From: Lytechinus pictus
Taxonomy: Eukaryota
Direction of reading: 5' to 3'
Length of the DNA stretch: 64,000 bases
NCBI RefSeq assembly: GCF_037042905.1
Contig: NC_087250.1
Location: 8,992,001-9,056,000, forward strand
A program made the translations under genes and the position numbers. This document shows positions 1 to 64,000 of the stretch, in pieces. Numbering within the stretch: position 1 is the stretch's first letter; each line of letters opens with the position of its first letter. The notes below the pieces were generated by a model. It was not told the DNA's origin and did no database searches. It saw only the letters and a program-made list of their open reading frames with translations.

Positions 1-377
1 TGAAATTTTCAGCGTTTTGCTAATTTGATTTATCTCTATTTATTCAAATCAACATTTTTCTGGGGTGGACTTGACCTTTAATGACCTGACAGTTTCTCTG
101 TTTCCAATTATTCCCCTCCTTATATCATCTTCACATTTTTTCTCTTCATTTCTTTCTTCGTATTTGTGTATGTTCCTTCCTTTTTTATTTACCATTTTCC
201 CCTATTTTCGGCAGAAGGGGGGGGGGGTGCGGAGCCGCTCTGGCTCTCTGGATCCACATAATTATCGTTACAGGGAAATACAGTAATTGTAGTTTTGGCC
301 TATAGTCTTCTTTATACAAAGCAGTATAATTGTGTGAATAATTGGGCATGCGTCGCGAACGCGTAGCGCCAAGGTGG

Positions 378-882
378 CGGGGGGGGGGGGGGTGCAGTGA
401 AATATATTGCTGTACACATGCGTAACCAAAAAAAGAAAATAGTTTAAAGGGGTGCATTTTTTAAGTTTTGGACGCGGACCGCGCATGCACTTGTTTAGGG
501 TATCAAAAATACAAATTTTCAAAAAAGGGGTGGTTTTGAAAGACTGGTCAATGGTCAATCGCGGGGTCAAACGTAGAGTCTATTTAGGGTATGTTTTTTC
601 CAAAGTTTTTTTTTAGACTAGCAAAACGCGTTTAGGGTATGTTTTTTCCTCGGGGCTTTTCCTCCTCCTTTCTGAAAAGTGTATGGGCCTGAGACAAAAC
701 TTGTTTAGGTGTCATATTCTGGCGACAACTCGTTTAGGGGCCAAAATGTGCAAAATGAACCCGCGAAAAACTTGTTTAGCGGGTTATTTTCAACACAGAG
801 GAAAACTCGTTTATAGGGGGGTTGGAAATAATTTGGTCATGTGTACAGCAGTACATTTGACTGCCCCCCCCCCCCCCCACGG
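378..882. mobile_element. Non-autonomous DNA transposon with poly-G/poly-C TIRs
   Basis: Inverted ends (poly-G-TGCAGTGAAATATATTGCTGTACACATG / CATGTGTACAGCAGTACATTTGACTG-poly-C); near-identical 8-bp flanks CAAGGTGG (370-377) and CAAGGCGG (883-890). Confidence 0.6.
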
Positions 883-1307
883 CAAGGCGGGTAGAGTTAT
901 AATGTTAACCGACTTTTACATCCTTTCTTCACCAGGGGCTCCTTTCCCTTTTTTTTCACCCGTGACTTTCCCCCATTTTTTCTTATTCATTTAGGTTTCC
1001 TTTTTGTTTGGGAGGGATGTCCCCACCAGAAATTTAGTGTAGACTCATCCTTATGCCCCGCCCATGCTTCCACTGCCTACATTATAACTTTATTTTTTAT
1101 TTTCTTTATTACTGGTACCTTATTTTCATCCTAATCGATGTGCATGTGCAATTTTTTTATTATAAGCAAAGTTGATTTGAGTAAAAAGAGAAAAATCCCA
1201 CAAGCATAACGCTGAAAAAAAGAAAGTGATAACAATTTACATGTTTGCTTCATTTCACCAGGGAGTTGTGATGTATTTCACAACAATGATGTGAACATCC
1301 TGGTCGG

Positions 1308-2377
1308 CAGTGGCGTAACTACGGGAGGGGGGCATGTGCCCCCCAATCGGCTGACTCCCCCCCCCAAAAAAAAAAAAAGGGGGGAAAGGAGAAAAAGAGG
1401 GAGAAAGGAAGAGAAATGTACTGGGAAAGAAGAAATTATTGTTCATTATGATGTTTTGTTAAATTATGATTATGTTATGTTATATTACATAAGAAATATC
1501 TTTTTCATAAATTTATGAAACATTAACTCAGGCCCTATGTCTTCACTGTTCCTGGTGCTCGCATTGTCTGTTTAAGAAGATATCTAATCCTGTTGTACTA
1601 AAACCTCCCGTTTTCAAGTCAATATACACCAAATATATTTTTTCGCACTTCGAGATATTGTTTTATGCACAATAGTATGCTTCTTTTTCATGACTACTTA
1701 AAGCGATTGCCCAATATTAAGGTCTTAATATAAAACATTTCCTGTCCGTGCTTACGTTCGCAATTAGTGGATTGGTGAGGTATAACTGCCCTCCATGAGT
1801 TCCTATAGAATCAGTCCTTAAAATGTCCCTTTTTCTGATCTGAATGTAAAAAAATTTCAGCTCGCTCTTCGTATAATGATTACACAAATTTAATTATAAT
1901 GTCAATTTTTAGGTCTGAATATCCAAAATTTTCAGTTCGCGCTTTGCGCTCGCAATATTTGATTAGTGAGATGCGTATGATGATTACAATTACTACAAGC
2001 ATGACAAGTGCTTAATGTGTTTAGATGCAATACTAACAAAATCAGCAAGAGCTTGGCACTCGCATTAGATGACTATGGTGAGATATGTATACTCTTAATG
2101 GATTCCTAAAATATAGTCCTTAAAATCTCCCTGTTTGAGGTCAATATATACAAAAATTTCAGCTCGCGCTTCGCGCTCGCATTGTTTAGTGAGACAGGTA
2201 CGTATAATGATTACAGAAATTTGAGTCCCTTTTTAGGTCTGAATATCCAACATTTTCAGCTCGCGCTTCGCGCTCGCATTATTTGATCAGTTAGATACAT
2301 ACGAAGCGCGCTCACTAAGTGGCTCAGAATTTTTGCTGGTGCCCCCCCCCAATGCCGTGACCCACAGTACGCCACTG
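1308..2377. mobile_element. hAT-like non-autonomous element
   Basis: TIR CAGTGGCGTA...TACGCCACTG; exact 8-bp TSD CTGGTCGG (1300-1307, 2378-2385); internal GCTCGCGCTTCGCGCTCGC repeats. Inserted into an older repeat related to 2936-3482. Confidence 0.85.
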
Positions 2378-2935
2378 CTGGTCGGTATGCAAATGAGGGG
2401 ACTGACGACATCACTCACTATTTTTTTTGGTATTTTAATATATTGAATATTGATGTTTCAAATTTCTCCTCATCGTCACGTGAAGCAAAATTTTCTCTTC
2501 TAAACATGTGGCATTGCCATGGTACTAACATTTAATATGTTCAGTCAAGTTGGTCTTTTATGTCAAATCTGTAAACATTGAAATATCGTTAAAACTATTT
2601 TTTAATGAAAGAAGAAGAAAGAAAAAGTATAAAATGAGGGACATCATTGTCTTTCTCATTTTACATGCCATTTTAAGTTGTGAATATAAAGTCTTCACTG
2701 TTTTTTTTTTAAGTATTTGAATTTAATTTTATTATTTATAACCTGCACACAGGTTTCTGTTGCCAACAGCCCTGGCTGTAATGACAGATTGGAATTAAAG
2801 ATGTAATAATATTTAACTAGAAAAAAGAAAAGTGATTAAGGAGTAATGAGATAGAATCAAATAAATGTGGAGAATAGGGAAGAAAAATGAGAGCCAAAGA
2901 GAAATGGACTTCGTGCAAATTATATGAAATCTTAA

Positions 2936-3482
2936 AGGTCAAGTCCACCCTATAATTTTTTTATTTGAATAAATAGAAGAAAATCAAACTAGCTAGGCTG
3001 AAAATTTCATCAAAATCGGACGTAAAATAAGAAATGTATGATATTTTAAAGTTTCGCTTATTTTTCACAAAACAGTGATGTGACATGCACACCTGGGATG
3101 CAAACGAGACAGTTTATAACCCTAACTCACTATTTCATTTGTTTGTTAGTGTTTAAATTGTGCAATAAGGACCAAGTTAACTAAACCATAGTAATAAAAA
3201 AGCTGATTCACCATGTTCAGGGAGGAATTGGTCGTTGTTTCATTTGACATGAGGAGAAAATTAGAATATTTCACATAATCAAATGCAAAAAAAGTGGATA
3301 GTCTCCTCATTTGCAAATCGGACCAGGATGTGAAAAACTGTATGTGAATTTAACCGAAACTTTAAAATGTGATTAAACTTTCTTATTTAACATTCGATTT
3401 TGAGGACATTTTCAGTGTTACAAAATGTTGGATTTTCCTTTTTTTATTCAAATCAACTTCTTTGTTGGGTGAACTTGTCCTT
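2936..3482. mobile_element. Kolobok-like (TTAA) non-autonomous element
   Basis: TTAA-AGGTCAAGTCCACCC start, degenerate inverted end GGGTGAACTTGTCCTT; the same terminus GGGTGGACTTGACCTTTAA ends at ~81. Superfamily inferred from TTAA plus AG termini. Confidence 0.5.
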
Positions 3483-3551
3483 GATCCTTAGTTATATTCA
3501 TAATCTATTATAGGGCTAATAAAATACATGAAGGAAGTTCCAACCTACATG

Positions 3552-4095
3552 CCCGGGGGGGGGGGGGCACTCGACCAAAAAAGTGGTAGGGGTGTGCCGC
3601 GGGCGAGACAAAAAACGGGGGCCTTGGAGCGGGCTTATTGTAAAAAGGAGGGTCCTCGGAACGGGCTTCGGAACTACAATTTTGTGAAAACGGGGGTCCT
3701 TGGAACGGATCGCCAGCGTGCGAGTACGTGCGTATGTACCCCTATGGAACGGGCATGCGTGCATGATGCAGCTATACGCGGCCTCCGCTGGGTGCGCTAG
3801 CGCAGAGACGATGGTCGGACAGCACTCGGCGGCCGCTTTTCACCAAAATTGCAGCAGATCAATGCGACCGGAACGGCGTAACGAAAAATATGCGAAGCTT
3901 TGGAGCGGATTTCTTTCTTTTTTTTTCTCGATAAGAACAAAGTGCTATGCCTTGGAGCGGCTTTCTTTGTTTTTTGTCTCGATAAGACAAAAATGCTATG
4001 CCTCGGAACGAAAATTTGAGTGTGAAAATGGGGGTCCCCTCCGCGGCACATACCCACTATGCATTATATACTGAGTGCCCCCCCCCCCCCCCGGG
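3552..4095. mobile_element. Non-autonomous DNA transposon with CCCGGGGG TIRs, 8-bp TSD
   Basis: CCCGGG-polyG-CACTC ... GAGTG-polyC-CCGGG; exact TSD CCTACATG (3544-3551, 4096-4103). Confidence 0.85.
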
Positions 4096-4572
4096 CCTAC
4101 ATGTATATAAAGTGAAAAAATTACCCAACAGAAAGATATAAAGAAACTGTTTGCATTGGTATTGGAACAAACTATAATGGGCCAATACAAGAAATAGACA
4201 TTTCTATAGCTTACGTGTACTTCCCTGCTTAGGACTGGAAGATTTGTTCTAGCAGGGATATGTGACTATTTCCTATGGTATTATACAGTAGGCCCTATAA
4301 TGACCATTTCATTTCTGCATTTGGATGTAGACCACAAGATCCCTGGAGGGTTTTCTGGGCATGGGGACATTGTTTATGTTGGATTAACTACTGGCTAAAT
4401 CTTATCTGAGTTATCAATTATCTTCCCACTGGCCACTGGTAGCAGTTCCCCTGGGAGGCTGATTGACAATGTTTACTAGCCAATGGAAAGTGACTCTGAA
4501 AGAAGGAGGTGGGGCCAGATTTGGAGCGTGAGAAATGATTTTTGGAAGATTATGCAGACCCTGTATTGGAAC

Positions 4573-4713
4573 CAGCGTGGCCAGTGAAAAAAATCAAATT
4601 ATGCCAGAGGAGCAGCGAAATTATGCTAGATCACGAAAAATTATGCCAAACCGTTTTGGACCCTAGGATTTTCCACAGGGGGGGGCAAAACCGTCCGCCA
4701 AAAAAATTTGACA

Positions 4714-4747
<34 letters not shown>

Positions 4748-4793
4748 TCTTCAATCACAAATAAAGGATTTCGTACCAGAAGAAAAATTGACA

Positions 4794-4827
<34 letters not shown>

Positions 4828-5108
4828 TCTTCAATCACAAATAAAGGATTTCGTACCAGAAGAAAAATTGACAAGCAAAAAAAAAAAAAAAAAAAAGGTC
4901 TTCAATCTTCAAATAGATCAATTATGCTATTATTATGCAAGATTCTTTGCTTAAAACAGCCTAATTATGCCCCAAATTATGCTGAAAGGGTCGAAATTAT
5001 GCCAGAAAAAAAGTCTAATTATGCCAGAATTATGCCGGCATAATGAATTATGCTGAAAGGGTCGAAATTATGCCAGAAAGCATAATTATGCCAGTTCTGG
5101 CAACGTTG
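4573..5108. mobile_element. hAT-like non-autonomous element
   Basis: TIR CAGCGTGGCCAG / CTGGCAACGTTG; exact 8-bp TSD ATTGGAAC (4565-4572, 5109-5116); internal AATTATGC repeats and ~80-bp poly-A-containing tandem units. Confidence 0.8.
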
Positions 5109-5198
5109 ATTGGAACAGCAAGTTTTGTATGTGCTAGTCTTTGCGTGGAGGCACACTTGTTGATCAAAGTTCCAATCAGGGTCTGTGCCTGCAGACTA

Positions 5199-6307
5199 GA
5201 CTTCAGCCCCGCTTCAGCCCCTACCTTTTTCCAAAACATTGTGAATCATTCTGAACTAAAATCCTATAGAAATGCCTTTTCTTCCAGACCCGGTTAATTA
5301 AAAATTATAATATAAGTTCAAAGTCTTTTTTTCCAGACCCGGTTGTTTAAAAAATTATAATATAAGTTCAAAGTCTTTTTTTCCAGACCCGGTTAATTAA
5401 AAATTATAATATAAGTTCAAAGTCTTTTTTTCCAGACCCGGTTAATTAAAAATTATAATATAAGTCCAAAGTCTTTTTTTCCAGACCCGGTTGTTTAAAA
5501 AATTATAATATAAGTTCAAAGTCTTTTTTTCCAGACCCGGTTGTTTAAAAAATTATAATATAAGTTCAAAGTCTTTTTTTCCAGACCCGGTTAATTAAAA
5601 ATTATAATATAAGTCCAAACTAAGATACCATAATGATATTCCAGTGGAATAAAAAAAAATCGAATTTAGTCTTTTCTCCAAACCCTGTTATTCCAAAATT
5701 ATAAATAATAATACAACAACAACAACAACGTTATTCTACATCAATAATATTAGGGGGGCCTTGGTTAATTAATATTGTTTGTTTTTATTGTTACTCATGA
5801 TTTCCTATTTTGAAATAACTGGAGCAAAGACTACACCATATTCCGTGCTATTCAATGTTGATAAGATTTCAGGGTTTTTGTTTTGTTGTGTTTTTAACGA
5901 TTTTTATAACTGGGTCTGGAGGAAAGACTACGCTATATTTCCATGTTATTTAACAATAATAAGAGATTGGGGATCTTTGTTACTTTTTTACTCTTTAAGA
6001 AATGATTTGTAAAAGTGGGTCTGGAAAAAAGACTTTGGACTTATATTATAATTTTTGAAACAACCGGGTCTGGAAAAAAAGACTTTGGACTTATATTATA
6101 ATTTTTTAAACAACCGGGTCTGGAAAAAAAGACTTTGAACTTATATTATAATTTTTTAAACAACCGGGTCTGGAAAAAAAGACTTTGAACTTATATTATA
6201 ATTTTTAATTAACCGGGTCTGGAAAAAAAGGCATTTCTATAGGATTTTAGTTCAGAATGATTCACAATGTTTTGGAAAAAGGTAGGGGCTGAAGCGGGGC
6301 TGAAGTC
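5199..6307. repeat. Foldback-like inverted repeat built from ~60-bp tandem units
   Basis: 5199-~5620 and ~6020-6307 are reverse complements, each with tandem TTTTTCCAGACCCGG...TTATAATATAAGTYCAAAGTC units. The same units recur at ~58290-58910. Confidence 0.8.
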
Positions 6308-7074
6308 CCCCCCCCCCTCCCTCAACTTCCGCAGCCATACTCTAAAATGTTTTATCCTTGTCACAATGCATCGGGAAACTGTCCCCATCCCCTTGTTGAA
6401 CGAGCACGATTTTATGTTGTGAGGGGACGGTATCACGAGTATAATATACTGTAGGAGCTATCCCCACTGCGTGCCAAACGAACTGTGTATCCCATAGCGT
6501 GGGGACTGGATCACGAGTATACTATACTGTTGAAACTGTCCCCACTGCGTGCAAAGTGAACCGTGTATCCCATAGCGTGGGGACTGGATCACGAGTATAT
6601 ATACTGTTGAAACTGTCCCCACCGCCGTGAAAATCAAGCTTGATTTCCCGTTGAGTGGGGACTGTATCACGAGTATATAATAGGGAGAGAACCCTAGTGT
6701 TTATATACAATGTGTTTCATTTGTGTGTGTTATCATTTTGCCACAGAGTTGTGCGAGAGTTGGAGACTGTGTTCTGGAGAAAGGAAGTGATTTTCATGCG
6801 TTCTGGTAGGTGTGATTCTAATAATCCCCACTTCTGGATTTGGGGACTATATCACGATTATGCCCGCAAATTATGGTCACCCGATATATTATGATCGATC
6901 ATCATATTACTATCTACTGACAAGATAACAATAGGCAGAGATATACAGTCAAAATGATGAAATTATCGTACATTTGTCCTTGCTTTCGTAAGGTCAGCTC
7001 AGCTGTGCAGACCGGTGCCAGTCGCCGCGGCGGCCCGGCCCGGTACGGGCCAAACGATGACTGCAGGAGTCCAG

Positions 7075-8947
7075 GGGCCTGTTGCATGAAAGGGTCTTTC
7101 GTAGAACCATTCTACGTAAGAACGAGATATCGCTCAACTGTTTCACAAAGCCGATTTGGGCGATACGAAGAATGGTCCTTGGAAAGACACCTCCAGACAT
7201 GTCCTACGTAGGCATGATCTTCTTTGCACACCGCCCGCCACCGTCGGCATTGAGAGAAAATGCATTTACGGCAAGCCACACTGACATATCACCTCTAAAC
7301 ATTTTTTTTGGTTGCACTCTGATGCATTTTATCTGGGATGGTGCCAAGTTATGTTTTATATGGGGGCTATAGTTGTCATCAATTTCAGGTCGTCTTTTTG
7401 CACGGCAGGACGACCAAAAACGGATGTCATTTTAACTTCTCCGGCCGGGGTACATGTATTATTCCCGGGGGTAATGTATAGGGCCAAATATTTTTTAAAA
7501 TAATATGTTTTCTTCTATTCTCCCTCCGTCTTATCCCACCCCTTTTCTATTAAAAAAATAAACTTGAAATACTTGAAATGGGCGGCACTATATCTCTTTA
7601 GCCGACCCCAGTCATGCTTTCTCATTAAAGATAAACAACAAATTTCTTTAAAAGAAATTATGTAAGGTAAAAAACGTGTTCAATAACATTCAGCAAAAAA
7701 AAACCAAGACAAACAAAACTAAGATGTTAAACATGCTAAATCATTTATTTATTTTTATTTTATTTTCATTATAATTATTTTTTTTTGCTGAGATTTATTT
7801 TAATCAATGAAAATTAATTGTTGGATTTGAAACAGTGAAACAAAACAAAAAACCTGCAGCTAATATTGAATTTAAGATACAGATTAAGCCTATAGCTTAC
7901 GAATCCATCACAATCATTACAAATGAAGATAAGTTCATTAAAGAAAAGATTATGGAAAGTCCATACGAAGAGGCGCATTTTAAATCTTTTATGTTATTTC
8001 TTAAACCTTCCATAAATTAAGTGATCATCTTTAAATATGACCAGCGTTTATGATCGTTGTCATATTTAGCATTATTTCTGTAAAAGTATTTGTCCATTGC
8101 GGATTGATTCACACCTTTTTCTATGTTTTAATTATTATTGCAAAGTACTACTTTATCCACTTGGACATGTTTGCAGCAATTTTCATATTTTCATTTTCTT
8201 CTGTTACTCATCATGCAACTGAGGTATGTTTATACTCTAAATACTCACATTTGTATTTCTTGCGTTATATCTGACAAATAAAATAAATAAATTAGATTTT
8301 TCACACGCAGCCTCTCATATTTTCCTTTTTAGTCTCATACAATCAGACACTGTTGATTTTGTTTACTCCATTCAAACCCTATATTTACCTCAACAAATAA
8401 CATATTAACGCATAATTTGCAAAATTATCATTATATACAAGTATTCTATAAAAATACAGAATATTGAACTCATAAATGTCGAAATTACTTAGTTAAATCA
8501 ATTTTTATGTCGGACAAGGGTCTCTTTCGTTGAAATATCAATAAAAGGTGTCTCTAAAAAGACACCGTGTTCTAAATAAGGGAAATAATGAAAATTTCGA
8601 TTTTATTTAGTTATGTTTGTGAATCTTTAAAGTTTTTTCTCTTTTAACCTCATAAAGTAAGCTCCATACATCAATTCTACTATCAGTAATAAATAAAACA
8701 TTATTTGATCTCCTTTTATTGAAATATCGGATTTTATGTAAAGTCGTCATTCAGAAATAAAAGGTTCAGGTGACGATGAAGACTAAATATTTTTCCGATA
8801 CTATCGATATCAAACGATGTCGCGGACTTGGAAGACAAAATTGCCTTCGTGAAACGGAAAGCGCTGATTTGTCGCCAATCTTCCTATCTCGGAAGAATGG
8901 TCCTAGGACGTTCCTACGTATCGCTCATCTCGTCATGCAACAGGCCC
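7075..8947. mobile_element. PIF/Harbinger-like non-autonomous element
   Basis: TIR GGGCCTGTTGCATGA / TCATGCAACAGGCCC; 3-bp TSD CAG (7072-7074, 8948-8950). A related short inverted element lies at ~9345-9645. Confidence 0.75.
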
Positions 8948-9907
8948 CAGCTCAGCCTCAGCTCAGCTGCTCACACACTCACACTCACAGTCACATCACA
9001 ATAAAATTGGACTCTTCTCTGCTTACCTTTTTCTGTGAAAACGAAGGTTCCTGGAAAAACTTCGGAACAGGTCTGGCTGGTGTTGGAAACCCACTAAAAC
9101 TCGATCTAGAATTAACCTTGGAATGCATTCCTGCGTTAAGTCAGACACACTCCTTTCTTCGTTCTCGATCTCTTTACAAAATTAGATTTTCCGCTAGAGA
9201 CATATCGCGATCACTTGTTTACGTTTTACTCTATGGAGGTTACGTGCATTAACGAGTGATTGCGATTATCAAACGATACCGCGGGAAAATCTCGAAAGGC
9301 GCGCGCAATTCTGAGGTTGGTTGGTTTCGAGGTTTGGAGATTGCCGAAAGGGTCTTTTCAAGGACCGTCTTTCGCGTCGCCCATCTTTTATGATGCGCTA
9401 TAAGCGGGGTGTTTCTGAAATTTAGGATAAACAAATAAAATTCGTAAGCTTGCTTTCAAATAAAATTTTATGCAATTTTATGAAATATCACATCATTCTA
9501 TAAACAAATATTTTGTTTATTTTAACGGACGAATAAAATATGTTTGCAGATAATTTATTTGTAATACGTTTCACATGGCACATCATAAAAAAATGGGCGA
9601 CACGAAAGACAGTCCTTGCAAAGACCCTTTCGTGCAATCGACCCCAGTGGTTTGGTTGTTTGTGGGGTTGTTTGATAGGCCAATTCACCAAGCACTCCTT
9701 AGCTTTTTACCAGAATGAAGAGCGCCATCTTTACGTTACATTTTTATGCTCATCCAACCTTTTTTTTAATTATTTTATAAAGGGAAGTTTGAACAGCGAG
9801 ACGAATAGAAGATACCAGAAGTGACATTTTGAGGAATATCCTTCAAGGGAATTAAATTGCTTCATTTGTAACGTCATATGCAGGCAGCTTCCCCATCTAT
9901 CAAGGAC

Positions 9908-10112
9908 TAATGAATAAATGAATAAATGAATAAATGAATAAATAAATAAATAAATAAATAAATAAATGAATAAATAAATAAATAAATAAATAAATACATA
10001 AATACATAAATACATAAATACATAAATACATAAATACATGAATGAATGAATGAATAAATAAATAAATAAATAAATAAATAAATGAATAAATAAACAAATA
10101 AATAAATAAATA
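9908..10112. repeat. (AATA/AATG/ATAC)n microsatellite
   Basis: Tetranucleotide array read directly. Confidence 0.95.
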
Positions 10113-11016
10113 TTAAATGAAATGTCATTTTCTGGGAACTTTTTTTACCTTGAGTATTTCATGTCCTCTCCTTAAGTAAAAACAAATTCATTATGAAATG
10201 AAACATGAAATTGAAATAATGTATAAAGAATTTGGTTACAAAAGGGGTTAGGTCCACTTTGGACCATTCCGAGAAAAATCATGTTTTTTATTCTCATGCA
10301 CTTATTGCAATATTCTTATGATAAACTAAATTGTCATACTACCCGATCATGACTGTAAACATAAAATTGGGTGTAAAAGAAACGTACCTGTATTCAATTT
10401 TTTTCTACATATTTTGTTCAAAAATTATAATTGTGGACCAATAACCTCTTTTGCAAGCAATCTGAAATGAATTCAATCTCTTTTGAATATAAAAATGATT
10501 ATCTTTGCCAATTTTATTCACGTTTTAATGTTAATTTCAAATTTTTCTTTGGTATCATTATAGCGACTAAAAATCTATAGGTTTTGAGACAGAAAACAAT
10601 AAAATTTATGAAAAATGGACCTAACCCCTTTTGACAGGTGAGCTCTTTAGAAGAGTTTGGTTGCAAAAGGGGTTAGGTCCATTCCCAGAATTTTTTTTTA
10701 ATTCTCCCATATTGCAATATTCTTATGCGAAACTAAATTTTCATGATACCATATACCCTAAAATGAGATCACAAAACTGGGTATATATTTATTAAAGAAA
10801 TCTACGGTCGACTACGTGAATACTATGATTCACACTGTTGAAATGCTCAAATTTTATACAGTGTGAAGGTGATTTTACACCACACACGGGGCACTGCAGT
10901 GTGTTCATTCCAGTAGGGAGAACATTTTGATTGAACCCTAAGGTTTGCTTTTATAATTACGACAATCCCGTCACTATCTGTTTGACGGTAAATATCACTT
11001 CTGGAAAGAACGCCTG

Positions 11017-11233
11017 CACTGTAAAAACTGTGGTGTTAAAACTGACACCAGTTGGTGTTAATAGAGGACCACACCCCGAGGTGTTAAAATTACACCCTAG
11101 AGATTGAACATAACACCAAAGAGTGTAAATGTAACAACCAAAGTGTTAAACTAACACCATCAATTTAACACCGGAGTAAAATAACTGGTGTGGTCCTCTA
11201 TGTACACCGGTTAACACCACAGTTTTTGCTGTG
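11017..11233. mobile_element. CACTA/EnSpm-like MITE
   Basis: TIR CACTGTAAAAACTGTGGTGTTAA / TTAACACCACAGTTTTTGCTGTG; 2-bp TSD TG. Confidence 0.65.
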
Positions 11234-12603
11234 TGTGTTCTATACAGCCTATATGCATGTTGACAGTGTCAGAACACGATGTGAAATCACCTTCACACTG
11301 TTAATTTGAGCATTTCAACAGTGCGAATCCCTTATTCATATGGTCGACCATGTGAACACGATGTGAACAGTCACACTGTTGACGTGTCCACTATAGTGTG
11401 AAAATATCTTTACACTGTTGAATTTGAGCATTTTAACAGTGTGCATAATATTTTCACGCAGTCCACTTTTTAACACACTGGTCACGCTGCGTGACTCTGT
11501 GTTCCTTCCGGCTGGGATATGTGAGGCGGTGATATAGGGGCAGGGGCGAAAGCCCATATGACCTTTTAATAGTGAATAAAAGTTAGAAGAAAAAGAGATG
11601 AAGAGAAAGGGGAATAAAAAACAAAATACGGAAGAGTGTAAAAGAGATGTTGGAGCACGTATGTTCACGGCCTCAAATCAGTGGAGCGCGCCATTGAAAG
11701 GCCTTCCCGCCTAGCCGTATTGTTAGCGACGTTCGTGAGCATCACTTTGCTCACTCTCTAAAATGTCTGCGACATTAAAATCATAAAAACAATGGAATCG
11801 TTAAATTTCAGTGAGGCTATGAATGTTTATCACTTACGTTGACTATCAGTGTACCAACATATACCAAATTTAAAAGCAAGTGTTGGTAAGACGTCGAATT
11901 ATCAGTCATTTCGATGCAATCCCAAAATTGATGAAAATATAACAGAAATTTGATATAGCATTGCAAAATCCTTATTTTTGAATCACCTTAATTTTTTATT
12001 TTCTTTAAAAGCATCTTAGTACATTTCCTAGAATTTTTCATAACTGATAACGGTAGTGGATTATTGATTCCAGTTTTTTAAAGGAAATGACAGGCATTTG
12101 AAATCAGCTAAATTTTTAAAAGAAAATCGTTAGATTCGAACAACTTACTAATAGTTCTCCGAAAGAAGAGTTATATTCTATGTTTTGTGTTGTAAATGAT
12201 ACATGACGATAAATTTTACGAGTATATCAATGCATGTTGGATAACCTTTTCCACGATGAGTTTCGTAATTGAGAGAAAAATCAAGTTCATTCCTAGCACA
12301 CGAGCCGCAGAATGATAAATTTTAGCGTGCGCACACGGGCTGATCGCCGTGTCTGCGGGGACGGATATCTAGTCCCATACTGGTGTAAGGTGGTATTTTC
12401 CACGTACCTTTTCCCCTTGTAATGATCACTTCGCACTTTAGTGCTTAATTTTGACACTTAATCTGTGAAATTAATGGTTTAACGATTTTGGAAAATGCTC
12501 GGAATATACCTGACACATAAATGATTTCATTTTCGAGAATTATTATTTCTTTCCTGAATTACCAAAAGGCAAATTTAGGTCAAGATTGCATTATGTAACA
12601 TAC

Positions 12604-12816
12604 TGTGGCGGCCCTCCTTCTTGGAACGGGTTCTGGATGCTGGGGGGCCGGCCTGTCCCTTGCCTCTTTCACCTTCATCCGTTGATGAATTACTAGCCAT
12701 CTTTGATGCGAGCAGCTTCCTTATAATCTGTATAATATGGCTTTATGTAGAGACCTGGGCGTGTTCCGTTTTCCCAAAATATATGGGGGTGGAGTGTTGA
12801 GGGGTAGTCTGAACAG
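12604..12816 (-). repeat. Truncated 3' LTR (U5 end only)
   Basis: Identical by eye to 17429-17641; joined directly to integrase coding sequence with no polypurine tract. Confidence 0.9.
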
Positions 12817-15800
12817 TAGGGTAGCAAGAATGTTGATCAGTGTCCGGTTGAACCTTTCAACCATCCCATCACTCTTTGGGTTGTACGGTGTCGTCCTTGT
12901 CTTTCTGACACCCAGTAATTGACAAACTTCTTGGAAGATGTTGGACTCGAAGTTCCTGCCCTGGTCACTATGTATCTCATTAGGAACTCCATAGCGGCAG
13001 ATGAATTCGTCCACTAGCTTCCGTGCCACTGTTTCAGCTCTTTCATCTGGTATTGCATATGCCTCGACATACTTGGTATAATAGTCAGCTACCACAAGAA
13101 TGTACTTGTTCCCGTCATCAGTAACTGGCAATGGTCCCATAATGTCCAGGGCGATCCTCTCCATTGGATATCCACTCTGCCTCTGCTGAAGCGGAGCTCT
13201 TTTCCATGGTCCTGCCTTCTGTCGGCGAGCGCAGTCTGGACATTGCCTAATGAAGGATCTGACATCTTCCTTCATTCCTACCCAGTAGAAACGCTCCTGT
13301 ACTTTGTGTAGAGTCTTTGTCATACCAAGATGTCCTGCCATGGGAGAAGAGTGTAGGTCTAGTAGCACCTCCGGTATCAGAGCTTTAGGTAGTACATAAC
13401 GCCACCTGACATCTCGCCCATCTCCTGATTCCCACCTCCTGTAGAGAACACCATCTTTGACCTCTAGCTGGTCCCAGTGATCCAGGAGAACCTTGACCTT
13501 AAAAGGATATGCCGTCGCCTCTTCCCGGGATGGCTTCCTCCCTTCCACCAGTGCATTCCTGACTGGATTTATGTTAGGATCTTTCTGCTGGGCCTCTTGG
13601 ATGTCAGCTAGGTTATCATTCCTCAACGTGATAACGTTGATATTCCCAGTGTCTCCTCCATAGATGCAGCCTCCTTCTCGCTTACACTGCCTGCATGGTC
13701 TTCGTGATAGAGCGTCAGCGTTGCTGTGAATCCTTCCAGCTCTGTGTATAATCTCAATGTCGTAGCTTGATATGACTTCCAGCCATCTTGCCAGCTGACC
13801 TTCAGGTTGCCGGAAATTCATCAGCCATCTCAGAGCTCCATGATCAGTCCTCACCTGGACGTGGCGACCATAAAGATACTGCCTGTAGTGTTTGAGGTAC
13901 ACTACTACAGCAAGTAGTTCCTTGCGGGTTACACAGTAGTTCCTTTCTGGTTTGCTTAGGACTCGGCTTCCATAGGCTATCACCCGTTCCTGGCCATTCT
14001 GTATCTGGGAGAGTACACCACCGATACCATCATTGCTGGCGTCTGTGTCCAGAATGAACCTTCCCTCCACAGTAGGGTATACCAGTATTGGAGCCGTGAC
14101 TAGTCTGTGCTTCAGTTCCTCAAAGGCCTCTTGGCAGTCCTGATTCCACTCGAACTTCCGTCCTTTCTCTGCCAGTTGATGCAGAGGTCTAGCAATTCTA
14201 GCAAAGCCTTCAACGAAGCGACGGTAATAAGATGCAAGGCCTAAGAATCCACGGACCTCCCTCACTGACTCAGGTCTGGGCCATGTCCTGATTGTTTCTG
14301 TTTTGTCCTTCTCAGTCGATATGCCTTCTGCAGAGACGACGTGCCCGAGGTATGAAACAGAAGTCTTGAACAAGTTGCACTTCTTTGGCTTCAGCTTCAG
14401 CCCTGTCTGTCTTAGACGTTCAAACACCTGCTGCAGCCTCGCCATCTCCTCATCAATGGATTTCCCGAACACGATCACGTCATCCAAGTAGACCAATAGA
14501 GTCTCCCAGTGCAGTCCTCTCAGTACCTGGTCCATGAGTCTTTCAAACGTTGCCGGGGCGTTGCACATGCCAAAAGGCATAACCTTCCAGGCATACAGTC
14601 CCCCATCTACTAGGAAAGCTGATTTCTTTTTAGCATCTGAGTCAAGCTCTACCTGCCAGTACCCACTAGCAAGGTCCAACGTTGAAAACCATTTGGCTCC
14701 AGAGAGTGCATCAAGGGTCTCGTCGATACGAGGGAGAGGATATGCATCCTTAATGGTAACACTATTCAGTTGCCTGTAATCAACACAGAAGCGTTGGGAG
14801 CCGTCTTTCTTCCTGACTAAGACGATGTTGGCTGCCCATGGACTGTCTGAAGGCTCGATGAGTTCCCTGTCCAGGAGATCATTGACATGCTTCCTGATTT
14901 CATCTCGCTGTCCAAATGGATGTTTCCGTGGCCTCTGTTTGATTGGTCTGGTCTGCCCGGTGTCAACTGTATGCTTCACCAGGTTGGTTTTCCCCAGATC
15001 ATAGTCTCCCTTAGAAAAGACATCCTGGTATGTAGTCAGTAGCTTAGCAATAGGTGCATGGTACTGCTCTGGCACCTCTTGTATACTCCGCTCGTACAAA
15101 TCAGTCAGGTACTCTGGTAGATCAATCTCCTCACTGGAAAGATGAGATGCTCGGATATCTAGTTCTGATACTGCCGACAAATATCCTAGCTCTGTCCCCT
15201 TCTTTATCACACGTTGTGATCCTGTAGGGTTGTATACTCTAACTGGGACTGCTCCATTACTAGTTCTGACGAGGGTCCTGGCCAAGATGATGCCTTTCTG
15301 TGTAAGTTGACGTCTATCATTTGATGCTTCGACCATGCCTGTAACGTCATCTGAAACCCCATCCAGTACTTTTCCTGTAATGATGCCTTCTCGGCCTGCC
15401 GGTATGGTGTACATCTCAGTAGCTATGATGCGGAAGCAAGTTCTAGTGTTGTCATCATGGCGACACTGAACTGAACCCCACTTGGTTTCCATTGTAGCAG
15501 TCTCCAAGTTAAGCCTTGCTCCTAACTGTAGAAGATTATCCATGCCCAAGACTCCATCGCTACAGATATCAGCGACAAGGGTGATCCTTGCCTTCCCCTG
15601 GCCTATTATCACTTCTGTGTGGATCTTTCCATCCACCTCTAGTTGTGAGCCATCTGCAAGCATAACCTTCTCTGTAGTAGCTTGAATCACAGGTTTCTCT
15701 TGTAGTTTCCTATAGCCTGACTTGGAGATGTATGTATCTGTTGCTCCTGTGTCTACCAGAAAACTCAGCTGTGTCCCACCGATAGTGACTGGCACATACA

Positions 15801-16035
15801 TGCCCTTCATAATTCCTTTGTTGATTTCTCCATTGTACCTGGTTGTAACTATTGGCTGTGTGGCATTTGGTATTGAGTGGCTGGTGCTTCCAGGTTCCAC
15901 GGCCGCGCCATGCCCCCCTGGGGCGACCTTACTTCGTTTGTTGAGCTCTGATATTGTTGCTCGGCTTGATGAATCTGAGCCTCGTCTCTCATCCTCTTTT
16001 TGCACTTCCTCTTCATGTGGCCTTTCTTTCCACAA
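12721..16035 (-). CDS. pol: Gypsy Pol polyprotein (protease, RT, RNase H, C-terminally truncated integrase)
   Basis: Motifs FLVDTGA (protease), YLDD (RT), DAS..GGVLSQ (RNase H), HSSPMAGH...CPDC (integrase Zn finger), ALDIMGP/SDQG/VERFNRTL (DDE). The last ~31 aa are read from LTR sequence. The TTG start is probably not used; expression by frameshift from gag is likely. Confidence 0.95.
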   Translation of the reverse strand: MWKERPHEEEVQKEDERRGSDSSSRATISELNKRSKVAPGGHGAAVEPGSTSHSIPNATQPIVTTRYNGEINKGIMKGMYVPVTIGGTQLSFLVDTGATDTYISKSGYRKLQEKPVIQATTEKVMLADGSQLEVDGKIHTEVIIGQGKARITLVADICSDGVLGMDNLLQLGARLNLETATMETKWGSVQCRHDDNTRTCFRIIATEMYTIPAGREGIITGKVLDGVSDDVTGMVEASNDRRQLTQKGIILARTLVRTSNGAVPVRVYNPTGSQRVIKKGTELGYLSAVSELDIRASHLSSEEIDLPEYLTDLYERSIQEVPEQYHAPIAKLLTTYQDVFSKGDYDLGKTNLVKHTVDTGQTRPIKQRPRKHPFGQRDEIRKHVNDLLDRELIEPSDSPWAANIVLVRKKDGSQRFCVDYRQLNSVTIKDAYPLPRIDETLDALSGAKWFSTLDLASGYWQVELDSDAKKKSAFLVDGGLYAWKVMPFGMCNAPATFERLMDQVLRGLHWETLLVYLDDVIVFGKSIDEEMARLQQVFERLRQTGLKLKPKKCNLFKTSVSYLGHVVSAEGISTEKDKTETIRTWPRPESVREVRGFLGLASYYRRFVEGFARIARPLHQLAEKGRKFEWNQDCQEAFEELKHRLVTAPILVYPTVEGRFILDTDASNDGIGGVLSQIQNGQERVIAYGSRVLSKPERNYCVTRKELLAVVVYLKHYRQYLYGRHVQVRTDHGALRWLMNFRQPEGQLARWLEVISSYDIEIIHRAGRIHSNADALSRRPCRQCKREGGCIYGGDTGNINVITLRNDNLADIQEAQQKDPNINPVRNALVEGRKPSREEATAYPFKVKVLLDHWDQLEVKDGVLYRRWESGDGRDVRWRYVLPKALIPEVLLDLHSSPMAGHLGMTKTLHKVQERFYWVGMKEDVRSFIRQCPDCARRQKAGPWKRAPLQQRQSGYPMERIALDIMGPLPVTDDGNKYILVVADYYTKYVEAYAIPDERAETVARKLVDEFICRYGVPNEIHSDQGRNFESNIFQEVCQLLGVRKTRTTPYNPKSDGMVERFNRTLINILATLLFRLPLNTPPPYILGKRNTPRSLHKAILYRL

Positions 16036-17525
16036 TAGTAGCAGCTACCATCAAACTTGTCTGAATTTCCCTGCTTCTGCTGTTGCTTGTCACTAGGTAC
16101 CACAGTCTGAGGTTGTGGCTGTAGTGCAGTCCTGATGGCCTCTACCAATTCTTCCTTCAATGTGGTCATCTCAGCATTACGCTTGGAGAGTTCTTCCTTT
16201 AAGGTAGCTACCATAGCTTTCACTTCTGAAATTGGTTCGGAGGTTGATTCATCTTCCTCATTCTCCTTTGTCATTGCCCTGCTGTACTTGGGTTTCCTGC
16301 TGCTCCGCTGGTCTTCAGAATGATGGAAGGCCTCAGCTACCACTGCAGCATGTACCATATCATCCAATGTCTTACACTGGTTGTTGAACACTGCCTCTCT
16401 AAGCTTGGGTTTCACAAGGGCGTCCATGAAGTGTCCCTTCGCCAATCTGTCCCGAACATCAAAATCCAGCTCTGGATAGGCCGATGATGTGAGCTCTCTG
16501 ATGCTTTGTGCAAGCTCCTTTAGTGTCTCGCCCTCCTGTCTCTGTCTTTGTTTCATCTCTAGTAGATGATTCTCAGCCTGTTTATCGTCTGAGAACCGGT
16601 TGGCAAGCATTCTCTTCAGGTCACTGAAGCCTACTATCTGCCTTTGTTCACGTAGCAGCCTTAGTGCCTGACCTCGTAAGCATGATGCTAGGATCCTCCC
16701 CGCTTCTTCATCATCCCAGCCATTCACTGCTCGGCATGAGTCGAAATGTTGGCTGTAATCAATCCATGATGAACATCCATCATATTTGTCTGGCTTGATA
16801 AAGTGGGTACCCCTAGGCTTCTGTTGGGCATCCTGTGATGACCTTGGTTTTGACGTATGCCCATGTTGGAGTGTATCTTCCAATGCTTGCTGGATTATGG
16901 CCTGGAGCCTACTGTCATCAATTGGAGGGTCTCGCACAGCAGTTGGTTGCACCGCTGGTGATGCCGTTTCCCTGGCAGCATTTTGTACTGGCGAATTAAT
17001 AGGAATGCCTCTCCTATTCTGCCACGTAGTGTTGGATTGGACTTCCTCCTCCTCAGTTGATGATGCTGTTTGTGTAGACCTATCTGTGCTCCCCCGAGTA
17101 CTCAGTTTTCTTCGTCTCCGTCTGGTAGGCTTACTCTGCTCATTAGAGAATGACAGAAGCAGCTTCTCCATCTGTGCTTGCATAGATTTAGCCTGTTGCA
17201 TCATCATAACCTGGGCATTGGCTTGCTGTTTCATCATCTCGTCCTGAGCTAGCTTGGCTTGATTTTTCATCATCTGTGCGATCTCCATCAGAGCCTCGGT
17301 CTTCTGCCTCCTCCTACTGGTAGATAACTTGATTCCAGAATGTGTAGAAACTGATTCATCCCCTGAAGAATTGCTGCCATCTGTTCCAGATGTCCTCACA
17401 TTCTCCATCCCACTTCTGACACCATTTGTGTGGCGGCCCTCCTTCTTGGAACGGGTTCTGGATGCTGGGGGGCCGGCCTGTCCCTTGCCTCTTTCACCTT
17501 CATCCGTTGATGAATTACTAGCCAT
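15849..17525 (-). CDS. gag: Gypsy Gag with CCHC zinc knuckle
   Basis: 558-aa ORF upstream of and overlapping pol; capsid-like KPDKYDG..W..Y..HF....NGW segment; CYYCGKKGHMKRKC knuckle. The start codon is uncertain (17525 lies inside the LTR). Confidence 0.88.
   Translation of the reverse strand: MASNSSTDEGERGKGQAGPPASRTRSKKEGRHTNGVRSGMENVRTSGTDGSNSSGDESVSTHSGIKLSTSRRRQKTEALMEIAQMMKNQAKLAQDEMMKQQANAQVMMMQQAKSMQAQMEKLLLSFSNEQSKPTRRRRRKLSTRGSTDRSTQTASSTEEEEVQSNTTWQNRRGIPINSPVQNAARETASPAVQPTAVRDPPIDDSRLQAIIQQALEDTLQHGHTSKPRSSQDAQQKPRGTHFIKPDKYDGCSSWIDYSQHFDSCRAVNGWDDEEAGRILASCLRGQALRLLREQRQIVGFSDLKRMLANRFSDDKQAENHLLEMKQRQRQEGETLKELAQSIRELTSSAYPELDFDVRDRLAKGHFMDALVKPKLREAVFNNQCKTLDDMVHAAVVAEAFHHSEDQRSSRKPKYSRAMTKENEEDESTSEPISEVKAMVATLKEELSKRNAEMTTLKEELVEAIRTALQPQPQTVVPSDKQQQKQGNSDKFDGSCYYCGKKGHMKRKCKKRMRDEAQIHQAEQQYQSSTNEVRSPQGGMARPWNLEAPATQYQMPHSQ
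17407..17424 (-). promoter_or_regulatory. Primer-binding site complementary to the tRNA-Leu 3' end
   Basis: TGGTGTCAGAAGTGGGAT begins 4 nt after the 5' LTR end and is complementary to the ...AUCCCACUUCUGACACCA end of eukaryotic tRNA-Leu(CAA/CAG). Confidence 0.88.
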
Positions 17526-18065
17526 CTTTGATGCGAGCAGCTTCCTTATAATCTGTATAATATGGCTTTATGTAGAGACCTGGGCGTGTTCCGTTTTCCC
17601 AAAATATATGGGGGTGGAGTGTTGAGGGGTAGTCTGAACAGGTGAAATATAGAAGAACAGGGGATTTCTATTGGAGCTGTATAATCTCTATGGGAAGGCT
17701 AATACTGTAGAAGTCAATCGGATTCCATAGATCACACAGGTTGGAGACGATGATTACATTTGGTGTATGACAACGGTCATAATTTAATTATACATCATTG
17801 TTCAGCATTTGTACAGGTTATCACCATTAACACCGTCACCAATTATCCAGAAATGTATTTGCAGTAGTAGAAATTAAGCGAGCATTGTTCATTTCCAAAC
17901 CTTTTCTTGATTCAGCCCAGTTGGAGAGGAGCGCAGAGAGTTCGTCGTCTGACTCCGACCTCAGCCGCCGTCGAAGTGACGAGATCACTGCGAAACTCCG
18001 CTATTTATAGTCTCCGAGAGCTGCCTTACGCAGTGCGTTGCGTAAGTCGATCATTGAGTTCTAAC
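17429..18065 (-). repeat. 5' LTR, main part (TATA box, R, U5)
   Basis: Ends in CGCCACA next to the PBS; CTATAAATAG on the minus strand at 18001-18010. Continues at 24326-24397 once the insert is removed (reconstructed LTR ~709 bp). Confidence 0.8.
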
Positions 18066-21062
18066 CACTGAACTAGAGATACGTGGAATACGTGTCCCTA
18101 TTCCCAACGTACACAAAGCCGTGCGGCAACGAAGAGCATCGGACTTCACGCTCGACTGAGCGCGCCGCCATTTTGCTAGGTCAATACTGGCTAGTCGACA
18201 AATGCTGCGTGAAGGCAGATGGGAGAAAGGAACGCAAAGAAAGTGTTCCTTGTGCTGTTTAAAGTTTTAGTTTGCTTTGTTACATCATGTAATATATGTT
18301 ATTGAATACTTTCATAACTGAAAATGTTGATTTAGTCACATTTTTGTATTAAAGGGGAGTAAATATACAGACATGAAATCATAAAAACTCGACCTTTTTC
18401 ACGCGCACACTATGACAAAGAAAGGCCCAACAACAACTCTCTCTTATTTCTCCCCTTTATATCATCTCGATCTCCCTCTTTATTATTTTTCCTTTCTCTT
18501 TGGCTTCTTTCTCTCTGATTTTCCTCTTCTTTCTCATCTCTCTCTCTCTTACCTTCCCTTTCTATATATCCCCCTTATATCTCTCTTTTATTTCCCCATC
18601 TCCCTTATATCAAGCCCTCTTATCTCCCTCTCGTCTCGCCTTTCTCTCCTCACCTCTTTCTCATTCCTCGTCATTTCCCCCTTTCTTTCCCTCTCTCGAT
18701 CTCTTTGATCTTCCTCTTCTTTCCATCTCTTCTCGTTGATCGTCTGTTTCTTTTTTTCTCTCCGGCTGCATCTTTACCATTTTGCCTTTCTCATTTCAAC
18801 TTTCTCTATATAAATTTTGAGTAAATATTCCCTTCCCTCCCTCTCATACTGTTCAATCACACATTTAGGGTGAAAAATTGGATAGAAGTTTGAGGACAAG
18901 AAGGTTGTTACTTTTAATGAGCCTTCAAAGTTGGACCTTCGTGTGCTCAGCCATGAAATATCTACTAAGTACAGTGTATATAAAAATGGGCACAATATAA
19001 TTTGAATTCTTATGAAATTTAATTTGGAAGAGCATGGATGTTGCACGACATGTGCTTATACATCAATACACCTTTACATAAAGGAAGGGGTGATGGATAA
19101 ACAAATTCAACTCTAACAAGTTTACTAATTAGAGCACAGATCAGAAAAACAAAGCAATGGTAATTCCATTTAAAAAGTTGTGGCACTAAATTTCGCTTAT
19201 TTTCACATACCAGATAATTATAAGCATATCCTGGTCAGTATATATATGAAATATTCCACATGTCAAAAATTGCACAAAAAGGCCACTACCTCTTGTCAAA
19301 TATTTCCAGGGTGACCAGACGTCCCGTATTTCCCGGGATCGTCCCGTATTTTGCTCCTTTGTCCCGGCGTCCCGACAAACCCTTTCCGGGACACCTATCT
19401 GTCCCGTATTTTTAGAATATTGAACAAAATGTAGTTGATACATTTAAAAGTGACGAATTTTCATCAAATAACCTAACAGATTACGAAGCAGAGACAACAA
19501 TAAATCGATAACTAAACTTTTGCAAAGTTTTGCGGGTGATTTTTATCCTAACCCAATAGGCCTACATTGCAAACGAGCTGGCTTCCTGCCTGTGTGTGGC
19601 AGGCTCTATGCATGTAGGATCGGAGCAGATTCTCAATGGTGCAAACAATCTCACATGATAAACAGTTTTTCCACCAAAATAATCGCAAAATCGGCGGGAA
19701 ATTTTTATGATCATATATTATAGATTATCAGATTACTGATTTAATAGGAGGAACAAGTTTTTTAATTTTCATAACTGGATCTACATGTAGTTGTTTTAGC
19801 TTTCGTTTTGAGTCTTGTTGTGTAGGATGCCGGCGCTGTTTCCTCTAATTTGTAAGTTGACAATGTTTCACTTTGAAATTTTATTCATTTCTAAACCACT
19901 TAGTTTTTCAAAATTTTAAAGATAAAAAACACCAAATATATCATTGTTATTTCTGTTAGATGATTGGATTGCTTTTGTTTGCTTGAAGTTTGAACTTTTC
20001 CTCTTTCATTTTTATTCTTCATCCTTCTATCCTTCCTGCTTGCTTTTTTTGTTCCATCTATCTTTTAATATTTCCTACCTTTCTTTTCTGATCCAGTCTG
20101 TGTGTTAATTTTCTTTCTTTCCTTCTTTCTCTTATCTGCCCTTTTTATCTACTTCCTTCTCCCTTCCTCACGTTTAATTTCTTTTCGTTTTTTCTCTCCT
20201 TCCATTATTTTTTTTTCATTCTCTCATCCCTCCAATCTTTCCTCCCTCTCTTTCATTCTTTCTTTCATTCTTTATTCTATTTTTCCTTCTAATTCTTTCT
20301 TTCTTTCCCTCCCTCCCTTCCTTCCTTCCTTCCCCCTTCATGTTTTCTTCTTTCTTCGTTTCTTTCTTTCAAAGAATGAAAACATTTTTCTTTCCGGCAT
20401 TCTTTGTTTCCCTTCTTTTTCTTACTTTTTCTTTCTCACCTTTATTTTGTCTGTCACACATCTTCCCTTTCTTTCTTTTTCTTTCTTTCTATATTCAATG
20501 AATTCAACGAATGACGGAAACCTTTTTTCTCTTTTATTCTTTCTTTCATCGTCTTTTTAATTATTCTAACTTTCTTTCATGTTTTCCCCTTCATTTTCCC
20601 CTTCATTTCTTTTCTTTCTCTCCTTCATTCTTTCGTTCACCCTCCCTTCCAATTCTTTATATTTTTTTCACAAGTATAATACTGTGTAGCCTTCTTTGAT
20701 TATCTTTTTTTTTTCTGGATTGTCCCGTATTTCATTTTTTGAAATCTGGTCACCCTGATTTAAACCCTTTTTTAAAACTACATGAATTACCAGGTCCCAG
20801 TACATTGTGCATATAAAAATATGTTTGTACATGATTGGCTTAATGACATTAAAATACACTTTGCCACACTAAGTAGTACATCAGTATTAATCTTATATTT
20901 ATAGAGAAAACATATTGCATCTTGCACATACTTTCAATTGCCTTCTACGGCGCGTTCTCGAACAATTGACCTAGCAAAATGGCGGCGGTCACGTGACTTA
21001 TCGAGTTCGCCGGCGATGTTTTGCTTGGGTGAACACGACTTCCACGTATCTCTAGTTCAGTG
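18066..21062 (+). mobile_element. Non-autonomous TIR DNA transposon, copy A (8-bp TSD; P-superfamily-like, tentative)
   Basis: 23-bp TIR CACTGAACTAGAGATACGTGGAA; flanked by GTTCTAAC at 18058-18065 and 21063-21070; no transposase ORF. Strand is arbitrary. Confidence 0.88.
19307..20757. mobile_element. hAT (Blackjack-like) element nested in copy A
   Basis: TIR CAGGGTGACCAGA / TCTGGTCACCCTG, with GTCCCG subterminal repeats; the flanks do not form a TSD. Confidence 0.7.
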
Positions 21063-21070
21063 GTTCTAAC

Positions 21071-24000
21071 CACTGAACTAGAAATACGTGGAAGTCGTGT
21101 TCACCCAAGCAAAACATCGCCGGCGAACTCGATAAGTCACGTGACCGCCGCCATTTTGCTAGGTCAATTGTTCGAGAACGCGCCGTAGAAGGCAATTGAA
21201 AGTATGTGCAAGATGCAATATGTTTTCTCTATAAATATAAAATTAATACTGATGTACTTAGTGTGGCAAAGTGTATTTTTATGTCAGTAAGCCAATCATG
21301 TACAAACATATTTCTATATGCACAATGTACTGGGACCTGGTAATTCATGTAGTTTAAAAAAAAGGGTTTAAATCAGGGTGACCAGATTTCAAAAAATGAA
21401 ATACGGGACAATCGATAAAAAAAGATCATCAAAGAAGGCTACACAGTATTATACTTGTGAAAAACTATAAAGAATTGGAAGGGAGGGTGAACGAAAGAAT
21501 GAAGGAGAGAAAGAAAAGAAATGAAATGAGAAAGAAGAAAGAAAAAAACGAAGGGGAAAATGAAAGAAAGTAAGAATAATTAAAAAGACGATGAAAGAAA
21601 GAATAAAAGAGAAAAAAGGGTTTCCGTTATTCTTTGAATTCATCGAATATAGAAAGAAAGAAAAAGAAAGAAAGGGAAGATGTGTGACAGACAAAATAAA
21701 GGTGAGAAAGAAAAAGTAAGAAAAAGAAGGAAAAAAAAGAATGAAGGAAAGAAAATTGTTTTCATTCTTTGAAAGAAAGAAACGAAGAAAGAAGAAAACA
21801 GGAAGGGGGAAGGAAGGAAGGAAGGGAGGGAGGGAAAGAAAGAATTAGAAGGAAAAATAGAATAAAGAATGAAAGAAAGAATGAAAGAGAGGGAGGAAAG
21901 ATTGGAGGGAGGAGAGAATGAAAAAAAATGGAAGGAGAGAAAAAACGAAAAGAAATTAAAGGTGAGGAAGGGAGAAGGAAGTAAATAAAAAGGGCAGATG
22001 AGAGAAAGAAGGAAAGAAAGAAAATTAACACACAGACTGGATCAGGAAAGAAAGGTAGGAAATATTAAAAGATAGATGGACCAAAAAAAAAGCAAGCAGG
22101 AAGGATAGAAGGATGAAGAATAAAAATGAAAGAGGAAAAAGTTCAAACTTCAAGCAAACAAAAGCAATCCAATCATCTAACAGAAATGATAATGATATAT
22201 TTGGTGTTTTTTAGATATATATCTTTAAAATTTTGAAAAACTAAGTGGTTTAGAAATGAATAAAATTTCAAAGTGAAACATTGTCAACTTACAAATTAGA
22301 GGAAACAGCGCCGGCATCCTACACAACAAGACTCAAAACGAAAGCTAAAACAACTACATGTAGATCCAGTTATGAAAACTAAAAAAACTTGTTCCTCCTA
22401 TTAAATCAGTAATCTGAGAATCTATAATATATGATCATAAAAATTTCCCGCCGATTTTGCGATTATTTTGGTGGAAAAACTGTTTATCATGTGAGATTGT
22501 TTGCACCATTGAGAATCTGCTCCGATCCTACATGCATAGAGCCTGCCACACACAGGCAGGAAGCCAGCTCGTTTGCAATGTAGGCCTATTGGGTTAGGAT
22601 AAAAATCACCCGCAAAACTTTGCAAAAGTTTAGTTATCGATTTATTGTTGTCTCTGCTTCGTCATCTGTTAAGTTATTTGATGAAAATTCGTCACTTTTA
22701 AATGTATCAACTACATTTTGTTCAATATTCTAAAAATACGGGACAGATAGGTGTCCCGGGAAGGGTTTGTCGGGACGCCGGGACAAAGGAGCAAAATACG
22801 GGACGTCTGGTCACCCTGGAAATATTTGACAAGAGGTAGTGGTCTTTTTGTGCAATTTTTGACATGTGGAATATTTCATATATACTGACCAGGATATGCA
22901 TATAATTATTTGGTATGTGAAAATAAGCGAAATTTAGTGCCACCACTTTTTAAATGGAATTACCATTGCTATGCTTTTCTGATCTGTGCTCTAATTAGTA
23001 AACTTGTTAGAGTTGAATTTGTTTATCCATCACCCCTTCCTTTATGTAAAGGTGTATTGATGTATAAGCACATGTCGTGCAACATCCATGCTCTTCCAAA
23101 TTAAATTTCATAAGAATTCAAATTATATTGTGCCCATTTTTATATACACTGTACTTAGTAGATATTTCATGGCTGAGCACACGAAGGTCCAACTTTGAAG
23201 GCTCATTAAAAGTAACAACCTTCTTGTCCTCAAACTTCTATCCAATTTTTCACCCTGAATGTGTGATTGAACAGTATGAGAGGGAGGGAAGGGAATATTT
23301 ACTCAAAATTTATATAGAGAAAGTTGAAATGAGAAAGGCAAAATGGTAAAGATGCAGCCGGAGAGAAAACAAGAAACAGACGATCAACGAGAAGAGATGG
23401 AAAGTAGAGGAAGATCAAAGAGAGAGAGAGAGAGGGAGAGAAAGGGGGAAATGACGAGGAATGAGAAAAAGGTGAGGAGAGAAAGGCGAGACGAGAGGGA
23501 GATAAGAGGGCTTGATATAAGGGAGATGGGGGAAATAAAAGAGAGATATAAGGGGGATATATAGAAAGGGAAGGTAAGAGAGGGAGAGATGAGAAAGAAG
23601 AGGAAAATCAGAGAGAAAGAAGCCAAAGAGAAAGGAAATATAATAAAGAGGGAGATCGCGATAATATAAAGGGGAGAAATAAGAGAGAGAGGGGCATGAA
23701 AGTAGAAATGGAAGAAATAGAAGGGGATGGAGAAAAGGGAGGATAAGAGAGATGGACAGAAGAGGAAAATCAGAGAAAATGAGATGAGATGAATAGTTGA
23801 ATGAGAAGGGAGGTTTAAAAAAAAAGCTAGAGAAAAGGGACATGATTTCTAATCGTTAAAAGATTTTTTTTTAATGCAACCAGCTTGTAGGCCTTTACTG
23901 TTCAGACAAATTGTAGGCCTACTCAGAAAGCAAATTTGTTGTTGGGACTTTCTTTGTCATAGTGTGCGCGTGAAACAGGTCGAGTTTTTATGATTTCATG

Positions 24001-24317
24001 TCTGTATGTTTACTCCCCTTTACATTTTTTTAAATACAAAAATGTGACTAAATCAACATTTTCAGTTATGAAAGTATTCAATAACATATAGTTCATGATG
24101 TAACAAAGCAAACTAAAACTTTAAACAGCACAAGGAACACTTTCTTTGCGTTCCTTTCTCCCATCTGCCTTCACGCAGCATTTGTCGACTAGCCAGTATT
24201 GACCTAGCAAAATGGCGGCGCGCTCAGTCGAGCGTGAAGTCCGATGCTCTTCGTTGCCGCACGGCTTTGTGTACGTTGGGAATAGGGACACGTATTCCAC
24301 GTATCTCTAGTTCAGTG
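21071..24317 (-). mobile_element. Non-autonomous TIR DNA transposon, copy B (inverted relative to copy A)
   Basis: Reverse complement of copy A with scattered substitutions and indels, plus ~250 extra bp (~23690-23936); flanked by GTTCTAAC at 21063-21070 and 24318-24325. Confidence 0.88.
21374..22818. mobile_element. hAT (Blackjack-like) element nested in copy B
   Basis: Same CAGGGTGACCAGA TIRs at the homologous position. Confidence 0.7.
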
Positions 24318-24325
24318 GTTCTAAC

Positions 24326-24397
24326 GCACCAAAAGCTATAGCGCCATCTACATTTACTGCATTATAACCAAAAACCGTAGCGGACGGGTTCGCTACA
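24326..24397 (-). repeat. 5' LTR, displaced U3 start
   Basis: Begins TGTAGCG on the minus strand (imperfect inverse of the other LTR end) and abuts TSD ATAC. Confidence 0.8.
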
Positions 24398-25304
24398 ATA
24401 CTCACATTGACTGTGTACGTATAGCGCATATCTATTACAATTGTCCTGATGAAAATATATGTTATAGAATCATATTGTATGCAAAAATCATGATGGGTGT
24501 CATGGTCTGAGTTTTCTTTGTGTATACTGCATGATTCCAATTTCATTTGAACATGTCAATGTATGCAATGGCAATTTCAATCAGTTTATAATTATCTTTT
24601 GTTTAGTCAGCGTTTATTCTTCAATGTGCAGAATTGGTTTGCAAGCGGTTTTTACACCAAAGAGCTCATTCCTGGCACTTCGACTAAAGATGGATATGAT
24701 ACTTTATTGATAACGGTTATCCATTTTTAAAAACAATATTTATTTACTGCAGCCAAGGAGTTCCTGACAAAATTCATTTATTTGACTATAAACTAGTATG
24801 AATGTCCCCGGAATGGTCTTAAGATAAAAAATAAATACCTTTTTTTTTCGCAAATGAATATATATACTTTACTAGTTGTAGCTGTAAAATGACTGTGTCT
24901 TCCTTTCCTCTTAATTTAATATTTTAGTATTTCATTTACATAACCTAAATGAAGGAGGATTCGGAACGATTATTGTATGATGATTGAAAGGACCCCTCCC
25001 CCCAAAAAATAATAATGAATTCGAATAAATGAATAAATGATTAAATGAATAAATGAATAGATGAATAAATGAATAAATAAATAAATGAAATTAAAAAATA
25101 AAAGTCAGTAATCTTTAACAGAATAGTTCGAAAGCTTATTTCCAGTGGGGTCCTCAACACGTATATTATAATCATAAAAGGTAAAATCTGTTTACACTAG
25201 AAAAACCAATAGGAATTACTATTAAAAATAAATAAGATCTTGAGATGGTATGTACAAGAAATATATAAAAAATAGAAAGAAGAAATTAAAAGGTATGATG
25301 CTGT

Positions 25305-26844
25305 CTCAAGCGGATCGGGAGAAGGGGGCGTTCCTTTCCCCCTCTCTTTCATATAAACCTGGTGAGTTATGTATAATATTATCTCAATATTAATTCTATA
25401 ACAAACTACTTAAAATCCTCATTTCATGACAGTTTAACTTTAACAAAAATTTCGGCTTGCGATTTGCGCTCGCATTGATTGTTGAAAATATATTAACTCG
25501 TGCATCTTAATTACAAAAGTGCTTTAAATGTCCAGTTTTCAAGCCATAATATTAAGATATTTCGCGCTCTCATTAGGCTTATTACATTAATAAATAAGAT
25601 ATTGATTTAATAATCACGATGTCATTTTTTCAGAATGGAATATCGACAATTTCTATTTCGTGCTTAGGAAGAGAAATAGGAAGATAGTCATCTTTTTCAT
25701 TTGATGACAAAATGTTCTTAGGATGTCCCGGTCCTATATGTCAAAGCTCAAAGGAATAATATTAAAACATATCAGCTTATTTTAAACTGTGATCCATATC
25801 CACCTCACAATTTTCCTACAAAGTGCTTGAAATACAGAGCTTAAATTGTCCCTTTTTCAGATCGGAATATCAAATGTTTTAAGCTCGCGCTTCGCACTCG
25901 CTTTATTGATTTTCATGATAAAAAAAGTAATTTAGAATGTCCAGATTCTAGGTCGCGCATGTTTATTCAGATACGCAGCTTGTTCTCTATTTTAAACCGT
26001 AAATTCACTGTCTTGATCGGCTTTTGGTTCAGAACCAAAAGCCGATGCAGAATCGGCTTTTGGTTTATCTTGCACTGCGTTTACACGCTGTTACAGCTCA
26101 CGGTTCAGAACCGCGAGCCGATGCAAAAGCCGATTAAGTGTAAACATGGTATAAATCATCCAATATATCAAACATTTTCTGCTCGCGCATTGTGCTCGCA
26201 TTATTAATGTAAAAATATTTCCAATTATCATTTTCATGATTTACAAAAAATTAAAAGTGTCCCATTTTTAGGTGTAAATCTCGATTTTTTCCGCATGCGC
26301 TTCGCGCTCGCATAAATTGTTAAGTTATATACTTATCCTTATCACGATTACAAAAAGTGCTTAGAATTTCCATACTTCGTTTAGAAATGTCAAAATTTTC
26401 AGCTCACGCTTTTCGCTCGCATTATTTGATTGTTGAAAAATGTAAGGTCTTCATGGCTAACTATAAACAGCCGTTAACAGATCCCTTTTTGATCAGATAA
26501 AAACATATATTAAAATTTTCTGTTCGCGCTTCGCGCTCGCAGTAATTATTTAGTTTGTGGATAAACATTTGGTTTAGGATCACAAACATTGCCCAGAATA
26601 TTGAAATTTTAGGACAAAATACTTTGAAAAAAAATAGCTCGCTCTTTGCACTCGCACTATTTAAATAAGGCTTATGAGATTATTATATATTTATGTTGAT
26701 TTATAAGAATAAAGCTTAGAAATGACTATTATAAGACTACCCCTTCAAAGATACAAACAAAAATCAACTTCGAGCGGCCGATCGGGAAAATGTGGCTGAA
26801 AAAATTCGCCCCCCCCCTATTGGCAAAGGCTGGATCCGCCCCTG
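25305..26844. mobile_element. hAT-like non-autonomous element with GCTCGCGCTTCGCGCTCGC repeats
   Basis: Right end GGATCCGCCCCTG, degenerate left end; internal motif shared with 1308-2377 and 39396-40247. A small palindromic insert lies at ~25993-26153. Confidence 0.6.
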
Positions 26845-28997
26845 TCTACTGATTAGCTCTTGACGGGGGGGGGGGGGGGGGATGGGTTACCTATAAATAT
26901 TATTGTTGAATTTTCAGCTCAATATATTGCTTTGACCCCCACCTCCTTCACACATGTTTTATATATCCCCGTCTACTAACAGCTCTTTATGGAGGCGGGG
27001 GGCACAATTTTTTTTTTAATTTTCAGCTCAATACTAGTATATTGCTCTCACACCCCCCCCCCGATCAGATGAATTACGCCACCTGACGTACGTGATTTCA
27101 ATTGCCATATAGCCCAAAGATCCAATGACTATTCATCTTGCTTACACATTAAAAAAAACTGAAGAGTTGTCAAACTCAACAGAAATATACAATAAAATAA
27201 CAACAAAATGACATACTATAGAAAGAAAGTATCAAAAAAATTGAGAATTTGGTAGAATAAAGAGAATAAAATGTTGAAATTTTTTACCCCCGTCTCCCAC
27301 ACTCGGATCTATTACGTATTAGACAATTATATAAAATTAGGCTGATCTGCCTTTATTTGTGCACAATATTCTTAACTAAAGTCATGATATGACCATTGAC
27401 ATATGGGTTATAAATTTTCATAGTTTGATCACACCATATCCACTTTAAATTCCTGGAAATTCCAGCAACAATACATGTTGTCATGGGTACGACACACATT
27501 TTCTTTTTTGAAAAGTATCACGACACCAACGTTGAAACTGTGCAAGGCCTTTAATGGCGAACTCCGCTGGGTTGATACATAGCCTATGGGTGATGAACAT
27601 ACGTGGGAGAGATGCAACTCACTAATAACTAGCATCAGAACGGACGCCAAATTCAGGGGCCCGTTTTATAAAGGACTTGCAACTGTTGTAAGTTTGCCAT
27701 AATGGCAACTGCCATGATAAAATGGTTCAACAGCCAATTAGAATCAAGGTTTCCATGGTAGTTGCCATAATGGCAAAGTTATACAGTTGTAACTCTGAGT
27801 AGTCCTCGTGCGGTCGTGCCCCCCCCCCCCCTCATCAATCAACCACCCGGGCGCCGTTCTGTACATGTAGTATAGAATGGTCCGAAAATTGCGATAGGGG
27901 ATTTGCCCCTTGCTTTTAGATTTTGCCCCAACCGCATCAATGTACTTATTGTACTATGTATTGTATTTACATTTAGATGATTATTATAATGATGTCTTTG
28001 GATTTAAAGAAATAGCTTGAACTTAACTGAACAGAACAAATTAGGGACGTACTACATAATATTGTAGTTTTAAATGTAGTTAGCCGAGAGGTTCAAAATT
28101 GATAACTCCAGTGAATTTGATGAAATGAAAAAAAATCCCCTTCGCTCTGCTCCCTAAATGATTAAAGAATATAAACAAAATAAAGAAAAAAAAAAAACAC
28201 CAGGGGGAGGGGGAGTTGGATCTAGAAAAAAATATTGAATACCATTTGGCAATTGGTTTCAATTTTGAGTACATGGAAAGTGAAACATTTGGTACCCATT
28301 AAAACCAATTGACTATTGGTCCCAATTAGAACCAATTGGTTTCAACTGGAAATAAAGCTAATTAGTCTCAAAATGGTCCCTAATGGGGCCAGTTGGCCCT
28401 TGACCCTACAATAATTTTGACCCATTTGACCTATTGAAACCCATTGATACCAATATTGAATCCAAATTAAAATTGCAATTATGTCCTTTCTAAAGGTAAA
28501 GATAATAGACACTGCTGGCCTATATACTAATGGCTGATGGAGGGGGGGGGGGGGAGCAATGAACAACGAAATTTTCACAAGCAAGAAAAAAGACAAAAAG
28601 AAAAGAAAGGATAACAGGTGAAACATTTTTTTTTTTTTTTTAAAGCAGTATTTCTGCATTTATTAATAAATCAAAATTACAAATTTATAACAATGATATA
28701 AAATCAAACATACATACTGATCAAGTTACAAAGGTGACAATTGTATAGTAGTTAAGTAGATATATAGACATAATATTCATGTAAACAATAACAAATGAAT
28801 TTAAATGCAGAGGCCAGCTATCGTAAGCTGAAAGCTTGAAATAATAGCAGCCAGGGGAAAAGAGGCTACATGGAAACCATAATAAAAATACCGGGTCTTT
28901 ATTATTTAAAAGTGATGTCACTTATATTTCTATCATATTGCTAACATGATATCATTTTCTGAATATTAATGTCAAAATCTATCACAAAATTAGATTA

Positions 28998-29270
28998 TAA
29001 TAATAATAATAGTTAATAACGGTATATTTACCCAGGTTAGCCACTTTAGTTCCGAAAACTGTTCTCCCAGCGGGCCCTGCTATTATTATTATTATTACCC
29101 CGGCTAAGCTAGGCAACCTATGCAAGTGCACACAGCTTTTTGAGGAATTACTTCCTGCCGGTACCCATTTACCTCATCTGGGTCGAGTGCAGCACACTAT
29201 GGATAACTTCCTTGCTGGGATTTGAACACACCGTCCCTCTGTTTCAAAGTCCGGAGACTAATCCACTGGG
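28998..29270 (-). mobile_element. tRNA-derived SINE
   Basis: Reverse complement of the 42411-42697 SINE (head, central TGCTGCACTCGACCCAG domain, same tail, (ATT)n end). Confidence 0.85.
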
Positions 29271-30569
29271 ACTCTGGTTTCGAAGGGTAAAAATTGTATT
29301 CTCTCGCTTTTAGCCCAAATGCAGCTTTTTTAAATAGAAATGTTGTCCCATACGTCATGTCCGTCTATCTCTAAACTCGCTTTCAGTTGTTAAGGTTGAT
29401 CGGATCAATTAAAGTCTGTGTAATACGGGGCCCGGATCAGTCAAATCTTTCTATACTTTTAAAGCTTGAATTTCAAATTCCTGTTCATTGTGCCCAACCG
29501 CCTATTTAAAAAAAAGAACCCCCATCAACATAACATTGTGCTGGTTACCATTGCATTGTGTTAGCTCTCATAGGGGCTCTGTATATAGGGGCGTTTCCCC
29601 TGTACATGTATTCAGTATTGAAATAATGCTGGCGTCAATACAACAGCTTCAGAAAATGAATTATACTTATCAAGTTACATTTCATTGTGTTATTTATCAG
29701 GACGGGGGTCTATAATTATGTTTCCCCTATTTTTAGCACTGAAGTACTGCCGGCGGCAATGTTGCATCTTAAGAAAATGAAGAAAAGTTCCCTCTACCAA
29801 AAATCGCACAATATTGTTCTATTCACAATCCAATTTCATTTTTAAGAGTAGACCGACGGGAACTTAACACGCACAATGAAAAAGGGGGAGATCCCTGTCC
29901 CTGGCCAAACAAGCAGAAAAAATAATGCAATATTATATTTATTTATTATATATTATTATATTATATATTTGTTATATACCATGGTCAGTGAAATGTGATG
30001 GAAAAGATGGTTAGTAAATTAATTTTTCTGCTGTTATTTTAAATGTGATATATGAAATTACACATTTTCATTGTGAATTAGTTCACACACTTATTTAGAA
30101 AGTTTTTAAACAACAATGAGTGCCATTGCAAGGATATTTCATGCTAAATCCTGATTTTTCTTTTAAAAACAGGAAATATGCAAATGAGGTAAACCACGTG
30201 ATCAGCATCATCAGAATTACTGGTATTACTGGTCTTGACCAGTTCAATTTCAAACAATGAATTACTTTAGACCAGTTGACTATATCAGAGGAATTTATCT
30301 TGTTCTTAATCATAATTAAAGGAAATAATTGTTTTAATGATAATGTTAATACTTGATAATTATGATAATTATTAATAATAATAATTACAATATCAATAAC
30401 AATGATAACAGTAATAAGAATGATAACAATGATCATAATAATCATACAAATAATAATTATGATAATTATAAGAAGAATGATGATAACAATCGATAACGAT
30501 AACTTTCTCTGAATTGCAAGATTCATTTTCCATAATTCGTCAAATGATCTGACTTGAAATAAAATCATT

Positions 30570-30950
30570 ATTTATTGGACCAGTAACACCAGTTTGATGA
30601 AAAACAATTTAACTGGTATTACTACTTTGCTTCAACTAGAATGCAATTGTTTGAACTGGTCTCCAGTTGATTTTTACTGGTCCAGTTAAAAATCAACTGG
30701 TCCAGTAAACATATACTGGAAACCAGTAAAAATCTACTGGAAACCATTTATTGGACCAGTAACACCAGTTTGATGAAAAACAATTTAACTGGTATTACTA
30801 ATTGCTTCAACTGGAATGCAATTGTTGGAACTGGTCTCCAGTTGATTTTTACTGGTCCAGTTAAAAATTCACTGGCCCAGTAAAAATATACTGGAAACCA
30901 GTAAAATTCAACTGGAAACCAGTAAAAATTCTTACTGGTCTTACTGGTTT
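30570..30950. repeat. Tandem duplication of a ~180-bp ACTGG/CCAGT-rich unit
   Basis: TTTATTGGACCAGTAACACCAGTTTGATG starts at ~30571 and ~30747. Confidence 0.8.
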
Positions 30951-31162
30951 TTCCTTCTGGGTTTTCAGTGTCCAAAAGGGGAGAGTTGTTCATCTGTGAC
31001 ATCATAGATCTTGGTCGCATTGCCAATTGGAGGATCTCCATAGCATTAGTGATCTCGACATTCAAATGCTCATAACTCTTCTATTGCTAGTCCTATTTTA
31101 CTCAAACTTTTGTTGATCTTATTCTTTGATTTTTCTGCTTTCACAAAAGCTAACTTGCTCCA

Positions 31163-31577
31163 AGAGTTTCATTCTCCTTTAAAGAGAAATTCCAGTAGTT
31201 GCAGTAAACACTGATTTCATGAGAAAGTCTGTAAAACCAGGCTTAATTGTCAGTATATCATCGAGGATCTAGATCTGGTACAGTTACATAAACTGAACTT
31301 TGTGAAATCTTGAAATCTACGCTGAAAAATGTTCAGACTGAACTTCCCCAACACAGATAAGCGCACGTGGGACAGTGTATAATTATTGCTTTGAGCGTCG
31401 GGCCCGACGCTCTACCCGAATCCTGTGCTTATTTGCTGATTTCTCAGCAATTATACAATTTCTTCCAGAATCCTTTGGCACATGCGTTTTATTTATACAA
31501 ACAGACACTTTGGTGGTCATTTCATTGGATTCTGTACGAACTCATTTTGATATCGTTACCAAAACTAGCATTTACCT
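31163..31577. mobile_element. Kolobok-like (TTAA) non-autonomous element
   Basis: TTAA-AGAGAAATTCCAGT ... ACTAGCATTTACCT-TTAA, imperfect inverted ends. Confidence 0.5.
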
Positions 31578-32129
31578 TTAAACACCCTTCATGACAAAAG
31601 GCAACAAGAAGTCTTTGTCCGAAACTTGTGACATTAAATCAGCAGTTTCGTCCTGAACTCCGCACAAACGGCATAATGAATATTATTTTTTTTGTCAGCT
31701 CTAAAACCTAGGACTAAACTGCTGTTCCGGTTCATCAATTGTCGACAAAGACCTCCCACATTTCCTCTGTCCTTTGACGGGCATTTACAATATATTAACA
31801 GTGTTCTTTAATGTGTCGTGTGAACGACCACTCTGTAGATTTGTGCACAGGGTAAAATTATGTTCACATTGTTAAATTTCATTTGTATTGAACAGTCCAA
31901 ATCACATCTTTACATACAGTAGTCAACAGTGTGAACACATTCTGAATGCTCACACTGAAGAGATGTCTATACTGAGTGAAATAATCTCTACGGCTACACT
32001 GCATAATTTCAGTAATGTGAACGCATATTCACGAAATCCACGACATGTACATACTGGGAACAATTGATACTTTTAGAGGTGTGAAATAAATATTCACGGA
32101 ATTGTATACTTTTATAACGTGTACACATA

Positions 32130-34510
32130 TTAGCATAATCCACAATGTGAACATATATTCACATAATCCATAGTATGAACATATATTCACATAATCCACA
32201 ATGTGAATGCGAAAATGTATTGACATAATCCACAATGTGAGCATATATCGACATAATCCACAATGTGAACATGTATTCACATAATCCGGAATGTGAACAT
32301 ATATATTTACATAATCTACAGTGTGAACATATATTCACATAATCCAGTGTGGACATATATTCACATAACGCACAGGGTGAACATTAATTTTATTCAGATA
32401 ATCCACAGTGTGAACAATATTCACATAATACACAGTGTGAACACTCCCACTGCATATGTTACAGGAAGAGAAATTATCTTATGGTTTTGGCCTGGTTAAA
32501 CTGGATGCTTTTGTGCGACTCACTTCTCCACATAATCCACAGTGTGAACATATAATTATTCACATAATCCACAATGTGAACACATATTAACATAATCCAC
32601 AATGTGAAAATTCATTGACATATTAATCCAAAATGTGAACATAAATTGACATAATCCACAATGTGAACATATATTCACATAATCCGGAATGTAAACATGT
32701 ATTAACATAATCCACAGTGTGGACATATATTCTCATAATCCATAATGTTAACATGTTAACATGTATTCACATAATCCACAATGTGAACATGTATTCACAT
32801 AATCCACAGTGTGAAAATATATTCACATAAAAATAATCCACAATGTGAACATGTATTCACTTAATCAACAATGTGAACGCACGATGAACACTCACACTGC
32901 ATATGTAACAGAAAGTGAAATTATCTTCACGGTTTTGGCTTGGTTAAGCTGGATCATTTTATGTGAATCCCTTCTTCACATAGTCCACTGTATGAACACA
33001 CTGTGAACACATTGTGAATACAAAGTGAACACACTTAACACATTATAAAGACACGGAAAACACAGTGAATTTACGGTAAATACACTGTAGTCACACTGAG
33101 CACACAGTAAACACACTGAACACACTGTAAACACACCGGACACACTATAAACACACTGTAAACACACTCACTGTGAACACACTCTAAACATACTGAACAC
33201 ACCATGAACACACCGTGAACACACTGAACACACTATAAAAGCAAACTAAAACACTGTGAACACACTGTGACCACACCGTGATCACAGTGTCAACACACTG
33301 AACACACCTTGTAAACATTGTGAACACGCTGAACACATAGTAAATACACTGCACAAACTGTAAACACACTAGACAATCTGTGAACACACTTTAACACATT
33401 GTTAAAACAACATAAAGACACAGAAAACACTTTGAATACACGGTAAACACACTGTAATCAACTGTGAATACACAGTAAAAACATTGTAGTTACACAGTGA
33501 ACACACAGTAAATATAGTGTAAACACACTTAATATACCGTGGAGGCGCGATAGCTCAGTCGGTAGAGCGGGGGATTTGTATTCCGATGACCAAGATTCGA
33601 TACCCACTTGGTGCGCTAGTGCCCCTTGGTAAGGCATAAATCCTCGTAGCCAGGGCCTTTGGGTAGGACCTTAAGCCGTCGGTCCTCTGGTTGCTTGCTT
33701 ACAAGCATTCATGCTTTCTTAGCAATCGGGTAAGAAAATCCCCACCAAAACACAAATAACACACTAAACACAGTAAACAAACTTGATACAATGGAAACAA
33801 ATATATCACACTTTAAACACACTGTGAACACAGTACACACACAGTAAATACAGTGTAAACACATTGAACATATCGTGAAAACACAGTTAACACACCAAAC
33901 ACACAGTAAACACACTGTATACAATGCAAACAAATATATCACACTTTAAACACACTGTGAACACATGAGTACACACACTGTGAACACACCGTGATCACAG
34001 TGTAAACACATCGTGTAAACATGTGAACACACTGTGAACACGCTGAACACATAGCAAATACACTGCACAAATTGTAAACACACTGAACACACGCTAGACA
34101 AACTGTGAACACACTTAAAAACACTGTAAACACACTGAACACAGTCTAAAGACACAGAAAACACTTTAAATGCACGGTTAACACATGGTGATCAAACTGT
34201 AAAAACACAATAAATACATTGTAGTCACACATGAAACAAACAGTAAATACAGTGTGAACACACTGACCACACCGTGAACACCGTGTAAACACACTGAACA
34301 CACCGTGAAAATACTGTGAACAGACTGTGAACACGCTGAACACATAGTAAATACACTGCACACACTGTAAACACACTGAACACACCGTAAAGACACTGTA
34401 GCCATGCTGTAATACACTGCGAACACACTATAAACACACTGAACACACTCACTGTGAACACATAGTAAACACAATGAACACACCGCGAACACACGGTGAA
34501 CTCACTGTGT
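32130..34510. repeat. Minisatellite/low-complexity array (28-bp CACATAATCCACAATGTGAACATATATT units, then ACACACTGTGA-like units)
   Basis: Read directly; it produces the spurious Cys/Val-rich ORFs in the track. Confidence 0.9.
33541..33760 (+). mobile_element. tRNA-derived SINE (second family)
   Basis: A-box TAGCTCAGTCGGTAGAGC, degenerate B-box GATTCGATACCC, then a non-tRNA body; inserted into the low-complexity array. Confidence 0.75.
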
Positions 34511-36535
34511 GCCACTGCGTTTATCCTGTAGGACATGTAAAAAAAAAGAGAAAAGAAAATGCAAGAGACATAACAAGAAATATGCTTGCTAAATTATTAG
34601 CATTTTATTAAATTCTAAATAAAAAGCCTCTTAGTTTCAGCGTTGTATATTAAAATAGAAATAAATTTCAGTTTTATATCCACTCATACATGACACAAGA
34701 AAATGTTGTTCTAATTACAATTCAGTATCACCAATATTGGGGGACTTTTTCAAATAAAAGAACAGTCTAAACTACACTTGCCCAATTGAATTGTTAAAAA
34801 TCGGCCTCCTGGTCTGACAGCCTTGCAGTGATATTCTGTTCTTCAATATTAGTTTTTACCACCTTTCTCCGAAATTTCATGTCCCTTGTTTTACCCCCAA
34901 AACTAAGAATTCTCTTTCTAGAAAGAGCTATATAAAAATCAATAAACAGAAAGAAGGGTTGCAAACTTTTAAAATGCTTTAGCTGTCTCTCGATATACTA
35001 CATCAAACTTGGATTTTGATTACGAGCGATATACTATAAAAACCTGGAAACTCACAAAACACTAGATACAACTGATTATAAGAACCCGACTATAATCACT
35101 TCAAATAAAGAGATAAAGCGATACATAATCGATATCCAATCGATATCTAATCTGTCATGATACATGTAAAAATTAACGCAAACGCAGCATTTTGGTAACA
35201 TTTAATTAAGCTACATAATAATATTGAAGTTCTATAGGAATTATGAAAGAAAAATCCAATGTGTCAATGTTACCAAACCAATCAGTTGCCAACATTTAAG
35301 TAAGATTTAGGCAATTTTTTTTGAATTGTGCTACTTATTTATAATCTTATGTCCCTAGGCATTATTTACATAAGTGGTAATTTTAAGCCTCCCAATTATT
35401 ACTAAATATATCCTTTAATCAAATATTTCTTTCAGTGTAACCAAACTTATCTTTTCAATAACTAGTAGACATATTATGTTCCAACAGTTGCCAACTTATT
35501 TCTTCTGTAATCTTATGCCATTTGGTATTAGTACATAAATGGACATAGTCGATGCTACAACTCTGCTAATACAACCTTCCGTATAAATGTACAAATATAT
35601 GTATATATATAATATATTTCTGAAGTGGACCTCCCCCCCCCAAAAAAAAAAAAAAATTGTCAAACCATTAACATAATTTATAATTTTTTGTAAACATTTC
35701 CCCCAAACCATTTCAGTAAAGCACAGACCATATAGACAACTGAACTTTGTACCTTCTTCTCTGGCGGAAAGTTCGGCATTGAACATTGACATAATCCATG
35801 GTTGGATAAGTAATAAAAGATCCCCAAATTTCAGTTATTATACCAAATTGGTAACGAGTTGGTACGGTCTGCGAATTACAAAGGATAATCACCGTTTGCA
35901 TGTTTTTTAGACAAAATCTCATGGTGCACCGCGAATAGTGCAAAAGTGTATTAACCACGATCACTGAATGAGTTTATATCAAGCTGAAAAGAATCAGCCA
36001 TCTGGAAGTCAACTCCATAAGGAAATAACACATATCCCCTTTATACACAAAACCCCACCACAAACACACACTCTGAAACACATTACGGTGCGGTATAGGA
36101 ATAAACTTCCAGTAGTGTTCCCCCCGGAATTTCATCTTTATACAACAATTACTGTGCCATGCCTTTACCCTTTTAGATAGGATACCCCCCATAAGAAAAG
36201 AGGGCTTTAGGAGTATAAGTCAGAGTATTCTGAACTTCCAATAGACACAAGAATAGTACAATTATGATAGAAAGGGGCATTAAAACCCGCGATTTAAAAA
36301 TGATAAAATGTCTACAAAGGGGTCAGTTGACATCTTTGTCGATGGAACCAACATGTGAATACTTACGAGACTTGTGGAAAATAAAAGGCACAATTATTAA
36401 AAAAGTGAAAGAACGTGAAGTGAATGGCATTAAATCAATTTGGAATTCCACAAGATGCTATCACCCTCCCCCCACCCCCTTTCCTCGCGTCTCTTTCGTA
36501 GCCTCGTGAAGCGATCGTGACGTCACAATAGACGT

Positions 36536-36643
36536 TTATGGGATAGCGCGTCCATTCTTGACCATCTGCACTTCGCGTGCCAGCTGGCAGGTGGCGCAAT
36601 AGCCACAGAAGGTCATGCAAACACAGTCGTTCATCAGGTTGCC
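36536..36643 (-). CDS. PLAC8/cornifelin-like gene, last coding exon
   Basis: Acceptor TATACAG; GNLMNDCVCMTFCGYCATCQLAREVQMVKNGRAIP then TAA. Candidate AATAAA at ~34604-34609. Confidence 0.9.
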   Translation of the reverse strand, partial: GNLMNDCVCMTFCGYCATCQLAREVQMVKNGRAIP

Positions 36644-39600
36644 CTGTATATGGAGATATAACCCGGGGAATAGTATAGATAGAGGAATCTAATGTCAAAT
36701 TATATCTGATTTTTTTTCCCCCTTTAACAGGGTTTTATTTTACTTTGAAAACCGATTCCAAATATAATTTTACAATATAAATTACACTCATTTGCATATT
36801 GGAGATAAACGAATATGAACACCATTATGTTATAATTCATCACAATCGTTAGCACAATGTATAGCTTTAGGTTATTGAAGTTATTTTACGAGGACTGCAC
36901 ATAATGTACTATCTCATAAATTTGAAGAGTTAAACATTAAAGGACTCTAAATACTATTTCAAGAAGAAGAGAATAAAAAACGGAAAATCTATGTTAAAAA
37001 CTCATCTTTTCGTTAAATAGATCATCCTTAGCATATGCGGCTTCAACTGTCTACTTTCAACTGTTAACATGTATAATTTGATTTTAGCTGACATTTCTTG
37101 TCTTCCTATGTATTTTCCTTAAGCGCTTAGAGACATTCTTTGTGATAAGCGCTATATAAATGATGTTAATTATTAATTATTATTATTATTAAGAACCTGT
37201 TATAAAATCATCCTGAATTTCCGTTTTACTTTGATTATAATAGTTTTAACTAATATAAAAATATACTGAAACCTTGGATGACCATTTGATGTCATTTCTA
37301 GTCTGAAATGGTATTCAGTAGTGCTTGGACTCTTATGTTATGGACTTCCAAATGCCACAAACTATACCACCCGATTTTTGTAGCTTGTTGAAAGTTTAAA
37401 CCAATATTAAATAAAAAATTAACACTCCACGATAGTATTATAATGGAGTCATTGTATTGGATAATGATTCCCTTTAAAACCTCCCCGGAAATTAAAAGAG
37501 AACGAAACCAAAAGCAAATTAAAGAAGACAAACATACACATCCACCGAAGACAACAGCGACAAAAATAAATAAACCAAAAAAAAAACACGAATCAAAACA
37601 AACAAAGATTCTGATATAATAAACATCAAAGCCACAGGTGTATTGATTTTTTGTTTGAGGGGCGCCACCAAAATTTGATTATTGATAGGAAGGGGCGGGA
37701 GCAATTCTATTGCATAAACAATTTTTAATTATTCTCCTTGAATTTCTGCGTGTAAATGCTGTGAAAACAAGCTTGTAGTCAGACAGGTGACAACTATATT
37801 TTCACTCAGTTACTTGTCCTCGCTCACTCCCGAATTTCATTATGCTCCTGTTGTAAATGCCCACCACCATGCCCCCCGTAGGTTGGTCTTTTTATTGTCT
37901 CGGGGCTTCCCTCTTGAAAACCCGTTTTCGTTTAAATGTTATCTGTTATATTTGTCATGTTCCTTTATTTTGTGTTTTCAATCCCGTAGAAACTTTGTAC
38001 ATTGTGATTTTGGATGATTTATTTCAATGAAAAAATAAATGAAAAACATATATAATTTCACACTCGGGAAGTTATCAAAGAGCCTGAATTCAAAGATAAC
38101 TTACATTGATGTTGTGGCGTGAACGTACAACTGCACGCATGGAGATGAGAGCGGACGGGATGCACATAGGCACGCAACAGGACTCATCCATATCCGCGGC
38201 CAGCATGCAAGGATAACTGGGCACACATATCGCACACAGACCTACAACATACAACAGAGATCCAAAAGTGTTTTTTTCTCACCGTAGATAGCCGTAGATG
38301 TAACTATATTACTATTTTTTAAATGAGGTATTGACCTGTCCTATTTATCTTATTACCGTGACAAACTTTCATTATTAAAATGACCTTTATTACAATTTAT
38401 TTATTATAATTGTCATCATTATGCTAATTGCAGACTACACATCATGAATATTCACAAAAAAAGAATCGTAAAGCTAAAATAATTTGCGACAATCATTAAG
38501 TTCGTCAACTTGCTTATTGTGATAATTCTTACGCTTATAATCATTAACAAGGTTTCTGGTGTGTGTTTCATAAAGCTGTCCGTAAGTTTAGAGCGACTTC
38601 AAGAACGACTAGTGATCCTTCTTGTACGGTTGTGAATGGTTCATTGGCGATGAATCAACGCATAAGAAAGGTTCACCGGTCGCTCTTAACAGCTTTAGGA
38701 AAGATGTGAGATGAGGTGAGATTTAAAAAAAATACACAATGTGAAGAAATTTAACCTTATTCAGAGACTTCACATTCTGTGGTATTAAACGATAATTAGG
38801 GGACAAAAAAAAAATCGTAGGAAATGAAAGTGGGGGGGGGGGGGGGTGAGGTATGACTTTCGACAACGACTTACAAATGGTCATATCGTCACAGCATGCG
38901 AACAACTCCGTAGTCCAGTCACGTGCTGGCCCGCGAGGCATCATGGGATTGCCAATCACTTGAGTCACCTAGTTTGACGTAACAATAAATTCATGATTCA
39001 ATTATTCATTTGTTATTGTTTTTTATTCATTTTTATCATTCACAGTAGGCAAATTAAAATATTGATATTGATTTATTTACTTTATTTACTGTAAGTCATA
39101 TTAATAATAACAACCTTTTGAACGATTCCCATACGGTTTCAGATCAAATTCATCTTGTGATATGGCACTTATTGACCTCCAGGATCATCTCCTTAATAAT
39201 ATGGATAAAAACTTACATTAATTTGGTATATTTCTTGATCTTAGTAAAGCGTTTGAGGTAATTAATTACAATATTTTACTTTCTAAACTTTATAATTTTG
39301 GTATACGCGGTGTTGCGTTTAAGTGGTTTAAGGATTATTTATCTGATCGTTTCAATTATACTGCATATAAAAATGCTGTCTTTCATCATGAGAGCCAGAG
39401 GCGTCGATCCTGGGGGGGGGGGGGGGGGGGCAGGGGGGCGATCGCCCCACCAATGAAAATATGGGGGGGGGGGCAAACATATCATTTTGCCCCCCCATTA
39501 ATTCCGGATATGCATTAAAAAAAACAAGATTGTAATGTTCAGCAAGCGAGATTGAGATACACAACTCGATCTTTATTTAAAATCGTGCTCAAAATGTCCG

Positions 39601-40020
39601 CTTTTCAGATTGGAATATAAAAATTTTCAGCTCGCGCTTCGCGCTCGCATCATTTCTGTAGCAAAAACCCATACTTTTCATGATTAAATTGGTGAATGTA
39701 AATGTCCCATTTTCAGTTCTAAGCCTCAAAAGAACTGCTTCAATTTGCAATCATCTTTTCTTGGATATATAGCTTGTTCTTTATCAAAAACGTCCAGTAA
39801 ACTGTATTTTTTTCAGAACGAAATATCAAAATTTTCAGCTCGCGCTTCGCGCTCGCATCTATTCTCTTTTAGATACAAATCTTAATCATTGGTACCAAAA
39901 ATGCTTAGAATATCAAGTTTTCAGCTCAGAATATAAAGAAATTTGAGCTCACTCTCGGCACTCGTACTATCTGTGTAGTGAGATACGTGTCTGTGTCTCA
40001 TGAGTCATACATATATATAG

Positions 40021-40095
<75 letters not shown>

Positions 40096-43000
40096 ATATA
40101 CATATATATATATGTATGTGTGTGTGTGTGTGTGTGTGTGTGGGTGTGTGTGTGTGTGTGGGTGGGTGGGTGTTTTGTACGATCGAGCGCCTTTGGAACG
40201 TTAATGATTTCGCCCCCCCCCAATCTGAAAAATGGATCGACGGTGTGGAGTCCCCCAGGGCTCCACACTGGGCCCTCTCTTGTTTTAATATATATATCAA
40301 TGATTTATGCAATGTTACTATTTTTTTTTTCATTTTGTCCTCTTTGCAGATGACACAAACTTAATTGCTTCCAATTTTGACTTTGATATTCTTGTGAAAA
40401 ATACAAATGAAGAATTAATTGAGATTACGAATGGGTTCCAAGCCAATGAATAAGTAATAACTTATGAAAAGACAACCTTTATGTATTTTAGTAAAGATCA
40501 TATTAAACATTGTATTTCAGATGTTAATATATTCATGCATGGAATCCCTTTGAGTACTTCGACAACTACAAAATTTCTTGGAATTACTTTAGATGACTCA
40601 TTATCCTATAACAACCATCGGTCTATTATATCCAATAAAATTGCAAAAATACTGGTATTCTTTTTAAACTAAATAGCTTTTTGCCACAGAAAGAGTTGTT
40701 TACGATTTATAATAGTCTTACCTTACCTTATCTCCAACATTGCAATATTGTTTGAGCAAATACTGGAAAAACAACATTGGAACCCTTTCATAAATTGCAT
40801 AAGAAAATTCTAATATGTACGAATTCACCTTTTAGATCTCATTCACGACCTTTATTTATATATGACATTCATAAATTGCAGCTTGCATCTGTATTGTTCC
40901 GACCAGTTAGCAACATAATCCCTTCTAACATCTCCCAGATGTTTCTCATAAATCGTTCAGTTCATTCTCATGATACTCGGTCAAGCAATAAATTTCATTA
41001 TCCTTAAAAAAGTTAAAACCCAAATTCTACTTAATTCATTAAGGCATCGTGGTCCTCGTATATGGAACAATCTTTACTACATTAACTTCATTTAAAGCCA
41101 TGTTAAAAAACTTGTATAAAGTGAATATTAAAAACTTTTTCTGCCTAATTCCACACTTTCCCCGACTGTCCCCCGTCCCCCTTGTATGTATGCTGGTGAT
41201 TGCTGATGCTGTGTGTATATTTTTCATTTGATTTTCATATGAATTTTTTTCTTGTTTTACGAGGAGCTACAACTCACAAGTTCTTATGAACTTTTCAATA
41301 GTTTTCCTTTTTCTCTTTTACATGTAATTTTCATTCTTGTACCTATTGTATATTGTTTTTTTTTATATTGGTGAGAAATAAATAAATTGGACTGTAATTG
41401 AACTTGAATTTATTTAAGAAAATACTGAAATTTGATTTTTTGTAATAAAATTGTTCGTATGGATGAAAAAACACACCCAGAGAGAAAGAAAATAAAAAGA
41501 GAACTTCGTGCAGACACGTTCAATACATTAGTGACTGAGGAGCGTTGTGGCGATTGATTAGTCTCCCAACTTTGAAACGGAGTGCCGAGGGTTCGAATCC
41601 CAACCATGGTGTATTTTCCTTCAGCAAGAAATAGATCCACATCATGCTGTACTCGACCCAGGTGAGGTGAATGGGTACTCGGTCGGATTTATTCCTTGAC
41701 CGCTTTGGCGCCTACACGACGCCTTAGCTACTTCCGGAGAAATGTTATGATACCAAACATCACGCAAAGTGCGCTACATAACTTGACATATTATTATTAT
41801 CATTATTATTACTGCAAATTCGTGATCTATTTCATCTCTTGGGGAGAAAATATAATACATGATTTCATGGAAATTGGAAGAAATTAAGATGGTACTTCTG
41901 GGCTCCGTTGTACAAAGATTAGCGATCAATCCTACGCTTGAATTTCACGATTAATTGTCCATTGTAGCCAATGCAATCAATGGAAGAAAAAAAAAATGTT
42001 CCAACGATCATTGCTAAGCGTTGTGTTACGGGGCTTTGGCCTTTTTATTTTTCACTATTCTGAAGCACCAATCAATGATTTTCAAGAGCGATTTTTTTTC
42101 TAGGCTTTATTTTGATAGCAAATCAGAGTCAAAAGTGAGAAAGAAGGGCCTTGGAGCTTATGTTTTAAGGTCAACTTAATGTTCCCCTGTGCCTTTAATA
42201 ACTTGCTTTTTGTAAATTTCCTTCATCTGCAGTTTTGTTGACAACGTAATACGAGAATGGTTGAAAGAACCTTTAGGTATTGATATCCGTGTCTCATCAT
42301 CTCTAACCGTTTATCCCACTTAGCATCATACCCTCCTCCATTTTATTCATTTTGGATCTCCATGGAAACGGGGTTGCCACGGATACCACAAACACGTCGT
42401 GGCGTCGTGGCGTCGTGGCCCAGTGGATTAGTCTCCGGACTTTGAAACAGAGGTCGAGGGTTCAAATCCCAGCCATGGCGTAATTTCCTTCAGCAAGGAG
42501 TGTGCTGCACTCGACCCAGGTGAGGTAAATGGGTACCGGCAGGAAGTAATTCCTCAAAAAAGATGTGTGCACCGAATAGGTAGCCTAGCTTAGCCGGGTA
42601 ATAATAGCAGGTGCCCGCTGGGAGAACAGTTTTCGGAACTGAAGTGGCTACCCTGGGTAAATATACCTTTATTATTAGTATTATTATTATTATTATAAAC
42701 ACCACATAATCTATTTACATTCATGGATCTCAGTAATCATCGCATTTCGATTGTGGCGCAGTCATACTGCGGAGGCGGACTCCAGATCGATCAAAGATAT
42801 TATGTGATTTACAATGCAATATCATGGGTTGGTGTAGGGTTAATTGGTTTCCACGGTCTTTAGGGTGTGTCTGAAGATTACCCTTACTAGGCCCCGTCTT
42901 ACAAAGAGTTACGATTGATCCGATCAACCGCAACTATGGAGAAACCATGTAGCAAAACTATGTAGAAAAAATAGGACATTTAGTGGATTGCCAGAAAGTT

Positions 43001-45760
43001 GGGATTGATCGGATCAATCGCAACTCTCTGCAAGACGGGGCCCCGCACTCACCAATACTCGTTGGTATCATGATACCTGCTTTTTCATGCCACTTGTACA
43101 GAATAAAAAGAAGTGGTAATAAATAGATAAATTCATGCCCTCCAGCCGCCAGTGGCACATATCGCATATAAAGGGACGGCATCATGAAATTTTGATAGGG
43201 GGGGGGGGCATTACGATCTTAGATAACGCCATATTTCTATATATATTTTTTTTTTACAAAGGAGGATTATATTAGTAGAATTAATAGACTCAACATTTGT
43301 TTCAATCTTTTCCTGTTAAATCTTATGTTTCTTTCTCCCTCTTTTCGTTTTTCTTTTGTTATCTTTTAATACTTGACAAAATCACTGTGGATGCATGTCA
43401 CCCCCACCCCCACTGCCCTTCCCTTTATGGTATCAACCCGCATGTATTTTTTTCTGACGTGACTGAACCGTATTTCTCTGGTGGGTTTATGAAAACATAT
43501 CAATAAATTAATTTTCATTTGTTTGGTTATCCTGATAGTTGCCACTGGGAAGTTTATGAGTAAATTGACTTTTCGAAGTAATACAAATATAAATTTCTGA
43601 CGGGGAATGTTAAGGACTACACTGTTCTACTGTAGTCCTTATTCTGCATTTTGTTAAAATGAGAATTTAAGCCTCATGTTATCGTAATTTTATGCATTTA
43701 AAAAGGAAGAAATTTCTACGTTGATGTCAGGGGCGAATGCAGGATTTTCCGGGGGGGGGGGGGGGCATTTTTTGGATAGAGTAGAGTAAGAAGCCCACAA
43801 AAAGAGTTGATTTCTGTCAGGAATAATTTGACAAGCAAGATTTACTACAAATTGGAGGTAATTTTGTCCAAGAATTTTTTTTACAAGCCTCCCCCCCCAA
43901 AAAAAATGGTATCACTATGGGATGTGCAGCAAATACCCATTAGCATTGGCGGCGGTAGCCAAAAATTTTAGGGGGGGGGGACCATCAAATTTTTTTGACA
44001 AGCAAACAAAAAAGGTTATCAAAAAAAAATTTGGGGGGGGGACGTGTGAAAAAAAATTGACAAGCAAAAAAAAAAAGAAAAAAATAGTTTTCAACAAAAC
44101 TTTTAGGGGGATCGTCCCCCCTCCTCAAATTTAGGGGGGGGGGACACGTCCCCCGCCTATGCCCATTAGTGGTACTTCATTGGGACGTCGCTATATTTCA
44201 CTCAAAGTATATTTAATCATAGTTATAATAAATGCAGAAATTCCTGCCAAAAAATAGCATGAAGAAAGCGCATTTTTAAAATAGACCCTGAATTTATGAA
44301 GAAAACTATGTGAAAATCAAACTGAATGACTGTCTGGACTGGTTTGACTGCCGCAGTTGGTTGGCCTTGATGGTGGGCCTGGTTGGTTAATCACAGGTTG
44401 GGCTTGAGGGAAAGCCTGGTTGGTCAAATGCAGGTTGGGCTTGAGCAAAAAATTATTGCTTCAAGCATAAGCCGGGTTAATTGGTCTTGATGGAAAGCCT
44501 GGTTGTATGGATTGGCCTTAATTGAGTAAAAGGCTGGTAGATATACTATATTATTTATTTGGAAACTAACCATTCACTGCAAAAACTCTGGTGGTGTTCT
44601 GACACCAGCCCGGAATCTATATATGAACACACCAGAGAAGTGTTAAACAACACCAGTTTCGTTTTGGTCTAACACGAGCTTGTTTATACAACACCAATTA
44701 GTATTAAAACAGCATCGGTTTGATTCCAAACTGGTGTTGTTTCAATACTTCTCTGGTGTGGACACCCGGGGGGGCCACTTCCATTGACGAGTGGATACCA
44801 TGCGCGACCACGAAGTCTTGAAAAGCACCCTAAACACGTATTTTCCATATTCTGAAAATGGACCCCTTAACAAGTATTGGCGTGTGAAACCCTACCCTTA
44901 ACAAGTATTGGAAACATATACTATTGGCAAGTACTCCCAGAACTGAGCCCCTAAACAAGTACGTACAGCAATGTATTTTCCATATTCTGAAAATGCACCC
45001 CTTAACAAGTATTGGAAACAAAACGATACTCTTAGCAAGTATCCCTGAAATGAACCCCTAAACAAGTACAGAGATATTTTATTATGTCACGGGTCCGTCG
45101 GTCGTCGATCGGTTTTACCTTTAGACACCATTATTTTGGTTTAGTACGGCCCCAGTCCACACCTCGCGCAAATCGGACTCTAAACACGTAGTGTTGGGGC
45201 AAAAAGGACATCCTTTATATAAGTTTGATTTTGTTTTATCATCCCCGCATATTTGACCCTAAACACGTATATTTCCGAGCGAAATAGATACCCTTTTTTC
45301 AATATTTTTGTGTTTTTGACACCCTTATCACGTTACGTACGTAACGTGCCCTATCTTGAAAAAGACATCCTTTTTACGTGTTTTTTTGGTCGCGCATGGT
45401 ATCCACTCGTCAATGTAAGTGGCCCCCCCGGGTGTGGACACGATAGATTCCGGTCTGGTGTTAAATCAACACCGGAGTTTTTGCAGTGTAACGACTGTCT
45501 GCTGGGCTGGGTGGACCGCACCAGTAATTTGTATACTTTGGGTCGGCCTTGAAGATAGAACCTGCTTGGTTAACCACGGGTTTGGGCTTGAGGAAAGGCT
45601 GGTTGGTTAAGTATGGGTTGGGTTGACGAAAACATGGTTGTTTAACTAAAAGATATAAAAATGTTTTGAAACTAACCTGAATGACTGTCTGTGCTGCTGG
45701 CTGTACCGTCACAGTTGGCTGGTTAAGCACCGGTTGTTGGCCTTGAGGATATGCCTGCAT
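36536..45760 (-). CDS. PLAC8/cornifelin-family protein, 140 aa; join(45760-45677, 38968-38875, 38241-38105, 36643-36536)
   Basis: GT-AG introns with phases 0,1,0. Protein: MQAYPQGQQPVLNQPTVTVQPAAQTVIQ-VTQVIGNPMMPRGPARDWTTELFACCDDMTIC-LCAICVPSYPCMLAADMDESCCVPMCIPSALISMRAVVRSRHNIN-GNLMNDCVCMTFCGYCATCQLAREVQMVKNGRAIP. It has the family hallmarks W..L..CC.D...C, R...R..HNI.G...D and C..CQ.ARE. Orthology (CNFN vs PLAC8) is not resolved. Confidence 0.9.
38105..38241 (-). CDS. PLAC8/cornifelin-like gene, third coding exon
   Basis: Acceptor TGTTGTAG, donor GTAAGT, 137 nt, open frame. Confidence 0.9.
38875..38968 (-). CDS. PLAC8/cornifelin-like gene, second coding exon
   Basis: Acceptor AACTAG, donor GTAAGT, 94 nt; encodes RDWTTELFACCDDMTI. 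Confidence 0.88.
39120..41408 (+). pseudogene. Degenerate LINE (CR1/L2-group) ORF2 3' fragment, split by a hAT-like insertion
   Basis: FLDLSKAF at ~39230, GVPQGSTLGP at ~40247, FADDTN at ~40344; stops and frameshifts; 3' tail near 41400. Confidence 0.8.
39396..40247. mobile_element. hAT-like non-autonomous element containing a (TA)n/(TG)n microsatellite
   Basis: CAGAGGCGTCGATCC ... GGATCGACG inverted ends; interrupts the LINE RT region. Confidence 0.65.
41537..41812 (+). mobile_element. tRNA-derived SINE (diverged copy, different tail)
   Basis: tRNA-like head with GGTTCGAATCC B-box; central TGCTGTACTCGACCCAGGTGAGGTGAATGGGTAC; (ATT)n end. Confidence 0.8.
42411..42697 (+). mobile_element. tRNA-derived SINE (tRNA-Gln-like head)
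   Basis: A-box TGGCCCAGTGG, CGGACTTTGAAAC anticodon-arm remnant, B-box GGTTCAAATCC, central domain, (ATT)n tail. Confidence 0.85.
42891..43042. mobile_element. Harbinger-like palindromic MITE
   Basis: GGCCCCGTCTTACAAAGAGTTACGATTGATCCGATCAA and its inverse ending CAAGACGGGGCC. Confidence 0.65.
44575..45488. mobile_element. CACTA-like MITE carrying a nested CCCGGG element
   Basis: TIR CACTGCAAAAACTC / GAGTTTTTGCAGTG; related to 11017-11233. Confidence 0.7.
44765..45432. mobile_element. CCCGGGGG-TIR element, 8-bp TSD
   Basis: Exact TSD TGTGGACA (44757-44764, 45433-45440); same family as 53555-54136. Confidence 0.88.
45677..45760 (-). CDS. PLAC8/cornifelin-like gene, first coding exon
   Basis: ATG at 45760 after acceptor CTATAG (exon from ~45776); donor GTTAGT; Q/P/V/T-rich N-terminus typical of the family; phase 0 fits the next exon. 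Confidence 0.75.
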
Positions 45761-45956
45761 TTTGATCACTCACTCTCTATAGATAATATAGTTAAGATTA
45801 AGGTTAGACCAATATAATACCTGAATATAATAATGATAATGATAATAATAATAATAATTAGAATAAAACAATAAAGATAATGATGATGCGGTCGGCGATA
45901 GTACTTGTACTAGTAATACTACTGCTACTACTACTACTACTATTACTACTACTATT

Positions 45957-46251
45957 CAGGGGCGGATCCAGCTTTTTATAAAGGGGGGGGGTTGGGGTGG
46001 TATGCGAGGGAGCGTAGCGACCGAGTCCAAGCGAGCGGAGCGAGCGAGGGGGGAGGGTGTGGGAGGGGGGTGTCCCCCCTCCCACAGTAGGGAAAATTTT
46101 TGAAAATCTGTGTGTGAAAATGGCGTTTTCTAAAATTACAAGTTAAAAAAAAAAGATAAGATTTTAAAAAATGGTCCCCGGATTTTTTTTTTTTTTTTGG
46201 GGGGGGGGGGGGGTTGCAACCCCCCAACCCCCCCCTCTAGATCCGCTTCTG
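45957..46251. mobile_element. hAT-like MITE
   Basis: CAGGGGCGGATCCA ... TAGATCCGCTTCTG; no clean TSD. A similar element lies at 48307-48797. Confidence 0.6.
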
Positions 46252-46602
46252 CTATTCTAGTCACCTGGTCTATATACATGCCTTTTGTTCTTAGAATTTG
46301 AATACTCTACCGGTAAAGCTTACGCAACATCTACATTTGAAAATGATAGTGCTTATCCTAATGAAAAATTACAAAGGTCATTTGAGAAAAGTTGATCATG
46401 AGCTAACCGTGAACTGGCTTATTGTTCACGGGCACATTAAATATCATATAGGTAAAAATTTAACCAATCTCTCCTGCATTTTGTTGTTGTTGATTAATTA
46501 AAAAAAATATCCTTCAGTGCACCCGTTACCTTAGAAATTAGACTAAACTTACTAATGTCGTAAAATGAACATTTCGACAGCAATACATGACTTTATACTC
46601 AC

Positions 46603-46700
46603 CTATCCACGAAGATGAATTTAGGAGGACCAGGAGTGGATGTTTATTTCCAAAGCGAAAGCGCAACTGGTAGGAATATGGCGGGTGTTTCATTTGCGAC
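46603..46700 (-). other. Candidate non-coding first exon of the PLAC8/cornifelin-like gene
   Basis: Strong donor AG|GTGAGT at 46603/46602 in non-repetitive sequence, with a modestly CpG-rich stretch upstream; the 5' end is a guess. Confidence 0.35.
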
Positions 46701-49700
46701 GGACTTGTGAGCCGTGCGCACCGAGTTAAATATCAACAGCAAAGTATTATCAAAATGGGCGTGGCGTGCCTAGTTTTGCTTTTCAGAGTTGACGCGTAAA
46801 ATGAGGACATGGAATGCGTTTCATTCATTCGTGTTTCGCCATCAAGTGAAGACACATTTTTTAAAATTAATAATACAGCTAAGCGGCTAAATTAAGGAAT
46901 ATAATATCCCCGGTATTGTGAGTTAAGAATATAACATTGATCTCATTTCGTGTTGGAGCATTTACTCATGATATTGAAAATTATTAACAATGACATTAAC
47001 CCATTTTGATTTGCATAGTTATGTTTTTTTAGCTATTGTATTGATCTTATTGATCAATTAATTGTGACTTTCCATTTTACTTTACATTTTCCCCCAAATA
47101 TCAAATGGCATATTTTATCTCAGAACATTTGAGAGGATGCTCGAATATTTCATTGCATTTAATTTTCTTGGGACGCACAGTTCAAAACAAACTTGGAAGC
47201 CACTTTCACCCCCCTAAATTTGGGAAACATTACAGTGTAAATAGTTTTTTCAAATAATGATTTAAAGAAAGTATGGAAAAGCCATGCTTGGTGTGAATGA
47301 CTTGGAAGTTAAATTGGCAGTACTGCGATAATTAGAGAGAGAGAAAAAAAAAGAGAATTATTACGATTGTATAGATAACATGTACAATTTTGCACGAAAA
47401 TGTGTCCCCGGCACGCTAAGGGTTAATAATAGTAATTTATTAAGGTGTACATGTTAATGATGGTGTCTTATATATCACGTCGTATCAAATAAATTATAAC
47501 CTGATAATTATTATCATCCCCAAGCTTCACAAAATGTAAAAATCAAAGAAAGAGTGTTTTACCCATGAATATTTTAGGTGCCCCGGATACTGCTTCATAA
47601 TTTATTTTGTCCTTACGAATTTCACGATGAACAGATGAAGTAGTACATCTTTTGCCTATCCTACATGTCTCTGTTTATCACTCAAGCTAAATATAAAAAA
47701 TGCGAACTTAATAATATAGCCTTCTCAACGTTCGACATTCTATCATGTTTATAGTTAGCTGGTTGCATGCATACTACTCCTTTGAACCCATTTCTCAGCT
47801 TTTCGCAAAACGAAACTACCAGCGCATATTTTCGAGTAATATACAATGCATTATAGACTGATGTATGCCATTGTTATGTTCCGGTTGTATTATTTTATGT
47901 GTGCCTGTCTGTGCCGGTGTGTTTTTGTATAGGAAAAAAAACTCCTATATTATGCAAATATTTGTATTTGATTGATCGGTGGGAAATTAAAATTTAAGGG
48001 GAAAGAATGATCAATATTCGCTAGCTGCGATCTAGTGCATGTAGAATAATAATATACGTTCACACATGATATTACAGTTCTGATGGTGCTAAATGTCAAG
48101 TAAAATTGAAGTAAATTGCCATTTTCGTCTATTCTGTGTTCTACCCGTTTGGTCTAATTCCAGTCTGATGCACTAAACCACTTTTGCAATCAATTTGTCG
48201 TATGATATTTTGGTCTCATCGCTAGTCTATTTACTATTTCATCTAAGTCCCATTTAGGCTATACCCATCTCGTCCAGTATCCACTTCGTCTAACAACATT
48301 AACTCCAGTGGCGGATCCAAGAGGAGGCACATCCGACCCTTGCTCAGGGCCCTGGGAACGATATTTGGACTTGGGTGCTGTGATGTCAATTTGACAAGAA
48401 AAGAGAGAGATAAAAAGTTTAACTCCAAAACGAAGGTTATATTTGCTGTGAGAAATGTATATGTGCTGCGAGAAATTTAACAAGCAAAACAAACATAATA
48501 ATAATAATAATAAAACAAAGAAAAAGGTTTCTCTAAAGAATTAAGATAATTTTGGTTACATTTCTCCATTTTGTCACACCGATCAGAATTTCTGGGGAGG
48601 GGGGGGGGGGGGGTTCTGCCTATGGACAATACTGCACGCGGCACCCCCAACACCCCCGCTTCCCACGGCCATGCCCTTGCCTCCTTGAGACCAATAAAAA
48701 AAGATTTGTTAGTGGAAAAAGTCGCGCAAAAGCAAGTGAAGACCTCTTTTATGTTTGGTAATGCCCCCCCCTTCAGGAAATCCTGGGTCCGCCCCTGACT
48801 TAGTCTTCATGATAAGATACTCTATTTATTAACGAAATTGTAATTTGAAAATGTGAGACAATAAGTAGATGAAGTGGGAACCAGACAAAAAGGAACTAGA
48901 CTAACCAAACATTAAATCATGTGTTGTGAAGGCCATACGACAAGTACACCAAATTGATACTAGACCCAATGGCCCGTATTCTGATAGTAGGATTAATTTA
49001 ACCCTAGTCTACAGTTAACCCTGGTTTAACTAAACCTCCAAACCTCACCTCTGGTCTAAGTGTAGTTTAATTATTTTCGTATTCTGATACCCATGCAGGT
49101 TTAACTAAACCTGGGTTAAACCCGGGTTTACATTTTTTGTGGAAATAATCAGCCTCTTTTGATCAAGACCTGCAACTTTTGGGTAAATTTCAGCTGCAGG
49201 GGTGACTGCAACAAAGTTGAAAAAATGTTAATAAAGTTGTTTTTTCTTAATTTTTTTTATTTTATGGAAACTAATTACAACTATTGTAGTAAAAGAAGAG
49301 CATTCATCACCCGTATATGGTAAGGATTTTTTATTCAGATTATCTATATTTTTGTTAATTACCTAAACATTTCAATCCCGAACCGAGTGACATGCACAGT
49401 TTTTTTTGTGTATCAGTCCCATTTATTACTTTTCATGTATTGTTTGTAACAAACTAAATTGAATAGATTCCTCTCGACATCTTTATTCTAACTTTAGTTG
49501 AAGTAGACCTAAGGGAAAACTTTTGTAACTCTTGAGACTAGTCTTGGGTCAAACATTAGGCCTAGATCTAGCCTAGGCCCAAGATCTACAACTAACATCC
49601 GTCTGTTTGGAGGAGAATTGAACACTGTTTTGACTTTTTACTTTCCTGAACTTAGGCTGAAGCAAAACATAACTTTGTAATAATACAAGTCTAGTGCCGT

Positions 49701-49772
49701 AGTGGAGCAACCGAGACTGAAGCTACATAGGCCTAGATCTACTAACGTTAGACCTATATTAGTATTGGTCTA

Positions 49773-50002
49773 CCCCTACAGAAATTTAAGCGTGCTGCAT
49801 GCAGGTAAGTACATGAAGCATGCAACTAGCAGGGCGCTCGCTTGATATCCGAGTGCATGCTAGCGAACAGTTTCTGCTCGCTAAAGATCGCTTAACTATT
49901 ACTCTGCACGCATATTTATTACACGCTTATTACGCTAGCCGCATGCTAGTTACTAGCATGCTGCAAGCGTGTTGCAAGCTAGCTTGAAAATTTCTGTGAG
50001 GG
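49773..50002. mobile_element. EnSpm-like (CCC-type) MITE
   Basis: CCCCTACAGAAATTT / AAATTTCTGTGAGGG with TA on both sides. Confidence 0.6.
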
Positions 50003-51089
50003 TAGGCCTAGAACATTCAGGACTTAGCAAGGCTTTAGCCTTAGGACAGGGATAGATCTATCTAGATCTACATGTAGGTCTAGAATAGATCTGACTTAGA
50101 CCAAAAGCTTCAGTCTCCGACTCTATTTTGGTTGTTCCGCTATAAGCACGAGTACGGCACCCGACAGTCTAACTGTAACGTTACGTTGGCCTAGTCTCAC
50201 CAATGTGATATGACAGTAAATGTCAGAAACTTTTAAATAAATCCCCAGAAACGACGGTTATTCCTGTCTACAGTGCTAGATCTTTTACTAATGCTATGCA
50301 TTGCTTTCCAACTACGCCTAAAGTTAGATCTAGACTAGTCCTAGAGTCTAGACATGTAGACTACTCCTGTTACTTTTAGGTCCATCTGTTTGTTTGGAGG
50401 AGTTTTAATTTATACATTTTGGGGACTTGTTTAGATCTAGGTTTCCAGGACTAGAAAACATGCCTAAACCTAGACCAACAGCTCAGTCTAGCCTAGGGCC
50501 TATATTTTATAAGAATTTAGATCTAGGCGGCCTAGCCTGTGCTTTCTTCTATTCATTCTAGATTATATTTCTAGCCTAGCCGGTAGCCCTAACTTTAGAA
50601 CTGGCTGATCTAGTCTACTGTTTGATCTAGAAATCTCTCTAACCTAGGCCTAGATCTAAATTAAATGACTTAGACTAAAAGTTAGACCCTATCTAGATCT
50701 AGAACTAGATCTATATCAATATAGGTGTACATAGACCTAATAATAGGTCTAGATCTAGACTAGAGGCTTGTAGATTCTATCTCAATGTAGATTCTAGATC
50801 TAAAAATAGTTAATGTAGGCTAGATCCAGTCTAGGCCTACTTCTAAGCATCTTACGTTAGGCCTGAAAAAGGAAGTAGGCTAGGGATCTAGCATTGGATT
50901 ATTTCTAGGACTAAAGGATCTTGATCTAGGGTTAGATCTAAAGCTAGGGACTGTAGTTCGAGATCTAGAGTAGAGGTATAGCCCCCCCCCCCAAAAAAAA
51001 AAAATAGAACTAAGCCCACACCTACATGTAGTTCTCTATGTAGCCAAACAAAAGTTAGCATTGACAATTGTCTGTAATCTTATTTTGGC

Positions 51090-52470
51090 GTATGTAGTTA
51101 CCATACAAACACATATCTTGATGAATGATAAAATGTTCTTGCAGATTATTTTTGCTCAAAACCTACATTTAATGAGCATATAGGCTAATGTCATAAAATG
51201 AAGAAGTAGTTCAATCCACATCATGCAGTTTACACTTTTATTGATTTGATATGCAGTTACCATGGCAACACATTTTCCAATATATATCATGCAGATCTAT
51301 ACCTCAAAATCAACCTGTGAGCCAACTTTTATAAGAATTGGTTAAAAACTAATAAAGGGGTTCGAACCACAAGATTTTCACCTAATTTCATTATATTATA
51401 TGTTCTTAATACCTTGGCAACATGATTTCTGATACAGACAAAAATAGTCTTGCACATCTTCAACTCAAGACTAATGTGTGTGCCAAATTTCATGAGCATT
51501 GTTTGAAAAATGATGAAGGAGTTCGAAGTACAAGATTTTCACCTTATTTTCGTTATATAATATGTTGTTACCATGGCAACACGATTTCTGATACAGGCAA
51601 AAATATGTCTTAGACATCTTCAACTCAAGACTAATGTGTGTGCCAAATATTTAGGAGAATTGACCAGTTGGAAACTGATAAAGTAGTTAAAATCACAAGA
51701 TTTTCATCTTATTTTTGCTTTTTTATTTGTTACCATGGCAACACGATTTTTTATAAAGGCATAAAATATAATTCTTTTGCACATCTTCACATCAAGACTA
51801 ATGTTTGTGCCACATTTCATGAGAATAGGTTAAAAACTGAGGAAGTAGTTGGAACTGCAAGATTTTTACATAATATACTGTTACCATGGCAACACAAATT
51901 CCGACACATGCAAAAATGTGTCTTGCACATCTTCACCTCAAGACTTATGTCTGTGGCAAATATCATGAGAAATGGTTGAAAAATTATAAAGTAGTTAAAA
52001 CCACAAGTTTTTCACCTAATTTTCGATATTATGTTGTTACCATTGCAACGTGATTTTTTTTAAATATACTTTAGGCATAGAATATTTTTGCACATCTTCA
52101 CATTAAGACTAATGTCTGTGCAAAATTTCATGAGAATTGGTTAAAAACTGAGGAAATAGTTGGAACAACAAGATTTATACATAATTTTTGCCATAATATA
52201 ACGTTACCATGGCAACACAATTTCCGACACATGCAAACATGTGTCTTGCACATCTTCTCCTCAAATCCAATGTGTGAGCCAACTTTCATGAGAATGGGTA
52301 GAAAACTGATGAAGTATCTTAAACGGCAAAATTTTGGCCATAATATACTGTTACCATGGCAACACAATTTCTGAAAAAGCAAAAAAAAATCTTGCACCTC
52401 CTTACCTTGAGACCAATGTGTGTTCCAAATTTCATGAGAATCGGTTAAAAACTGAGGAAGTAGCTCGAAA
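51090..52470. repeat. Tandem array of ~150-160-bp units each containing GTTACCATGGCAAC
   Basis: About nine diverged units; exact motif at 51256, 51567, 51729, 51880, 52203, 52350. Confidence 0.85.
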
Positions 52471-52903
52471 TGCAATATAGGTATAAATTCTAAAAAAGTG
52501 TTGGCCATGAATTGTTTGATTTAAACCAGGCTTAAACTACCCCCTGCGCGAGTTAACTTTTTGAGGATCTATTACCACACTTAGACCAGGGTTAACTTAA
52601 ACCTTGCTATCGGAATACGAAACTTGAACCTAGGTTTAAATATGGCAGTTTATTACCACACTTAGACTAGGGTTAAGTTAAACCACGCTATCAGAATACG
52701 GGCCAATCTGTTTAACCATTGGCGCAATGAGCCAAACATTTTCAGGGGGACGGGAAATGACGTATGTAGGGGGGGGGGGGGGTTCGAAAAGTGCGAGTGA
52801 GAGAAGCAAGCAAGGGAATTTTTTACCTTTGTTATTTGAACAAAAATGAATTTTGTGATTGATTTTGACATACCTATGCTAAAGAACATAGTGTGATCAC
52901 AAT

Positions 52904-53143
52904 GGGTGATTTCAAGTCCGGTGTTGGCCTTGGTGTTGATGTTGGTGTTGAAATTTGGATTGCTTCCCCTAGCCCCAAAACTTATTCAGAGTTTGCAAAA
53001 CTGATCCAGATCACATTAATGACATTTCAACAACTAGTGAGTGACTTTTTGTGACCATCTTCATTTTATGTTTGGTGTTATAATCGCGTAAAAATTGACC
53101 TAACACCAACACCAAAAGGTCAACGCTGAACTTGAAATCACCC
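52904..53143. mobile_element. Harbinger-like MITE
   Basis: GGGTGATTTCAAGT / ACTTGAAATCACCC inverted ends. Confidence 0.6.
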
Positions 53144-53279
53144 AGTGTGTTTACATAGTGGGCTGTGTGAAAATATTATTCACACTGATAAAATTTAACA
53201 CTGTGAAGGTGAACACACTGCGGCACACACTTTTGGACACTTGGTTCGTTCTATCAGGGACTATTCAACTTTATATCAA

Positions 53280-54150
53280 ATAATAAATAATAATATAGGA
53301 TTTGTATAGCGTACGTATCCCACCTTGCTAGGTGCTCAAGGCATTCTTATATTACCCCGGATAAGCTAGTCTACCGATTCCGGTGCGCACAGTTTTTTGA
53401 GGAATTACTTCCTGCTGGTACCCATTTACCTCGCCTGGGTCGAGTGCAGCACAGTGTGGATAAATTTGTTGCTGAAGGAAAACACGCCATGGCTAGGATT
53501 CGAACTCACGACCCTCTGTTAGAAAGGTGAGAGTCAGAACCACTAGACCACGACCCCGGGGGAGGGGGGGGGGCACTTCCATTGACGAGTGGATACCATG
53601 CGCGACCATGGGGTCTCAAAAAGCACCCTAAATACGTATTTTTCATATTCCCTTAACAAGTATTGGCGTGTGAAACCATACCCTTAACAAGTATTGGAAA
53701 CAAAACGATACTCTTGGCAAGTATTATTCCCTGAACCCCTAAACAAGTACAGCGATATTTTAATTGTATGTCACGGACGTCGGTCGTCGTAAGGTTTTAC
53801 CTTTAACTACATCATTTGGTTTAGTACGGCCCCATGCACCTCCCACACCTCGCGTAAATCGTACTCTAAACACGTAGTGTTGACTGTTGGGGCAAACAGT
53901 ACATCCTGTATAAAACATTTTAGTCCTAATTTTCTATACCCTCGCAAATTTGACCCTAAACACGTAGCTATCCTAGCGAATAAAGATATCCTTTTTTTTC
54001 CTTATTTTAGTGTTTTTGACACCCTTATTACGTTACATACGTAACGTGCCCTATCTTGAAAAAGACACCATTTTTACGTGTTTTTGGGGTCGCGCATGGT
54101 ATCCACTCGTCAATGTAAATGGCCCCCCCCCCCGGGACCACGACGCACCC
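53280..54150 (-). mobile_element. tRNA-derived SINE with its head interrupted by a CCCGGG element
   Basis: Body at 53280-53554 (B-box GAGTTCGAATCC, central domain); the first bases of the head resume at 54137-54150. Confidence 0.8.
53555..54136. mobile_element. CCCGGGGG-TIR element, 8-bp TSD
   Basis: Exact TSD ACCACGAC (53547-53554, 54137-54144). Confidence 0.88.
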
Positions 54151-54964
54151 ACCCACATTTTCCCCTTTGGCCATTAATTCGTTTTATTTTATTTTCTCCA
54201 TTAATTTTCTTGAAATCTGTAGGGGAGGGGGGGGGGGACATGGCCCCTAGACCCCCCCCCCCCCGATATTTACGCCAGTATTTTTAGCCCATGTCAGATT
54301 ATATGAAAAGTAGACCAACTGCCTGTGGACCAAGTGAGTATGAATAAAATGGTCAGGAGAGGGTGTGGAGAAGACACTGGAGGGGTATATATGGATGGAC
54401 AACAGGGGGAGGATATACATGTTATAAGTAACAGAAGTGAGCTTGAATAAAAGAGAAGGAAAATGGCTTGAGGGTGTGGGCGTACGTGAGGATGGTTGAG
54501 AGAATGCAGGTGCTTGCAAGTGTGTGTGAGTGTGTTTCTCTGTGTATGCAGGAGAGAGAACGACAGACTTGAGAGGGGGATAGAAAGAGAGGAGAAAAGG
54601 GACGGGGACTGTCAGCTGAACAAGACAGTGTGCTTGTGTGTGAGGGTGTGCTTGTGTGTGATGGTGTAGGGGCGTATGTGTGTGCCTGGGATGGTGCGTG
54701 TGCGTATGTTTGTGTGTGTGTGTGTGAGGGGGAAGAAACAACTCTGAATTCGAACTCACGATCACGCTGTAAATAAAATAATGCTCTAATAATATATTTT
54801 GCAAAAAAATCTAGTTTTATAAACCTAAATTTTGATTTACTTTGGGGCTATTGACTGATTAATTACATTAATCTTTATTTTAAAAAAAACCTCACACACA
54901 CATTAGAAAGAAGGAGATCCCATCACTGTTTTCCATATGCTTTGTGTGATTCATGTTTAAAAAA

Positions 54965-55100
54965 TACATCAGTAATTATTAAATTATTACATCAGTAATC
55001 ATGGTAATTATTAAATCATTACATCAGTAATCATTAAATAATTACATCAGTAATTATTAAATCATTACATCAGTAATTATTAAATCATTACATCAGTGAT
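54965..55100. repeat. 23-bp minisatellite (ACATCAGTAATTATTAAATCATT)
   Basis: About five or six tandem units read directly. Confidence 0.85.
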
Positions 55101-57144
55101 ATCATCATCATCATTGTCAGTGTGTTGCTGTTTATGCTTTATGTCCCATAATATTAATTACGTGATATTTTCTAATCAGAGAATTGCTTTATACTTGATT
55201 GTGCGGACTGCGCTGGATGATTAATTTTGATGGCAACATCTAAAATCTCGAAATAAACACTATCGTTCTTATTCTTGTCACTTTCACCTTTTTTCGTCAT
55301 CTCATATATTTTTTACTTTTCTCTGACTTGATCAACATTTTTTTTATCATTACCCTCTCTATGACCTTATATTTGTTCCGAATTTAAATTTCATGATTTT
55401 TTTTTCGAGTATTTTTTTTCCCGAATATGCCTAGTTATAAAAGAAAAATGAAATCTTATTTATTACAAAACTACCTTTAAATGTAACAGGTTGAAATTGT
55501 AAATAAGAATATATTTGCGTTTGTGTATGCAGGTGTTTGATAACGAATAATGTGTGTCGATGTTGATGTATGTGTGTATGCTTTAAATATACCTGTCTTT
55601 TATTGATTGTTCCTATAGTACTTTTAAACAACAATAAAAAAAAAATCACATTTACTCAACTTAATGGTGATTGGCTTTCAATATAAGGCACTGCCTTTCT
55701 GCCTCTCCTAATAATTTCATTTGTACATTTGTATTACTTGTTTTATATTTTTTCTTTATTCCTATGTCTAAACCCCTTTATATGTATGTGTATATAAATT
55801 GTTACATGCTTTAATAAAAGCATTGAATAAATGAAATGAAATGAGTCAATATGTCAGGGATACTGCGTTGGTCCCACGCCATCTACGATGATTCCTGTAG
55901 AGAAATGTTATCGTTTAAAAGGTGATCCATTTGTGTGTGTGTGCATGTGTGTGCGGGTGAATGTAAATGATTTAAATAGAGGCTGATGCATTGACAAATG
56001 GAGAATAGTTTCTTGTCAAGCAAAGGATACAGACAATGATAAAATAATTATTTTCAATCATGCATGTATTTAAAAAAAAGCAGTTTTCGTGGAAACGGGG
56101 TTGACTTCCTGAATCTCGCCAGGTTCAATTCCAAGGCCGGCGATAAGGGGGGGGGGGGGGGGTTTGGGCATCGAGGTGATCGTCCCTAGCATTTTCAAGT
56201 GGTGAAAAGGGAGAATTATGAGGAAGAAAAGGAAGAGAGAAAAAGGGAAGGGGGAAGACCATCAGTAAGATAGTTATTGCTCGTCTAATACTGCCTCTGG
56301 GTAATGCAATTGAAAGAAAATTGGCCGTCACCCCCCCCCCACTCCTCCTCATATCAAAATACACTACCAGCACGGCCAAAAAGACGAGAAAATCCTGTTT
56401 CCCGTCAAATTAACTTGTGTGACGTCCTCTTAGCTTATAGTAACATTTCACGTACATGGTTCACAGTTGCACTGTAGTTCTAGAGGAATTCGCCGACGTA
56501 ACAGTGTAGTATCTACGGCAAAGACCTTATAAGGGTAATTTTGTGTGCAACGAACTTTGGGCATTTCTTTTGGGCATATATATTTATCCAGTGTGATGAG
56601 AATTGCGCCCATTCAAAAGTAAATTCTGCTAATTTTTTGGTAAACCTTACTAGACAATATGCTTCCCGCATTGGGCAAAACACTACCCCGAACTGCTTGG
56701 ACACATAATTACCCTCGCGCTGGTTAAAATTTTACCCATCATTTTTTTTATACAATGTACCATTCCGCATTGCTCCTCATCGCATTTGACTTGGAAACGA
56801 TTTAAGCTTTACTATTGCTAAATGCACCTCACAACACAATTACTACCAAACCAACCATATTCTAGTTATTTTGATTAGGTTGGCATAATGTACAATTGTA
56901 ACAATGAAGATGAAGTTGGAAAATCAGTCGACTGTTTTTGAATTTCGACATCTTAACAATGAACGAAATTGACAATTTTCCTCGCCCATACACACAGAGA
57001 AAAAGTCAAAGTAAATTGTAAATATTAAAATCATCGGAATAGTATTATTCAAGTAAACTACATTTAAAGTGTAAATGTCTGCGAGTTATAAGATGTTGTT
57101 TGCTCGTGACCTGCTATAGAGCTCATAGATCGTTGCTAGTGGTC

Positions 57145-57255
57145 TTAGGCTGTTGCTTTTCCCGCCTTAATAGCCTTAACTTCCCGCGCAAGCTGGCATT
57201 GTGCACACGGCTCCAAAAAAGTAGACAGACAACAGTCGCTGACAACAAAAAGAAA
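57145..57255 (-). CDS. Second PLAC8/cornifelin-type terminal exon (paralogue fragment or alternative last exon)
   Basis: FLFVVSDCCLSTFLEPCAQCQLAREVKAIKAGKATA-stop aligns with the 36643-36536 exon; phase-0 acceptor CCTTCTCCAG; no upstream partner exons seen in the window. Confidence 0.65.
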   Translation of the reverse strand, partial: FLFVVSDCCLSTFLEPCAQCQLAREVKAIKAGKATA

Positions 57256-57979
57256 CTGGAGAAGGCAGACAGGTGAAGGGGAAAGAAATCCGAAAATCGA
57301 ACATCCATCCAAGGAGTGAGAATCTAAAACAGAAGGAGGCAATAAATGCGGACAAACAAAATGAATAAGAGAAGAAGAAAGCAAATTTAAGGAAGAGAAG
57401 CTGACAAAAATCCGAAAGCTCATCAGCAGCAATATACACAACCTCAGTAGGGAAACGAGATACTGTATTTCATAAATCTCCAAGTGCTTAAGATGTACCA
57501 GCGTTTCCTGACATGCATACGAGGAAGAAAACGGCTATCTTCGGTAAGTTATCTGGATTTTTTTGGTACCATTTAGCTTGTCAATATAGAGCTTCGTGAT
57601 TCAAGTCGACTTTTTTGTTGTGGCAATTATTAACATTTAAATACAACTTAAATTGATTATATCTTTGCATTTCTCTTTTATATATCTTAATCATCAGATG
57701 CTAGCACTTTACACCTTTCTGCATATATCGGCTCTTGCGTGTATAAAAGCTGAGTTATATTATGATGATTATTTTAAAATCTATATCTACATCACCCAAA
57801 CGTCCCAACCTCTCTCCATCGGGTTTGTTTTATTGGACACATCTGCTGGGTGTTTGTTTAAATCACAAAATCATATTTTCGTTTGACACTTCCAAATTGT
57901 TCACTCGCTCTATTCGCTCGTACGGGACCCATTATCAGAACTACCCAAACGCCGTCTTCTGCAACCATTGGAGGGGGTG

Positions 57980-58910
57980 TTACACCTACAAATGTAATAA
58001 TCGCCCACAAATGTAATAATGCCAACAAATGTAATAACGCCCACAAATGTAATATCACTTTACCCACAAATGTAATAGCCCCCACAAATGTAATAACACT
58101 TCACCCACAAATGTAATAATTTCACCCACAAATGTAATAATGCACTTTACCCACAAATGTAATGACTTTTGATCGCCCACAAATGTAATAATGACTTTAC
58201 CCACAAATGTAATAAATTTGAAGGGAATTTTGGCGAATCCGTTCTAAACTAAAATCCTATACTAATACGTTCATATAGCACACAAGTGCAAAGTCTTTTT
58301 TCCAGACCCGGTTTATTAAAAAAATTATAATTTAAGTCCAAAGTCTTTATTCCAGAACCGGTTGTTTCAAAAATTATAATATAAGTCCAAAGTCTTTTTT
58401 TCAGACCCAGTTGTTTCAAACATTATAATATAAGTCCAAAGTCTTTTTTCCAGACCCGGTTATTTCAAAAATTATAATATAAGTCCAAACTAAGATACGA
58501 TAATGATATTCTAGTGGAATAAAAATAAGAATCGAGCTTAGTCTTTTCTCCAGACCCAGTTAATTAAAACTGGTGGAATAAATGTCTTTGTTGTTGTTTT
58601 AACTTATACGGCGCGTATTGTGAATATATGCGATAAGAGTAAATTGAGAATCAAGCGTAGTCTTTTCTCCAGACCTGAAGACCTGGTTACTCAAAATTAA
58701 AAACTAAAACCCTTTACCCACAAATGTAATACATGTAATTTCACCCATAAATGTAATAATGCACTTAACCCACAAATGTAATAATGACTTCACCCACTAA
58801 TGTTATAAATTTGAAGGGATTTTGGGCGAATCTATTCTAAACTAAAACCCTATAGTAATGCGTTCACATAGTGCAAAGTCACAGTCTTTTTTTCTCCAGA
58901 CCCGGTTATA
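57980..58910. repeat. CCCACAAATGTAATAA tandem units plus CCAGACCCGG 60-bp units
   Basis: Read directly; the 60-bp units are shared with 5199-6307. Confidence 0.8.
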
Positions 58911-58919
58911 TAAAACAAT

Positions 58920-61900
58920 CTTCATTTTTTATTTCATTTTTCATTTCATTTATTTCACATTAAAAACCAAAACACACAATTACAAAAGAAAGAAAAGGAA
59001 ATTACTCCATGTATATATATAAGAGAGAGAAAAAAACATACAACAAAATTAAAATATGGTATATAATGTGACTGGGGCTAGAAAAGGAGAATACGAGAAT
59101 GAAGGAGAGGCCCACCCCGGGAGCACGTACGGTCAGAGGCGTTAGGCACTCTGACCGTGACAAACTAAGCTCCCGGAGTAGCTCTCTCCTCCAGTGAACA
59201 CTTTAAAATCAACCTGATAGAAAGTAAGGGGGGGGGGGGACAGAAAAAAGGGAATTAAAACAAATTACACACTGATTTTGATTGATGATTATTTAGAATT
59301 GCACATATACCTTTTGTATTTCATCTTAACTCTTTAAGAGCCATTGGCAGCTATAGTTGCCCAAGTAACTTTTTTTTTGTTTAACCAATTTTACAGCCAG
59401 AAAATCAACACCATATTTTGTGTTTTTTATGTTGTTATTTTGGCAAGGAATTCACAATTGATTTTGTCATATAAAAAATAGTGGTTTACATAGACATTTT
59501 TTGAGTAAAATGGGATTTTCGCAACATTATTTTGAAGAGTTGATTTCGGATATTGTCGCGATCTGAATCAAGATTTTCCCTATAGACACGTGTGATATAA
59601 ATGTTGTGTGTAGCAATACACGTACTTCTACGGGCAGAGCAAAGGCGAGTGTGCGAAGGCATTCAGCTTGGAGTTGACCAATGACAGAGCGGTACTATGT
59701 CTCTCACCCAACACTACTCGCCCATTCGCTATTGTTTTATGAATATTCATGAGCTATCGATCGGGTCTTTTGCAGGCCGGTATGGTAGTATTCTTGTGTC
59801 AAGGTTTTTTTCTGCCTGCAAATGTGCACGGTTTGGGGGAGATTTTTTTGGGGGAGGGGGGGGGGGGGCGGGGGGAAAGGTCTCGTTATAAATATATGAG
59901 TAAAGAAGGCTATCATTTCCAACTCTCGTCGCACTGCAATCATCACACTCATTTATTTATTCATTTATTATTGTTATTATTATCATTATTAGTTTTACTT
60001 TTATCGTAATCATTATTATCATTATTGTTATTGTTATTATTATTATCATTATTATCATTATTCTTCTCCTTCATCTTCTTATTATTATTAATGTTATTGC
60101 CATCAGAATCATCATCATTATGATTATTATTCAAAAGTAATTCTCGTAATCATATCAATTGCATTCCTTCTGTAGCCAAACTCTATCTTCATAAACTTAA
60201 GATCAGTTAAATAACGGTTCATATTCGTTTGTGTTTTTATAGCCCAAACCATAAAAAAAAAGAATGATTGACATTGTTATGCTTATCAATATCATATTCA
60301 AACTTCTCACAAAAATATGAACCGTTCAATATTCTCCTCGAATAAAATAGGAAGAAGCAAAAAAAAAATGTGATAATTAAAAAGGCCGATAATACCACTT
60401 TATTCGTCCCAAGATTTGTTTTTTTTGTTCAAGGTGGATGTTTTTCCTTTGCTAAATCAAACCATTGGTCAGGGAAAAAGTAAACGGAGTATATACAGTA
60501 ATATCAGATGTTTTGAGGAAAAGAAAGAAAGGGATTCATTAACAAAACCGATCAGACCGACCTGTTAGTTGCTGCATCATTGACGTCACTATCAAGGGGA
60601 TTTTAAAACGACTTTAGAGAGTAGAAATGAAAATGATAACGACGATAACGGATTGAATATTAATATATTTCTTTATACCAAGCATATTATTGTACATTAT
60701 GCTATCTGAACAATTTTTTTTTTACCATGGATAGTTCTACGAGCTGGGGAGGCCCTGGGCGGATGCAGGATTTTTCTGCAGGGGGAAAATTGTTTTCTCT
60801 TTACCAGGGTCACCCATAAAAAAACAACATGTAAAAAGAAATAAATACCGGAACCTTTGAAAGTATTCAAAAGTCAAATCAAAAGACGCCCATGAGCCCC
60901 GATTTCTATGAACATCCTGTGCTAAATTACTCTCCTAGATAATAGATCAGGAGGGAGCGCGGATAAGAGATTCCTCATGAAAGAGAGTCTGGGCATCTAT
61001 TGTTTATGACTTGGTGGCATGAACAAAAGAATGTAGTTGCGTAGAATGTTAACAGGTGGCTACTTTGGTCAGACCAGTAATACAGAACAAATAGGCCTAT
61101 TTTCTTTTTGAAAATTTGTATTGATTTTTTTGTTTGTAACTGATCTGCATTTCCTCTTCTTTGATTCACGAAAAATAAACATTTGTTTATCACTTCTGTG
61201 CACTTTGCCATGAACGCCCATATTATTTTGTGGGATTTTATACCCCAAACTTGTAAGTATTGAATCTGTCCGACCCCTCTTTATCTATATTTCAATACAT
61301 CATCTTTAGTTCTTTTATATTTTGTCTCCTTCTGACTGGCAATAACTTTGTTTGTTACACTACGAATAAAAAAATTACACAGTCTTATTTTGACGACTAC
61401 ACGAATGAAAGGGTTCGGTTGGCCGCACTTTGAAGATACATGGCGCTAATATATTATTGTGTGTGTTTGCATGGGGATCGCAGCTGTGCTGTGATTGGTC
61501 ACTTGATTGACGACAATGTCCTTTTTTGGAACAGGTCGCTTTCAATTGCGTGTGTATATATACTCTCTCGTACTTCAGAGGAAATAACTTGAATAGCAAA
61601 ATAGAATTTCATTAAGAGCATTATTTTTCGTTATTTCTGTTTATTCAATTTCATCAATAGATACGTCATTTGAAAGGGTAAACATTGAACTTTCATTTTA
61701 TCTTCTTAATTTCTAGGTATCTCTACAATTCCTCAGGTTATTTACTCTTTGAAATGTTCATGAAATCATAATTTTCTAGGTTTTACTAATTGAAAAAAAA
61801 AACGATGTAAAATATTACATCTTTTCTCCATTTTTACAAACGCGAATATGAAAGATAATAACACGATCATAAAGCCCATGAACCATGCATCATTTCATGT

Positions 61901-63607
61901 GTAGAAGGTTTCATTATACAACGTACGGGTAAAGAATTATGACCGTTTTAAAATCAGCCGCTGCTCACGGTTTGGTCAATTTAGGATTCCCTCGAATATC
62001 CCTGGCAGTAGAAGGGTAATGGGCCTGGCAGAGTAAGAGTTAAACTGCCGTAATGATGGACTTTGTTTCATGTTATCATCTAAAGCAGACCATACTAGAT
62101 AGCCCTGATACTTCACACTTCTCTGTCCTGTAGTGGTCCTAAAATATATGCTATGTAATTTCTTTGAGTTACGAGTATTATGACAATGGACATCACTGTT
62201 GCATTAAACCAATTTTTGAGTGACTTTGGTAGTAATCACTTTTCAGACCTGTACATGAATTCTCCAAGTTGTAACTTACACAATTCGTATATAGTTAGTA
62301 CTCTAAATTGTTTAAAAAGGTCTTTTGTGTGAGCCAAATAATGCGTTTTACCAATTATACGTAATGCACGCTTTTGCAACAGATATAATCGATTTAACAA
62401 TGTATTTGATGCATTCATCCAAAACATATTCCCATATTGTAAAGTAAGGTAGAACCAAGGTATTGTATAACAACGGTTATACATTTGATGGTAGTACAAA
62501 TTTCGGCTTTGACGCCAATTATTCTTGATATCTTCAGTGCGATATCGTTAACATGTAAAGACCATGAAAATTTGTCATCAATATTAACTCCCCCAAAACG
62601 GGTACTACTCACTTGCCTCAAGGGTTCTGATGAGTCCGCAAACAATGTAAGCTCTTATCATATTGTTTATTACATGGGACAAAATGCATGAAATTTGTTT
62701 TGTCAATGTTTATCCTTAACCCATTCACTTTATACTAATCATTTACATTTTGTATTTCTTTATTTATGTTTTGTATTAAGGTACCTAGGTCTTTTGCACT
62801 TGCAAACACATTAGTATCGTCAGCGAAAATAATGTATGAGAAAGCAGAGGATGCATTTGGTAGGTCATTTATATATAAAATGAAAAGCAAAGGCCCCAAT
62901 ATTGACCCTTGGGGTACTCCACAGGTCAGCTCTTTTTTTAGATGAAGTTGAATTGTTATAAACAACATATTGTTTTCTGTTTTTTATATAATTCTTAATC
63001 CACTGTAATGAAAAATACCTCACACCATAGTATTCCAGTTTTTATAACAAGACTTGATGAATAATTGAGTCAAATGCTTTGGATATATCTAATGATAAAC
63101 ATATGGAATGTTTGCTCTCATTAAGAGAAGTGCACATTTGATCCAAACAAAATGTGTTAAGGCTAATAAAGTTGAATGTCCTGATCTAAAACCATATTGG
63201 AAATTTGTTAGAATTTTTTTTTTCTCAATATAATCCAGCAGTCTTGAATAGAACAGTTTTTCCGAAATTTTAGAAAAGACAGGCAAGAGAGACACCGGTC
63301 TATAATTACAAAATTGGTCAGAAGAGCCTTTCTTATAGATCGGAGTCACCCGTGCCAGTTTCATACTAGAAGGAAATGTACTTGAGAACAATGAGAGGTT
63401 AAAAATATGTACCAGTGGAGCCAGAATAAAATATAGAGATTCTTTAATGATAGAAACTGTTATATTGTCATGACCAGGGCTTTTACCTATTTTCAATGCC
63501 TTTACTATCACTCAGGATACAAAATAAAAATAAAACTTAATAATATAGCATTCTCAACCATGTCAGCATTCGACATTTTACAGCTCACTATAAAAGACCC
63601 CCAAATT
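58920..63607 (-). pseudogene. 5'-truncated degenerate LINE (CR1/L2-group) ORF2 and 3' UTR, split by a TTAA element
   Basis: KSPGHDNI, YRPVSLLPVFSKISEK, QYGFR, GVPQGSILGPLLFILYINDL, FADDTN; frameshifted. The C-terminus continues across 62043/59325; (AAATG)n-like tail near 58920-58955. Confidence 0.85.
59330..62039. mobile_element. piggyBac-like non-autonomous element
   Basis: TTAA on both sides (59326-59329, 62040-62043); imperfect TIR CTCTTTAAGAGCCA vs CTCTTACTCTGCCA; removing it restores the LINE reading frame. Confidence 0.75.
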
Positions 63608-64000
63608 CCAGTGGTATTTCTTGTCTTCAATATTAGCATTTACTACCTTTCTCCGAAATTTCGTACCCCTTGTTTTACCCCCCAAAACTAAGAATTCTCT
63701 TTCTAGAAAGAGCCATATGTAAAAAATCAATAAACAGAAAAAAAGGGTTGCAAACTTTTAAAATGCTTTGGCTGTCTTTCGATATACTACATCAAACTTG
63801 GATCTTTATTACGAGCGATATACTATAAAAACCTGGATACTCACAAAACACTAGATACAACTGATTAGAAAGAGTTATAAAAACCCCACGATAATCACTT
63901 CAAATTAAGAGATAAAGCGATACATAATCGATATCCAATCGATATCTTATCTGTCATAATACTTGTACAAATTAACGTAAACGCAGCATTTTGGTAACAT
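63608..64000 (-). repeat. Paralogous copy of the PLAC8/cornifelin-like 3' UTR
   Basis: Collinear, highly similar match to ~34826-35201 in the same orientation. Confidence 0.8.

What the first reader, a model, noticed from the sequence alone, without database searches (positions are those of the whole stretch)
18058..24325. 6.25-kb palindrome formed by two inverted transposon copies sharing a triplicated 8-bp target site
Seen: GTTCTAAC occurs three times in the same orientation (18058-18065, 21063-21070, 24318-24325), bracketing copy A (18066-21062) and inverted copy B (21071-24317). The copies differ reciprocally: A lacks ~250 bp present at ~23690-23936, B lacks ~20 bp present at ~19331-19350, and there are scattered substitutions. 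The host LTR copies look identical. Inference: two independent donors inserted at exactly the same site, the second into the TSD of the first, rather than a foldback duplication in place. That implies strong target-site re-use. The product has ~3-kb arms around an 8-bp spacer and could form cruciforms or long dsRNA just upstream of the Gypsy promoter. Double insertion at one site is known for Drosophila P elements; whether this family is described I cannot tell.
Basis: partly seen in the sequence, partly recalled or inferred. Interest (0 to 1): 0.85.

Follow-up and report, generated by a model that had tools for sequence, protein, structure and literature searches.

The report
Two inverted transposons sharing one target site
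Two slightly different copies of a 3-kb non-coding cut-and-paste transposon sit back to back at exactly the same 8-base target, which makes a 6.25-kb palindrome; this kind of double insertion is already known from fly P and hobo elements.

Summary
GTTCTAAC occurs three times in one orientation (18058, 21063, 24318), each flush against a transposon terminus. Copy A (18066-21062, 2997 bp) and inverted copy B (21071-24317, 3247 bp) are both complete. Each has a 30-nt terminal inverted repeat and a 23-nt subterminal inverted motif at both ends. They are 98.0% identical, with 59 substitutions and 19 indels, including 246 bp found only in B and 20 bp found only in A.

The flanks are unique and unrelated, so a fold-back duplication or a palindromic-read artefact does not fit. 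The best reading is two integrations in place, the second into one copy of the first's target duplication. This is the structure described for the Drosophila singed-weak double P element and for P and hobo dimers.

Several points remain unshown. Independent donors are likely but not demonstrated. The superfamily (hAT or P) is unresolved. No other copy, empty site or read evidence could be obtained, because the single read-laying run was lost to a filter. The palindrome is not inside an LTR; it starts 417 bp outside the 5' LTR of a neighbouring Gypsy element. It is a new example of a known kind, of modest interest.

The parts
18058..18065 (.). Target-site duplication, copy 1 (GTTCTAAC), left outer flank
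18066..21062 (+). Copy A of a non-coding TIR transposon, 2997 bp, orientation L to R
   Evidence: No Pfam family for its ORF 18385-18708 (107 aa) or its ORF 20069-20560 (163 aa), the two of its ORFs that were scanned
18066..18095 (+). Outer terminal inverted repeat of A (L end). 30 nt, the first 23 identical in both ends of A and in B's outer end; B's inner end has one change
   Evidence: (I22)
18163..18185 (+). 23-nt subterminal inverted motif CGCCGCCATTTTGCTAGGTCAAT, L end of A
   Evidence: 4 exact copies in the window, 0 expected
19320..19339 (+). 20 bp present in A and absent from B. It is followed by a repeat of its first 8 nt, so slippage or a short duplication is likely
20965..20987 (-). 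23-nt subterminal inverted motif, R end of A
21033..21062 (-). Inner terminal inverted repeat of A (R end)
21063..21070 (.). Target-site duplication, copy 2, the only DNA between the two elements. The axis of the palindrome lies between 21066 and 21067
   Evidence: (I6: 191-nt arms, 99%, 2 nt apart)
21071..24317 (-). Copy B of the same family, 3247 bp, inverted (R end at the centre, L end outside)
21071..21100 (+). Inner terminal inverted repeat of B (R end), with one G-to-A difference at 21083
21146..21168 (+). 23-nt subterminal inverted motif, R end of B
23690..23935 (-). 246 bp present in B and absent from A. Its composition partly matches the element's purine-rich interior, so it is more likely a deletion in A's lineage than an insertion in B
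   Evidence: the direction of the change is inferred
24198..24220 (-). 23-nt subterminal inverted motif, L end of B
24288..24317 (-). Outer terminal inverted repeat of B (L end)
24318..24325 (.). Target-site duplication, copy 3, right outer flank
12604..17641 (-). Context only: neighbouring Ty3/Gypsy LTR retrotransposon. LTRs 12604-12816 and 17429-17641 are identical. The pol ORF 12724-16044 carries protease, RT, RNase H and integrase; the gag ORF has a zinc knuckle. The doublet starts 417 bp beyond its 5' LTR

Best explanation
This is a real double insertion formed in place. A non-autonomous cut-and-paste transposon that makes 8-bp target duplications (hAT or P superfamily) integrated at GTTCTAAC. 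A second, slightly different member of the same family later integrated, in the opposite orientation, into one of the two copies of that duplicated 8-mer. The result is TSD-A-TSD-B(inverted)-TSD.

Shown: the anatomy. There are two complete elements, three identical direct 8-mers, unique unrelated flanks, and 98% identity with reciprocal indels.

Inferred: the order of events, and that the two copies came from different donor copies. Also inferred is that re-use of the site reflects a palindromic GT....AC-type target preference that a first insertion preserves and duplicates, as in the staggered-cut palindromic target model.

Consequences, all inferred. The doublet can extrude a hairpin or cruciform. 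If transcribed through, it would give a roughly 3-kb hairpin RNA. It also places like and unlike transposon ends in abnormal relative orientations, as in the unstable singed-weak allele and chromosome-breaking double Ds.
For: 1. The three GTTCTAAC copies lie flush against all four termini, in the same orientation. This includes the central CT, which is not self-complementary.

2. Each arm is a whole element. It has a 30-nt TIR and a 23-nt subterminal inverted motif at both ends.

3. The outer flanks are unique in the window and unrelated to each other. An inverted duplication of a segment, or a palindromic chimeric read, would therefore not produce this structure.

4. A and B differ by 59 substitutions and 19 indels, including 246, 20, 15, 11 and 8 bp. 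That is too much, and of the wrong kind, for sequencing error alone.

5. The centre is intact: 191-nt arms, 99% complementary, 2 nt apart, folding at -245 kcal/mol with z = -48. Long near-perfect palindromes are fragile (abstract start of PMC3855049 in the listing; Leach 1994 as cited in PMC5932611). An intact centre therefore suggests a young junction between copies that had already diverged.

6. The target fits known preferences. GTTCTAAC matches hobo's GTTTAAAC at the 6 outer positions, and matches GT....AC of hobo and the P element (tables read). GTTNNAAC makes up 0.05% of the window's 8-mers. The restored 14-mer has 5 of 7 self-complementary pairs, and 2.2% of the window's 14-mers have 5 or more.

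7. Precedent. A TSD preserved in the junction is the signature of double insertion for P and hobo (PMC5932611, passages). Inverted doublets exactly 8 bp apart are predicted and are seen in singed-weak (PMC2577343, passages).
Against: There is no independent support for the assembly at the centre, because the one read-laying run was lost.

No empty site, single-insertion allele or other family copy was found. Independent donors, target preference and the element's true termini therefore all rest on this one locus.

The target-motif fit was chosen after the fact from several published consensus sequences, and it cannot tell hAT from P.

The substitution spectrum is unusual, with 26 transitions to 33 transversions. 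Many small indels lie in homopolymer or low-complexity runs, so part of the measured divergence may be alignment or base-calling noise.

In published fly data, inverted dimers are rarer than direct ones: 8 of 85 strains against 55 of 85.
Confidence: 0.7

Rival explanations
1. A local hop of a single element. After replication, the resident element, or its sister-chromatid copy, excised and re-inserted into the target duplication next to the copy that stayed, giving two identical copies. The present 2% divergence and the indels arose later by mutation, or by excision and gap repair copied from other family members.
For: P elements transpose preferentially to nearby sites, and head-to-head P tandems were frequent in a screen (Tower et al. 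1993, as cited in PMC5932611 and PMC2577343; the paper itself was not held). The outermost 284 bp and innermost 188 bp are the most similar parts, at 99.3% and 98.9%. That would fit interiors being rewritten by repair.
Against: 59 substitutions spread along the whole length (3 to 12 per 300-bp bin) imply a long time since the event. Over that time a near-perfect 3-kb palindrome with an intact centre would be expected to suffer central deletions; this is an inference from the fragility literature seen. The gap-repair variant cannot be excluded.
Confidence: 0.18
2. An assembly artefact. The two copies are not adjacent in the organism's DNA. Possible causes are mis-joined reads, haplotypes carrying insertions in opposite orientation, or a palindromic chimeric long read.
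For: Palindromic chimeras are a known failure of long-read libraries (recalled, not from a call).
Against: A fold-back chimera duplicates whatever lies beside its breakpoint and gives near-identical arms. Here the symmetry stops exactly at the transposon termini, the flanks are unrelated, and the arms differ by 59 substitutions and a 246-bp indel. A haplotype mis-join would have to overlap on only 8 bp, and would itself require two insertions at the same site.
Confidence: 0.07
3. A fold-back inverted duplication of one resident element in place (template switch or hairpin-primed synthesis). Alternatively, a Foldback-type element with 3-kb arms that moved here as a unit.
For: The overall shape is a long palindrome with a very short spacer.
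Against: Duplication about an axis in the right-hand TSD would give GTTAGAAC and an inverted left flank on the right side. The sequence instead shows GTTCTAAC followed by unrelated DNA. A unit that had moved would carry the 8-mer of its birthplace at the centre, and identity with the new site's TSD would be about a 1 in 65,000 coincidence. An alternative parse with a 2-bp TSD (CT) and termini AACCACTG... needs the outer flanks to read GTT and AAC by chance.
Confidence: 0.03

Closest known systems
singed-weak double P element of Drosophila melanogaster (Roiha, Rubin and O'Hare 1988, as described in Linheiro and Bergman 2008, PMC2577343; passages read; the 1988 paper itself was not held)
   Same: Two defective elements of one family lie in inverted orientation at one target, separated by exactly the 8-bp target length. 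The doublet was formed in place.
   Different: The elements here are about 3 kb each and belong to an uncharacterised family in an unidentified, apparently non-Drosophila genome. Whether it is a P relative is unknown. Instability by loss of one or the other copy is documented for singed-weak and untested here.
P-element and hobo dimers formed by double insertion in natural D. melanogaster populations (McGurk and Barbash 2018, PMC5932611; passages read)
   Same: A copy of the 8-bp target duplication is preserved in the junction between two elements; for hobo, an 8-nt motif lies between the TIRs. The mechanism is attributed to insertion-site preference, because a first insertion preserves and duplicates its target.
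   Different: Those dimers are mostly head-to-tail. Inverted ones were rarer (8 of 85 strains against 55 of 85) and were not studied in detail. This one is tail-to-tail, with arms that differ by 2% and by reciprocal indels.
Maize Ac 'killer' composite insertions and Mu killer (bioRxiv 10.1101/2020.01.07.897926; passages read)
   Same: A natural inverted duplication of DNA-transposon sequence, including TIR and subterminal regions, which could be transcribed into a hairpin that feeds small-RNA silencing of the family.
   Different: Those arose by alternative transposition with re-replication, or by rearrangement, and contain partial elements. dsRNA and siRNAs were measured there. Here both elements are complete, the origin is double insertion, and no RNA evidence exists.
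Chromosome-breaking double Ds of maize and Foldback elements of Drosophila
   Same: Two copies of a transposon in inverted arrangement, or long inverted arms, place transposon ends in abnormal relative orientation and are associated with breakage and rearrangement.
   Different: In double Ds, one copy is inserted inside the other, not beside it at a shared target. Foldback arms are built of tandem repeats and are not complete elements with both ends, as each arm is here.

Membership tests
Double insertion at one target (singed-weak type inverted doublet) | Two elements of one family, each with both of its own termini | tested here: met
   Four termini and four subterminal motifs, two per copy
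Double insertion at one target (singed-weak type inverted doublet) | The spacer between the elements is exactly one target-duplication length and identical, in the same orientation, to both flanking duplications | tested here: met
   GTTCTAAC at 18058, 21063 and 24318, all on the + strand
Double insertion at one target (singed-weak type inverted doublet) | The elements are distinguishable, so they derive from separate insertion events and not from copying in place | tested here: inconclusive
   59 substitutions and 19 indels show the copies differ. Whether the differences predate the junction needs other family copies, and none was obtainable
Double insertion at one target (singed-weak type inverted doublet) | Empty-site or single-insertion alleles exist, or the junction is confirmed in independent reads | not testable with these tools
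No genome is held
hAT superfamily (non-autonomous member) | 8-bp target duplication fitting nTnnnnAn / GT....AC | tested here: met
   GTTCTAAC. Consensus sequences were read. NTNNNNAN makes up 9.8% and GTTNNAAC 0.05% of the window's 8-mers. Only one site is available, and the P element shares GT....AC
hAT superfamily (non-autonomous member) | Short TIRs whose first bases fit the hAT terminal consensus YARNG (recalled, not from a call) | tested here: not met
   The termini read CACTG, with C where a purine is expected at the third base. The consensus is recalled, so this counts weakly
hAT superfamily (non-autonomous member) | An autonomous partner with the same termini that encodes a hAT transposase | not testable with these tools
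   No transposase domain among the window's 22 scanned of 30 ORFs of 110 aa or more. No genome is held
P superfamily (non-autonomous member) | 7-8-bp target duplication with a GT..AC-type palindromic target, and TIRs of about 31 bp starting with CA | tested here: met
   8-bp GTTCTAAC and a 30-nt TIR starting with CA. P GTCCGGAC and 1360 GTTNAAC were read. The 31-bp P TIR length is recalled
P superfamily (non-autonomous member) | An autonomous partner that encodes a THAP-domain P transposase | not testable with these tools
   None among the ORFs scanned in the window. No genome is held
Hairpin-RNA 'killer' locus (Mu killer / Ac killer type) | Inverted duplication of transposon sequence, including TIR and subterminal parts | tested here: met
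Hairpin-RNA 'killer' locus (Mu killer / Ac killer type) | Transcribed into dsRNA and processed to small RNAs that silence the family | not testable with these tools
   No reads could be laid
Foldback (FB-type) element | Long inverted arms that are themselves the element's termini, typically built of tandem repeats, flanked by a single TSD pair | tested here: not met
   Each arm is a complete element with two termini, and a third TSD copy sits at the axis. The FB description is recalled

The most novel reading that the evidence does not exclude
The family's own termini (CAC...GTG) next to a GTT..AAC target regenerate a better palindromic target (GTGGTTCTAACCAC at the centre). Insertions of this family would then systematically attract a second, inverted copy. 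The resulting roughly 3-kb hairpin loci would act as self-made 'killer' loci, feeding small-RNA silencing of the family. That would be a built-in brake on a DNA transposon in an animal genome.
Probability: 0.07. Interest if true: 0.6.

Novelty: new member of a known kind. Interest (0 to 1): 0.3.

Why it matters
Inverted doublets with a shared target duplication are direct footprints of target-site re-use by cut-and-paste transposases. They are also among the few natural routes to kilobase-scale near-perfect palindromes. Such palindromes are fragile sites and possible sources of hairpin RNA that can start transposon silencing.

A clean, undeleted example with 3-kb arms in a genome outside the fly and maize models would be a useful case. 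It could be used to test whether the palindromic-target model and 'killer locus' formation hold more generally.

On the present evidence it is a single locus of a known type. Its value depends on a genome-wide census and on RNA data that could not be obtained here.

Tried and rejected
Read evidence. The look-up of sequencing runs listed 21 runs. Of these, 18 hold part of the stretch; the best share of sampled words was 0.45 and none reached half. Nothing was laid, so none of these runs counts as evidence for or against anything.

Whole genome. None is held for this window.

Other copies of the family. The rest of the window has none: blastn of copy B against the window with the doublet masked gave 0 hits at E<=1e-3, and the TIR and the subterminal motif occur only at the four ends. 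Exact-pattern scans found 0 matches in metagenome contigs for the TIR and for the subterminal motif, and 0 in prokaryote genome contigs for the TIR. A protein search with a 90-aa ORF from the element's non-repetitive part gave 0 hits.

Annotation. Rfam gave 0 matches and tRNA scanning gave 0. The 3 ORFs scanned inside A or B matched no Pfam family. No open frame longer than 89 aa spans the restored empty site.

Earlier notes of this scan. Nothing was found by place, by sequence or by words.

Literature. The 13-nt terminus string appears in one unrelated paper only, as a primer, so I found no printed description of this family in the held library. Roiha 1988 and Tower 1993 are not held and are cited only through papers that describe them.

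Readings considered and rejected. A 2-bp TSD parse. A similarity of CAGTGGTTCTAAC (TIR end plus TSD) to mammalian Charlie-type hAT termini (recalled); the homology between the copies runs inward from the 8-mer, not outward. Insertion into a Gypsy LTR; the doublet lies outside the element.
Full report
**What is in the sequence**

GTTCTAAC occurs three times in the 64-kb window, always on the + strand, at 18058-18065, 21063-21070 and 24318-24325. Three occurrences of an 8-mer are not remarkable in themselves. Shuffled sequence gives 1.95 on average, and 30 of 100 shuffles have three or more.

The placement is what is remarkable. The 21-nt string CACTGAACTAGAGATACGTGG occurs four times and nowhere else in the window: at 18066 (+), 21062 (-), 21071 (+, one mismatch) and 24317 (-). 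None of 100 shuffles gives a match. Each occurrence starts immediately beside one of the 8-mers.

The DNA therefore reads flank - GTTCTAAC - A - GTTCTAAC - B(inverted) - GTTCTAAC - flank. A is 18066-21062 (2997 bp) and B is 21071-24317 (3247 bp).

**Anatomy of the element**

Aligning the four ends shows a 30-nt terminal inverted repeat. Its first 23 nt are identical in three of the four ends, and B's inner end has one G-to-A change at 21083. After a stretch that differs between the two ends of one copy comes a 23-nt subterminal inverted motif, CGCCGCCATTTTGCTAGGTCAAT. This motif is present exactly four times in the window, once near each end of each copy.

The two ends of a copy (L and R) can thus be told apart. 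The arrangement is L-A-R | R-B-L, that is, tail to tail.

The interior is largely pyrimidine-rich (A) or purine-rich (B) low-complexity DNA with short degenerate tandem repeats. The three ORFs scanned inside the copies match no Pfam family. Rfam and tRNA scans are empty. The element is non-coding, hence non-autonomous.

**How alike the copies are**

A global alignment of A with the reverse complement of B gives 2899 matches and 59 mismatches (98.0%) with 19 indels.
- The largest indels are 246 bp present only in B (23690-23935), 20 bp present only in A (19320-19339, followed by a repeat of its first 8 nt), and 15, 11 and 8 bp present only in B.
- Many of the 1-4-nt indels sit in homopolymer or low-complexity runs.
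- The substitutions are spread along the whole length (3 to 12 per 300-bp bin). There are 26 transitions and 33 transversions, and 8 substitutions lie at CpG sites.

**Surroundings**

It bounds a Ty3/Gypsy element on the minus strand. Its pol ORF (12724-16044) carries protease, reverse transcriptase, RNase H and integrase domains, and its gag ORF has a zinc knuckle. Many relatives appear in the protein database, the best at 77% identity.

The doublet is not inside this element or its LTR. It begins 417 bp beyond the 5' LTR, upstream of it on the minus strand.

The sequences flanking the doublet (18040-18057 and 24326-24345) are unique in the window, so the window holds no empty-site copy. No open frame longer than 89 aa spans the restored site. 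The rest of the window contains no other fragment of the family.

**Why this is a double insertion in place**

Three features decide it.

First, all three 8-mers are direct repeats, including the central CT, which is not self-complementary. A fold-back copy made about an axis in the right-hand duplication would leave GTTAGAAC and an inverted copy of the left flank on the right. The sequence shows GTTCTAAC followed by unrelated DNA.

Second, each arm is a complete element with both kinds of end. The symmetry stops exactly at transposon termini, which a palindromic chimeric read or a segmental inverted duplication would not respect.

Third, a pre-formed 6.25-kb unit that had moved here would carry the 8-mer of its birthplace at its centre. 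Identity with the new flanks would be about a 1 in 65,000 coincidence.

I also considered a parse with a 2-bp duplication (CT) and termini AACCACTG... That parse requires the outer flanks to read GTT and AAC by chance, and I rejected it.

**Which superfamily**

An 8-bp duplication points to hAT or P. Other 8-bp families are possible, from recall.

GTTCTAAC fits the old hAT consensus nTnnnnAn. It matches hobo's GTTTAAAC at its six outer positions (Table 1 of PMC2577343). GTTNNAAC makes up only 0.05% of the window's 8-mers.

However, GT....AC is shared by hobo (GTNCGNAC) and the P element (GTCCGGAC), and 1360 has GTTNAAC (Table 4 of PMC3276498). The 30-nt TIR is of P-like length (recalled), and its start, CACTG, does not fit the recalled hAT terminal consensus.

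With one site and no autonomous partner, I leave the superfamily open.

**Mechanism**

The restored 14-mer around the target (3 + 8 + 3 nt) has 5 of 7 self-complementary pairs, and 2.2% of the window's 14-mers have 5 or more. This fits the staggered-cut palindromic target model.

That model notes that an insertion preserves and duplicates its target. It predicts second insertions in inverted orientation exactly 8 bp away, as in the singed-weak allele (PMC2577343, passages).

McGurk and Barbash found that P and hobo commonly form dimers in wild flies, with the 8-bp duplication retained in the junction. They attribute this to insertion-site preference. They note that inverted dimers are rarer, perhaps because long inverted repeats are selected against (PMC5932611, passages).

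The locus here has exactly that signature.

**Independent donors or a local hop?**

This could not be tested directly, because no other copy of the family could be reached. No genome is held, three public-collection scans found nothing, and a protein search found nothing.

Indirectly, 2% divergence with reciprocal indels would need a long time if it arose after the junction formed. Yet the centre is intact: 191-nt arms, 99% complementary, 2 nt apart, and the central 400 nt fold into an almost perfect hairpin at -245 kcal/mol, z = -48.

Long near-perfect palindromes are fragile (abstract start of PMC3855049 in the listing; Leach 1994 as cited in PMC5932611). I therefore favour a recent junction of two copies that had already diverged.

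A local hop followed by excision and gap repair from other copies remains possible. I give it about 0.18.

**Consequences (inferred, not shown)**

The doublet can extrude a cruciform. If transcribed across 21066, it would make a roughly 3-kb hairpin RNA. Inverted Ac duplications and Mu killer do make dsRNA and siRNAs that silence their families (bioRxiv 10.1101/2020.01.07.897926, passages).

The neighbouring Gypsy 5' LTR points away from the doublet, so it is not an obvious source of read-through.

The outer ends are two L ends and the inner ends two R ends. Unlike ends of different copies lie in direct orientation, which recalls chromosome-breaking double Ds and the hypermutable singed-weak allele. 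The double Ds comparison is recalled; singed-weak is.

**What is missing**

I therefore have no read support for the central junction, no test for empty or single-insertion alleles, and no RNA evidence.

I put the chance of an assembly artefact at about 0.07, on structural grounds only.

**Verdict**

It is a new, clean example of a known kind of structure. It has modest interest unless a genome-wide census shows that the family forms such doublets systematically, or RNA data show that it acts as a hairpin source.

Noticed in passing
window 12599-12603 and 17641-17646: The Gypsy element with identical 213-bp LTRs shows no matching 4-6-bp target duplication. Its flanks read ...CATAC on the left and GGTGA... 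on the right. The boundaries may be misjudged by a base or two, or the element may be a recombinant of two copies.
   Followed up: partly
window 18163-18185, 20965-20987, 21146-21168, 24198-24220: The 23-nt subterminal motif contains GCCGCCATTTTG, which resembles the YY1-type core GCCAT (recalled). It could be a transposase-binding site or a promoter element of the transposon.
   Followed up: no
window 25023-25089 and 9908-10121: (GAATAAAT)n microsatellite just right of the doublet (8.4 copies), with a similar array near 10 kb.
   Followed up: no
window 25449-26555: Six dispersed copies of a roughly 40-nt motif (TTTTC.GC.CGCGCTTCGCGCTCGCA...) spaced 110-430 bp apart (family D4). A weak relative lies at 1892-2181 (67%). 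It may be a decayed array of short repeats or MITE-like units.
   Followed up: no
window 51278-52489: Satellite-like array with units of about 146-165 bp, 7 copies at 70-89% identity (families D4 and D5).
   Followed up: no
window 5222-5668, 5975-6224 and 58241-58538: Tandem repeats of 49-50 bp. The array at 5222-5668 has relatives 53 kb away at 58241-58538 (D2). The array at 5975-6224 is a separate repeat family (D6).
   Followed up: no
window 32964-34459: A 1.5-kb block of complex short-period repeats (9-, 11- and 20-nt offsets) with strong strand skew.
   Followed up: no
window 34950-35201 and 63739-64000; 63092-63511: A dispersed repeat pair, 93-95% identical and 28.8 kb apart (D10 and D11). 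Next to the second copy is a reverse-transcriptase fragment on the minus strand (RVT_1, E=6e-6, below Pfam's cut-off). This is probably another retroelement running off the window.
   Followed up: no
database proteins P0069 and P0110: Two relatives of the Gypsy pol are filed under bacterial MAGs of a clam-symbiont genus. Gypsy polyproteins are eukaryotic, so these look like host contamination in those bins. They hint, weakly, that the window's organism may be an invertebrate.
   Followed up: no
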